The notes beneath the pieces are model-generated. The model saw nothing but the letters and a program-made list of their open reading frames with translations. It did not search any database and had not been told where the DNA came from. This document shows positions 1 through 49,861 of a stretch of 49,861 bases of DNA, in pieces. Within the stretch, counting starts at the first letter, position 1. Every line of letters begins with the position of its first letter. Made by a program: the position numbers and the translations under genes. The stretch comes from Candidatus Levyibacteriota bacterium (GTDB lineage Bacteria > Patescibacteriota > Microgenomatia > Levybacterales > UBA12049): NCBI GenBank assembly GCA_038205015.1, contig JBBRCK010000001.1, positions 1 through 49,861 of the forward strand. Reading direction: 5' to 3'.

Positions 1-3000
1 ATAGGTTAACTGCAAGTTACTTGCTCCGGCTGTTACTACCGGGAATCCGACATTAGTTATTTGGAATTGATCCGTAAGAGGAGCAGCAGCTGCATTTACC
101 TGAACATTCTTATTAGTATTAGTAGGAAAGATGACATTACCAGTAGTTGAACCACCAATGGTCAAAAGCTGATTTCTTGCAGTTTGAATAGATCCTCCTC
201 CATTTGTTCCAAGAGTTAAATTTCCAGACATTGTTGCAGATCCTTCATTTAGTCCTGTACCATAAACTTGAAAGTACTGAGCATTGGAAGCAGATGATGT
301 ACTACTGTTTCCAATCAATAAATCATCGGTTACATTTGTAGGGGAGAGAGCTCCTAAGTTTCTCTGCCAGAATCCTCCACTTGTCAAAAGAGTTCCATTG
401 GAATATATATTCTGTCCATAAATATTTCTCCATTGCAAAGCTGCTGTTCCTAAATCAGTAACATTAGTAACACCCGGCACTACATTACCACCGGCTAAGT
501 TATTGGTTGGAGCCAAGGTTATATTTCCTGTAGTTGCTCCACCTAAAGTTAATTGTTGATTTAAAGTTGTCTGTATTTGTCCAAATCCCTGTCTGAAGGT
601 TAACTGTCCTCCAACAGAAGCTGTGCCTACGATATCAAAAAGTGCCGTTGGCGCTGCTGTTCCAATACCGACATTTCCCGTACCTCCAGCTACAACTAAA
701 TAATTGTTTCCAACTTGCAATCCTCCTCCTCCTGTAGAAGCATCAGCATCTCTGATAACAACTGTGCCGAAATCAATATAAACTGTTCCTCCATTTGCTC
801 CAGTTGACCTAATGGCTTTCCCCGAAGGTGAATAAATCATTATACTGTTGGTTGCAGTAATATTTACGGAGCCATTTACGTCTAATTTTTGAGTTGGTGT
901 AGTCGTTCCAATTCCAACATTGCCGTTTCCATTGTTAGGCATTAAAGTAATTGCTCCCGTTGTATTTCCACCAATTGTTAAAAGCTGATTTTTAGTTGTT
1001 TGGATAGAAGCTGTTGTTGAATCTAAAGTAATGCTTCCGGAGATTGAGGCAACTTGATTTCCCCTAGCCTGGGCTGAGTTAAGAAAAGCAAACTTTGCAG
1101 TTGCCGATGACTGCCCGCCGATTAAGAAGTCATCCATTGCATTGTTTGGCACTATAACTCCTAAGTTAGTTAACTCCGTAAAAGGACTAACTCCGCCTCC
1201 GGCTCCGCAGGTTCCAAAGCTAGGAGTAGCTCCACCCAAAAGGCACTGTGTAGCCGTACCAAGATTTGCGGTTGAGGCCCAAGTTCCAGAAGTCACATAC
1301 GGAATACCGGTCCAAGTTGTGCTGTTTTGCCCGGTTCCACCATAAAGTGCTCCAATGGCGGTTCCATTCCAAATGCCGGTTGTGATTGCCCCGGTATTAT
1401 CAACCGTAAATTTTGAAATACCTGAGGCAGAAGCACTGATCAACGGGCTATTTGTGCCTGTGGTGTTAATAGTTAGGGCTGATTGGGCAGAGCTTGAGGC
1501 TAAAATAGCAAATGTATCGTCAACCTCAACAGAGCCAATGGCTGAAGCAATATTGTTGCTGTTTGATGTATTAACTAATGGTTTGGTAAGGTCTATTACG
1601 CCACTTCCATCTGGAGCAATCTGAACATTTCCATTAGTACCTACGTTTGTTGTAAGTAGAAGAGGTTGTCCGGAAAGCTTAAATGAACCACCAATTGATT
1701 GAAAAACCGAACTTCCAGGCGTAAGTGCGCTTCCGATGGTTAAGTTTCCCGAAGAATCTAATGCAAGTATGGTATTTTTAGTTTGTGTTCCTCCTCTTGT
1801 GTCGGTAATTGGAGTCATGCCTTGTAGAGCCTCGGAATTGGCTGCGAATGCTACTGTTGCGAGTTGTTGTCTTGGAGTGAGTTCAGCCGTTGATTCAACC
1901 GTAACGCCTAAAAACAGTGCCGAATTTGAGGCAAAAAGACTTTGGGGAATATTGGTTATGTTTCCAAGTAGAGAATTAAATATTCCATCGGTATCAGGTG
2001 CAACTTGATCTACTTCTTGCCATAAAAGGGAAGAGCCTGTGGCTGCCAAAGTGTCATAAATTGCAAAACGCAAATTAGTAGGCGAGGTTATAGGATTATC
2101 GCTGTTATCGGTTAATCTTCCTTGAAAAGATAAGATTCTGGGTGGAGCACTTGGAGCTGCCGCCAATCCTGGAGTTTGAGCTCCTGCTCTAAAGAATGCG
2201 TTATAAAATCCAAACGTGAGCCCGATTAAAAAGATAACTAGCACGGCAAAGTTAAAGTAGTGAGCAATTGCATAAGAATGATATCTTTTGTACCAATTTG
2301 GTCGGTTATATCTTAAGGTAAACCAGGCCTTTCTATACCAAGGAAAGAATTTGGTCGAGATTTCCAATGGAGCATAAAATTCTTTTTTAATATTTTTTAT
2401 GCCTAGAATATTCTCATGGGAGAATTGTTTAGGAAGGTGAATTCTTTTAGCTTTTTCAAAAATTGGTTTTCCTTTAGCCTGCCATAGAACAATTTCAGCT
2501 TTCTCAACTAGTTTTACCAGTTGGGCAATTAAGGCAAAGTCTAAAGCTAAGCTGATTACTTTTGATATCTTCTGAAATAATCTGATAGGGGCAAAGTTGG
2601 AATATGGCTTTCTTTCTTCTTCAAACTTTGGAAGTTGGGTGAAGGCTGGGATTTGAGCTTCTAAAGATCTGATTTGTGGCTTTTCAACGATAACATTTTG
2701 TGCCTGTGCACCGAGCGGTTTAATAAGATTTTCCTGAGTTGCCCACAGAGTATATTTCCTAAGCGAGGATAGTTTTCGGTTAATTGTATTTGGAGAAAAT
2801 TCACCATGACTTAAAAGTCTTTGTTTGTATTCTTCGATTAGCTTCGCATTGACATGGTTTAAAATACTTGCTTTATCTTCATTTTCTTCCGGCCTTATTA
2901 CTTCTTCTGCCCAAGTTAAGAATTGTTTGATATCAATTAAGTAGTTTTTTATGGTTAAATGCGAGGCATTGTAAACATAAAGAAAGCTTTTAAAATCCCG

Positions 3001-3333
3001 AAGATGCCAAGGATCTGTCGGCTGTTGACTTGCTACTAAAGCTTGGAAAGGACTAATGGGCATTTTACCTTCTAAAACTAAGAAGCCAAAAAATTTACGA
3101 AGGGAAGAAAGATGTCTTTCAAAAGAACTTGCCGAAAAGTTTTCTGCATTATCTAGTTTAAAGCCCTCGATTGTTTGCCTATTGATTGCGGAAGGAGAGA
3201 AGGGAGTTGAATATTTTTGTTCGAACCATTTTACAAAATGATTGACATCAGAAAGATAATTTTTAACCGTAACCCTAGAGGGTACTTTCTCTTGTGAAAA
3301 TAGATAATTTTTAAAGGCAGATAATAAGTCCAT
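1..3333 (-). CDS. Giant membrane-anchored fibre-like protein with two N-terminal integrase core-binding (Phage_int_SAM-like) domains; 3' end runs off the window
   Basis: ATG at 3333, and manual translation finds no stop down to base 1 (1111 codons). The N-terminus has MDLLSAFKNYLFSQEKVPSRVTVKNYLSDVNHFVKWF...SASSFERHLSSLRKFFGFL and a second copy DFKSFLYVYNASHLTIKNYLIDIKQFLTW...SPNTINRKLSSLRKYTLW. Next come a TM helix (HYFNFAVLVIFLIGLTFGFYNAFF, ~2270-2195), then RILSFQGRLTD...LLWQE...DGIF...LTPRQQL, GNVGIGTTTP motifs and IQTxxNQxLTIGGxTTG repeats. Confidence 0.9.
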   Translation of the reverse strand, partial: MDLLSAFKNYLFSQEKVPSRVTVKNYLSDVNHFVKWFEQKYSTPFSPSAINRQTIEGFKLDNAENFSASSFERHLSSLRKFFGFLVLEGKMPISPFQALVASQQPTDPWHLRDFKSFLYVYNASHLTIKNYLIDIKQFLTWAEEVIRPEENEDKASILNHVNAKLIEEYKQRLLSHGEFSPNTINRKLSSLRKYTLWATQENLIKPLGAQAQNVIVEKPQIRSLEAQIPAFTQLPKFEEERKPYSNFAPIRLFQKISKVISLALDFALIAQLVKLVEKAEIVLWQAKGKPIFEKAKRIHLPKQFSHENILGIKNIKKEFYAPLEISTKFFPWYRKAWFTLRYNRPNWYKRYHSYAIAHYFNFAVLVIFLIGLTFGFYNAFFRAGAQTPGLAAAPSAPPRILSFQGRLTDNSDNPITSPTNLRFAIYDTLAATGSSLLWQEVDQVAPDTDGIFNSLLGNITNIPQSLFASNSALFLGVTVESTAELTPRQQLATVAFAANSEALQGMTPITDTRGGTQTKNTILALDSSGNLTIGSALTPGSSVFQSIGGSFKLSGQPLLLTTNVGTNGNVQIAPDGSGVIDLTKPLVNTSNSNNIASAIGSVEVDDTFAILASSSAQSALTINTTGTNSPLISASASGISKFTVDNTGAITTGIWNGTAIGALYGGTGQNSTTWTGIPYVTSGTWASTANLGTATQCLLGGATPSFGTCGAGGGVSPFTELTNLGVIVPNNAMDDFLIGGQSSATAKFAFLNSAQARGNQVASISGSITLDSTTASIQTTKNQLLTIGGNTTGAITLMPNNGNGNVGIGTTTPTQKLDVNGSVNITATNSIMIYSPSGKAIRSTGANGGTVYIDFGTVVIRDADASTGGGGLQVGNNYLVVAGGTGNVGIGTAAPTALFDIVGTASVGGQLTFRQGFGQIQTTLNQQLTLGGATTGNITLAPTNNLAGGNVVPGVTNVTDLGTAALQWRNIYGQNIYSNGTLLTSGGFWQRNLGALSPTNVTDDLLIGNSSTSSASNAQYFQVYGTGLNEGSATMSGNLTLGTNGGGSIQTARNQLLTIGGSTTGNVIFPTNTNKNVQVNAAAAPLTDQFQITNVGFPVVTAGASNLQLTY

Positions 3334-3376
3334 TAATTATTTTAAATAAATTCTTTTAAAACCTGTTTAGCTTCGA

Positions 3377-3403
3377 GATTATACGGATTATACGTTTTAT
3401 ACG
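3377..3403. repeat. Three tandem 9-bp direct repeats (GATTATACG GATTATACG TTTTATACG) in the leader of the SAM-fibre gene
   Basis: Directly visible in the sequence, between the predicted promoter and the ATG at 3333. Confidence 0.8.
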
Positions 3404-3434
3404 ACTGTGAAAATGATTTATTTAACACACTATT

Positions 3435-3464
3435 AGAATAAAGAATTATTCATAACTATGTCAA
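3435..3464 (-). promoter_or_regulatory. Sigma70-type promoter for the SAM-fibre gene
   Basis: TTGACA (3464-3459), 18 bp spacer, TATTCT (3440-3435). Confidence 0.55.
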
Positions 3465-3926
3465 GACCCTAGAGTAATATTGGTTGATTACCTCTGATGC
3501 AGTTTATAATAGTCAAATAACCTTGGTCACTGTTGTGAAAATTCGGTAATAAATTTTGTTTTAACGCACAAGGATTTAAATGCGGCTTTATATATTAAGC
3601 TATCGTAACATATCAAATAATATCCAAAATCCTATAACATTAGGTGATATAGTGTGAACTCTTAGGTAAAATATTAATGAAAATCGTAAAAATATTTTAG
3701 CCTCGCAGATTGATAATTGCCTAAGATGAGATACTGCTTTAAATATTGATATGTCAGTTGGGATGGTTGAGTGATAACAATTAGTTAATTTGTATTTAGA
3801 TTGATATGACAACGTTTTATAAAATATTAGCCATAAGTATATAATTTTGACTATTTTGTAATTTAAGGTTCAAAAATAAATGATTAAAAATTGCAAATTT
3901 ATTTTATTTTGAGCATAATAGTTGTA

Positions 3927-4865
3927 GTGAAAAGAATACTGCCCAAAAAAAGATTTAGGATTTTAGATTTAGGATTTAAGCATAAAAAGAAAGTTGTTTT
4001 ATCACTTCTTTTATCATGCTTACTATTATTAATTTCTATTTCAACATCTCATGCGCAGATACGTCCTCCATATGGTGGAGGATTAGACATAGAAGTCTCA
4101 GGAAGGGTAGGAGAGTTATATCTTAATCTTTCGGGATACGCATCGCCACTAGCCACGGTTGAGCTATATATCAATAATGTCTTTATAAGAGGAACAATTG
4201 CTGATGAAAACGGCGTCTTTTATATACCACAAGTTCTAATTAAAGCTGGTTTAACTAATTTTTGCTTGGTTATGGTTGATTATAGGCATGTTGGAAGATC
4301 GGAAAGTTGTTTTGATATTCCTCCGGCTAGTGCGACAGTTGACAAAAAGGAAGTATTCTTACCCCCGACATTGGCTTTGTCCAAAGGTGACATTGCAGAA
4401 GGAGAAGTAACTTTTGCTTATGGTTACACAATGCCTGGGGCAGAGGTTATATTACATGTGGGAGATAATGTGTTTAAGCTCAAGGCTGACAAAAACGGTT
4501 ATTTCAGGCTTGAGCTAAAAGGATTAAAAGCGGGTAAGTATTCAGTTTACGCAACTGCAAAGTATAAGAATTTTACTTCATCCTCGCCCGCGAAAAAACT
4601 GACAGTCCATGTGTTAAATTGGTGGGAGCAATTTTTAAGATTTTTACGAGACTTATGGAACAGTTTTATTAAGCTTTTTACCAATTGGTCCCTAGGGCCG
4701 CTTTGGCTTGTCATACCAATCATTATCCTAATTATTATACTCATCATAAAACTATGGAAAGACAAATTTACGTCGTTTTTTGGAAGTATTCTGCATTTCT
4801 TATTCATATTGATTCCTCGTCCTCGCAGTAAGAAGCTGCACCATGCGTGGTGGGTTGGCTACTAG
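3927..4865 (+). CDS. Secreted Ig-like domain protein with C-terminal membrane anchor
   Basis: Signal peptide ending SHA-Q, two beta-rich Ig-like repeats (GYASPLATVELY; GYTMPGAEVILH) and a C-terminal TM helix. The track start is TTG 3891. GTG 3927 is preferred because TTGCAA(3891)-17-CATAAT(3914) lies just upstream. Confidence 0.75.
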   Translation: MKRILPKKRFRILDLGFKHKKKVVLSLLLSCLLLLISISTSHAQIRPPYGGGLDIEVSGRVGELYLNLSGYASPLATVELYINNVFIRGTIADENGVFYIPQVLIKAGLTNFCLVMVDYRHVGRSESCFDIPPASATVDKKEVFLPPTLALSKGDIAEGEVTFAYGYTMPGAEVILHVGDNVFKLKADKNGYFRLELKGLKAGKYSVYATAKYKNFTSSSPAKKLTVHVLNWWEQFLRFLRDLWNSFIKLFTNWSLGPLWLVIPIIILIIILIIKLWKDKFTSFFGSILHFLFILIPRPRSKKLHHAWWVGY

Positions 4866-4884
4866 TATATAGAATATAAAAAAC

Positions 4885-5260
4885 ATGAATGACAAGAAAA
4901 AGATAGAAAGCTTAATAGATTTGTTAATTTGAAAAAAGCACATGAGGGGTATTTGATATTTGTAAGATTACTACAGACCTTGCTAAAGAAGAGGAATATT
5001 CGTTCTCTAATCAAATGAAGAGGGCGGCAATATTAATTAGTTCAAGCGTAGCGGAGGGTTTCTCAAGGAGAAGCAATAAGGAGAAATCTCAGTTCTATTT
5101 TATAGCTAAAGGTTCTCTAACTTAACTTCAGAATCAACTTTTGGTGGCAAGTGACATTGATTATTTACAGCAAGATAGGCTTAAATTAATACCAGATAAG
5201 ATAGTCAAGATTCACAAAATGATAAACACTTTTATAAAAAATATAGCTTCTAAATACTAA
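4885..5260 (+). pseudogene. Four-helix-bundle protein (23S rRNA IVP / TIGR02436-like) pseudogene
   Basis: MNDKKKIESLIDLLI*KKAHE, a frameshift, then VFDICKITTDLAKEEEYSFSNQMKRAAILISSSVAEGFSRRSNKEKSQFYFIAKGSLT*LQNQLLVASDIDYL. The family motif Q.RRAA.S...N.AEG is recognisable. Two stops and one frameshift. Confidence 0.85.
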
Positions 5261-5286
5261 ATTCTAGATTCTTGTAAAGCAAAGCT

Positions 5287-6297
5287 TTATTCTTTAGGGG
5301 ACTGTGCGGTTTCTTCTTTTACTTCCGGTGTTTCAGAGTGTTCTTTTTCAGCCTCTTTAGTGCCTTTAGAACCGTCTTTCTTCCTTTTCTTGAAGTACAT
5401 CCATCCGAGTATTATTGCAACGATTATGAGTATTATTACGACTGTGATTCTCCATGGAAATACCCAGAAGTAAACAGTAGCTGTTAATGGAAGGTTGTTA
5501 TTAATTCCATAGTTTGCCAAGAGTTCTGCTTTGTATCTTCCAATCATTAGGGTTTGTCCAATTGTGTTTTCGAAGTCTCTGGCTGCTTCAGGGAAAATGT
5601 CGTGTTTTGATAAGTCTTCGGATTTATTAAAGAATAATCCCGATACTGTGATTGTACCCTTTGGTGAGAAATGCAAATCTCCCATGTTTTTGATTTGAGT
5701 TAATATTTTTACCGGTCCGTATTCTTGGAAAGGATTAGCAAAGAATTTAACTACATTTGCTTTTTCTGTTACCGGTCCATTAACCGTAATCTTGAATAAG
5801 CTTCCTACTTGAGATTGAACCACTCCTCCGGAATTCTTACTGCCGGCACTTTTAACATCAGGAGTATAAACAACGGCTGCATAGTGTCCTCCTGGCCTTG
5901 CATTAAATGGAACTCTTAAATAATAGCTTAAGGTTTGATTTTCACCTGGTTTAAGAGTAAAGGTGGATGGAGAGATCCCCAACCATGCTGCTGCTGAATA
6001 TTTATTATTTAAAGTCCCAGGAGGTAAGATGTTTGGTGTTCCAACGGAATCTACGACTGTAAAATCTTCTACGGCCGCTTGAAAGGTAAGTGGTACATTT
6101 GATTGGTTGATTACTTTGGTTACTCCTTCAACATATTTTCCCGGATCAAGTTTTTGTTCAACAACCGGGTAAACAACCGTAATGGTTCGGGTAATTTCTT
6201 GAGCTGTAGCAATTCCAACTACTGAAAAGACAGTGGAGAGAGCTAGTCCTATTATTAAGTTCCTTTTTAAATTGTTTATTTTAGGCAGTTTTTTCAT
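5287..6297 (-). CDS. DUF916/DUF3324-like (WxL-interacting, PapD-like fold) membrane-anchored protein
   Basis: Signal peptide, WL.ISP..FTL.PGE, PGGHYAAV, KNMGDLHFSPKG, GRYKA, and a C-terminal TM helix with a basic tail. Confidence 0.75.
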   Translation of the reverse strand: MKKLPKINNLKRNLIIGLALSTVFSVVGIATAQEITRTITVVYPVVEQKLDPGKYVEGVTKVINQSNVPLTFQAAVEDFTVVDSVGTPNILPPGTLNNKYSAAAWLGISPSTFTLKPGENQTLSYYLRVPFNARPGGHYAAVVYTPDVKSAGSKNSGGVVQSQVGSLFKITVNGPVTEKANVVKFFANPFQEYGPVKILTQIKNMGDLHFSPKGTITVSGLFFNKSEDLSKHDIFPEAARDFENTIGQTLMIGRYKAELLANYGINNNLPLTATVYFWVFPWRITVVIILIIVAIILGWMYFKKRKKDGSKGTKEAEKEHSETPEVKEETAQSPKE

Positions 6298-6300
6298 ATT

Positions 6301-7809
6301 TTAGAATGTTGCCGTTGCAACGTAAGTAAATATTGTTCTGTAAATTCCAGGAGGGGTGAGTGATGTGATTGTAGCTCCGTACATTACTGCTGTTGTTTCT
6401 GCCGCTACTGGACCCAAAGAATATGATGCAAGCGTGTCGTAGAAATTGTTCGTGCCTGTATTCCAAGGGTTTGAGAACTTAGCTGTTCCATTGCTTCCGG
6501 CATCTGGCGCTGTACCTGCGTTTACCCATTGATCAGTATTTACAGCAGCTGTTCTTGATCCGCAAGCATGAATACCGAATGTTTGTGTTCCCAATCCGGT
6601 AATACTGATTACGGCTGGTGCCGGTAAATTATTATTTGTTAATCCATTTCCTCCGTTTGCATCAGAAAAGTACATTCCGCTTGCCGGATTTATAAATCTA
6701 CCGGAAGATGTGGCGGTGAGAGCATAGCCTGATGCTCCGTTAGTTGATACGGTGAGTCCCTGAAGAGCTTTGCTTAAAAAGTTTGGTCCAAGAGAGCCCA
6801 AGTCTACAAAGGTTGCTGTTGCTGTAAGACCTGAGTTTGAGAGTATTGAAACGCCGCAGCCACCGTTGGTAACAGGAGCTGAATTGGCATCTGTTCCACT
6901 GGCAAATCCGGTTATGGAGAAAGTAAGGGTTGGTTCAACCGTTCCTTGCACTTGAACGGAATCTATTGTTGCAATTTTAGCTGATCCAGTATCTAAAACA
7001 ACTGAACTTGCATCTTGCGTTTGAAGTCCGATTTTCCAATAATCTGCAGTACAAGTGGTTGCGCCTACGCAAGCCTGACCGGGAGACCTGGTTGGGTTAA
7101 CTAAAGCAGGAGTTGAAGAACCAATCGTAATGGTAACCGTTACAGCTCCGTTGATTTGAGCGGTTTGCACTAAGCAGGTTATAGATGGTGTACTTGGGGA
7201 TGTATTCGAGGTAGAGTGTGAGAAAGTACAAGTGGTTGCACCGGAAGAAAAAGATGCCGAGATATTTGTATCCTGAAGATTGTTAAATCCAAAACCGGTT
7301 GCAGAAGGAGAAGCTAAATTAGATCCCAGGATGTTATCGGTTATAGTTGGAAAAGTTATTATTATTTTTCCATTTACAGGAATTGAAGAGATAGTTGTAA
7401 ATTTAATTACATGTACTGCGGTTATTTCTTCAACAAGTGGTTCTCCACTATGATGTAAATTAGTTGTTGAGTTTGTAAAGTAAACTGTTCTTTGATTGGC
7501 GGCAGGGATTCCGGCAGCAGACATCGACGCGACGTTAAGTGAGTTAAGAGTTTCTCCTTTATCCCAAAGGTGTGCGCTATCTGAGGCAATAAAGTAAGAG
7601 CCGTTATCATAAATTACTGTCTGTCCGGATCCAACAGCTAAATTTGCTCCAGCAGTAACAAATATTGGTGCAGATGCGGAGGGTCTGGAAGTTGAGATTG
7701 TATCTGAAATACCCTGAAGTGAGGCTGCATTTGCTTTTTGGACAGAAAGCAAAGCAAATAAGACAATTATTCCTAGGAGAATTGAACTGTGTTTTATAAA
7801 TCGATTCAT
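6301..7809 (-). CDS. Secreted pilin/WxL-like surface protein (large, class B)
   Basis: Signal peptide, Ser/Thr/Gly-rich beta protein with Cys pairs, VQVQGTVEPTLTFSI, VSTNGASGY, and C-terminus PGIYRTIFTYVATATF. Confidence 0.65.
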   Translation of the reverse strand: MNRFIKHSSILLGIIVLFALLSVQKANAASLQGISDTISTSRPSASAPIFVTAGANLAVGSGQTVIYDNGSYFIASDSAHLWDKGETLNSLNVASMSAAGIPAANQRTVYFTNSTTNLHHSGEPLVEEITAVHVIKFTTISSIPVNGKIIITFPTITDNILGSNLASPSATGFGFNNLQDTNISASFSSGATTCTFSHSTSNTSPSTPSITCLVQTAQINGAVTVTITIGSSTPALVNPTRSPGQACVGATTCTADYWKIGLQTQDASSVVLDTGSAKIATIDSVQVQGTVEPTLTFSITGFASGTDANSAPVTNGGCGVSILSNSGLTATATFVDLGSLGPNFLSKALQGLTVSTNGASGYALTATSSGRFINPASGMYFSDANGGNGLTNNNLPAPAVISITGLGTQTFGIHACGSRTAAVNTDQWVNAGTAPDAGSNGTAKFSNPWNTGTNNFYDTLASYSLGPVAAETTAVMYGATITSLTPPGIYRTIFTYVATATF

Positions 7810-7839
7810 TTAATAAATACTTTAATAACTACTATTACT

Positions 7840-7868
7840 AATATGTGAGTTTTGAGATAAAAAGTCAA
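7840..7868 (-). promoter_or_regulatory. Sigma70-type promoter for 6301..7809
   Basis: TTGACT-17bp-CATATT on the minus strand. Confidence 0.5.
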
Positions 7869-7930
7869 GTAGCATTTTTACTACAATTTGAAGCTATTAT
7901 GTGTTCTCATGAGTAATTATGTGATTTAAA

Positions 7931-8935
7931 TTACACTTTTAAGCTCATTCTCTTTTTAACTCTTATTACTATATATATTGTTAAGCCAATAATTAGCAAA
8001 AGCCCCAGTAAATATTCCAAAGGAAAAGCGAAAAAAGCAATTCGTTTTCTAAAAACAGGGCCTTCGTTAGAAAGCGAAAGCGTTAAGTTTGCCGTATACG
8101 GTCCTAAAAGGAATTTTTCAGGCCAAATACTTACAGGAAACTGGTTTTTTTCAACCACGGCCTTAATTTTTTCATAATCCTTATCTGACGTGGTGGTTGA
8201 TTGAAGGGAGTCGGGGATTCGTCTCACGCTATTAGATAGTACGTTTTCCGGTAGCAGTAGCACTTTGCCAACTGCCTGACCAAAGAAGTTTTTAATAATA
8301 ATGTCGCCTTTTATGGTTATAAAGTGGTCACTGGTGTTTCTAAGCCGGATTGTAAACGGAACAGGGCCCTTAAAAGTTAAAAACGGAGAGGAGAAATCTT
8401 CGATTATTCCGTCGGTTTTGCCGGTTGGACCAACTGTGAGAAGCACATTGCTGGCAATTCCGGCCGATGCGCCGGTTGAATTTGAGGTATTGTTACCCAC
8501 GGGATTTGAAGTAAAGACGATCGAGAAATAATAATCTCCTTTGGGCTGGTCAACAGGAATTATAATTCTTAAGTTTAGTTCTTTTTTTTGTTTGGGAGAA
8601 AGGGTAATCGTGTCTATTTGGTTTCCGTTATCCGTAATTATTACTTTTTGGAAAAGGTTTGGATCGGGAAAATTACTTGAATCATCGGCAAAAGTTACTT
8701 GCCCGTTTTCATCTTGTGAAGCGGTAAAAGGCTTAAGAGAAAGCTTTAAATCTACCGGATTTTCGGTGAAGTTTTCGATTGTAAAGGGCGCATTTATATC
8801 GGATGGGGTAGTAGCTTGGACTTCAAAGATTGGTGGGTAAATGCCTATGTCAACGCCTTGCGCGTGCACTGCGTTTACAGACTTAAGATTTAAGATTAAA
8901 GAGATAAGAATAATTAAAATAATTTTTATTTTCAT
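7931..8935 (-). CDS. DUF916/DUF3324-like membrane-anchored protein
   Basis: Signal peptide, IYPPIFEV, PKGDYYFSIVF, RNTSDHF...G.I.I.N.FG, GPYTA, and a C-terminal TM helix with a basic tail. Confidence 0.75.
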   Translation of the reverse strand: MKIKIILIILISLILNLKSVNAVHAQGVDIGIYPPIFEVQATTPSDINAPFTIENFTENPVDLKLSLKPFTASQDENGQVTFADDSSNFPDPNLFQKVIITDNGNQIDTITLSPKQKKELNLRIIIPVDQPKGDYYFSIVFTSNPVGNNTSNSTGASAGIASNVLLTVGPTGKTDGIIEDFSSPFLTFKGPVPFTIRLRNTSDHFITIKGDIIIKNFFGQAVGKVLLLPENVLSNSVRRIPDSLQSTTTSDKDYEKIKAVVEKNQFPVSIWPEKFLLGPYTANLTLSLSNEGPVFRKRIAFFAFPLEYLLGLLLIIGLTIYIVIRVKKRMSLKV

Positions 8936-8936
8936 A

Positions 8937-9665
8937 TCAAAAAGTAGGTGTTGCTATATAGTTTAATATACTTGTATATAGTCCTGCTGCTTGAGTATTG
9001 GTAACATTTACCTTATATGTTATATCAGATTTTCTGCTTCTTGACACAGTAGTGGAACTCATTACAACTGTGGCTGAAGGAGAGGATATAAAGGGTTTGT
9101 AAAAAGTTGAGTTAGTAAATCCAGTTGCGCAATCCGTGCCGGTGACATTGGCACAATTATACCCAAAACCATATACCAGACTGCTTGACCAAACAGCTGC
9201 GGTTGACGGAGTACAATTTCCGGCGTCACAAGTTGTGGCAGGAATCTCGCGGCCGGTAGAATTAACTCTTAAGTTGTGATTTTGTGAAACAGTGACTTGA
9301 TATCCACGAGCGGAGTCATTAGATACCGTAAGTCGATTGGCTCTAGTTACCGGTGTGCCAGGAGTGATTAGTCCAAAATCAATAAGAATAGTTGAAAGAG
9401 AAAATCTAAAAGGATAAATGGAATATATATACTGAAAGCCCGCTCTGACCTTGAAATTAGGTCCGGTAAAAAGATTTGCGCCTGTTTGTCCAACAGTAAA
9501 GCTTACTTTATAGTTTGGTCCGGTTGGTTTTCCGGCAACAGAGTTAAGATTACCCATTCTAATAATGTAATTATTATTAGTCATGGTTTGAGCGCTTGCA
9601 GAACCCATATATAAAAGAAGATAAATTATGCTTAAAACAAGCACAAAGTAGAAATTTTTAATCAT
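8937..9665 (-). CDS. Secreted pilin/WxL-like surface protein (class A)
   Basis: Signal peptide, N-terminal xNY repeats, IDFGLITPG, VSNDSARGY, two Cys pairs, and C-terminus AAGLYTSILNYIATPTF. Confidence 0.65.
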   Translation of the reverse strand: MIKNFYFVLVLSIIYLLLYMGSASAQTMTNNNYIIRMGNLNSVAGKPTGPNYKVSFTVGQTGANLFTGPNFKVRAGFQYIYSIYPFRFSLSTILIDFGLITPGTPVTRANRLTVSNDSARGYQVTVSQNHNLRVNSTGREIPATTCDAGNCTPSTAAVWSSSLVYGFGYNCANVTGTDCATGFTNSTFYKPFISSPSATVVMSSTTVSRSRKSDITYKVNVTNTQAAGLYTSILNYIATPTF

Positions 9666-10297
9666 AACTTGGATTCTTGTCTTAAATCTTCTGTTTCCTC
9701 TAATACTTCGTTTAGTTTTTCCATATCTTTTTCCTTTAAGTTTTGTTTTTCATCTTTAATTACTGCTTCGATATCCTCAGAAATCGTATCTGCGGCGTCT
9801 TTTGTTCTTTCTTCCAAGCTTTCCAGTTCTTCCTGTTGATCTTCATTTCTTCTGTATTCTTTGCCAAAGAAAAAAGCCAACGGGGAAATAAGTACCAGTG
9901 AGCCAAGCTTTAAGATATTATTGGTAATATCGTTTCTCATAACTTCCGGAGCAAAAACTAAAAGTGCGCCAATCACAAAAATAAAAGTAATTGAGGGTTC
10001 AAAAACAAACGAAATGCCAAATCCTAAGAAATATAATAGGAAGAAAAGAGGCGAGTTAATCGAATCGGTTGAAAAAATAAGGATAAAAATAAGCGTATTA
10101 AGGATAAAAATTCCCCAAGGGCCTTCGCCGCCTAAGTTTAAAAATCCTTTGCCTTTGTTTCTAAGCGAAGCAATCAAATAAAGGGCAATTAAAAGTCCTA
10201 AAATAGGAGTAGTAAGGGAAGACAAGGGGGTCATTTCAAATATAAATATTAAAATGAAAGAAAGGATTAACACTAAGCTTTCGGAAATTATCTTCAT
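9662..10297 (-). CDS. Multi-pass membrane protein with C-terminal acidic coiled coil
   Basis: About 5-6 hydrophobic helices (including NSPLFFLLYFL) followed by an E/K/D-rich helical tail. It overlaps the next gene by 4 bp. Confidence 0.8.
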   Translation of the reverse strand: MKIISESLVLILSFILIFIFEMTPLSSLTTPILGLLIALYLIASLRNKGKGFLNLGGEGPWGIFILNTLIFILIFSTDSINSPLFFLLYFLGFGISFVFEPSITFIFVIGALLVFAPEVMRNDITNNILKLGSLVLISPLAFFFGKEYRRNEDQQEELESLEERTKDAADTISEDIEAVIKDEKQNLKEKDMEKLNEVLEETEDLRQESKL

Positions 10298-10303
10298 ACT
10301 ACT

Positions 10304-10350
10304 ATCGTAGGCAATATGTTGTAAAAGTTCAAGTAGACTTATGCTATACT
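10304..10350. promoter_or_regulatory. Divergent, probably leaderless promoters for 9662..10297 and leuS
   Basis: Minus strand: TTGAAC-17-TACGAT, 6 nt, ATG. Plus strand: extended -10 TGcTATACT (10342-10350), 6 nt, ATG 10357. Confidence 0.6.
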
Positions 10351-10356
10351 TTAGCT

Positions 10357-12612
10357 ATGAAAAAAATAGGAAAATACTTTCCAAAAGATGTCGAACCAAA
10401 ATGGCAGGAAATCTGGGCCAAAGACGGACTTTATAAGTTTCCAAAAAATCCTAAAAAGAAATATTATAATTTAGTTGAACTCCCGTATCCTTCGGGTGAT
10501 TTACATATGGGGCATTGGTTTAATTTTGCAACCGCTGACGTGCACGCAAGATATAAAAGAATGTCGGGATTTGATGTTTTTTTCCCAAATGGCTTTGATG
10601 CTTTCGGTTTACCGGCAGAAAACGCTGCAATAAAACACAATATTCATCCCAAAGATTGGACAATGAAAAATATTGAAACCATGACTTTGCAGTTTAAAAC
10701 CATAGGGACAATGATTGACTGGGATTACACTACAATTACTTGTTTACCGGAATTTTACCGCTGGAACCAATGGATTTTCTTAAAAATGTTTGAAAAAGGG
10801 ATTGCATACAGGGGTAAGGCTTTGTCTAATTGGTGTCCGGTAGATCAAACAGTTTTGGCAAATGAACATATCGAAGCGGGAAAATGTTGGAGATGCGGTA
10901 GCGAAGTTATTCAAAAAGAAGTCGAGCAATGGTTTTTAAAGATAACCGATTATGCCGACAGTTTAATTTGGCCTGAAAATCCAAAAGTCGACTGGCCAAA
11001 AGAAGTCAGAGAAGGGCAGAATAACTGGATTGGAAAAAGTGAAGGAATGCTAATTGATTTTGGAGAGATAGGGGTTTTTACCACCAGGCCGGAGACGTCG
11101 GACGGTGCTACGTTTTTGGTAGTTGCGCCGGAGCATAAATTCGCACAAGCAATAGAATCACAAGAAGTTAAGGATTACATTAAGCAAGCCTCAAAAAAGA
11201 CTGAGATGGAGAGAAAAGAAGACCGAACAAAGTCGGGAATCTTTACGGGTAAATATGTTAAAAATCCGGTAACAAATAAAGATATTCCGGTTTGGGTATC
11301 CGATTATGTATTAGCAGGATATGGAACAGGTGCGATAATGGCGGTCCCATTTGCCGATGAAAGAGATAAGGAATTTGCTGAGAAGTTTAATCTTCCAATT
11401 GTTGAGACCTCGTTTAAAGCTAAGCCCGAGGGTAAAAAAACCGTTAATTACCATCTTCGGGATTGGTCGATATCAAGGCAAAGGTATTGGGGAACGCCAG
11501 TTCCAATAGTTTACTGTGCTGAATGCGGATTAGTACCGGTTCCAATGGCTGATTTGCCAATTGAACTTCCTTATAATGTTGATTACACGCCAAAAGGCAA
11601 GCCGCCACTAGCAACAGACGAAGAATGGTTAAACGTAAAATGTCCAAAATGCGGGCACGATGCAAAAAGAGATGCAGAAACCTTAGACACCTTCTTTGAT
11701 AGTGCCTGGTATTACTATCGTTATGTTTCACCTAATTTTGATAAAGGTCCATTTGACGAAAAGGAAGTTGGAAAAATTATGCCGGTTGACGTTTATGTTG
11801 GAGGCTCGGAGCATATTTTGGGTCACACTTTGTATGCTCGGTTTTTCACAAAGTTTTTCAAGGAAATTGGCTTGGTTTCATTTGATGAATTTGCTTTAAA
11901 AAGAGTTCAGCACGGAGTAATTTTAGGACCTGATGGGAATCGTATGAGTAAAAGCAAGGGAAACGTGGTTAATCCTGACAAAGTGGTAAAGGAATATGGT
12001 GCTGATGCGGTAAGGCTTTACCTTTGTTTTATGATGCCATACGAAGCAACTGCGCCATGGTCAACGGGGGCAATTTCGGGAATTTATAGATTTTTAAAAA
12101 GAATTTGGGAGTTGTCAGAAAAAGTTGAAACAGTACATCCCAATGTATCAGACCTTACTATGATGCATAAAACAATTAAAAAAGTAGGGGATGATTTAAA
12201 CAATTTTCATTTCAATACTGCGGTTTCAAGCCTGATGTCTTGGTTAAATTATTTAAGCGTCAAGCAGACTTCAAAAGAGGAATACGATACTTTTTTGAAG
12301 CTATTAGCCCCATTTGCGCCACATATTACCGAGGAACTTTATCACTTAAATGACTTAAGTGCTAACTCGATACATTTAGATAATTGGCCGACAATTCAAT
12401 CTAAATACTTAATTGAAGAAGAACTTAGGATCGTCGTGCAGGTTAACGGTAGATTAAGAGATACAATTATAACGCAAAATACAAATCTTAAAAATCAAAA
12501 CTTAATCGAAGAGGAAGCGAAGAAATGTGTTAATGTTCAAAAATATCTGGAAGGGCAGGCAATTAAGAAAGTAATTTATGTAGAAGGTAAGCTGATTAAT
12601 TTTGTTATTTAA
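10357..12612 (+). CDS. leuS: Leucine--tRNA ligase
   Basis: PYPSGDLHMGH (HIGH), GFDAFGLPAENAA, DWSISRQRYWGTP, RMSKSKGN (KMSKS), and C-terminal VQVNGRLR. Confidence 0.98.
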   Translation: MKKIGKYFPKDVEPKWQEIWAKDGLYKFPKNPKKKYYNLVELPYPSGDLHMGHWFNFATADVHARYKRMSGFDVFFPNGFDAFGLPAENAAIKHNIHPKDWTMKNIETMTLQFKTIGTMIDWDYTTITCLPEFYRWNQWIFLKMFEKGIAYRGKALSNWCPVDQTVLANEHIEAGKCWRCGSEVIQKEVEQWFLKITDYADSLIWPENPKVDWPKEVREGQNNWIGKSEGMLIDFGEIGVFTTRPETSDGATFLVVAPEHKFAQAIESQEVKDYIKQASKKTEMERKEDRTKSGIFTGKYVKNPVTNKDIPVWVSDYVLAGYGTGAIMAVPFADERDKEFAEKFNLPIVETSFKAKPEGKKTVNYHLRDWSISRQRYWGTPVPIVYCAECGLVPVPMADLPIELPYNVDYTPKGKPPLATDEEWLNVKCPKCGHDAKRDAETLDTFFDSAWYYYRYVSPNFDKGPFDEKEVGKIMPVDVYVGGSEHILGHTLYARFFTKFFKEIGLVSFDEFALKRVQHGVILGPDGNRMSKSKGNVVNPDKVVKEYGADAVRLYLCFMMPYEATAPWSTGAISGIYRFLKRIWELSEKVETVHPNVSDLTMMHKTIKKVGDDLNNFHFNTAVSSLMSWLNYLSVKQTSKEEYDTFLKLLAPFAPHITEELYHLNDLSANSIHLDNWPTIQSKYLIEEELRIVVQVNGRLRDTIITQNTNLKNQNLIEEEAKKCVNVQKYLEGQAIKKVIYVEGKLINFVI

Positions 12613-13016
12613 TGGAATCTGTGGCTATTTCCTCCAGATTGCTGAATTTTGCTAGAAAATATTGACTAACCCTAAGCCTAGGATCGGTTAGTTTGATATT
12701 CTTTATATATGGTTTGATAGCTTTATTTGGATCCTCAAATTCTTCCGATATTAAGTTTTCACACAACAGCTTGGCCTCGAATGTTTCACAAAATCAACCG
12801 AAACCAACAGAAATAATAATTGACATAGAAGGATAAGTTATTAAGCCGGGCATCTACAAAATGCTTCAGGGTTCTATTATTCAAGATGCTTTAGTTGTAC
12901 CAGGCGGCTTGTCGGAAAATACCGATAGAGATTATATTTCCAAAAATATAAATTTGGCAATTAAACTAATTGACGGACAAAAAATATATTCCAAAGATAG
13001 GCAAAACTTAACTTAA
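12612..13016 (+). pseudogene. comEA: ComEA (competence DNA receptor) pseudogene; TM plus SLBB domain, HhH domain lost
   Basis: ATG overlaps the leuS stop (TAATG). In-frame stops are TGA 12663 and TAA 12834. The SLBB motif reads IIIDIEG*VIKPGIYKMLQGSIIQDALVVPGGLSENTDRDYISKNINLAIKLIDGQKIY, with an apparent frameshift at YIPK. leuS-comEA adjacency is a known synteny. Confidence 0.85.
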
Positions 13017-13229
13017 TCCTCAGGTGTTTTATAGAAGTGAAATGGTTTGTTTAAAGATACAATTAAAGTCAAATAGTGGTATTTTTGTCAATTAAAGTAT
13101 GCGACTGCTAAACTAACGCCTATTAGACCCTGTGAAATTTTACCAAATAGCTTTAAATTAAAGAAAATAAATCGAATTTAGCAGTTATTCAAAGCATCTG
13201 ATAATGAGCAAATGTTTTACAAACTAATG

Positions 13230-14957
13230 CTAATTAATCATTGAGGAAGCAGTAGGAATACTGGTTGGAATATGTCCTTGTATAACCTGTGGAGTTTGTT
13301 CTTCCATGGGAATGGTAAAGGTAATTGCTGTTCCTTGGTTTGGCTCTGAAGAGACACTAACCTGGCCATCATGCGCCTCAACAATACCTTTTACAATATA
13401 AAGCCCGAGCCCTGTGCCTTTTTTAGATAATTCACGCGGGCTGGTACGAATTTGATAGTATTTGGAGAAGAGGTCTTTCTGCTCGTTTTCGGGAATTCCC
13501 AGGCCGTTATCAGCAACAGATATTGCTAGAAAATCCTTTTCTGGTTTGGCCGAAATAGTAATTCTTCCGTTTGGATTACTAAATTTAAGGCTATTAGAGA
13601 TTAAATTATTTAAAACCTGTGTAATTCGTTCCGGATCGATATCGATTTTTGGCAAAGGGAAATAAATGTTGGTCGAGATTAAAATCTGTTTCTTTTTTGC
13701 CTGTGGCAAGAATGGCTCGATTGAATTCTCGATAATTTTAGAGATGCCCGAAGGTTTTTTGGTGATGCTAAATCTTCCGGCTTCGATTTTTGCCGCATCT
13801 AAAACTTGATTTATCTGTTCCAGAAGATTTTTAGCCTGCAAATCAATTATTGTGAGAAGCTTTTTTTGCTGTTCTTCTTCTAGTTTGCCTTTATTATCAA
13901 AAACTTCAATCATCAATTCAGATGAATCTTTAATAGCGGTTAAAGGTGCTCTTAATTCATGAACTATCATATGAGTAAAGTCTTCTTTAATTCTGGTTAC
14001 GTCTTTGTCTAAAGTGATGTCATGAAAAAGTATAGAGGCTCCAATCGGTTTGCCTGGCTCTCTTGAGTCGGGCACAGGAGAAATAAAAGTCTGGAAAATC
14101 CTGGTATTAATAGTAACTTCCTTATCTTCGATAACGGAATTTGTTTTTAAAGCATCATCTATTTTTTCAATTAAATTGTATTGTGTACCAAGCGAGGTTA
14201 GAATGTCGGCAAATACCGGTGTTTTAGAAGAAAGATTCATAAATGATTTAGCCGCTTCGTTAATTATTAAAAGATTCATTCGAGTATCTACCATAAATAC
14301 TCCGTCGGCCAAGCCCGTGACCATTGCAGATAGCTTGCCTTTTTCGGTTTCTAGGACGTCTCTTAACCTTGAAAAAGCATTTGTGGCTTGGGCGACTATC
14401 TGGTAGAGAATGGTAATTTCTTCTTCGGTGTAAAGATTGTTGCTGGAAGACGAAACGTTAATCAATCCAACTACTTCGTCTCCAACAATTAGCGGGATAT
14501 TAAAATATGATTTAATAGATACTGTTTTTGCTTCATCCAGCGGAATGCCTGAGATTTGCTCTTCCATCTGAAGAGGATAGTTAGTAGTTAAAGCTTGTAA
14601 AGAGGCGAGCATGCTTTTTTTAACAGCCTGGATAAAAGCAGAGCTAATAGTTTGCTCGATATGTGTTTTGAAAAGCATTTTCTCATTTTTTATAACCATA
14701 CTTGAGGCGGTTGAGTAGGGGAAAAGATGTTTTAGGCTGCCAGTAATTACATCGGCGACTTTTATAATATCTAAAGTATAGCCAATCTTGTCCTGTATTT
14801 CTTTGAGAATTGAGATTTGATAGAGCCTTTGTTTTTGATAATTTTCTCTTTTTGCAAGTTGGCGTCTTAACATAATGACGCGGATTAAAAGAAATATTGC
14901 AAAAAAGTCAAAAGCAGTGGTAAAAATTACCCATAGTTGGCTTAAAAAAGGTAACAT
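13230..14957 (-). CDS. Sensor histidine kinase (TM-GAF-PAS-HisKA-HATPase_c)
   Basis: H box HELRAPLTAI, N box QVLNNLISNSLKF, G1 DNGLGI, G2 GTGLGL, GAF motif IPLIVGDEVVGLINV, PAS motif LADGVFMVD. Confidence 0.95.
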   Translation of the reverse strand: MLPFLSQLWVIFTTAFDFFAIFLLIRVIMLRRQLAKRENYQKQRLYQISILKEIQDKIGYTLDIIKVADVITGSLKHLFPYSTASSMVIKNEKMLFKTHIEQTISSAFIQAVKKSMLASLQALTTNYPLQMEEQISGIPLDEAKTVSIKSYFNIPLIVGDEVVGLINVSSSSNNLYTEEEITILYQIVAQATNAFSRLRDVLETEKGKLSAMVTGLADGVFMVDTRMNLLIINEAAKSFMNLSSKTPVFADILTSLGTQYNLIEKIDDALKTNSVIEDKEVTINTRIFQTFISPVPDSREPGKPIGASILFHDITLDKDVTRIKEDFTHMIVHELRAPLTAIKDSSELMIEVFDNKGKLEEEQQKKLLTIIDLQAKNLLEQINQVLDAAKIEAGRFSITKKPSGISKIIENSIEPFLPQAKKKQILISTNIYFPLPKIDIDPERITQVLNNLISNSLKFSNPNGRITISAKPEKDFLAISVADNGLGIPENEQKDLFSKYYQIRTSPRELSKKGTGLGLYIVKGIVEAHDGQVSVSSEPNQGTAITFTIPMEEQTPQVIQGHIPTSIPTASSMIN

Positions 14958-14963
14958 AGACAG

Positions 14964-15311
14964 TTATTTTGTAATTGCTTCAAGCTTGTCTCCGGTTCTT
15001 TTACTACCTATAACGATGATATAGGTTCCGATGACAAAGAAGAGGAATTTTGCTAATACTACCGGTGTTATAAACTGTTTTAATTGATCATAGCTTGAGA
15101 GTTGTAGGTAACTTTCGGCGGCATCAAGTAAAATTCCGATAGCGATAAACAAAACTCCTGAAGAGATATTTTTAAAGCCGTTTGCAATAATACCGGTGCC
15201 AAATTTTTTGGTAACTTTGGTCATTATGACGGCTGCAACAATTCCGGCTAGTCCGGCAATTAAGGCTCCTGCTTCGATTAAAATGGTTAAAAGCTTATCG
15301 AAATCAATCAC
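14964..15311 (-). CDS. Small 3-TM membrane protein in the two-component operon
   Basis: Three hydrophobic helices; tightly coupled to its neighbours. Confidence 0.75.
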   Translation of the reverse strand: MIDFDKLLTILIEAGALIAGLAGIVAAVIMTKVTKKFGTGIIANGFKNISSGVLFIAIGILLDAAESYLQLSSYDQLKQFITPVVLAKFLFFVIGTYIIVIGSKRTGDKLEAITK

Positions 15312-15629
15312 TTAAGCGTTACCTCCTTGATTAACAGGGTTTTCGGTTGGTGATGGAGAAGCTTGGCCTTGATTTGGATAAATAGACAGAAGTGGCTCCA
15401 TAGTTTTTTCAACAATTAAACCCGATAATTGAACAAACTGGTCAATTAAAGCTTGAATTAGTTCTTGTGGTTGTCCAGAAATATCGGTTACTGTGCCATC
15501 GTCGGCAACGGTTAGTCCCTTAACGTTTCTGGCTTTGGCAAGGGTAATTGTCGGTCCTAAAATAACAATTTGTTTTTGGATAACTTGTGTCAGAAGCGTT
15601 TTATAGTCGGTGTTGGCAGGTGGTTGCAT
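15312..15629 (-). CDS. Hypothetical cytoplasmic protein in the two-component operon
   Basis: 105-aa ORF with 0-1 bp spacing to its neighbours; core QIVILGP...KARNVKGLTV...LIDQFVQLSG. Confidence 0.75.
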   Translation of the reverse strand: MQPPANTDYKTLLTQVIQKQIVILGPTITLAKARNVKGLTVADDGTVTDISGQPQELIQALIDQFVQLSGLIVEKTMEPLLSIYPNQGQASPSPTENPVNQGGNA

Positions 15630-15630
15630 A

Positions 15631-15999
15631 TTATTGAACTTTTAATGCTTCTTTTACTTTGTTAACTACATCTCTTGGTTCAACTTGATATTTAAATAAA
15701 TAATCAATTGCTCCTTGGTCGATTGCTCCTTTAACCAATTCTTCCTGAGAAAAGTTAGACAAAAGAATTACGGGAATTGTTTTAGTAAGATCGTCGGCTT
15801 TAAGCGTTCTTAAAATGTCATTTCCGGCCATATCGGGAAGTACTTGATCTAAAAGAATAAGGTTGGGTTTTTCTGTTTTTGCTTTTTCCAAGCCTTCTTG
15901 TCCGGTTAATGAATAAACAGTCTCAAAACCATCTTTAGTTAAGGCTGCGCTGAAGATATTGGTCAGGTCTTCGTCGTCGTCGATAATTAAAACCTTCAT
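15631..15999 (-). CDS. Single-domain response regulator (CheY-like receiver)
   Basis: VLIIDDD, LILLDQVLPDMAG (phosphoacceptor Asp), IPVILLSN, GAIDYLFK. Confidence 0.95.
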   Translation of the reverse strand: MKVLIIDDDEDLTNIFSAALTKDGFETVYSLTGQEGLEKAKTEKPNLILLDQVLPDMAGNDILRTLKADDLTKTIPVILLSNFSQEELVKGAIDQGAIDYLFKYQVEPRDVVNKVKEALKVQ

Positions 16000-16006
16000 A
16001 TATTTA

Positions 16007-16035
16007 AAACTAGCAGCAAGTTAAGAAAAAAGCAA
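16007..16035 (-). promoter_or_regulatory. Leaderless-type promoter of the two-component operon
   Basis: TTGCTT-17-TAGTTT with an extended TG, 7 nt before ATG 15999. Confidence 0.5.
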
Positions 16036-16060
16036 GTGGTCGCTGCGAGATGGGTTGAGA

Positions 16061-16405
16061 TTATTTTTTATTATAATTTTGTGCGGGACTGGTGTGTCTG
16101 AATTTAAATCTATCAGGATATCTAAGGCCTTGAATTATTCCTCCGATTGCAATGCCCTTAATAACGGTAAGATATTGAAATCCTTCGTAGTTTAAAAGAG
16201 TAATAGCAGTAACGAGGGTTAAGATAGCCCAATGGTGAATATGATAAATTCTGCCACGATAATGGATTCTGACGTTTGGCAAGAGTTCAATACGCCAAAC
16301 TTTAAAAGGAGGAATCTTGTTTTTTTTCTTTTCAGGATGGGTTAGATATAAAAATAAAACATATCCTAGCCAAACAGAAAATATAAATGTAAAAAATCCA
16401 CTCAT
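16061..16405 (-). CDS. Small membrane protein with HIHHW motif
   Basis: Hydrophobic helices and YHIHHW; function unknown. Confidence 0.7.
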   Translation of the reverse strand: MSGFFTFIFSVWLGYVLFLYLTHPEKKKNKIPPFKVWRIELLPNVRIHYRGRIYHIHHWAILTLVTAITLLNYEGFQYLTVIKGIAIGGIIQGLRYPDRFKFRHTSPAQNYNKK

Positions 16406-16501
16406 ATATAATAAATTCTAACTGTATATGCTACAAGAAAGCTTAGGTATATGCAAGTGCAGAGAACTTGTTCATTTGAATATGATAAAATCAATCCATA
16501 G

Positions 16502-18112
16502 ATGGAAAACGTAAGCGAAAAAATATACTCAATTTTACAAGAAATAGTCACGGATTTAGGCATTTTAGACATAGAATTTAAAGTAGAAAGGCCAAAAGAC
16601 TTAGATCATGGAGATTTTGCTTCAAATATCGCTCTGGCTTTGTCAAAAAAATTAGACAAAAACCCCTTCGATTTGGCTTTGGAAATTTCAGAAAAAATAA
16701 AATCTCTGCCAGAATTTGAAAAAGTCGAGGCTGTAAAGCCGGGTTTTATTAATTTTTACCTTTCTAAACAATATTTAGCTTCAAATTTAAAACAAATAAT
16801 TCAACAAGGATCATCTTTTGGCACATTAAATATTGGAAAAGGTAAAAAAGTAAGCGTTGAATTTGTTAGTGCTAATCCAACTGGACCTTTGCATATTGGA
16901 AACGCCCGCGGTGGGCCATTGGGAGATACGATCGCAAATGTTTTAAATAAAGTCGGATACGCAGTAACTCGGGAGTACCTTCACAATGACGTTGGCGGGC
17001 AGGTAGGAAGATTAGGAGAGGCAATATATTTTACTATTCATCCTGACCAAAAATCTGCTGAATACGAAGTTCAGTATCAAGGAGAATATATAAAAGAATT
17101 AGCAGATGAAGTAAAAGAGTCGCTTGGGGAAGTAGACTTGTCGCAGGAAGAATTTATCGAAAAAGCTGGCAAAATTGCCGTTGAATTAATGCTAACCGAA
17201 ATTCTCAAAGATTGTGAAGGCATGGGAATTAAGTTTGATAAGGTTAGGAAAGAATCTGATTTAAGAAAAGAGGTGCCTCAGGTTCTCTCAAAGATAAGCA
17301 AATTCATTAAAGAAAAAGAAGGAGCAATGTGGTTTGCTCCGGGTGATGAATTCTTAAAAGACAGGGAGACAGTTGTGCAAAAGTCAGATGGAAATTATAC
17401 CTATTTTGCTTCGGATATTGTTTATCATAACGAAAAAATGAGTCAAAACGATATGATAATCGATATCTTAGGTGCAAACCATTCAGGTCATGAGCCAAGA
17501 ATTAAAGCCGTTGTTAAGGCTTTGGGATTTGACCCAAACAATTTAAAAGTTGTTTTATATCAGTGGATTAGGCTTAAAAGGGGAGCAGAAATTGTTAAAA
17601 TGAGTAAAAGAGCCGGTACTTTTGTGACTGCAAAAGAGGTTTTGGATGAAGTTGGTAAAGACGCTTTTAGATTTTTTCTTTTAATGCAGAATTCTTCAAC
17701 ACATATGGATTTTGATTTAGAGCTTGCAAAGAAAAAAGCCTCAGAAAACCCGGTTTTTTACGTTCAATATGCTTATACCAGGATTGCAAGCATCTTTAAA
17801 AAAGCAGTTTCAGAAAACTTTTCAGATGCAAATGTTTCAGGTCTAAGCGAAAAAGAAGAAATGGATTTAATCAGAAAATTAGTTGAGTTTCCTGACTTGG
17901 TTAAAGAAGTGTCGCAAAGCTTGGCAGCGAATAATTTAGTAAATTACGCAATGGATTTAGCTTCGCTTTTCCATAAATTCTATGAAAAACATCAGGTAAT
18001 TTCTAAAGAGGGAAAGGTAGATTTACCAAAATTAGCCTTACTTAAAGCCACGCAAATTACTCTTAAAAATACTTTAGACTTACTCGGTGTCAGTACGCCA
18101 GAAACAATGTAA
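16502..18112 (+). CDS. argS: Arginine--tRNA ligase
   Basis: HGDFASN, VEFVSANPTGPLHIGNARG, KMSKRAG, NPVFYVQYAYTRI, and C-terminal LGVSTPETM. Confidence 0.98.
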   Translation: MENVSEKIYSILQEIVTDLGILDIEFKVERPKDLDHGDFASNIALALSKKLDKNPFDLALEISEKIKSLPEFEKVEAVKPGFINFYLSKQYLASNLKQIIQQGSSFGTLNIGKGKKVSVEFVSANPTGPLHIGNARGGPLGDTIANVLNKVGYAVTREYLHNDVGGQVGRLGEAIYFTIHPDQKSAEYEVQYQGEYIKELADEVKESLGEVDLSQEEFIEKAGKIAVELMLTEILKDCEGMGIKFDKVRKESDLRKEVPQVLSKISKFIKEKEGAMWFAPGDEFLKDRETVVQKSDGNYTYFASDIVYHNEKMSQNDMIIDILGANHSGHEPRIKAVVKALGFDPNNLKVVLYQWIRLKRGAEIVKMSKRAGTFVTAKEVLDEVGKDAFRFFLLMQNSSTHMDFDLELAKKKASENPVFYVQYAYTRIASIFKKAVSENFSDANVSGLSEKEEMDLIRKLVEFPDLVKEVSQSLAANNLVNYAMDLASLFHKFYEKHQVISKEGKVDLPKLALLKATQITLKNTLDLLGVSTPETM

Positions 18113-18159
18113 TTTTTGCTTCTTCAAATTTCCATTATGCGCTGTTATAATCAATTTCT

Positions 18160-19434
18160 ATGAAACACACCCGAAAAGTCCTCAAGAACGGTTTAAGGCT
18201 AATCACAATTCCGATGCCTTCGTTTGAATCTGCAACCGTAATGGTAATGGTTGGAGCGGGTTCTAGATACGAAACTTCTAAAAATAACGGAATTTCCCAT
18301 TTTTTAGAGCATATGGCGTTTAAGGGTACAGAAAAACGCCCAAATGCGCAGGCAATTGCTTCTTTAATTGATGGAATCGGCGGAGAATTTAATGCTTTTA
18401 CCAGCAAAGAGGTAACCGGATATTACGTAAAATCAGCTGCAAATCACGTTGATTTGTGCTTGGATATACTTGCAGATATGCTTCAGAATTCAAAGCTGGA
18501 CGAAGCTGAGATAGAAAGGGAAAAGGGGGTAATTTTGGAAGAAATTAACCTTTATGAAGACACTCCTTCTAGAAAAATTGGCGATATTTACGAAAGCCTG
18601 TTATATGGAGATACTCCAATGGGCTGGGATATTGCAGGCCGCAAGGAAGTAATTAAGGCAATTACCAGAAAAGACTTTGTAGATTACATGCAAAGCCTTT
18701 ATAGCGCTGATAATATTACGGTAGTTGTTGCAGGCGGAGTCGAGGCTAAAAATGTTGAAGAAATGGTTGAGAAACACTTCGGTAGCATGAAGTCTTTCGA
18801 TATATTAAGATGCATTCAACTAGTAGAAAACCAGGTCAAACCAGCACTTACTATAAAGCAAAAAACTACCGAGCAAGTACATATTGCACTTGGATTTAGG
18901 ACAGTTTCCATTAATAACGAAGAAAAGCACGCTCTTTCAGTTCTGGCTGCAATACTTGGAGGAGGCATGAGTTCGAGGCTATTTTCCGAAGTTAGGGAAA
19001 AAAGAGGTTTGGCTTATTACGTAAGAACATCATCCGAGCATTATCAGGATGGCGGAAACATTGTTTCAACCGCAGGCTTAGATTCGAAGCGTTTGGAAGA
19101 GGGAATCTCGGTAATCGTAGAGGAATATTCAAAATTTGCCAAAGGAATCGCAAGTATAACCGAAAAAGAGCTTTCAAAAGCTAAGGAATACTTAAAAGGC
19201 CATTTTGTTTTGGAATTAGAAGATAGTCGTTCGGTGGCTGCATTTCATGCTCAGGCAGAGCTTTTGGAGAAAACAATAGAAACTCCGGAAGAATTGATTG
19301 TTAAAACAGATAAAGTCACTTTAGAAGAGGTTGAGACTATGGCCAAAAAATACTTTAAGCAAGAGACGCTTAATTTAGCCATAATTGGAAATTTTGACGA
19401 TAGACAAAAATTTGAAAAACTATTAAAATTATAA
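18160..19434 (+). CDS. M16 family (pitrilysin-like) zinc peptidase
   Basis: GISHFLEHMAFKGT (HxxEH), NAFTS, GGGMSSRLFSEVREKRGLAY. Confidence 0.95.
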   Translation: MKHTRKVLKNGLRLITIPMPSFESATVMVMVGAGSRYETSKNNGISHFLEHMAFKGTEKRPNAQAIASLIDGIGGEFNAFTSKEVTGYYVKSAANHVDLCLDILADMLQNSKLDEAEIEREKGVILEEINLYEDTPSRKIGDIYESLLYGDTPMGWDIAGRKEVIKAITRKDFVDYMQSLYSADNITVVVAGGVEAKNVEEMVEKHFGSMKSFDILRCIQLVENQVKPALTIKQKTTEQVHIALGFRTVSINNEEKHALSVLAAILGGGMSSRLFSEVREKRGLAYYVRTSSEHYQDGGNIVSTAGLDSKRLEEGISVIVEEYSKFAKGIASITEKELSKAKEYLKGHFVLELEDSRSVAAFHAQAELLEKTIETPEELIVKTDKVTLEEVETMAKKYFKQETLNLAIIGNFDDRQKFEKLLKL

Positions 19435-19436
19435 AT

Positions 19437-20009
19437 ATGGAAAGAACATTAGTGGTATTAAAACCGGATGCAGTAAAAAGAGGTTTGATTGGTCAGATTC
19501 TTACACGTTTCGAAAATGTTGGATTAACAATTGTGGCTGTTAGGCTAGTTACCGCAAAAAGAGAGCTAGTTGAAAGGCATTATCCGGAGAATAGGGAAGA
19601 ATTATGGGTTGGAATAGGTAATAAAACCCTCGAAAACTACAAAGCCTTCGAAATTGACCCGAAAGAAAGTCTTGGAACAGACGATCCTAAAGAAATCGGT
19701 AAAATGGTAAGAGTTTGGTTAATGGATTATATTATGGAAGGACCAGTTTTAGCCTTAGTTTTACAAGGTCCACACGCAGTTGAGCTGGTCAGAAAGCTGG
19801 CTGGACACACTCTTCCATTAATTTCGGCACCGGGTACAATCAGAGGAGATTTTTCGTTTGATTCTTCTTATCTTGCCAACAGCAGCAAAAGACCAATTAA
19901 AAACTTAATTCATGCATCAGGAAATAAAGATGAAGCTGAATACGAAATACCACTTTGGTTTACAAAAGAGGAAATCCACGATTACAAACGCTCCGCAGAC
20001 GTTATCTAA
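19437..20009 (+). CDS. ndk: Nucleoside diphosphate kinase
   Basis: ERTLVVLKPDAVKRGLIG, PGTIRGDF, NLIHASG (catalytic His). Confidence 0.95.
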   Translation: MERTLVVLKPDAVKRGLIGQILTRFENVGLTIVAVRLVTAKRELVERHYPENREELWVGIGNKTLENYKAFEIDPKESLGTDDPKEIGKMVRVWLMDYIMEGPVLALVLQGPHAVELVRKLAGHTLPLISAPGTIRGDFSFDSSYLANSSKRPIKNLIHASGNKDEAEYEIPLWFTKEEIHDYKRSADVI

Positions 20010-20436
20010 CTTGCTTCTCTTTTCTAAAATTTAAATAAGCTAATATCAGAATTCCGGTTGAAATTGCTTCGGATGTTAGGCAATATTGGCAAAAAGCATG
20101 GAGAATAAAAGCCTGAATTACAATTAACGCGACCGAAACCATAAATCCAGTTATCGAAAGAAGATAAAACGCGTTTAAATAAATCTTTTTATAATTTGTA
20201 AGAAGCAAAGTACAGATAACCATCACCAAAAGGTAGAAGACAGAGCCTAAAAGCGCAACAGAAATTGGTCCGATGGTTGCATATTGACTGGTTAAAACCT
20301 TTTCGCAGTTAGCGATAACAGAACAGGGTGGAACAATGTTTTTATAATGCAGAATTGTTAGGTAAGTTGCGACAATAAAACCTAAAAAACCTAAGATTAA
20401 AGAGTAGAGGATTAACTTATTTTTTGTTGAGTTCAT
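20002..20436 (-). CDS. Vitamin K epoxide reductase (VKOR) family protein
   Basis: C..C.KVLTSQY loop, CQYC active site, four TM helices. Confidence 0.92.
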   Translation of the reverse strand: MNSTKNKLILYSLILGFLGFIVATYLTILHYKNIVPPCSVIANCEKVLTSQYATIGPISVALLGSVFYLLVMVICTLLLTNYKKIYLNAFYLLSITGFMVSVALIVIQAFILHAFCQYCLTSEAISTGILILAYLNFRKEKQVR

Positions 20437-21157
20437 TATTAATTAATTTTTTAAGATCATCATAGCTTCCAGGGTTGGTTATTTTTACTCCGTTTAAGAT
20501 AAAGGTTGGGGTTGAATTAATTCCTTCTGAAAGCGCTTGCTGTTCTGAAGCATTTACGTAGTTTTTAACTTCATCTGAGGTTAAATCTGTTTGGAATTTT
20601 TTTAAATCAAGCTTTAATTTCCTGGCATAGTCCATAAATGTACCTGTTGGGTCTGAAGTCTCCGCCCAATCTTTTTGATTTGTAAACAAAAGGTCAGACA
20701 TTTCAAATAAATTATTTTGCTTGTAGGCGGCGTATGCAGCTTGCGCTGAGATGTGGGAATTAGGATGAAGGTTGGTTAAAGGAAACATTCTGTAGGCAAA
20801 GTAAACCTTTCCGTTAAAATCACTCAAAAGTTGTTTTACCATTGGATGATATGTCGCGCAGGCCGGACATTGAAAGTCGGAGTATTCAATTAAAGTTAAT
20901 TTTGCTTTTGAATCTCCGTTAGTAATGTCTCTTGCGGTAACCGGAGCAACGTTCACTTTTTCTGTTGAAGTGACTGAAGAAGGGGAGTTTACTAGCCAGA
21001 CCAAGCCTAAAATGACCAGGCCAATTAACAATGCTCCGCCGGCCCAAACAGAATATTTTTTAAGCTTTACGTTTCTTTCTTCAAGCTTAGCTTTTTCCTG
21101 CCATTCGATTTTTCGTAGTTCCTTTTTTTCTTTCTTGGTTAATTTTTCTTCGGACAT
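20417..21157 (-). CDS. Membrane-anchored DsbA-like thiol-disulfide oxidoreductase
   Basis: EYSDFQCPAC (CxxC) and GINSTPTF (cis-Pro); partner of the adjacent VKOR. Confidence 0.93.
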   Translation of the reverse strand: MSEEKLTKKEKKELRKIEWQEKAKLEERNVKLKKYSVWAGGALLIGLVILGLVWLVNSPSSVTSTEKVNVAPVTARDITNGDSKAKLTLIEYSDFQCPACATYHPMVKQLLSDFNGKVYFAYRMFPLTNLHPNSHISAQAAYAAYKQNNLFEMSDLLFTNQKDWAETSDPTGTFMDYARKLKLDLKKFQTDLTSDEVKNYVNASEQQALSEGINSTPTFILNGVKITNPGSYDDLKKLINNELNKK

Positions 21158-21200
21158 AGAGAATATAATCGCATGTTAGGTTTAATTTTTCAAGAGGGAA

Positions 21201-21386
21201 TTATGACTTTTTTCTAACGGCAGTTAATAATAAGACAACGCCAGCTCCCGATATTAACGTTCCTACAGAGCCAAATTCTCCATGTTGGTTAATTATTCCT
21301 TCGGCGATTGTAAACACGCCAATTCCGGAAACAAGTGCGCCTGTTTTAATCAAAGTCTGCTTTTTGTTTGGCTCTCTGTCTTTCAT
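21201..21386 (-). CDS. Small 2-TM hypothetical protein
   Basis: 61-aa ORF with two hydrophobic segments. The ATG directly follows the tRNA-Pro CCA. Confidence 0.55.
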   Translation of the reverse strand: MKDREPNKKQTLIKTGALVSGIGVFTIAEGIINQHGEFGSVGTLISGAGVVLLLTAVRKKS

Positions 21387-21461
21387 TGGTCGGGGTAGAA
21401 GGAATTGAACCTTCTGCCTCTCGGTCCCGAACCGAGCGTTCTACCGATGAACTATACCCCG
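21387..21461 (-). tRNA. tRNA-Pro (CGG)
   Basis: CGGGGTATAGTTCATCGGTAGAACGCTCGGTTCGGGACCGAGAGGCAGAAGGTTCAATTCCTTCTACCCCGACCA; cloverleaf, anticodon CGG, encoded CCA. Confidence 0.95.
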
Positions 21462-21467
21462 AAAAAG

Positions 21468-21539
21468 TGCCCTCGGGGGGAATTGAACCTCCATTTCACT
21501 CTTAGGACGAGTTTGCTCTATCCGTTGAGCTACGAGGGC
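21468..21539 (-). tRNA. tRNA-Arg (CCT)
   Basis: GCCCTCGTAGCTCAACGGATAGAGCAAACTCGTCCTAAGAGTGAAATGGAGGTTCAATTCCCCCCGAGGGCA; anticodon CCT, no encoded CCA. Confidence 0.92.
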
Positions 21540-21606
21540 GCTTCGACCATATGTCTAAGCACAAGGCTTGATTGTATTTTAACATAAGGGCGTTTACAAT
21601 AAAATT

Positions 21607-22377
21607 ATGAATAAGAAAGAGGTTTTAAAATTTTTAATACTTAGAACTGTTGGAAACTTTCTTGTTTTATTTGCAATTTTTGGAATTTTGGCAACTTTTG
21701 GACCAGCGATTTATTACGAAGTAAGCTATAAAGTCCTGCAATTTAGGGGAGTGAGATACGTAATTGCTGCAACTTCTACGGTTTTGCCTTCACCATCTCC
21801 AACTCCTACTCCTATTTCGGGTCAGCCTGTAATTACACCTATAGTTACTCCTATTCCTACTCCAACACCCGTAAAGTCAATTGGAGTTGATAATTTTGGA
21901 CAAGTTTTAACTGGACCACAAGTGCAAATCTTAACGCCGAAAGATACTAAATTTTCTATTATAATTCCAAAAATTGGAGCTTCGGCTAAAATTTATCCAA
22001 ACATTGATCCCTCCAGTGAAAATGATTTTTTGCCTACCCTAATGAAAGGCGTTGCTCATGCAAAAGGAACTGTTTTTCCAGGAATGAAGGGGAATATTTA
22101 TCTCTTTGCTCATTCAACTGACAATTTTTGGGATGTTGGAAGGTATAATGCAGTTTTTTACCTCTTAAAAGACCTACATCCGGGGGATGATGTTGTCATA
22201 TTTTTTGAAAACAAAAGGTACGATTACATAGTAAAGTCTTCTAAAATAGTTAGCCCTTCGGATGTTTCTTATATAGTAAATAGTCAAAAGCAAAGTAAAG
22301 AAACTTTAATTCTTCAGACTTGTTGGCCTCCCGGAACCACGTGGCAAAGATTATTAGTATTCGCAGAACCTAAGTAA
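21607..22377 (+). CDS. Sortase
   Basis: N-terminal TM, Pro/Thr linker, IIIPKIG, GVAH, NIYLFAHS, LILQTCWPPGTTWQRL (His/Cys/Arg triad). Confidence 0.93.
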   Translation: MNKKEVLKFLILRTVGNFLVLFAIFGILATFGPAIYYEVSYKVLQFRGVRYVIAATSTVLPSPSPTPTPISGQPVITPIVTPIPTPTPVKSIGVDNFGQVLTGPQVQILTPKDTKFSIIIPKIGASAKIYPNIDPSSENDFLPTLMKGVAHAKGTVFPGMKGNIYLFAHSTDNFWDVGRYNAVFYLLKDLHPGDDVVIFFENKRYDYIVKSSKIVSPSDVSYIVNSQKQSKETLILQTCWPPGTTWQRLLVFAEPK

Positions 22378-23583
22378 TTATTTTAGTCCAATTGTATAAA
22401 GATTTGGAGCAATGTTTGGGTTTCCTAAATTGGTTAAGATTACAAGTTTGGTAGCATCGGGCCAGGGGAATACGTATCCGTCAACAAATGGTCCTGCATA
22501 GACTGTAGTTTGATTTCCTGCGTCATATTCCATGATATCGATTTTCTGGTCGTGCACATAAATTAAGTGCTTGGAATCAGGGTACCATTTTAAGTCAAGT
22601 GGTGAATTGTCTGCTTTTCGAGGAAGACTGTCTAGAATTTTATAATTTCTGTCTTCTTTAATATCATAAACATAAATTCCACCTTTTTTAATCTCTCTTA
22701 CTTCGGGAGTTGAATCAGCTCCTATTAATGGAGGCATAATGATTCTATCTAAGGTTGCGGATTGAGACGCTTGATACAGGATTTTTGTTTCATCGGCTGT
22801 CCATTCTAAGATATTATAGTTTTCAGTAACCTGCTTTTTAAGTTTTTTAGAAAGGCTATCCATTAAAGCTTTATCTTTTTCGCTTTGCAATTTGAGCCAG
22901 GAGGTATTAACCGAAGCAATAGTCTCTGTTACATCCGAGGGAGTATCATTGGCGCTCTTAGAGTTTAAAAGGTAAGTAGTTGAAAGTAGGTCTAATTTTA
23001 TAGTTGCTAACATTTCCTTGCTATCCGGCGACCACATAAGTGTGGCTTTTGAAAAAACGTTTATCGTGTCGTTAGTAATTTGAGTTGAGCTGCTTTGTAA
23101 GGTTAGGATTGGCATTGAGCTCATGTCTAAAACATAAATTCCGTTTTTTACAGCCGACTGTGAAGCAACCGAATAGGCAATTTTTGTTTTTCCCGGATCT
23201 AAAACAGGATTAGAAATTCCGATATTAGTTATGCTTTCAAGCTTTGGGGCGCTGGGAAGTAACAGAGCGTCTGCCTTGCTGACAACCTCATTTTTAATAA
23301 TTATTTTCTTTTCCCATGCGAAATAGCCTTCTTTGAAAATTTTTACATCATAAGTACCGGGAGCCAGATTAATAGTGTTATCAGTCGCTGTGGTTAAGTG
23401 CCCGTTGATTAAAACTTGAGCTCCGTTGGGAGAGCTGGTGGTCACTAAGAGTCCTGTTCCGGAGACGATTGCGCCACTTCTATTAAAATTTAGTCTGTAT
23501 CCGCTTCCAAAAAGAATAACTAAGGCTGTTGCTAAGACTAAAAATCCAACGATAAGAAGAGAGATGGTTAGTTGTTTTTTCAT
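22378..23583 (-). CDS. PEGA domain membrane-anchored protein with beta-propeller-like C-terminus
   Basis: TGLLVTTSSPNGAQVLING...LAPGTYDVKIFKEGYFAWEK, followed by WSPD and WYPD repeats. Confidence 0.85.
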   Translation of the reverse strand: MKKQLTISLLIVGFLVLATALVILFGSGYRLNFNRSGAIVSGTGLLVTTSSPNGAQVLINGHLTTATDNTINLAPGTYDVKIFKEGYFAWEKKIIIKNEVVSKADALLLPSAPKLESITNIGISNPVLDPGKTKIAYSVASQSAVKNGIYVLDMSSMPILTLQSSSTQITNDTINVFSKATLMWSPDSKEMLATIKLDLLSTTYLLNSKSANDTPSDVTETIASVNTSWLKLQSEKDKALMDSLSKKLKKQVTENYNILEWTADETKILYQASQSATLDRIIMPPLIGADSTPEVREIKKGGIYVYDIKEDRNYKILDSLPRKADNSPLDLKWYPDSKHLIYVHDQKIDIMEYDAGNQTTVYAGPFVDGYVFPWPDATKLVILTNLGNPNIAPNLYTIGLK

Positions 23584-23724
23584 TGTGCGTTAAGCGCATT
23601 ATACGTCCAAAGAATAACTCTTGCAAGAAGCTCTGGGGGTGTTATAATCAATTAATTAAAGCCAAAATTTAAATTGATAGCTTTACGATATAGTTAGACA
23701 CACTTTTTGGCTTAAATTTAACTT

Positions 23725-24750
23725 ATGGCATTTGTGTTTTCAAAAAGAATCGGAATAGATCTTGGTACCGCAAACACTTTGGTTTATGTCGCCGGTGAAG
23801 GAATTGTCTTAAATGAGCCAACAGTAGTGGCAGTTACTGCAGAAGAGAATAGAGTGGTTGCTGTTGGTAAAGAAGCAAAGGAAATGCTTGGAAGAACCCC
23901 CGGAAATATTGTTGCTTTAAGACCGCTTCGAGATGGTGTTATTGCCGACTATACTATAACCGAGGCGATGCTTTCGTATTTTATCGATAAAGCAGTCGGT
24001 AAGTCCCGTTTTTTTAAACCTGAAGTTATGATTTGTATTCCTTCAGGTGTTACCCAAGTTGAAAGACGGGCTGTTTTGGATGCAACTATGGCAGCGGGAG
24101 CAAAAGTTGCTTATTTAATAGAAGAGCCATTAGCGGCAGCAATTGGCGCAAAAATACCAATTGCCCAGCCTGCAGGTCACATGGTAGTTGATATTGGCGG
24201 AGGCTCAACCGAGTCTGCGGTTATCTCATTGGGTGGAGTAGTTGTACATAATAGCGTTAGGGTTGGGGGAAACAAGGTCGATGAGGCAATTGCTAACTAT
24301 TGTAAAAAGAAATTCAACTTATTAATCGGAGAAAGAACGGCCGAAGAAATTAAAATAGAAATGGGCAATGCCTATTTGGACGAAAAGAAAGTTTCTGATC
24401 AAAAACACATCGAAATTAGGGGTCGCGATTCGGTAACAGGACTTCCTAGAACAGTAGAGTTAAATGAAGGACAGGTGAATGAGGCAATTCTACCCGTTTT
24501 AATGGATATTATTTCTGCCGTAAAAGGAGTAATGGAGCAAACGCCTCCCGAGTTAGCATCAGACATTATTGATAAAGGAGTTGTAATGAGTGGGGGAACA
24601 TCACTTCTTACAAACCTTGATAAGCTAATGACAAAGGTTACTGGAGTGCCTTGTCACTTGGCAGAAGATGCGCTTTTATGCGTTGTTAGAGGTACCGGTG
24701 TTGCCTTAGAAAATATAGAACTTTATAAAAGAAGCATAGCTAAGAGATAA
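23725..24750 (+). CDS. mreB: Rod shape-determining protein MreB
   Basis: IGIDLGTANT, EEPLAAAIGA, VDIGGG, GERTAEEIK, TPPELASDI. Confidence 0.97.
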   Translation: MAFVFSKRIGIDLGTANTLVYVAGEGIVLNEPTVVAVTAEENRVVAVGKEAKEMLGRTPGNIVALRPLRDGVIADYTITEAMLSYFIDKAVGKSRFFKPEVMICIPSGVTQVERRAVLDATMAAGAKVAYLIEEPLAAAIGAKIPIAQPAGHMVVDIGGGSTESAVISLGGVVVHNSVRVGGNKVDEAIANYCKKKFNLLIGERTAEEIKIEMGNAYLDEKKVSDQKHIEIRGRDSVTGLPRTVELNEGQVNEAILPVLMDIISAVKGVMEQTPPELASDIIDKGVVMSGGTSLLTNLDKLMTKVTGVPCHLAEDALLCVVRGTGVALENIELYKRSIAKR

Positions 24751-24975
24751 TCCTATAATTATTTTGTTGAATGATGGGTTATTGTTAAGAGGTAGTAAGT
24801 GTACTAAAATTTTCACAGAAACATAGTTTATAGTATTTAGATTAAGATAGAGGCATAAAGCGTTGAATATATTTAAGCTAAGCATAAAATGAATAGAAAT
24901 TTCTTGGAAACAAAAAATGTTCAAAATTAACAAAAACAAGAAAATTATAAAAATCGAGTTTAGTCTTATAATAAA

Positions 24976-25689
24976 ATGAATGATTTTGAGAAAATAAAGT
25001 TGTTAGGAGTGGGCATAACAAATGCCTCAGAAGAACAAATCCTAGAGTTTATTGTTAGAGGACTAGAGAATATTAGTGAAAAGTACTACATTGTTACCCC
25101 AAACCCCGAACTTTTGGTAATTGCCAATTACAATAGCAACTACAAGCATGTCCTTAATAACGCTAAATTAGCCTTGGCGGATGGTATAGGGGTGATGTGG
25201 GGGGCTCAATTCGTGGGTAAACCACTAATGCAAAGAATAACCGGCGCAGATTTTGTGAAAAGTCTATCAAATCATGTTGCAAAACGGCCTATAACGGTAA
25301 GCTATCTCGGCGGAGGGCCCCACGTAGCAGAGTTAACTGCCGAGTGCTTAAAAAAATTATACCCGGAGCTTAAGATAAGTTGGGTATCGCAGGAGTGGCA
25401 AAGTGGGTTAAAAAACAACAAAACAGACATCCTATTTGTTGCATTTGGTTCGCCAAAACAAGAAAAATGGATATCTGAGAATTTGGAAGATCTACCTGCT
25501 AAAGTTGTCGTTGGAGTAGGGGGTGCTTTTGATTTTATTAGTGGTAGGGTGCCAAGAGCGCCAAAGGTTTTAAGAAGCCTTGGACTTGAGTGGTTGTTCC
25601 GGCTTATTATTCAACCTTGGAGAGTAAAGAGGCAGTTATCGCTCTTAAAATTTGTATATTTAATTATTAAAGAAAAATTTAATCCTTAA
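24976..25689 (+). CDS. WecB/TagA/CpsF family glycosyltransferase
   Basis: VTPNPE, ADGIGV, RITGADF, GSPKQEKW, GVGGAFDF, RAP...GLEWLFRL. Confidence 0.95.
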   Translation: MNDFEKIKLLGVGITNASEEQILEFIVRGLENISEKYYIVTPNPELLVIANYNSNYKHVLNNAKLALADGIGVMWGAQFVGKPLMQRITGADFVKSLSNHVAKRPITVSYLGGGPHVAELTAECLKKLYPELKISWVSQEWQSGLKNNKTDILFVAFGSPKQEKWISENLEDLPAKVVVGVGGAFDFISGRVPRAPKVLRSLGLEWLFRLIIQPWRVKRQLSLLKFVYLIIKEKFNP

Positions 25690-26495
25690 CATCACCTCTT
25701 TAGCTACTATATATAGTTGAGATATAAAGCAAGTAAGCTTTTTTAAAGTAGTTAGTTTACAGCAACAATAAATTACTAATTAGTAATTTTTTAAACAGTT
25801 AATGATCATTATTAAAACTTTATATATTCTAACAATTAATAATAATCTAACTATTTATTAAGTTAAAATAAGTAAAGAAATTAATTATTAAATAAAAACT
25901 CAAATATTATAAATTTTAAATACTATCATATAGTAATTAACGATATATAAAAATATTTCAAATATATGTACTTGCGAAAGAAAATTTGTTGTTAAACAAA
26001 TGAGCAAATAGGTAAGTGTTTTAAAGAATAAGTAATTTAAGAGTTTATGCAAAAAACTACTGTTGTTATGTTTTGATATGTATTGTTAACAATTGATATG
26101 AATTGAAGGTAAATTTCGGGAATTAAATTTATTGATTTATTGGGATAATTTGGGCGTTCGAGAATTATTCGATTTAAAATAGGATTTTTTTTATTGTTTT
26201 AGCCATAATTTACCGAAGATTTACCGATAAGAAAAATACTCAAACGATTCAGACTCAGATGAATTTCACAATTGCTCAAAAACGTCTTAGCAGACAAAAG
26301 TGTACTTTGATTTTTAGCTTCGAAAGAATTATGTTTAAAAACAGAAAGATTGATTTGATAGTCTAAACTCAATTTTTTGAAGAATAGCGCTTAGTTATTT
26401 TAACTGCTAATTGAGGCTAGTAGATTTTATAATTTTAATAACAAATTTTTGATTACTTGCAATTTACTAGTCATTTGTTGTTAAATAAAATTGCA

Positions 26496-27371
26496 ATGGA
26501 TTTTAAGTTTATCAAAAATTTTGCAGCAAATAAATGGGTAATTTTTTCTCCAAGAAGATCGGCGAGACCGGATATAGCAAATGGAGAAGAGCCGCACTGT
26601 CCGTTTTGTTATGGAAATGACTCTAAAGAAAAAGAGTCCTATAGAGTTGGTGGAAATGCAGGAGAAGATAACTGGCAGATAATTGTAAAACCAAATAAAT
26701 TTGTTTTTGCGCCAATTCATGAACTGGTTATTCATTCTCCCGATCATCATAAAAATTTTGATGAATTACCTCTTTCCCAAAACGAATTAATTTTAAAAAC
26801 TTACAGAGAGCGTTTTAAAGCACATCAAGATAAAGGGCAGGTTTTTATCTTTCATAATCATGGTACTGAGGGTGGAGCAAGCCTTCCGCATCCGCATAGT
26901 CAAATAGTGGTAATACCTGATTTTGTGAAGCTAGAAGTGCCTGAAGTAGATTTTTCAAAAGAAAAAGAAGACTATCTTGAAACGGAAAATTTTATAATCT
27001 TTGCGCCAATTTCCAGTCAATGGCCGGACGAAGCATGGATTGCGCCCAAAAAGGAAGCAGGCTTTTATTCCGAAATAACCGATGAGGAGGTTAAGGATCT
27101 TGCTAAAGCTTTATACAGACTGGTGCAAATTTTTGATCTGCGCCACGGTCAGGAATTTCCATATAATTTTTATATCTCACCTTTTAAGAATTGGTATTTA
27201 AGAATTATACCAAGGCAAAAGGTGTTGGGGGGATTTGAAGTGGGTACGAATGTTTGGGTAAATACTCAAGACCCGAGGGAAACAATTGCTTTTATAAAAG
27301 AGCATTTTGAAGCACCAAACGAAGAAAAAATCAGAAACGAGCATAGAGCAAAATACCATAAAGCGGTCTAG
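26496..27371 (+). CDS. galT: Galactose-1-phosphate uridylyltransferase (GalT-like, HIT superfamily)
   Basis: WVIFSPRRSARP, CPFC, NKF, NHG..GGASLPHPHSQ. ATG 26496 is preferred over the track's TTG 26457. Confidence 0.85.
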   Translation: MDFKFIKNFAANKWVIFSPRRSARPDIANGEEPHCPFCYGNDSKEKESYRVGGNAGEDNWQIIVKPNKFVFAPIHELVIHSPDHHKNFDELPLSQNELILKTYRERFKAHQDKGQVFIFHNHGTEGGASLPHPHSQIVVIPDFVKLEVPEVDFSKEKEDYLETENFIIFAPISSQWPDEAWIAPKKEAGFYSEITDEEVKDLAKALYRLVQIFDLRHGQEFPYNFYISPFKNWYLRIIPRQKVLGGFEVGTNVWVNTQDPRETIAFIKEHFEAPNEEKIRNEHRAKYHKAV

Positions 27372-29189
27372 CTAGAGGACTAGAAGAAGTGCTCCTCCAA
27401 AGATCATCAGTATTAATCCTAATCCGCCAAATTTAACTAAATTACTTGGTCCTGTTGGAGGTAATTTAGCTGATCCACTGGCTGTTAAGGAAGTCAGCTG
27501 GGAAGTGCCGGTAGTAGGGTTGTTAGTAATTCCAGATGGTGTGCTGGTTGTACTTACCGAGCCTCCATTAAGATTAGCAGGACCAACTCTATCTCCAGGC
27601 ATGCATCCGTTTATAGCATTAACCCAAAAATAGTAAGTTGTATTCGCATTTAAGCCCCTAATGGTATACGTACTTACGTTTCCCGTACTTACAACGCCCC
27701 ATTTGGCAGTGGTATTGTTGTCGGAATAAACAATTGAATAGTCAGTTGCCGAACTGCTTGCAGCCGTTACCCACGTTAAAGTTAGCTGGGTGCTGGTTGG
27801 ACCGGCGCTGACTGTTAAGCCGGATGGGTTTTCCGGTTTTGTATCGGTACAAACAAATGGAGTAGTATTTGAGCTTGGCGGGACTGCGGTTGTTGTTGGT
27901 GTTAATGTAGGCGTTGGAGTATTAGTTGGAGTAGGAGAAGGCCCAAAATTGTTAAAAGCTAAAACGCGGTTATTATTGGAATCTCCCACAAATAAAGTAG
28001 TTCCACTAAAAGAAAGTTCTCCTTGGGGATTGTTAAGAGTTGCAGATGTTGTGCCGATTGAGCTAGAAGTAAGGTTTATTTGACCAATTGCATCATCTGC
28101 CAAGGCATTATCTGTTGTTGGTATAGATGGGAAAGCTAAAATACGATTATTTCCTGAATCTTGAACCAGAAGTCTTGTCCCGTCCCAAATGATATCGGTT
28201 GGAGTACTTAGAGTATTGGCGGCAACCGCTCCTCCTTGATTGGCGCTAGACGAAGCAATATCAAATTGCCCAATTACTGCGCTTGCTGATGCATAGTCGG
28301 TAGTTGGAACAGGATTAAAAGTTAAAACTCGGTTATTAAACGTATCTGCAATTATTAATTGACTTTGAATGATTCTTGCAGCTGATGGGGAGCTAAGGTT
28401 TTGTCCAGATACTGCTCCTAAAGTAGGGGTAACAAAGTCCGGTTGACCAATAACTAAATCTGCCGAAGCTGAGCTTATGGAGGGTACGGTATTAAATATT
28501 AATATACGGTTATTTCCGGTATCTGTAATTAATAGTTTTCCGGTTGTTTGGTCAAAAGTGACAGATTCTGGATGGTTAAGAGTGCTGGCTGAAGGAGAAG
28601 CGTTTCCTTGGTTGGCGCTGGATGATGCCATGTCTGGCTGCCCAATGACTACGTCAGCAGAGACGTTATTTCCTACAGGAATAGTGTTATAGATTAAAAC
28701 TCTATTATTATTTGTATCGGCAATAAATACTTTTGTTCCGTCGGTATCGATAAATCGAGGCCCACTTAGAGTAAATGCGCTGACTGTTGCGCCTTGATTT
28801 GCATTACCCGCAAACATATCCGATTGTCCTATAACCAAGTCTGCCGAAGCTGAGCTAACAGAAGGAATAGTATTATAAATTAACACTCGGTTGTTGTTTA
28901 AATCACTGACAAAAAGATGAGTACCATTAGCTACAACTCCTGATTGGCTGTCATAACCAAAGGGATTTGTACCGCTGCCGCTAGCGTTAATAGGAGATGA
29001 CATAAGGTCAGCTTGTCCAACTGCAAGATTTGCATTTAAGTTTAGAGCCGAAACCGAATGGTTGGTGGTAAAATAAAACATTAATAGGGGAACAAGAAAT
29101 AAAAGCGTTATAGCTAGTGTTACGATAGCCACCTTTTTGTATGTCCATGGTCTAAGGGTTTTTAATTTGACTTGTAATTTATTTAACAT
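27372..29189 (-). CDS. NHL-repeat beta-propeller + FN3 surface protein with LPxTG sorting signal
   Basis: Repeated D..NNRVLIY/ADxVIGQ.D units, a Pro/Thr linker, FN3 motif LNANTTYYFWVNAING, and C-terminal LPPTG plus a hydrophobic helix. Confidence 0.85.
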   Translation of the reverse strand: MLNKLQVKLKTLRPWTYKKVAIVTLAITLLFLVPLLMFYFTTNHSVSALNLNANLAVGQADLMSSPINASGSGTNPFGYDSQSGVVANGTHLFVSDLNNNRVLIYNTIPSVSSASADLVIGQSDMFAGNANQGATVSAFTLSGPRFIDTDGTKVFIADTNNNRVLIYNTIPVGNNVSADVVIGQPDMASSSANQGNASPSASTLNHPESVTFDQTTGKLLITDTGNNRILIFNTVPSISSASADLVIGQPDFVTPTLGAVSGQNLSSPSAARIIQSQLIIADTFNNRVLTFNPVPTTDYASASAVIGQFDIASSSANQGGAVAANTLSTPTDIIWDGTRLLVQDSGNNRILAFPSIPTTDNALADDAIGQINLTSSSIGTTSATLNNPQGELSFSGTTLFVGDSNNNRVLAFNNFGPSPTPTNTPTPTLTPTTTAVPPSSNTTPFVCTDTKPENPSGLTVSAGPTSTQLTLTWVTAASSSATDYSIVYSDNNTTAKWGVVSTGNVSTYTIRGLNANTTYYFWVNAINGCMPGDRVGPANLNGGSVSTTSTPSGITNNPTTGTSQLTSLTASGSAKLPPTGPSNLVKFGGLGLILMIFGGALLLVL

Positions 29190-30108
29190 TATTTTTCTTC
29201 CTCTTTTTATAGTAAATCAGAAGAATAATTATTGCAAATAAAAATACGTCGATTTTTATAAAGTCAAAACTGCCTTGCGTAAAGAACTTAACTTCTGAAA
29301 AAAGCTTCTGATTCGTCTTACCGAAATGGAGGCTTATTTTGGCCTTATACAAGCCCGGTAGAAGCATTTTTTGATAAGTTACTACACTTACACTATAAAG
29401 CCTGATACTTTCCGGTAGCGCGTCTAAGGAGTCTTGATTTACTATGCCTTTTGCCGCTAGATTTCCGAAGGGATCAAAGATCTCAATCAAGCCATAGGGA
29501 ATAACATGAACATTGCCGTTATTTTGAAACCTTAAGACATAAGAATTGGGGTAATCAAAGTTATCCCTTTCAGGTAGAAAAGTACTTATCTTTCCTTCCT
29601 CGATTTCTTTTCCTGTGGAAGCTCTGACAAATAAAAGGCTTGATAAAATCGCTTTTATATTAACCTGTTTATTGTTCTCCGGCTGGGCGATTTCTGCCAA
29701 AATGCTGGCATAATGGCCGCCTTTGGTAATTCTTTTATCGTCGATAAAGACTTTGATTGTCTTTTTCTCTCCCGGATTTAAATAAATTTGGGGATTTGCA
29801 AAACTGATCCAGGAAGAGAGGGAATATTTATAATTTGCCGCCTGTTTTCCTTCTAAAAAACTAATTTTATAACTGTCTTCAAGCTGGGTAAAATCTTCAA
29901 CGCTTAATTTTAGATTTATTTCACCGGTCGTATTATTAACATAAGTTAAATTATATTCCGCAGGATCAGATGCTAAATCTACGTGCATGATTGAAGGGTA
30001 AACGGTAATGCCTTTTGGCTTCTCTTGAGCAAGCGCCATAGGCATAGGTTTAAGAATTATGATTAAAGATATAAGAACAAGGCTTATGAAAAATATCGAT
30101 TTTTTCAT
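29179..30108 (-). CDS. DUF916/DUF3324-like membrane-anchored protein
   Basis: ITVYPS, SSWISF, GGHYASI, NNGNVHVIPYG, GLYKA, and a C-terminal TM helix with a basic tail. Confidence 0.75.
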   Translation of the reverse strand: MKKSIFFISLVLISLIIILKPMPMALAQEKPKGITVYPSIMHVDLASDPAEYNLTYVNNTTGEINLKLSVEDFTQLEDSYKISFLEGKQAANYKYSLSSWISFANPQIYLNPGEKKTIKVFIDDKRITKGGHYASILAEIAQPENNKQVNIKAILSSLLFVRASTGKEIEEGKISTFLPERDNFDYPNSYVLRFQNNGNVHVIPYGLIEIFDPFGNLAAKGIVNQDSLDALPESIRLYSVSVVTYQKMLLPGLYKAKISLHFGKTNQKLFSEVKFFTQGSFDFIKIDVFLFAIIILLIYYKKRKKNNVK

Positions 30109-30132
30109 ACATAAATGATAGCATAATCTGTA

Positions 30133-30738
30133 GTGAAGAAAATACTGGTTTTAACAATTATTATTATATTTATTTTTGCAGCAGCTTTTGCTTATATAAT
30201 GTTGAATAAATCTGCCAAAGGCCTGTCGCAAGCAGAGAGAGATGCCGCTTTATCCAATCTGTTAGGAAGAAAGCTTAATTTATCCGATAAGGTGGTACAA
30301 AAAGACTATGTTCTGCATAACGGCAAGTACGTTAGTTTTATTTATCCCAAAGATGCCAAGCCATTTGATGAACAAAATCAGCCAGGAGGGCCATATTACA
30401 GTAAGGACGCGCTAGAAAATTTTACTTTTAGTTTGCAAAGTCCTTTTCTATGGGGATCAATTCGTGTTTTGCCAAATACACCTGGAATGTCAAGATTGGA
30501 AGACTATTCAGGAATCAGAGTAAGAAGACTTGACCCTAATAATTATAAAGAAAGCGAGATTACAATTAATGGAGTTAAAGGCCTCCAATATGAAAGTATT
30601 AATATCTCATCAAACACAAAAAAGGAAGCGTTTTTTTATTTAAACAATAGAATTTATTTTGTATTATCAGAAGGAAACAGTAAAAGTGATTTAGTAAATT
30701 TATTTGAAAAAGTAGTTGGTTCGTTGAAGTTTTTATAA
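30133..30738 (+). CDS. Membrane-anchored PsbP-like protein
   Basis: N-terminal TM, SFIYP, ITINGVKG, and C-terminal FEKVVGSLKF, typical of PsbP-like folds. Confidence 0.6.
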   Translation: MKKILVLTIIIIFIFAAAFAYIMLNKSAKGLSQAERDAALSNLLGRKLNLSDKVVQKDYVLHNGKYVSFIYPKDAKPFDEQNQPGGPYYSKDALENFTFSLQSPFLWGSIRVLPNTPGMSRLEDYSGIRVRRLDPNNYKESEITINGVKGLQYESINISSNTKKEAFFYLNNRIYFVLSEGNSKSDLVNLFEKVVGSLKFL

Positions 30739-31836
30739 ACCTCTGTCTGTTCGTTTTTGAATTTGACGATTGATGTAGTAGTTTAATAAGTATCTGATTA
30801 TGATTATAAGCAGAATAAAAGAAATTACTAACCCAATAATTACTTTATAAGGGATTATCCAAAAACTAATGGTGGTTTCAAGTGGCACATCCCTTGCTCC
30901 GTTATCAAAAACTAGCAGTAGGGAAGCGGTATATTTTCCAAATCTGAAACTGGTTAATTTATTCCAATTGAATGCTAATCGAGTCATCTGTTTTCCGTTT
31001 TTATCCAATTTTGGTTGGCCGTTTTCTACAATTGGCTGATTAACGATAAATCCATCGCTCCAAGAAGATTGGAATATTCTAGCGGAATTAGGAAGTATGC
31101 TTCCTAGGCCGGGATTAACGTCTAAACTTGCAATATTTTTACTTGCCGGTCCTGAGATGAAAATACTTCCGTGTGGTTTTACATGCACATTTCCAGTGTT
31201 CTGAACCTTAATAATAAAATCAGTTGGTAGATACTCAGAAATATAATTTGTGATAGAAAAATCTAGAATTTTGGCATCAGATTTAGCTCCTGCTTTTCTT
31301 ACATTCAAAAGAATTGGTACTGCAGCAGCGCCGGTAATTGTAGCTCCTGTTTTTGCCGGCTGTGCTTCTTTATCTTGAGTAAAACTTATTGCTACATAAT
31401 ATCCATAAGCAGCTTCTTTGGGAATATTTACTGTAAATGGTACCTCGGTCCATTCAAGAGGTTTTAAGACTACTTTTGTATCTTGAAACTTGATCCATTC
31501 TACTGCTTGATTTAGCTTATCTTCTTTTAAGGTTAAGTTTCCGTTTAAGTCTCCGCTGATGCCTTGAACTTGTAATTTTATTGCAATAGGAGAGGTCGTA
31601 TTATTTCTTATTCTTACTTTTTCCGACAGATTATCTCCGGGATTTGTATTAAGGTCAAAGAATACGGGGGAGACTGTGACATCGTAATTTGACTGTGTTT
31701 GAGCAGAAGCAGTAGATTGGAAGTAGAGAAAAATAAATAGAAAAATTGCTGTTAATAATATTCCGCTTAATGTTTTCTTATTAAATACTAAATATTTCAT
31801 ACTAGATACTTTCTTCTTTCTTCTTTCCTCTTCCAA
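30733..31836 (-). CDS. DUF916/DUF3324-like membrane-anchored protein
   Basis: VTVSPVFFDL, AAYGYY, NTGNVHVKPHG, GKYTA, C-terminal TM. Close paralog of 31802..32869. The true start may be the downstream MKYLVF. Confidence 0.8.
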   Translation of the reverse strand: MEEERRKKKVSSMKYLVFNKKTLSGILLTAIFLFIFLYFQSTASAQTQSNYDVTVSPVFFDLNTNPGDNLSEKVRIRNNTTSPIAIKLQVQGISGDLNGNLTLKEDKLNQAVEWIKFQDTKVVLKPLEWTEVPFTVNIPKEAAYGYYVAISFTQDKEAQPAKTGATITGAAAVPILLNVRKAGAKSDAKILDFSITNYISEYLPTDFIIKVQNTGNVHVKPHGSIFISGPASKNIASLDVNPGLGSILPNSARIFQSSWSDGFIVNQPIVENGQPKLDKNGKQMTRLAFNWNKLTSFRFGKYTASLLLVFDNGARDVPLETTISFWIIPYKVIIGLVISFILLIIIIRYLLNYYINRQIQKRTDRGL

Positions 31837-32869
31837 ATATTTGTAAAACTCTTCTAATCATGTTTTTAAAAGTGCTAAAGAATCCGATTCCTGCAAAAGC
31901 AAGCAAAAGTATCGCTGCAATTACGATTTTCCAGGAAAACACAAAGAATGAAGTGGTTGCTTCAAAAGGAATATCCCTGGTATCTGTGCTTAAAATGACA
32001 ATTGCTTGGGCGGTATATCTTCCAATCCTAAAATCCAAGATCTTGTCCCATCTTATTTTAAGTTGGGTTTCGGGATTTCCTTTTTTATCCAGTTTTGGTA
32101 CACCATTAACTATTTTAGGCTCTTGCGTTACGAATCCGTCATTCCAAATTGATTCATATATTTTTGCGGAATTGGGAAGTATATTGCTCTGTCCATCGTT
32201 AACGGGAATTGTTGTAACTGGATTTCCAAGCCAGTCTTTAATAAAAATGGTGCCCTTAGGTTTTATATGTACGTTTCCGGTATTTTGAAAATTAATATGC
32301 AATTTTGCCGGTAGATATTCGTAAAAGCCTGAATCAGGCATAAAACTTACCAGTTTGCCATCAAATTTTGCTCCGGCTTTTTTAACATTCAATAGTATTG
32401 GAACGGCTGCTGCACCTTTAATTACAGCTCCGGTTTTAGTATTTTGATTTTTATCAGCCTGTGTAAAGCTTATTGCCCAGTAATATCCATATGCTGCGTC
32501 TTTAGGCACTTGGATTTCAAATGGTATTTCAGTCCATTCTAGGGGTGGTAATGTGACATTGCTGTTAGGAAATTTTAGCCAAGAAAGAGTAGTGTCAGCT
32601 TTGTCCTGCTTTAAAGCAATATTTCCGCTTAAATCTCCTTCCAGTCTTTTTGCTTCGACATTTAAAGACATAGGGGAGGTAGTATTATTTCTAATTTTAA
32701 TTACTCCTTTTAAGTTGGAATCTGGTACTGCGGTTAAGTCAAAAAAAACTGGAGATACAGTGACGTCGTAGTTGGTGGATTGGGCAGAAACTAAATTGCC
32801 GTATCCCATTGCCATGACAAAAACTATTAGTAATACGGGCAGGGACAATAATCTTTTTCCAAACTTCAT
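31802..32869 (-). CDS. DUF916/DUF3324-like membrane-anchored protein
   Basis: VTVSPVFFDL, AAYGYY, NTGNVHIKPKG, GRYTA, C-terminal TM. Confidence 0.8.
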   Translation of the reverse strand: MKFGKRLLSLPVLLIVFVMAMGYGNLVSAQSTNYDVTVSPVFFDLTAVPDSNLKGVIKIRNNTTSPMSLNVEAKRLEGDLSGNIALKQDKADTTLSWLKFPNSNVTLPPLEWTEIPFEIQVPKDAAYGYYWAISFTQADKNQNTKTGAVIKGAAAVPILLNVKKAGAKFDGKLVSFMPDSGFYEYLPAKLHINFQNTGNVHIKPKGTIFIKDWLGNPVTTIPVNDGQSNILPNSAKIYESIWNDGFVTQEPKIVNGVPKLDKKGNPETQLKIRWDKILDFRIGRYTAQAIVILSTDTRDIPFEATTSFFVFSWKIVIAAILLLAFAGIGFFSTFKNMIRRVLQIFGRGKKKEESI

Positions 32870-32872
32870 TTT

Positions 32873-33970
32873 TTAGAAAGAGCCGGATGCTACCATTGTG
32901 AGGGTATCAGTATAATCTGTTCCTGCTGGTACGTTTCCAAGTGGCTTTGCTCTTGCTCCAACCGTAAAGGTTGTTCCGGATTGATTTCCTGTCTTAGAGG
33001 CAATTAAATCAAAGCTGGTGTTGCTAACAAATCCGACTGAATTTCCACCGTCTCCAGTATTATATTCAGCAGCAATAGTTGGAGCACCAGTGCCAGTTAC
33101 TCCGAAAATACCTACGCCGGTTGTGGATCCAAGGTCGCTTGGCGTAGCATCGTAGCTTCCAGGATAGGTAATCGTCTGACCTGTTGCTACTGAATTTAAT
33201 CCGCCACTTCCAGATTTTACCCAAGATAAGAATCCGTTAGTTGCGTTTGTGGAAATTGTTGCAGTTACTCTATATGGTGAAGTAACCGGTGTTGCGCTGT
33301 TTAAAGTTCCAAGTGGTAATGCTTGTCCTGTTGCTCCTCCAGAGAGTGCAAAGCTAAAGGTTGCCGAAACCGATGCAGTAACTTGGATTTGTTCGCTATT
33401 TGCTCCAGCTGTAATAGCAGTTGCGTATCCTAAGTTTTCTACGTTTACTCCTGTTGATTGATTATAAGTTAATACGTTTCCGGTTTTATCGGCTCCTGCA
33501 GTTCCAACTGTTGATGAACCGGCTGTAAAGTGGAAACAATATGTGTTAGTAGCATTGGTTAAATCAGTACTGGTAAAAATAGCCGCTTTAGAAGCAGTGT
33601 TATCTACAAAGCTTGGTCCAACAATTCCCGGCCAAGCTGTTGCAGTAAAAGAATCACCGGTTGATGCGCCGTTTGGCATATTTGCGGCAGTTGTGTCAAC
33701 AGTCCAAGTTGTATTTGCTCCGGTTAGAGAGAAAGTAGAAGGAAAGGCAACAATTACTTTTGTGACACCACCTGAGGTTTGAGTTGATTTCATACAAACT
33801 ACTCCGGACAATGTTGCAGAAGCAGATTGTCTATCCAGTCTTAAAAATCCTGTTGCCGAAGCATATGATTTTTGAGGATAAAATAGAGGATAGATCATTA
33901 AAAGAATTAAAGAAACGATGAGGGTTAGATTGATGATGGTTGTTTCGTTTTTATTAACTGATAAATTCAT
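32873..33970 (-). CDS. Secreted pilin/WxL-like surface protein (class B)
   Basis: Signal peptide, GFLRLDRQ...C, YCFHF, EQIQVTASVSATFSFAL, ISTNATNG, and C-terminus DYTDTLTMVASGSF. Confidence 0.65.
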   Translation of the reverse strand: MNLSVNKNETTIINLTLIVSLILLMIYPLFYPQKSYASATGFLRLDRQSASATLSGVVCMKSTQTSGGVTKVIVAFPSTFSLTGANTTWTVDTTAANMPNGASTGDSFTATAWPGIVGPSFVDNTASKAAIFTSTDLTNATNTYCFHFTAGSSTVGTAGADKTGNVLTYNQSTGVNVENLGYATAITAGANSEQIQVTASVSATFSFALSGGATGQALPLGTLNSATPVTSPYRVTATISTNATNGFLSWVKSGSGGLNSVATGQTITYPGSYDATPSDLGSTTGVGIFGVTGTGAPTIAAEYNTGDGGNSVGFVSNTSFDLIASKTGNQSGTTFTVGARAKPLGNVPAGTDYTDTLTMVASGSF

Positions 33971-34035
33971 TTTGTAATTATAATTACTAGTGATAATAGC
34001 AAAACATTTTTTTAATTACTTGTCAATAGGGCATT

Positions 34036-35142
34036 TCAGAATGAACCTGTTCCGATTACGGTAATGGTATCGGCATAGTCGGTTGCCGCAGGAGTTGAGG
34101 TTGATGCCTTAGCTTTCACTTGGAAAGTTGCTTGTCCATTACTTACCGGAGCAGCGGTTGAATCTGCAAAAACTCTTTTAGTGGTATCGACAATGCCAAC
34201 ATTTTGCGCTGTACCATTATATGGACTAATAATTTCCATTGGTCCACCCGATGTTTGAGTTATTGTTTGTCCTTGTATACCGTAGCCCTCAGATGCGGGA
34301 GCTAAATTTCCGGTTGTACTGGTAATTGTATAGTTTCCCGCTGCTATGCTTTTAAGTCCGGCATTTTGGCTGTTTAAATAAACTATTCCTCCACTATTAG
34401 CATTAGTGGAGATATTAGTAGTTACACTTTGCCAGGATGTGGTTATTTGTCCGGCATTAACTACTCCGATGCCAACGGAGAATGGGGGAATGGATTGGTT
34501 GGTAGTTTGAATGCTAAAAGTAAAAGTTGGGTTTACGGTTGCTGCTGATGCAACGGCACTGTATCTTCCTTGTTGAAAAGTTCCTCTTTTAGCAGCGACT
34601 CTTGCATAATAAGTAGTTCCGGTAGAAAGTCCGATGATATTAAATCCTGTTCCCGAGCCCCAAGACGTATAAGTTTGCCAAACTGGATTTAACCCAAGTG
34701 TATTGTCGGCCTGCACATAATAAATGTTCGAAGAGAAATCGCCAACTGTTGAAACTTGAATTATAAAAGTGGCATCGGTTGAATTCCCGCCATTATCGAT
34801 GATTACTTTAAGTTTATTGTAGTAATTAGAAGGGTTAGTAACGCTTGGGGCGGCGGGAGTATTTGGTTCTAATGTGTAAGTTAGTCCCGGCCCCAAAATA
34901 TAACTGGTAGAAGAAAGACTGGCAGTTTCAACTTCTCCTAAAATTCCCTGAAACATATAATTAGTAGAACTACTTGTTGCAACTCCTCCTGCACCAAAAC
35001 CATAATCCAAAAGTTGAAAATTAGTGCTGGTTGGCCCGGCGAAAGCTATGTTAGTTGACCTAAGAATTATGACAAAAGAAATAAGAATAACAACTACAAT
35101 TTTAAATTTTAAATTTTTAATTTTTAATGAATTTTTAATCAT
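34036..35142 (-). CDS. Secreted pilin/WxL-like surface protein with FN3 domain (class A)
   Basis: Signal peptide, STNF/STNY repeats, FN3 motif LSTGTTYYARV, ATVNPTFTFSI, ISTNANSG, and C-terminus DYADTITVIGTGSF. Confidence 0.65.
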   Translation of the reverse strand: MIKNSLKIKNLKFKIVVVILISFVIILRSTNIAFAGPTSTNFQLLDYGFGAGGVATSSSTNYMFQGILGEVETASLSSTSYILGPGLTYTLEPNTPAAPSVTNPSNYYNKLKVIIDNGGNSTDATFIIQVSTVGDFSSNIYYVQADNTLGLNPVWQTYTSWGSGTGFNIIGLSTGTTYYARVAAKRGTFQQGRYSAVASAATVNPTFTFSIQTTNQSIPPFSVGIGVVNAGQITTSWQSVTTNISTNANSGGIVYLNSQNAGLKSIAAGNYTITSTTGNLAPASEGYGIQGQTITQTSGGPMEIISPYNGTAQNVGIVDTTKRVFADSTAAPVSNGQATFQVKAKASTSTPAATDYADTITVIGTGSF

Positions 35143-35242
35143 TTAATTTTAAAATATCTGGATATATATAGACTTAATCTTCATATATTGCGAATCCTTT
35201 TGATATATTAATTTATATTTTGTAATACTCATAAATCTAATG

Positions 35243-35668
35243 TTACATCGGTAAATAAAATGCTCCTTGACCAAATAATGGATGTAAATAATCAAAGGTT
35301 AATACTTGTGAAACTTCTCGTCTATTTGCCAAAACCGCCCGAAGAGATTGGTTAAAAGTTAAGTCACTAGATTGAAAATTTATTAATGTTTTTAATGCCG
35401 CTTTTACATCTCTTTCTTCTGGATAAAGAATGTTTAAATCACTTAAAAAAACGGTTCTTAAAAAATCTTTAGACAGCGATGGGCTGATTTCTCTATAAAT
35501 TTGATTATAGACGTCGTTTAAAGTAAAAATGTCGGTAAATAAAAGGTAGTTTTCGATAGCAAAATACCTAAAATAGGCAGAAGCCTGCTCATATTTTGGG
35601 TGAGCCCGGTTAATTAAGGCATAAAAACCGCTTCTTGAAATATAAACCTTTTTACTCGTAATAGCCAT
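35243..35668 (-). CDS. PIN/VapC-like protein with degenerate active site
   Basis: VYISRSGFYALINRAHPKYEQA and LTFNQSL...VLTFDYLH align with the PIN pattern xxDTSxxxAL...LSxxD...xTFD, but key Asp residues are replaced. Confidence 0.75.
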   Translation of the reverse strand: MAITSKKVYISRSGFYALINRAHPKYEQASAYFRYFAIENYLLFTDIFTLNDVYNQIYREISPSLSKDFLRTVFLSDLNILYPEERDVKAALKTLINFQSSDLTFNQSLRAVLANRREVSQVLTFDYLHPLFGQGAFYLPM

Positions 35669-35700
35669 AATCTAGTTAATTTTCTATTTTGTAAATTACC

Positions 35701-35979
35701 TCAACTGGTTAAGTTTAGGGATGCTCCTCTGCCTTTTAGTCTAAACAACGGATCGTCTAATGTAAATACTTTTGCGGGTCTTAATTTTTTAATTTCCTGT
35801 TTTTTAGACGGGGCACTGGTAAAGTCTTTATTAAAATTTGCGAGTTCTGATTCTTTAATTCTTACATTTCCACCAACTCTAACTGCTTTTAATTTCTCTT
35901 CTTTAATATAGCGCCGAATAGTTAGGGGATGAACCTTTAAAATGAATGCAACTTGATTTATATTTAAAAGGTTTTCCAT
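35701..35979 (-). CDS. Xis/MerR-like HTH (HTH_17) DNA-binding protein, possible antitoxin
   Basis: LLNINQVAFILKVHPLTIRRYIKEEKLKAVRVGGNVRI, with C-terminal DDPLFRLKG. ATG 35979 is preferred over the track start 35997. Confidence 0.85.
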   Translation of the reverse strand: MENLLNINQVAFILKVHPLTIRRYIKEEKLKAVRVGGNVRIKESELANFNKDFTSAPSKKQEIKKLRPAKVFTLDDPLFRLKGRGASLNLTS

Positions 35980-35980
35980 A

Positions 35981-36060
35981 TATACAATTGTATACAATAA
36001 TATATAATATTATGTAAGATGTCAATAGATTTGACCAGCCTCAAAAATCTAATGTAAATT
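35981..36060. promoter_or_regulatory. Back-to-back divergent promoters plus palindromic/direct-repeat operator
   Basis: Minus strand: TTGACA(36025-36020)-17-TATTAT. Plus strand: TTGACC(36031)-18-TAAATT. Perfect palindrome TATACAATTGTATA at 35981-35994. TATACAAT/TATACAAT/TATATAAT at 10-bp period from 35981. Confidence 0.6.
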
Positions 36061-36084
36061 TAATATTACCTACGGTAATATTAA

Positions 36085-39000
36085 ATGCGTAAATTTAGGT
36101 TTAATTTTAAAATAATTTTCACAGGGCTTTTAATAGCTTTGATTCTTGCAAACCTCCTCTTACATTTTACTCAATCAGCCCAGGCAGCTTTAGGCATAAA
36201 CAGATTTATAAACTTTCAGGGAAAATTGGTAAATAATCCTGCGGCAACCAACGTTTCGAATACTTCTTACACCGTAGTTTTCACGCTTTATAATAATTTT
36301 TCGGGTGGTGATGTACTTTGGCAAGAAACGCAAACTGTAACTACGACCGATGGAATCTTTAGGGTTCAACTTGGTTCGGTAGCTCCAATTCCTGCAAACT
36401 TTAATTTTAACTGGTCAAATATTTATCTTGGAGTTAAGGTAAACTCTGATGCGGAAATGACTCCAAGAGTTCAATTATCTGCCGTGCCTTATGCTTTTAA
36501 TGCTGGGCAGGTTGCAGGATTAACTGTTCAAGATTCAACTGGTTTAGCTTCAACTTCGGCAACTTTACAGCTTGGAAATTCAACTACTCCCGTAACTTTT
36601 AATTTAGGCGCAAATAATCTTACGTTTACAACCGGTGGAACAACAACTCTTACTCTTCCATCCACAGGAACACTCCTTACTAATACAGCAACTACTAATC
36701 AAACTGTAACCTCAACCCAAACTTCGGGAAATGTTTTATCAATTGCAGATTCAACTGGTTTAATAAGTGCGATTGCCGGATTGACTGTTGGTTTGACTTC
36801 ATCTACTAATTCTCAGAACAAAACTGGCATTTCTTTTGATTTGTCAGGTGGAACCGGCGGAATATATTATGATTTATTAGGTTCTGGTTCAACATGGGCA
36901 ATAACTAGAGCAGGAGCATTTAATGCAAACGGAGCATATGGAAGTTTGGGAGATTGTTTGAAATCTGGAGGAGGAGCAACAAGCGCAATGACTTATGGAT
37001 CTTGTGGAACGAATGGTGGAGGTGGCGGGGCGTTTGCAGAACTAGCCGGTGCAATTGTTCCATTAAATTTAACCGAGGATTTTCTGTTAGGCTCTCAGTC
37101 AACAGCGGGCGCAAGATTTAGAGTAACAGGAGATGTCTTAGGTTCTGGAACACTAGTAGTTGCATCAATTTCGGGTAATACATCATTTGCAGCATTAGTA
37201 GTAAACAATGATGGAGTAGGGCCTTTATTTACTGCTAGCTCTTCAGGAATATCCAGATTCACAATTTTACAAAACGGAAGTATTGATTCAACAGGAACGG
37301 CGTCTGTAGCCGGAGCTTTTACTTTTAAATCGGGAGGAGGAACAATCCAGACAACATATAATCAGCCGTTAACAGTTGGTGGAGCAACAACAGGATTTAT
37401 TATTCTTACTCCTAATAATACACAAACATTGGTTATTGCGCCAAATGTGCTAAGCGTAACTGGTGCAGAAAATTTAAGCGGAAACTTAAACTTTACAGGT
37501 TCAAATCCTTCTATAACCAATACTAGTGCTAACACATTAACAATTAATTCGGGATCTACGGGAAATATTCAGTTCTTCTCAAGCTCAAATACTTTGTCAT
37601 CTGCCGGGGAATTGGTACTTGCAGGTGGTACTGGAAGTAATATTTCACTTTCAGGAACAACGGGAATAACTCTTTCGGGTAATTCAGCAGGAATTGCATT
37701 TTCTGGAAATGGAATTAATGCCATAACAACAGCAGTAAATCAAAATCTTGCAATTAATCCTGGAGGTTTTGGATTATTAGGAATAAATACCGATGGACTA
37801 GTTCCCCGTGCAAATTTAGATATTAGAGCTAATTTTGGAACACTGGCTGTTGCTTCAATTTCTGGTTCAACATCTTTTGCAACGTTGGTGGTAGATAACA
37901 CAGGAGTTGGAGACTTATTTACAGCCTCTAAATCTGGATTACCACTATTTACAATTAAAAATAATGGAAACATAAATCTTAGTAGTCCGGGAGATATAAC
38001 AATATCCAATTCCGGTACAGGTTTAACGTTTCAAGAAACCGGGGACACATTTGGAACGGTTGCTCTTAGTTTACAAAATAGAAACGGAGTTAATGGAGCA
38101 ATGTTCCAGCAATTAGGAAGTGTAGATTTGGTAGATTTTGTATTTAAGGGATTAATAGAACAAAGGAATATCAGGTTTGAAAACAGAGTTACAGGTAGTT
38201 ATCAAATTTCTACACCTGAATTTGAGATCGGTATGCCCGCAGATCCGACAATGTTAATAAGTGATGTAGGCGTAGGAATAAGAAAAGGTGCGCTTTTAAT
38301 AGCTGGCTCATGGAATAACGCTGCTACTTTTTCAGCTACTCTTGATGTAAGAAACTTATTCAGCGGTACTTTAGCAGTTGCATCAATTTCAGGGTCAACC
38401 AGTTTTGCAAGTTTAGTTATAGATCAAACCGGCGCCGGAGATATATTTGCAGCTTCAAGAAGTGGCAAAACACTATTTAGAATTACCAATTACGGGCAAC
38501 TTGATTTAGTTGGTGGTCAAAATACAGCGGATATCGATACGCTATCCGGAACAACTTTAAAGATTGGAACAGCGAATGCAACAACTTTAACCTTGGGAAG
38601 AGTAGGGCAGGGAATAACTTTGTCTGGGTTTACAAATGCTGGTGGAATATTTACAACCAATGCATCGGGTAATTTAGTTCAAACTGCAACCGGAATTGCG
38701 GCCCAATGTTTAATTTCTCAAGGTACAGGCACACCTACTTGGGGAAGCTGTTTCTCTGGAGCTGGGGCTGGAAATTATTGGACCTTAAATGGAGGTGCAG
38801 CGACAATATATCCTATAAATACAACTTTAGATTTTCTTTGGGGAGGAGTAGCAAGCTCAACTGCAACATTTAAATTAACAGGTTCAAACGCTTTAGCCGG
38901 AACAATGTCGGTTGCATCAATTTCCGGACAAACCTCGTACGCTGCTTTGGTAGTAGATAATAGAATTGGTGATTTAATTACAGCTTCTGCTGCGGGTGAT

Positions 39001-42000
39001 ACCAGATTTGTGGTTAGGCAAGACGGAAGCGTAAGTATTGGCAACGGAGCTGAAGTTAATGCAGGATTTACGTTGGATGTATTAGGAAGTGCCAGGATTG
39101 GAAATAATACAACCGGGGATGATATTATTAAACAAACAACTTCGGATTTTACTCAAGGCGCTAAATGTACGGGTACTAATTATTGTGTTACGACCGCAGA
39201 TGGCGTAGATAGCGTCTCAACTTCTGGGGATCAAATATCTTTAGTTACTGATTTAATCGGGGCAGGTGGAAGTCCTGTCGCTCCCGCTCCGGGTCCAGGT
39301 ATTGGTCAAACAATTGCCAATACGTCTTTAACTTTCCAAAGACCTGATAAAAAATTTGTCCTTTTAAATACTAATGGTACTAGGATTTATGATTCAAATA
39401 CCAATCAATTTGGAGGAGGAGCAATATTTACTACCGGAACTATCGGAGTCGGCGCAACGGCCTTCCAAAGGCCTGACGGAAATTTTGTGGTAGTAATGGG
39501 AAATGGAAGTGCATCTCAAATTTATTCTAATGCTCCTAGTGCAAGTGTAACCGAAATTGGAGCTTTTGCAGCAGGGCCTGCTTTATCCGGAAATGTTGGA
39601 GCTGGATCTGATGTTATTAGAAGAAGTGATGGAAGAGTTATAGTTGTTCATGGTGGCGGAGTTGGAACTACCAGCATGTATGATCCAACTACCAATTTGT
39701 TTTCCGTAGGACCGGCAATTGCCGCAGCAGGAACAGTTACTACCGGAGGCTTTATATTTGCAACACCATATGGTAAATGGATTGTGGGTCTTGGGACAAG
39801 TACAACCACTAATATCTATGATCCTTCACAAACCCCGGGTGGAGCAGGTGGTGGCTCGTTTGTTACAGGGCCAAGTTTAGGAGCTACTAGTGCAGGAGCA
39901 GGTGCTCATTCATTGCAAATGCCAGATGGAAGAACACTAGTTATTTTAGGAGGAACAACCGGTACGACTGTAATTTATGATCCAGATACAAACGCTTTTT
40001 CCTCTGGTCCACCTCTTGCTTCTTCGCAAACAGTTGGAGCAGGTGGCCATTCATTCCAAAGATCAGATGGTAAATGGGTAGTAGTTTTAGGAGGAGGAAG
40101 TACTAATTTACAGTTATTTGACCCATCAAATGGAGCAAATGGGACGTTTAGCACATTAACGGGCTTAAGCGGAGCAGGAGCCGGTACGGGTGCGCATACT
40201 TTTCAAAGACCCGACGGAATGTATATTATAGTTCATGGAAATTCTCAGAGCACTTCAACACTTTATGATGGGGGTTGGAATACTACCGGAAACTGGACGT
40301 CTGAGGATATAAATAGTACAAAAATATCTACTTATTCAGCTCTACTTTGGTCCGCTAATCCGCAAAGCGCAAATAATAATGCAAGACTTGATATGGAGAC
40401 AGCAACTTTTTCGGCAAAAACAGCTGATACTAAAGCTCGTCTTGCAACTAATTCTTGGGTCGGTTTTAATAGTAGTGGTGATTTAATAAAAGCTGTCGGT
40501 GGCGCTGCTTGGGTAAAAATTAGAATAGTATTTAATTCTCCAGTTAGGTCTTATCAGCAAGCCGTAACCGGTTATATTTTTCAGAGAAATATTTGGGCAG
40601 GTGAGGGTGAAGCCTTTTACAGAAGGTCATTTATACAACCAACGGTTTTTAGCTTTAAAATTATAAACCCTCTTGTTTCTTATGGAGATCCAACCGGTAC
40701 TGGAGATCCAGTATTTGGAAGAAATTTTGCAACTGCCTCTGCAACTTTAGAAGGCGTTGTAACGGATAATTCAAATAGATTAACACTTTCTGTTAACAGA
40801 AATCTTCCTACTGCAACAACTTCCGGAGGATTAATTATTGCGTCGGCTTCGGCAAATCTTGGTGCAACGGCAGCAATTGGAACTCATACGATCGAACGCT
40901 CAAATGGTACTTTCTTAGTAATAATTGGAGGAACAACTACTACCAGAATTTATGATCCTCAAACTAATACTTTTTCTGCAGGACCGGTTTTGCCGTTTAC
41001 TGCGGGAACAGGTGCACACTCTTTCCTTATGCCAAATGGCCAATTCTTTACAGTTTTAGGTAATACGACTAATAATACGGCCATATTTGATCCTCAAGCC
41101 AATCAATTTATTGCTGGTCCTAAGCTTTGGGGAAACGTAGGTGCGGGAGCAAATACTTTTCAAAGACCTGACGGTTTTTTTGTAATAATAAACGGAGGCG
41201 CAACAACTTTTACCAATATTTTAGATCCATTTACTATGGCAGTTACTCAAGGGCCGGGATTAACGGTTCCGATGGGAGCTGGAGGCTTAAATATAAGACG
41301 ACCTGATGGTAGAATTTTGATTGTTGGCTCTACAACTACGGCAACAAATATTTATGATGCTGCTCTTAATGCGTTTGTAGTTGGTCCTGTCTTAACTACG
41401 GGAAACGTTGCTGCCGGTTCAACTGCAGTTCAAATGCCAAGCGGCAGATGGTGGATAAAAACCGCAGCTGCAGTTAGTCAAATTTATGATCCTTATCTTG
41501 GTACATTTATAGTTGGTCCGACAGCAAACGGAACCATAAATGCTGGCGCATTAACGGTTCCAAGACCGGATGGGAAATTTGTGTATTTTTCCGGTTCAAC
41601 AGCAACTGTAATTGATCCTGCGCTTACCGGTGCGGGTGTTACTTTAACCGCTCCGCCTTGTACTTTAGCAGCAGGAAGCAATGTATTCCAAAGGTCATCG
41701 GGTGAATATGTAGTTTTATGTGGAAATGGTGCGAGTACTTTTATAGTTGATGCAGGGTGGAATATGGGGGGTACTTATACGTCGGAACAAATTTATGCAC
41801 CAAATCTTTCTGCTAACACAGTCATGAATTGGAAAAACTCGTCAGGACTTGGAAGCATTAATGTTAAATATCGAACAGCGCCAACTGCAATGGCATTGGG
41901 TATGGATAGCTGGTTGCAATTACCGGATAGTGGAAGTAAATTAACTATTACTCCAGGTGATGTTTGGTTTCAAGTACGTATAGATTTACAAGGAGAACTA

Positions 42001-43614
42001 CAGGATTTGCCGGGAGCAAAAACAAGAGTTTGGCTTTCGGAAGGAAATGGAGGATTGGCTCAATACTACCGCCAAATTCAAGCTCCAATTTTACAATATT
42101 GGAGTCTAATAAACCAAAAAGATCCATCGATACTTACTTTAACAAGCGCTGGGACAAATATTTTTAGATTTACTGCGGATGGTCAGGCATTTACATCAGA
42201 CAAGGGCGCATGGAATAGTGGCGGTGCAGATTTGGCAGAGCGTTATACTTCAACGCAAGCTTTACAAGCCGGTGATGTGGTAATAGGAGATAGATATAAT
42301 CCGCAAAACGTAATGCGCTCAACCGATTCATATCAGTCCAACATTATGGGAGTTGTTTCAACTACTCCTGGATTTGTGGCTGGTGCCTATACGCCAAATT
42401 CGTATCCTATTGCTCTGGTTGGACGTGTGCCGGTTAAAATATCTAATGAAAATGGAGAAGTTCACTCAGGAGACTACTTAACATCAGCATCGATTCCAGG
42501 ATACGCAATGAAAGCAACTGTTGCAGGGCGGGTATTGGGTACTGCACTTGAAGATTTTAATTCATCTACAGATTCAGCGCAACTTACGTGTCCAATGTCT
42601 GGGGCTGGAAATCTTTCTACAACCAATTGCGGAACAATTATGGCATTTATTAATCTAACTAACTATAACGGCCAAAATGTTGAGTTGGTTATGGCGGATA
42701 AAGGATTTACTTCTAAAGACACCGGCGGACTTTTAACCGATAATGGACTTTCGTCATTTTTAAATGATATCGAACCTAAAAATAGCCAGATTTTAGAATT
42801 CTTAAAAACCCTTAAAAGTGATTCGGCAACACTTGGCTCACAAGTATTTACCGGAAGACTAAGTGCTTTGGATATTGTTAGTACGAATATAGTTGCGGAT
42901 ATGATAACTGCAAAAACCATCAGGGCAGATAGAATTGAAGGACTGGAGATATTTACCAACCAACTTTCAAGACTTCAAGACCGAGTCTCAAGCTTGGATG
43001 AAAAATCTGCAACAGATTCAGCAGTGCTTGGAGCAAGCTCATTTAATCTAAGTTCCGACGGACTTGCAACCGTAGCGGCAGACTTAAATGTAAAAGGGAA
43101 TAGTTTTATACAAGGTGCATTGAATGTACTATCATCGATTACAACCCAAAACTTATTTGTTACAGACTTTTCTACTTTCTTTGGAAACGTGTTATTTAAA
43201 AAAGACGTATCAATAGAAGGAAGAACAACTTTTAATAGTGATACCGCAGGCTTTGCAATAGTAAATAAAGGATCAGATTCGGTAGAAGTTGTATTTGATA
43301 GTGAATACACAAATAACCCAATTATTACGGCAAGTATTGCCCTAGAAAAGCAAACAGATTCCGCATCACAAAAGCAATTAGAAGACGCAGTACTAAACGG
43401 AAATATTTCTTACATCATAACCAACCGTAGTACGAAAGGATTTACAATCAGGCTTAACAAAGCAGCAGGGGAAGATATAATTTTCTCATGGGTAGCTTTA
43501 TCAATTAAAGATGCAAAAATACAAAGCTCAAATTCTAATAAATCAAGCGTTGAAGCAAATCCATCTGCGACAAAATCGGCAGCTTTTCAGTCGATTCTTA
43601 ACTTATTAAAATAA
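36085..43614 (+). CDS. Giant (2509 aa) secreted tail-fibre-like adhesin with Kelch-like propellers and Peptidase_G2-like autocleavage/chaperone domain
   Basis: Signal peptide; FINFQGKL...LWQE...DGIF...MTPRVQL domain; four VASISGxTSFAxLVV repeats; two arrays of G.H.FQRPDG...GG...T.IYDP repeats; GGADLAERY...GVVST.PG...PIALVGRVPVK.S.ENG...GD.LTS; C-terminal DTAGFA...FSWVAL domain. Confidence 0.85.
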   Translation: MRKFRFNFKIIFTGLLIALILANLLLHFTQSAQAALGINRFINFQGKLVNNPAATNVSNTSYTVVFTLYNNFSGGDVLWQETQTVTTTDGIFRVQLGSVAPIPANFNFNWSNIYLGVKVNSDAEMTPRVQLSAVPYAFNAGQVAGLTVQDSTGLASTSATLQLGNSTTPVTFNLGANNLTFTTGGTTTLTLPSTGTLLTNTATTNQTVTSTQTSGNVLSIADSTGLISAIAGLTVGLTSSTNSQNKTGISFDLSGGTGGIYYDLLGSGSTWAITRAGAFNANGAYGSLGDCLKSGGGATSAMTYGSCGTNGGGGGAFAELAGAIVPLNLTEDFLLGSQSTAGARFRVTGDVLGSGTLVVASISGNTSFAALVVNNDGVGPLFTASSSGISRFTILQNGSIDSTGTASVAGAFTFKSGGGTIQTTYNQPLTVGGATTGFIILTPNNTQTLVIAPNVLSVTGAENLSGNLNFTGSNPSITNTSANTLTINSGSTGNIQFFSSSNTLSSAGELVLAGGTGSNISLSGTTGITLSGNSAGIAFSGNGINAITTAVNQNLAINPGGFGLLGINTDGLVPRANLDIRANFGTLAVASISGSTSFATLVVDNTGVGDLFTASKSGLPLFTIKNNGNINLSSPGDITISNSGTGLTFQETGDTFGTVALSLQNRNGVNGAMFQQLGSVDLVDFVFKGLIEQRNIRFENRVTGSYQISTPEFEIGMPADPTMLISDVGVGIRKGALLIAGSWNNAATFSATLDVRNLFSGTLAVASISGSTSFASLVIDQTGAGDIFAASRSGKTLFRITNYGQLDLVGGQNTADIDTLSGTTLKIGTANATTLTLGRVGQGITLSGFTNAGGIFTTNASGNLVQTATGIAAQCLISQGTGTPTWGSCFSGAGAGNYWTLNGGAATIYPINTTLDFLWGGVASSTATFKLTGSNALAGTMSVASISGQTSYAALVVDNRIGDLITASAAGDTRFVVRQDGSVSIGNGAEVNAGFTLDVLGSARIGNNTTGDDIIKQTTSDFTQGAKCTGTNYCVTTADGVDSVSTSGDQISLVTDLIGAGGSPVAPAPGPGIGQTIANTSLTFQRPDKKFVLLNTNGTRIYDSNTNQFGGGAIFTTGTIGVGATAFQRPDGNFVVVMGNGSASQIYSNAPSASVTEIGAFAAGPALSGNVGAGSDVIRRSDGRVIVVHGGGVGTTSMYDPTTNLFSVGPAIAAAGTVTTGGFIFATPYGKWIVGLGTSTTTNIYDPSQTPGGAGGGSFVTGPSLGATSAGAGAHSLQMPDGRTLVILGGTTGTTVIYDPDTNAFSSGPPLASSQTVGAGGHSFQRSDGKWVVVLGGGSTNLQLFDPSNGANGTFSTLTGLSGAGAGTGAHTFQRPDGMYIIVHGNSQSTSTLYDGGWNTTGNWTSEDINSTKISTYSALLWSANPQSANNNARLDMETATFSAKTADTKARLATNSWVGFNSSGDLIKAVGGAAWVKIRIVFNSPVRSYQQAVTGYIFQRNIWAGEGEAFYRRSFIQPTVFSFKIINPLVSYGDPTGTGDPVFGRNFATASATLEGVVTDNSNRLTLSVNRNLPTATTSGGLIIASASANLGATAAIGTHTIERSNGTFLVIIGGTTTTRIYDPQTNTFSAGPVLPFTAGTGAHSFLMPNGQFFTVLGNTTNNTAIFDPQANQFIAGPKLWGNVGAGANTFQRPDGFFVIINGGATTFTNILDPFTMAVTQGPGLTVPMGAGGLNIRRPDGRILIVGSTTTATNIYDAALNAFVVGPVLTTGNVAAGSTAVQMPSGRWWIKTAAAVSQIYDPYLGTFIVGPTANGTINAGALTVPRPDGKFVYFSGSTATVIDPALTGAGVTLTAPPCTLAAGSNVFQRSSGEYVVLCGNGASTFIVDAGWNMGGTYTSEQIYAPNLSANTVMNWKNSSGLGSINVKYRTAPTAMALGMDSWLQLPDSGSKLTITPGDVWFQVRIDLQGELQDLPGAKTRVWLSEGNGGLAQYYRQIQAPILQYWSLINQKDPSILTLTSAGTNIFRFTADGQAFTSDKGAWNSGGADLAERYTSTQALQAGDVVIGDRYNPQNVMRSTDSYQSNIMGVVSTTPGFVAGAYTPNSYPIALVGRVPVKISNENGEVHSGDYLTSASIPGYAMKATVAGRVLGTALEDFNSSTDSAQLTCPMSGAGNLSTTNCGTIMAFINLTNYNGQNVELVMADKGFTSKDTGGLLTDNGLSSFLNDIEPKNSQILEFLKTLKSDSATLGSQVFTGRLSALDIVSTNIVADMITAKTIRADRIEGLEIFTNQLSRLQDRVSSLDEKSATDSAVLGASSFNLSSDGLATVAADLNVKGNSFIQGALNVLSSITTQNLFVTDFSTFFGNVLFKKDVSIEGRTTFNSDTAGFAIVNKGSDSVEVVFDSEYTNNPIITASIALEKQTDSASQKQLEDAVLNGNISYIITNRSTKGFTIRLNKAAGEDIIFSWVALSIKDAKIQSSNSNKSSVEANPSATKSAAFQSILNLLK

Positions 43615-43621
43615 TAGAAAT

Positions 43622-46381
43622 TTAAGAAGAGAGATTTCGTGGTTTATAAATAAATAAAATCAAAGCAAGAATGTTAAAAATAGTAATTGTTAGATAGGGG
43701 AAAGTTCTGGCAATTCCAAAAGTAAACGTAAAGTAGACTTCAAAAATCACCGTAATTATAAGTAGATACTCAAGGCTTAATCCAAAAAAGTCTTCCAGAT
43801 AATGCTCAAAAAGTAAAACAATATTAGTTTTATCTATATCGGTTTTTTGGATTTTAATTTCAATTGGCATATTATTTAATTTGTCCAACGCATACTCAAG
43901 GTTTTCGCTTGGTAAATAGTCTTTTTTAACGACGTTAATTTTAAAGTTTTCGGTATTAAGTTTGCCGATATAAAATTCTCCCAACTTATTAGTTGTTAAG
44001 TGAGCAAGAATTTTGTTTTTTGTAGTATCAATGATGTAAACATTGGCTTTGGAAACCGGATTTTTATTTTCTTCATCAATAATCTTTCCAAAGACAACGT
44101 CTTTTTTATTTTTAGACATTAAAACTTTTATTTTAAAGATGAAAAAATAGGGAATAGCTAAAAGAGGAATATGAGTTTTAAAAGAAAAAGAAACAAGGGC
44201 AATAATTACAAACATAAGCAAAGTAAAGCTAGTCATAAAGTTGAAGAATCGGTTGGAAATTGAATATACCCTAACAAATCTTTGACTGGCGGTAACAGCA
44301 TCGGTAAAGGTGTTTGAATAGTATCTGATGAAATTAGCAATACTAAAAGATTGTGAATCTAAGGCTATTTTTGGATAATTTAGGGCATATGGTCCGACTT
44401 CAAATTCCAGTGTTTTGTCGTTATAGCCGATTCCCGAAACGCTCGCTTTATATTTTCCAATCGGTAAAACAATATCAACTGTTCCATCGGGATTAGAATA
44501 ACTGGGGTTTTCAATTTGCAAAACCTCAGGGGAAATTACGTCATAAACTTTGGATTTTTCATTATAAAGAGAAAGTAGAATTCTGGCATTTTCAATTGGG
44601 TCGCCCTTTTTGTCCACAATTAAAAACTTATCGGTTACAATAACTTCAGCAATTTTTTGCTCCTTAATGTTTCCGTAAAAATCAACGATTCTTATCATTA
44701 GCTCATAAATTCCCTTTTCTGGCTGGCTTTTAAGTTTTCCCGTATAAATTCCTGGCTGAATTTCAACCAAATCAGCAAAATTTGAATATGCTTGGTTTTC
44801 ATCAATCGTGTTAAATCCCAAGACGTTTTTATTCTTAACAAAAGCCTGAATTGTTTTAACCAGTGCGTATTTGTCTAAAGCAAATTGGATTTCAAAAACA
44901 GTTGATTTTGGAACAACAATGTAATTTAATCCATTGGGTTTTTCAACTGTAACCGTTGGGTTTAACAATATATTTTTGTTGCTGGTTGCAATTAACGAAT
45001 TAAGATTAACTGAAGGAGCGGTGGATATTTTGGCTGTTTTAAGAGTGAAAATATCTGATTTAACCGTATTTCCACTGCTGTCTGTTGCAATTATTTTAAA
45101 GAAATAGTTTGTGTCTGGCGTTAAATCGTTTAATGTAATTAAATCTTGAGTTTTAGGAATAATTGTTTTTACCGATTTTGATAAGCTAGTAATAGAAGTA
45201 CCGTAATAAAGAGTAAGTGTGGTATTTTTAGTGGTTGATACAGAAATAGTAGCGCTGGAGAAGGAAATTGAGTTAATAGAAATGTCGGAGAAAGCTAAGG
45301 GTATCTTGGTTGGCAGGTTAGTCGGAGTCGGAGTTGTGGTAGTTGATGTGGATGGCACTGAAGTGGGAGTAGCAGTAATAGGAGTTACGGTTGGAACAAG
45401 CGATGCTTGATAAAGATAGTTTTGAGTTAATGATGTGTCGGGCGTGATAGTCGAGCCGGAAGCAGAGTGAGCAGAAACATCAAAACTGACTAAACTTGTT
45501 CCTGTATAACTTGAATTTGTTTTTAAGCTAAAGTTTACGGTTTGGTTGGTAGTTCCTCCAGGAATAGAATTAATTGTCCAGGTAATTGTTCTATTAACAG
45601 TATCTATAACCGGAGTAGTTCCGCCATAGGCGCTGGTTGCGCTTCCCACAACATAGTCTAAAATATCAACAGAGGGTGTTGGAGACCCCTGTACAGTTCC
45701 TTGACTCCAAGAAGCTTGAATTGTTAACGGAAATGATGGAGTAGTACTAAGGCCATAGGTAATTTGATATTGAATGGTTGAATTTTCGGAAAATTGTGTT
45801 CCGGGAGTTAAAGATGCAATTGATATTGGAAGATCAGAAATATGTGGGTCAATAGTTGCTGTAATAGCAATTTGGTCGTTAGAAATAATAGACAGTAAAT
45901 TATAAGAGGAAGAGTCTATTGTTGTGTTTAAGTTGTCTTTTGTCGTAATTGTTCCAAAATTATTATCGCCCGTTGGTCCAGTTTGTGATAATGGGGATGA
46001 AAAATTAAAGCAATAAAGCGCACTAGATATTAAATCTCCACTTGAGAAAGTTACATTTTGACCAGAAACGCTTATTGCTGTTGGTCCAATTGAAGGCCAC
46101 GAACTTGAACCGCTTGGCAAATTAGTAGTAGTAGTAGTCCAATTAGATGCGTTTAAAGAAATTATAAAACTTGAGGGAAAAGCCACACTGATTGAATTCT
46201 CTATACCTGCTCCCGCAGAAGAAGCCTGTGCGCAAGTAGTTCCAGAAAGGAGAGTATTTGCAACTTGACGGTCTAATCTAACATATCCTGAACCAAAAGA
46301 AGAGGCGTTTGCGCCTTTTGTACAATAAAAAAAAGAAAAAAGTATTAAAAAAGATAAAAAGATTCCGAGCAGCTTTCTCAT
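43622..46381 (-). CDS. Multi-domain membrane-anchored surface protein (pilin-like N-domain, Ig/FN3, carboxypeptidase-regulatory-like, TMs)
   Basis: N-domain GYVRLDRQ...C...YCFNF, homologous to 32873..33970; FN3 motif LTPDTNYFFKI; GKIIDEENKNPVSKANV; several C-terminal TMs. Confidence 0.8.
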   Translation of the reverse strand: MRKLLGIFLSFLILFSFFYCTKGANASSFGSGYVRLDRQVANTLLSGTTCAQASSAGAGIENSISVAFPSSFIISLNASNWTTTTTNLPSGSSSWPSIGPTAISVSGQNVTFSSGDLISSALYCFNFSSPLSQTGPTGDNNFGTITTKDNLNTTIDSSSYNLLSIISNDQIAITATIDPHISDLPISIASLTPGTQFSENSTIQYQITYGLSTTPSFPLTIQASWSQGTVQGSPTPSVDILDYVVGSATSAYGGTTPVIDTVNRTITWTINSIPGGTTNQTVNFSLKTNSSYTGTSLVSFDVSAHSASGSTITPDTSLTQNYLYQASLVPTVTPITATPTSVPSTSTTTTPTPTNLPTKIPLAFSDISINSISFSSATISVSTTKNTTLTLYYGTSITSLSKSVKTIIPKTQDLITLNDLTPDTNYFFKIIATDSSGNTVKSDIFTLKTAKISTAPSVNLNSLIATSNKNILLNPTVTVEKPNGLNYIVVPKSTVFEIQFALDKYALVKTIQAFVKNKNVLGFNTIDENQAYSNFADLVEIQPGIYTGKLKSQPEKGIYELMIRIVDFYGNIKEQKIAEVIVTDKFLIVDKKGDPIENARILLSLYNEKSKVYDVISPEVLQIENPSYSNPDGTVDIVLPIGKYKASVSGIGYNDKTLEFEVGPYALNYPKIALDSQSFSIANFIRYYSNTFTDAVTASQRFVRVYSISNRFFNFMTSFTLLMFVIIALVSFSFKTHIPLLAIPYFFIFKIKVLMSKNKKDVVFGKIIDEENKNPVSKANVYIIDTTKNKILAHLTTNKLGEFYIGKLNTENFKINVVKKDYLPSENLEYALDKLNNMPIEIKIQKTDIDKTNIVLLFEHYLEDFFGLSLEYLLIITVIFEVYFTFTFGIARTFPYLTITIFNILALILFIYKPRNLSS

Positions 46382-46462
46382 CTAATATTTACTTTACACG
46401 AAATGACTCTTTCAATCAATAATTATTGACAAACACAAGCTTTTAACTTTATTATATAGAAT

Positions 46463-46978
46463 ATGTATGAAGTTCAATTTTCAAACCCTGGTGGTTATAA
46501 AAAGTTTATAAAATCAAATTTTAGCAAATTAATAATTTTTGTCGTATTTGTAGGCATTATTTTTTTAGCCGGTTATTTTTTCTTACAGTACCAAAAAACT
46601 CAAGCACTTCTTAAGAATCCTAATCAAGCAACTGCTGAGGAAGCTACGCAGTTAGTTATGCGGGTTGGAAAGTTGATAGAGCTTCCAACATCAGAGAATC
46701 CAACCATTGCAACAGTTTCTGATGTTACAAAGCTTGTAGACCAGCCATTTTTTTCCAAGGCCCAAAATGGAGACAAGGTTCTCGTATATACGCAAAATAA
46801 AATGTTAATTCTTTTTAGACCAAGTTTGAATAAAATAATAACAGTCGGAACAGTCAATGCTGCCCCGACAATTACAGCAAATCCTACGGTTACTGTAACT
46901 CCTACTATTTCTGCAGCTCCCACGATTACTTCTAAGCCAACTTTAACTCCAACCGTTACCCCTTTGCCAGCGCAATAA
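46463..46978 (+). CDS. Membrane-anchored hypothetical protein with Pro/Thr tail
   Basis: N-terminal TM and VGKLIELP..E.PTIATV...FF..AQNGDKVLVY. Promoter TTGACA(46426)-18-TATTAT lies 7 nt before the ATG. Confidence 0.8.
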   Translation: MYEVQFSNPGGYKKFIKSNFSKLIIFVVFVGIIFLAGYFFLQYQKTQALLKNPNQATAEEATQLVMRVGKLIELPTSENPTIATVSDVTKLVDQPFFSKAQNGDKVLVYTQNKMLILFRPSLNKIITVGTVNAAPTITANPTVTVTPTISAAPTITSKPTLTPTVTPLPAQ

Positions 46979-47024
46979 ATTAAAAGAGTTTAAATTGAAT
47001 TGAGGTAAAAAACTTGGAGGCTTA

Positions 47025-47234
47025 TTATTCGGTTTTTTCCTGTATTCCTAAAAGCCAAAGTACTGCTTCTTTCTTATATCTTCTGTCGCCTCTGGAATTG
47101 ATTCTGATTGCCGGTAGTTTGCCTCTTTTGCCCCATCTTTTGATGGTAAGAGGAGAAACTCTTAGAATTTGGGCAACTTCTCTGACAGTTAATAGATCGG
47201 GTAGGTTACTTATTGATACAGTTTGATTAATCAT
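47025..47234 (-). CDS. BldC-like / HTH_17 small DNA-binding protein
   Basis: LLTVREVAQILRVSPLTIKRWGKRGKLPAIRINSRGDRRYKKEAV closely follows the BldC/MerR-like pattern LLT..EVA...RV...T..RW...GKL..IR...G.RRY. Confidence 0.9.
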   Translation of the reverse strand: MINQTVSISNLPDLLTVREVAQILRVSPLTIKRWGKRGKLPAIRINSRGDRRYKKEAVLWLLGIQEKTE

Positions 47235-47253
47235 AGCCTTGATAGTAATCGTT

Positions 47254-47312
47254 TAATAATCAATATGATTATTAGTTGACACTAAAGTAACAAACTGTAA
47301 CAAAAATGTCAA
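47254..47312 (-). promoter_or_regulatory. Promoter of the BldC-like gene with direct repeats and a leader inverted repeat
   Basis: TTGACA(47312-47307)-17-TACTTT; GTAACAAA at 47287 and 47297; perfect IR TAATAATCA-ATA-TGATTATTA at 47254-47274. Confidence 0.6.
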
Positions 47313-47335
47313 TAGGGGAAGTTGTATTTAAATAC

Positions 47336-47360
47336 AAAAATCCCGCCAAGTTGGCGGGAT
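47336..47360 (-). terminator. Rho-independent terminator of rplJL
   Basis: ATCCCGCCAACTTGGCGGGAT hairpin followed by a T-run on the minus strand. Confidence 0.85.
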
Positions 47361-47383
47361 AAATGTAGAAAATTGAGTTAAAA

Positions 47384-47776
47384 TTATTTCAACTCAACAG
47401 TAGCTCCCGCTGCTGTTAATTTTTCTTTTGCTTCGTCTGCAGTTTTTTTATTTACTGCTGTTAATACTTCTTTAGGAGCAGAGTCAACTAATCCTTTAGC
47501 GTCTGCTAGTCCTAATGTTGGGACTAATTCTCTAACAGCTTTAATAACTGCTATTTTATTAGCTCCACCCGATGCAATAACAACGTTGAATACTGTCTGT
47601 TCTTCTGCTGCTTCGCCTTCTGCTGTTGGTACTGCTCCTTGAGGAGCGGCTGCGACCATAGCTTGTGCTGAAACTCCGAATTTTTCTTCCAAAGCTTTTA
47701 CAAATTCTGAAAGTTCGAGAACTGACATCTCTTCAACTGTTTTTAATAAGTCATCTTTAGATATTTTTGCCATCAA
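47384..47776 (-). CDS. rplL: 50S ribosomal protein L7/L12
   Basis: [50 protein letters not shown]. Confidence 0.98.
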
Positions 47777-48513
47777 TTCTCACCCCCTTCACTTTTCACT
47801 TCATCAATTTTTGTTTCTTCTTGAACTGGTACTTCAGCTTGTTTTTCTTCTGGTGTTTCGGCAAGGATTGTTTCGGGTTCTGGCTCAGAAGTAGTAGCTT
47901 CAGAAGCTACCGGAGTTGGTTCAGAAACAGGTTTAATCGTGGCTACTGGAGCAGAAGCAACTGCCAAAGCAGGCTTGGTTGCAACCACTGCATTTAAAGT
48001 CATCACGAATTTTTGTAAATTCCAATTTAACGCTCTATGAAGATTAAAAATAGGAGCTTTGAGTCCGCCAACCAGTTGCGCAAGCAATACCTCTTTGGTT
48101 GGGAGGGTAGAAAGTTTTAAAATCTGCTCGCCGGTAACAAAGTCATTCTCCATAATGCCAAATTTTACGCTTGGTAAGTTTAACTCTTTGATTATTTTAG
48201 CAAGGGCTTTTAAAGGGGAAATTACGTCATCGTACAAAAATAAAGTTCCAGTTTGGCCATTTAAAACTTTATCATCAGATAATTTTATCTTGTTTTCGGC
48301 TAAAGCTATAGTTAAAAGGCTATTTTTAGCCACAACATACTCTGCGTGTAAAGGTTTAATAGCTCTTTTAAAGCCTTCGAGCTGTTTGTGGGTGATTCCC
48401 TGATAGTTGGTAAAGACAATTGCCTTAGCTTTTCCAAATTTTTCGGTAAGTTCGGTAACAATGTCTACTTTTTTTTGTCTGTTTGATGATATTTTTTTTT
48501 CTTCGTCGGACAT
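47773..48513 (-). CDS. rplJ: 50S ribosomal protein L10 with acidic C-terminal extension
   Basis: [36 protein letters not shown]; immediately upstream of rplL. Confidence 0.95.
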
Positions 48514-48522
48514 ATTAATAAT

Positions 48523-48615
48523 AAAAAAACACTCCTAAGAAGAGTGTTCACAAGTTCGAAATTGAACTTTGGATTTCCTCGGTAGGACTTACATTTATGC
48601 CTACTGTCTTAGGTA
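48523..48615 (-). ncRNA. Ribosomal protein L10 leader (cis-regulatory RNA) with attenuator terminator
   Basis: Minus strand CCTAAGACAGTAGG...CCTACCGAGG kink-turn-like core typical of L10 leaders, then hairpin AACACTC-TTCTTAG-GAGTGTT plus a T-run just before the rplJ ATG. Confidence 0.8.
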
Positions 48616-48654
48616 AAAGTAATTTTAACAGACAGCAGGTGGGGTAGTCAAGGC

Positions 48655-49761
48655 TTATTTTCCAAAAAGGAATCTTCTGGCTCTGTCAACAATATTTGAC
48701 GTTTTTTGAACAGTTCGTTTTTCTGTAGCAGGGGTAGGTTGTACTACAGCAGTTTCATGGCCTGGTTTTTTTTCTGCTTTAGTTTCCGGATGTATTTTGT
48801 TAACATATTTATCTGTACGACTTGTAATTTCTTTAGCTCTATCTGGATGCGTAATTATTGCTTCTTCTTCCATGCGTCTTGCATAGGCAACTTTGTCCTT
48901 TTCCTTTAGTGTTTTTCGTATTTCTCCTTGTTTTGTTAAGATTTTTTCATTTCTTTCTGCATTTTGATACGCACTAAGAGTAGAAAGGAACATTAGAATT
49001 ACCGAGTTTGAGGTTGCCATTCTGGCATAACCTCTTTCCGTTTTTCCAGCTTTAATATCAGCTAAAACCTGTTTTAATGGAATATAGTCAACCTTATAAA
49101 TTAATTCAGATTTATCTGTTTTCATTTTGTTCACATTATCTAAGTCTACTTTTATAAAAACTACTTCGGATGTTGTTCCGGTATAGGTTGGGTTAGGATA
49201 GTGACTTCCAAATTCAGGATGTGTAATATCTAAAACAGTTTGAGCCCCAGCTTCTTCCATAACTTCTCGCGTAGCTGCTTCACCTTTGTTTTCAAGTCTA
49301 GTTATGTCATCTTTTGCGACAATTTTGTTCATAAATCCCATGGGTACTGATTCAAACATCATGGGTTCGTTGGTTTTTTCAAAAACATTGTCTGCGTGAG
49401 GTCTTGCCTGGGTTATTATTCCAATTTTTATTTCTCCGGTTGTTTTATCCTGTCCCCATGCAACGGCATTTATGTTTGGAGCCTCATCGTAGCGTGGTCT
49501 ATCAAAATCTGGAGTTCCGTCTGGTTTGGTTACAACAGCAGATCTAACAGACCCAAATCTAGAAATTGCTTCCCAATCTGTGCCGGCAGGCAATTCTTCG
49601 ATTTTGCCGTTAAGATGTCTTATTCTTAATTTCCAATTTACATCTTCAGGTCTGCTTGAAAAAAAGTCGGGTTTTCTTGCAATAGCATCAGAAGGGGAGA
49701 TGAGTTGTTTTCCTTGTCCCGGATGATAAATATCTGGTTTTACATTATCTTGTTCTGGCAT
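48655..49761 (-). CDS. Nudix-fold hydrolase-like protein with charged C-terminal extension
   Basis: ESVPMG...GEAATREVMEEAG (Nudix box-like REUxEE). Promoter TTGACT-17-GATAAT lies 6 nt before the ATG. Confidence 0.7.
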   Translation of the reverse strand: MPEQDNVKPDIYHPGQGKQLISPSDAIARKPDFFSSRPEDVNWKLRIRHLNGKIEELPAGTDWEAISRFGSVRSAVVTKPDGTPDFDRPRYDEAPNINAVAWGQDKTTGEIKIGIITQARPHADNVFEKTNEPMMFESVPMGFMNKIVAKDDITRLENKGEAATREVMEEAGAQTVLDITHPEFGSHYPNPTYTGTTSEVVFIKVDLDNVNKMKTDKSELIYKVDYIPLKQVLADIKAGKTERGYARMATSNSVILMFLSTLSAYQNAERNEKILTKQGEIRKTLKEKDKVAYARRMEEEAIITHPDRAKEITSRTDKYVNKIHPETKAEKKPGHETAVVQPTPATEKRTVQKTSNIVDRARRFLFGK

Positions 49762-49797
49762 AAAATAATTATCCTATAATCTTTTTTAAAAGTCAAA

Positions 49798-49860
49798 TTA
49801 GAGGTAATAGCCTCGGTTGTTTTCGGGTAACATATCCGCAAGTACTTTCATTGACAGTTC
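49798..49860 (-). CDS. 3' end of a CDS entering from the right edge (partial)
   Basis: Open frame ...ELSMKVLADMLPENNRGYYL* ending at TAA 49798; too short to identify. Confidence 0.35.
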   Translation of the reverse strand, partial: ELSMKVLADMLPENNRGYYL

Positions 49861-49861
49861 G

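Follow-up and report, generated by a model that had tools for sequence, protein, structure and literature searches.

Within the window (the whole stretch of 49,861 nucleotides that was analysed), four minus-strand ORFs alternate between beta-rich secreted products of 242 and 502 aa and two-domain, membrane-anchored ones of 334 and 336 aa, an alternation that the first-pass annotation had described correctly (Table 1). Read from the translations, a signal-peptide-like hydrophobic segment is present at the start of all four proteins, and the 334- and 336-aa proteins carry a hydrophobic helix near the C-terminus followed by basic residues (KKRKK after the helix in the 336-aa protein). With the names used below, the order of these genes is tip-like, chaperone, shaft, chaperone. 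The operon begins with a gene encoding a polytopic membrane protein of 211 aa, whose tail is acidic and coiled-coil-like; the stop of this gene overlaps the start of the 242-aa gene. On the other side lies a convergent gene whose 324-aa Ig-like product has a signal sequence as well as a transmembrane helix at the C-terminus. The leuS gene is a neighbour of the cluster.

Table 1. Coordinates of the genes and protein segments discussed in the text
Feature	Position	Strand	Basis
324-aa Ig-like membrane protein, convergent neighbour	3891..4865	+	synteny
336-aa membrane-anchored chaperone, PamC/D family	5287..6297	-	relatives, AF2, hhalign
C-terminal transmembrane helix of the 336-aa chaperone, residues 282-309	5371..5454	-	AF2, hydrophobic sequence
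Chaperone segment 153-167, predicted donor strand for the pilin groove	5797..5841	-	predicted complex
Chaperone N-terminal strand 33-45 (QEITRTITVVYPV), predicted partner of the pilin linker strand	6163..6201	-	predicted complex
502-aa secreted two-domain pilin, PamA-like, candidate shaft subunit	6301..7809	-	NF058581, hhalign, AF2
C-terminal incomplete Ig-like domain of the 502-aa pilin, residues 302-502	6304..6906	-	NF058581, predicted complex
Linker strand of the 502-aa pilin, residues 285-301, candidate donor strand	6907..6957	-	conservation, model
334-aa membrane-anchored chaperone paralogue, PamC/D-like, DUF916-like N-domain	7931..8935	-	PF06030, phmmer
242-aa secreted protein, PamT-like, candidate tip subunit	8937..9665	-	NF058579, NF058581, hhalign
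211-aa polytopic membrane protein, first gene of the operon	9662..10297	-	ORF

Relatives and folds of the cluster proteins

By BLASTP, the membrane-anchored proteins match each other as paralogues (E 2e-10; 113 residues aligned at 27% identity), and the 334-aa protein scored 43.7 bits against the profile of the 336-aa family, for which 408 relatives were found. Compared by phmmer with the membrane-anchored protein of a canonical Pam operon, a reference that carries PamT (295.5 bits) and PamR (355.7 bits) above their cut-offs, the 336-aa protein scored 83.8 bits and the 334-aa protein 32.3 bits. The 336-aa family was further aligned by hhalign with nine chaperones adjoining over-cut-off Pam pilins (100%, E 9.5e-47, 265 columns). 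AF2 folded the 336-aa protein (pLDDT 82.3) into two beta-sandwiches (residues 45-172 and 180-279) and a helix (282-309), and the solved structures closest to this model were those of enterococcal WxLIP (9i25_C, Z 14.5, 222 residues aligned; 9i1y_A, Z 13.9), followed by CfaA (Z 12.0) and by CsuC, FimC and Caf1M (Z 11.6-11.7). PF06030 (DUF916, WxLIP_PGBD), a family that matches Pam-type chaperones, was found in the 334-aa protein (E 7.9e-6, 26.3 bits, gathering score 27.3; the six-frame search gave 26.6 bits) and gave no match to the 336-aa protein.

Among 8000 candidates scored, 447 were relatives of the 502-aa protein at E <= 0.001. NF058581 (CPR_Pam_pilin_C, NCBIfam) was matched by 56/56 aligned relatives, the best at 8.4e-11, and by the 502-aa protein itself at 25.5 bits, below the cut-off of 55, with residues 331-502 covering profile positions 2-148 of 148. 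The hhalign comparison of this family with the canonical Pam pilin (95.6%, E 1.2e-8) extended over 208 columns, including the linker and the C-terminal domain. The linker strand is among the best-conserved stretches of the family (V285, V287, Q288, V291, P293, T296, I299 and G301 are nearly invariant) and aligns with the linker of the canonical Pam pilin. In the AF2 model (pLDDT 79.1), the best solved folds for the C-terminal domain were the pond fibrils TLP-1a (9ikj_A, 153 residues aligned, rmsd 3.5) and TLP-1b (9ikk_A), at Z 8.1 and 7.6, which are borderline values; a fold search with the whole pilin gave weak matches, with TM-scores below 0.2. The N-domain (28-285) contains an insert (49-129) resembling phage tail domains (7w1c_A, Z 11.0).

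The same N-domain resembles Ig-like pilins and adhesins, including the sortase pilins SpaD (4hss_B, Z 9.0) and SpaA (Z 7.9), and both a sortase gene (21607-22377) and a gene for an LPPTG-bearing protein lie within the window, as would suit a Gram-positive-type pilus in which the 502-aa protein is covalently polymerised and linked to the wall by that sortase. We consider such a pilus highly improbable, however, as these Z scores fall in the range common among unrelated Ig-like folds, the last residues of both secreted proteins are ...ATATF or ...ATPTF, with neither an LPxTG motif nor a hydrophobic tail nor a basic anchor, and the sortase gene is 12 kb off and outside the conserved synteny.

The 242-aa protein consists of an N-terminal region with a triple N(Y/F)K hairpin, followed by a Pam-type C-terminal pilin domain that has two conserved Cys pairs (C146, C151, C171 and C179). 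NF058579 (CPR_pilus_PamT) matched its residues 4-130 on profile positions 3-129 of 241 (E 2.7e-9, 36.8 bits, cut-off 240), NF058581 matched residues 95-242 (E 1.5e-6, 28.4 bits, cut-off 55), and hhalign aligned its family with canonical PamT (69.7%, E 4.2e-5). Judged from these sequence comparisons, the protein bears a weak resemblance to PamT, the tip pilin. In a whole-genome search, the profile of the 56 relatives of the 502-aa protein recovered the last 150 residues of the 242-aa protein (E 2.0e-9), and BLASTP of the two aligned the last strand only (E 0.005); at the sequence level, the similarity between the two secreted proteins is thus beyond chance. Three motifs had been attributed to both proteins in the first-pass annotation. 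One, VS(T/N)xxxxGY, is exact in both (VSTNGASGY and VSNDSARGY) and the other two proved slightly imprecise: the strand x(V/I)xP.(L/F).FS(I/L) describes VEPTLTFSI, within the linker of the 502-aa protein, whereas its 242-aa form, IYPFRFSL, lacks one residue between P and FS, and the C-terminal strand motif holds for the 502-aa protein (GIYRTIFTYVATATF) whereas the claimed T is N in the 242-aa protein (GLYTSILNYIATPTF).

Conserved gene neighbourhood

Synteny was sampled in 66 related loci. Room downstream was available in 56 loci, 48 of which have a homologue of the 336-aa protein; of another count of 56 loci, those with room upstream, 36 have homologues of both the 242- and 334-aa proteins. The full gene order appears in 23 loci. 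In a sample of the phylum, the chaperone was found in 104 of the 118 genomes that have a Pam pilin domain, and the pilin and chaperone genes are strictly adjacent in many genomes. In 38/66 related loci, the gene immediately upstream of the PamT-like one encodes a homologue of the 211-aa protein. Family searches with the 211-aa protein returned no match at a meaningful score, placing it in no known family, and its Atlas neighbours are unnamed Levybacteria clusters (0.98); its conserved position suggests its role. Homologues of the 324-aa protein occur in 52/66 related loci, as the convergent gene in type I loci and as the first gene in type II loci. Its sub-threshold matches were CarboxypepD_reg (30.2 bits) and Big_6 (22.8 bits), and hhalign against canonical PamR gave 2.3%, with no detectable homology. 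Synteny suggests that it belongs to the system, as a candidate base or anchor and PamR analogue.

Given that Ig-like folds are common, with many fold matches at Z 7-12, and that the 211- and 324-aa neighbours are placed solely by position and synteny, the cluster might also encode a secreted lattice, enzyme or adhesin set other than a pilus, with membrane proteins that play no part in folding and act as receptors or anchors. This is very unlikely, since the homology to Pam chaperones is full-length and at the sequence level, beyond fold, and since adjacency of pilin and chaperone genes is so strictly kept.

Predicted pilin-chaperone complex and fibre assembly

The predicted complex of the 502- and 336-aa proteins scored 0.80 (0.81, 0.79 and 0.80 in separate runs), compared to 0.13 for the best of three controls; at least 95% of the contacts agreed between runs and the partner had pLDDT of at least 85. 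Of 157 solved complexes, 116 reach the mark for this score, as do 2 of 215 mismatched pairs; these counts are approximate because our own alignments were used. The complex may moreover pass by likeness, because chaperone-pilin complexes of like fold have been solved (chaperone-usher pairs; WxLIP-WxL in 9i25). This prediction supports binding of the 502-aa pilin to the 336-aa chaperone. Chaperone residues 153-167 are predicted to contact, with the least expected error, pilin residues 331-340 and 488-502, the strands between which the predicted acceptor groove lies, and a chaperone strand adjoins the pilin's C-terminal strand. In the same prediction, residues 33-45 pair with the pilin linker, with contacts to pilin residues 292-301 at expected errors of 0.9-1.3 Å. 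The interface segments are conserved segments of the chaperone (Q33, E34, R37, T40 and P44 are invariant in its family) that are disordered in the free model, in which residues 31-41 and 150-160 have pLDDT below 50.

Such a predicted 1:1 interface would suit permanent as well as transient binding. Together with the DUF916-like N-domain and with WxLIP as the nearest solved structure, it could fit a static WxL/WxLIP-type complex in which the DUF916-like proteins permanently hold monomeric secreted adhesins at the surface and no fibre is made. We regard this as unlikely: the C-terminal domain and linker of the pilin share homology with their counterparts in Pam pilins, for which cryo-EM shows filaments (PMC13278184), the linker strand is strongly conserved, and even for WxL clusters the static model has been revised toward donor-strand-exchange pili (10.64898/2026.10.17.759780).

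Judged by its gene structure, by the homology of its proteins to Pam components, by their folds, by conserved synteny and by a predicted interface of chaperone and pilin that stood up to its controls, the cluster is very probably a divergent Levybacteria (Microgenomatia) operon for a CPR Pam-type pilus, usher-free, chaperone-assisted and built by donor-strand exchange, and its product is most likely a thin surface fibre of a type first reported in 2026 from other ultra-small bacteria. We infer its polymerisation, subunit order and anchoring as follows. Sec would export all cluster proteins, and the C-terminal helix would keep the 334- and 336-aa proteins in the cytoplasmic membrane, where they would serve as chaperones. 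A strand of the DUF916-like N-domain (153-167 in the 336-aa protein) would fill the C-terminal groove of the pilin, beside its last strand, and the conserved N-terminal strand of the chaperone would hold the pilin linker strand. Upon polymerisation, the linker of one 502-aa subunit would take the place of the chaperone strand in the next subunit's groove; a donor role for the linker in such exchange between 502-aa subunits is suggested by analogy with the Pam cryo-EM description in PMC13278184. The 242-aa PamT-like protein, ahead of the other three cluster genes, would probably start the fibre as its tip, and the conserved 324-aa Ig-like neighbour may hold its base.

Relation to Pam, WxL/Elr and other donor-strand systems

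The Pam pilus of Candidatus Mycosynbacter amalyticus (Saccharimonadia) was described by Troman et al. (bioRxiv 2026, PMC13278184), whose preprint lists the pilins PamA/B/E, the tip PamT, the chaperones PamC/D and the anchor PamR, presents PamA and PamB filaments by cryo-EM, proposes the chaperone role and already reports Microgenomatia homologues. Together with the NCBIfam models NF058578, NF058579 and NF058581, which describe systems of this kind, it overturns the first-pass view that such a system was uncharacterised in CPR. The Levybacteria cluster shares with Pam the secreted pilins with a linker strand that is conserved and, at the C-terminus, an incomplete Ig-like domain ending in an aromatic residue, the two-domain chaperones that carry a membrane helix at the C-terminus, the tip-like gene in first place and the lack of an usher; at the sequence level the likeness covers the chaperone, the pilin C-terminal domain and linker and, weakly, PamT. 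By contrast, all its NCBIfam Pam matches are below the curated cut-offs, its pilin and chaperone genes alternate, its pilin N-domain has the phage-tail-like insert, and no equivalent of PamR, PamB or PamE is detectable, the conserved 211-aa membrane and 324-aa Ig-like membrane proteins being found instead. It also lies beside leuS, whereas ATP synthase genes adjoin the canonical operon that we fetched.

In the WxL/Elr pilus of Enterococcus faecalis and other Bacillota (Sleutel et al., bioRxiv 2026, 10.64898/2026.10.17.759780; Hassan et al. 2023, PMC10599100), ElrD and ElrC are WxL pilins and ElrE (DUF916/DUF3324, that is, WxLIP) is the chaperone. Both systems belong to a monoderm envelope without an usher and have a membrane-anchored two-domain chaperone with a DUF916-type N-domain donating a strand, by prediction in the Levybacteria cluster, beside the pilin C-terminal strand. 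WxLIP is the nearest solved structure to the 336-aa protein, whose predicted donor segment 153-167 is placed as is the ElrE donor strand (141-152 in the DUF916 domain) in the Sleutel et al. preprint. The differences are that PF06030 is just below its gathering score (334 aa) or absent (336 aa), that the putative donor strand is the inter-domain linker and not an N-terminal extension, that the cluster has no LPxTG base subunit, and that the Levybacteria genome has no match to the WxL domain (PF13731) or to DUF3324 (PF11797). The "DUF916-like" label of the first-pass annotation was therefore right at the family level, whereas its WxL-like label for the secreted proteins fails by sequence (PF13731, no match at E <= 1). 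Its proposal of usher-free, pilin-like subunits with tethered chaperone-like proteins agrees with the Pam homology, with the WxLIP- and PapD-type folds and with the absence of matches to the usher (PF00577) and PapD_N (PF00345) in the same genome (estimated completeness 100%); two of the checks it had named likewise came out in its favour, as a subunit-chaperone interface is predicted and passes its controls and the gene pairs recur across genomes.

Chaperone-usher systems (Pap/Fim, CFA/I, Csu, Caf1) share the working principle of donor-strand complementation and exchange and the L-shaped chaperone fold of two Ig domains, but the Levybacteria system has no outer membrane, usher or PapD_N sequence match, its chaperone is membrane-anchored and its pilins have two domains. 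The environmental fibrils TLP-1a/b (CryoSeek; PMC11494351) are the top solved-fold match to the pilin C-terminal domain, at borderline Z, and also assemble by donor-strand exchange, but in them protomer n+4 donates the strand, an N-terminal one, the fibril takes the form of a tubule, and the nearest predicted relative is a Flavobacteriales protein.

The presence of the DUF916 domain on Pam-type chaperones, the WxLIP match at Z 14.5 and the occurrence of WxL and DUF916 gene pairs in CPR genomes as well make it probable that Pam pili and the WxL/Elr pili of Bacillota have a common ancestry, a link that does not appear in the accessible text of either the Troman et al. or the Sleutel et al. preprint. 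The Levybacteria fibre would probably serve in host or surface contact. The Pam-type mechanism itself was already described, and what is new here is the link between the Pam and WxL/Elr systems.

Gene layout and likeness to Pam pilins

The cluster consists of four consecutive open reading frames in which secreted and membrane-anchored products alternate, an arrangement that the first-pass annotation had described and that the ORF listing bears out. All four proteins (242, 334, 502 and 336 aa) begin with a signal-peptide-like segment, and at the C-terminus of the 334- and 336-aa proteins a hydrophobic helix precedes basic residues. Because the 242-aa gene overlaps at its start with the gene of a 211-aa membrane protein, the operon comprises at least five genes. 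The three sequence motifs noted earlier in the secreted proteins are present with two small deviations. To judge from the match of the 502-aa family profile to the C-terminal domain of the 242-aa protein in a whole-genome search (E 2.0e-9) and from that between the 334- and 336-aa proteins, which are paralogues (E 2e-10), the likeness among the cluster proteins is beyond chance. Scans of positions 4800-10500 for promoters (20 versus 15.3 +/- 3.4) and terminators (5 versus 4.7 +/- 2.4) stayed at chance level. Among the sequencing runs listed as covering the stretch, one is of DNA and none of RNA.

Genes of the cluster and parts of the 502-aa pilin
Feature	Position	Strand	Basis or remark
211-aa membrane-protein gene	9662-10297	minus	upstream; overlaps start of 242-aa gene
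242-aa secreted protein	8937-9665	minus	ORF listing
334-aa membrane-anchored protein	7931-8935	minus	ORF listing
502-aa secreted protein	6301-7809	minus	ORF listing
336-aa membrane-anchored protein	5287-6297	minus	ORF listing
Pilin Ig-like N-domain	residues 28-285		AF2 model and fold matches
Pilin phage-tail-like insert	residues 49-129		AF2 model and fold matches
Pilin C-terminal domain			best solved matches TLP-1a (Z 8.1) and TLP-1b (Z 7.6), borderline

We consider it very probable that this cluster is a divergent member of the Pam-type usher-free, donor-strand-exchange pilus. According to the main text of the Pam preprint (Troman et al., PMC13278184), cryo-EM of filaments of Ca. Mycosynbacter amalyticus revealed the two-domain pilins PamA and PamB, joined by an inter-domain linker strand that is donated to the neighbour's open C-terminal Ig-like domain. 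In the operon described there, which lacks an usher, PapD/FimC-like chaperones with a C-terminal membrane helix (PamC and PamD) are encoded too, together with the single-domain tip PamT, PamE and the RbmA-like anchor PamR, and homologues are reported from Saccharimonadia and Microgenomatia (PMC13278184). The first-pass annotation had held its system to be uncharacterised in CPR, a statement overtaken by 2026 preprints, and its mechanism, usher-free with membrane-tethered chaperones and pilin-like subunits, is correct in substance.

As canonical reference we used an operon from the same phylum as the window (L079, genome G218), in which PamT (295.5 bits) and PamR (355.7 bits) both score above cut-off and which also encodes three Pam_pilin_C proteins and one 330-aa membrane-anchored protein. 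Two tandem, near-identical pilin genes of this locus (452 and 449 aa; L079 8950-11817, minus strand) diverge chiefly at the extreme C-terminus, and a further Pam-like locus lies near 766-771 kb of the same genome.

None of the cluster proteins matched a Pfam family above threshold. With NCBIfam release 20, the Pam_pilin_C model NF058581 (cut-off 55 bits) matched both the 502-aa protein (E 1.1e-5, 25.5 bits) and the 242-aa protein (E 1.5e-6, 28.4 bits) with full profile coverage, each below the cut-off. The same model matched 56 of the 56 aligned relatives of the 502-aa protein (best 8.4e-11), and the 502-aa family aligned with the canonical pilin over 208 columns, linker included (hhalign 95.6%, E 1.2e-8). 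The C-terminal strands are near-identical, GIYRTIFTYVATATF in the window's pilin and GIYSTTLTYVATATF in the canonical one. Homology of the 502- and 242-aa proteins to the Pam pilin C-terminal domain is supported by these comparisons. The 242-aa protein further shares with PamT its size and first operon position, and its N-terminal half matches the PamT model NF058579 (E 2.7e-9, 36.8 bits), a score far under the 240-bit equivalog cut-off; the likeness of its family to canonical PamT (hhalign 69.7%, E 4.2e-5) is weaker than that of the 502-aa family to the canonical pilin.

The AF2 model of the 502-aa pilin (pLDDT 79.1) shows three parts. A Foldseek search with the whole model gave TM-scores below 0.2 throughout, to integrins, MSCRAMMs and a few chaperone-usher pilins. 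In the fold comparison that gave the domain matches, no WxL chain was found among the 50 matches listed for the pilin model, which are filled by the N-domain and are uninformative on the C-terminal domain. Sequence searches of PDB chains with the 502- and 242-aa proteins returned nothing meaningful. TLP-1a and TLP-1b, which are the best solved matches of the C-terminal domain, are donor-strand-exchanged pond fibrils; the idea that these fibrils are themselves CPR pili was dropped, their nearest predicted relative being a Flavobacteriales protein and the Z-score borderline.

Chaperones and the predicted pilin-chaperone complex

Bit scores against the 330-aa membrane-anchored protein of the canonical operon were 83.8 for the 336-aa protein and 32.3 for the 334-aa one. 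Of the 12 loci surrounding the top Pam_pilin_C matches, nine have a homologue of the 336-aa protein adjoining the pilin, and the alignment of the 336-aa family with that of these nine chaperones extended over 265 columns (hhalign 100%, E 9.5e-47). In its AF2 model (pLDDT 82.3), the 336-aa protein has two beta-sandwiches and a helix at residues 282-309, residues 31-41 and 150-160 being disordered in the free protein. Model, sequence and fold matches agree on a PapD/FimC-like chaperone of two domains plus a C-terminal transmembrane helix, as is characteristic of PamC and PamD.

When this model was submitted to Foldseek, the enterococcal WxLIP came first (9i1y_A, E 1.3e-10), followed by CfaA, CupB2, CsuC, FimC and RbmA, and the fold comparison was repeated with VIA-align. 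A sequence search of PDB chains with the profile of the 336-aa family gave nothing meaningful, and the likeness to the chaperones of classical chaperone-usher systems is one of fold only (Z 11-12). The window's genome (727 kb, estimated 100% complete) encodes five chaperone paralogues, all inside the window. Searches of the same genome found neither the usher family PF00577 (E <= 0.1; E. coli control positive) nor, by sequence, the PapD family PF00345.

VIA-align comparison of the 336-aa chaperone model with solved structures
Chain	Protein	Z	Aligned	rmsd
9i25_C	WxLIP	14.5	222	7.2
9i1y_A	WxLIP	13.9	226	7.5
4y2o_A	CfaA	12.0	192	5.4
6fq0_C	CsuC	11.7	178	4.6
3bwu_C	FimC	11.6	182	5.5
2os7_C	Caf1M	11.6	189	6.0

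The complex of the mature 502-aa pilin and the 336-aa chaperone ectodomain was predicted with a score of 0.80, compared to 0.13 for the best of three controls; 116 of 157 solved complexes attain the score mark, as do 2 of 215 mismatched pairs, proportions that are approximate here since custom alignments were used. The runs share at least 95% of their contacts, with a partner pLDDT of at least 85. In the predicted complex, chaperone residues 153-167 sit between pilin strands 331-340 and 488-502, and residues 33-45 are paired with the pilin linker (292-301). Both interface segments are those disordered in the free chaperone model, and the N-terminal one carries the invariant residues Q33, E34, R37, T40 and P44. 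The prediction supports, but stops short of showing, pilin-chaperone binding, with a chaperone strand in the pilin groove; because complexes of like fold have already been solved, the high score may partly reflect likeness to these. The pilin linker is conserved, amphipathic and aligned with the canonical linker, and is a candidate for the strand donated to the next subunit in a filament.

Conservation, partner membrane proteins and neighbouring features

A scan of species-representative genomes yielded 66 related loci, the named ones nearly all from Levybacteria/Levyibacteriota. The full order, namely leuS (-), the 211-, 242-, 334-, 502- and 336-aa homologues (+) and a homologue (-) of the convergent neighbour, a 324-aa Ig-like membrane protein, was found in 23 loci. 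Of the 56 loci that extend more than 1200 nt downstream, 48 contain the 336-aa homologue; of the 56 that extend more than 2200 nt upstream, 36 contain homologues of both the 242-aa and the 334-aa protein; and the 324-aa homologue occurs in 52 of all 66. Fourteen loci (L015, L018, L020, L021, L024, L032, L037, L039-L041, L048, L051, L054 and L060) show an alternative, co-directional layout in which the 324-aa gene comes first, followed by the 502-aa pilin and the 336-aa chaperone and often by another 502-aa homologue: the chaperone is found in 13 of the 14 and a second pilin in nine of them, L039 having two pilin pieces and no chaperone match. PamT-like, 334-aa and 211-aa genes are absent from these loci.

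Across the phylum, represented by 401 evenly drawn genomes (the unpublished G154 included), Pam_pilin_C matched in 118 genomes, 33 of them above cut-off, and in none of 14 control genomes. The chaperone profile matched in 170; pilin and chaperone occurred together in 104 genomes, the pilin alone in 14 and the chaperone alone in 66. These tallies are given without a test statistic because related genomes are not independent.

None of the six proteins scanned matched the PamR model NF058578 at E <= 1, and the 324-aa neighbour was rejected as PamR (hhalign 2.3% versus canonical PamR). Its Atlas neighbours are Microgenomatia clusters without names, with PKD-bearing Saccharimonadota clusters (0.79-0.80) as a lead only; those of the 211-aa protein are unnamed Levybacteria clusters, with a 6TM_PilS cluster (0.81) likewise only a lead. 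The Levybacteria-specific, conserved layout with its two unnamed membrane partners adds interest to the cluster.

A further Pam-like cluster (cluster 2; 29179-35142, minus strand) comprises two secreted proteins of 368 and 365 aa, both ending in ...GSF, and then three membrane-anchored chaperone paralogues of 355, 367 and 309 aa that score 37.7-61.5 bits against the 330-aa chaperone of L079. The 368-aa protein matches the N-terminal region of PamT (E 2.9e-7), and the secreted proteins are only weakly like the cluster-1 families (5.6% and 47.2%). Adjoining cluster 2, the frame at 27372-29189 (-) encodes an NHL-repeat protein of 605 aa that carries an LPPTG motif as well as a hydrophobic tail, and a sortase gene lies at 21607-22377 (+; TIGR01076, 44.0 versus a cut-off of 39.35 bits, with sub-threshold class D/C/E matches); this monoderm has a sortase-anchored surface protein as well. 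At 20002-21157 (-), a VKOR-family gene adjoins a gene for a thioredoxin-like lipoprotein, a pair that would fit disulfide formation in exported proteins; two conserved Cys pairs are found in the 242-aa pilin family. Two long open reading frames, 36085-43614 (+, 2509 aa) and 43622-46381 (-, 919 aa), had no NCBIfam match at E <= 0.001. At the window's edge, an open-ended frame of 1111 aa (1-3333, minus strand) matches just the N-terminal part of XerC/XerD recombinases, in two stretches of its first ~200 residues, in odd combination with a weak match of residues 393-462 to a Bdellovibrio mosaic adhesive fibre domain.

A chaperone link to WxL/Elr pili

In the main text of a preprint on Enterococcus faecalis (Sleutel et al., 10.64898/2026.10.17.759780), the elr WxL cluster is described as producing a pilus of ElrD subunits via donor-strand exchange. 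ElrE, a DUF916/DUF3324 protein (WxLIP) anchored in the membrane, does the priming, its strand 141-152 running parallel to the pilin C-terminal strand, and the system is stated to be confined to Bacillota. The main texts of the two preprints are each silent on the other system: the terms 'Pam', 'CPR', 'Candidate Phyla' and 'Patescibacteria' are absent from this one, as are 'WxL' and 'DUF916' from that of the Pam preprint (PMC13278184).

The WxL label that the first-pass annotation had attached to the subunits is a misfit, as PF13731 (WxL) went unmatched both in the cluster proteins (E <= 1) and in the genome. The LPxTG motif is absent from the cluster proteins, and a genome-wide search for PF11797 (DUF3324) gave nothing at E <= 0.1. 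As regards the chaperones, PF06030 (WxLIP_PGBD, formerly DUF916) matched the 334-aa protein at 26.3 bits, just short of the gathering score of 27.3, and one of the three cluster-2 paralogues at 31.2 bits, above it; a six-frame search gave two paralogues at 33.7 and 29.4 bits. The 336-aa protein itself had no PF06030 match; 16 of its 53 relatives did, as did seven of the nine chaperones that neighbour bona fide Pam pilins (best 7.5e-8).

Among the 401 CPR genomes, PF06030 matched in 149 (93 above cut-off) and PF13731, at E <= 0.01, in 30 (10 above cut-off). Many of these WxL matches adjoin PF06030 matches, as verified at three loci. At L086 and L087 the PF06030 protein is flanked by sub-threshold WxL proteins. 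The C-termini of the WxL-like proteins resemble Pam pilin ends, for example ...GSFTATATITVS.

CPR loci with adjoining WxL and DUF916 matches (cut-offs 25 and 27.3 bits, respectively)
Locus	Position	WxL (bits)	Neighbouring DUF916 (bits)
L085	G329:C5:43500-49500	39.6	32.9
L086	G020:C8:15000-19414	23.7 and 17.3	55.9
L087	G089:C3:3000-8000	21.2	55.2

The Levybacteria chaperone profile aligned with the DUF916 protein of L087 over 251 columns (99.2%, E 3.5e-19). Read with this alignment, the PF06030 and PF13731 matches indicate that Pam-type and WxL-type clusters have chaperones of one sequence family and that both cluster types occur in CPR. We lean, with some reserve, towards regarding the CPR Pam and Bacillota WxL/Elr pili as two branches of a single ancient superfamily of monoderm pili, whose hallmark would be a membrane-anchored DUF916-type chaperone and whose subunits would be primed by donor-strand complementation. 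On this view, neither CPR nor Bacillota would be the sole owner of the system; both branches would be found in CPR genomes, often as neighbours, and the Levybacteria cluster would be intermediate-looking. The PF06030 counts, the L087 alignment, the occurrence of PF13731 beside DUF916 and the WxLIP as top structural match are the evidence for this reading.

Attachment to other microbes is the way of life of CPR bacteria, and for this contact their surface fibres are prime candidates. The cluster extends the Pam-type usher-free pilus into Levybacteria, with a distinct and strongly conserved operon layout, and brings two unnamed membrane partners that are now testable. Added interest comes from the link that the chaperones form between CPR and Bacillota: it joins two systems separately described in 2026, the Pam pili of CPR and the WxL/Elr pili of enterococci and relatives. 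If their ancestry is common, usher-free, chaperone-guided donor-strand exchange would be an old and widespread route of fibre building in single-membrane bacteria, and proteins of uncultured CPR bacteria could be approached with the biochemical tools of the tractable Enterococcus system.
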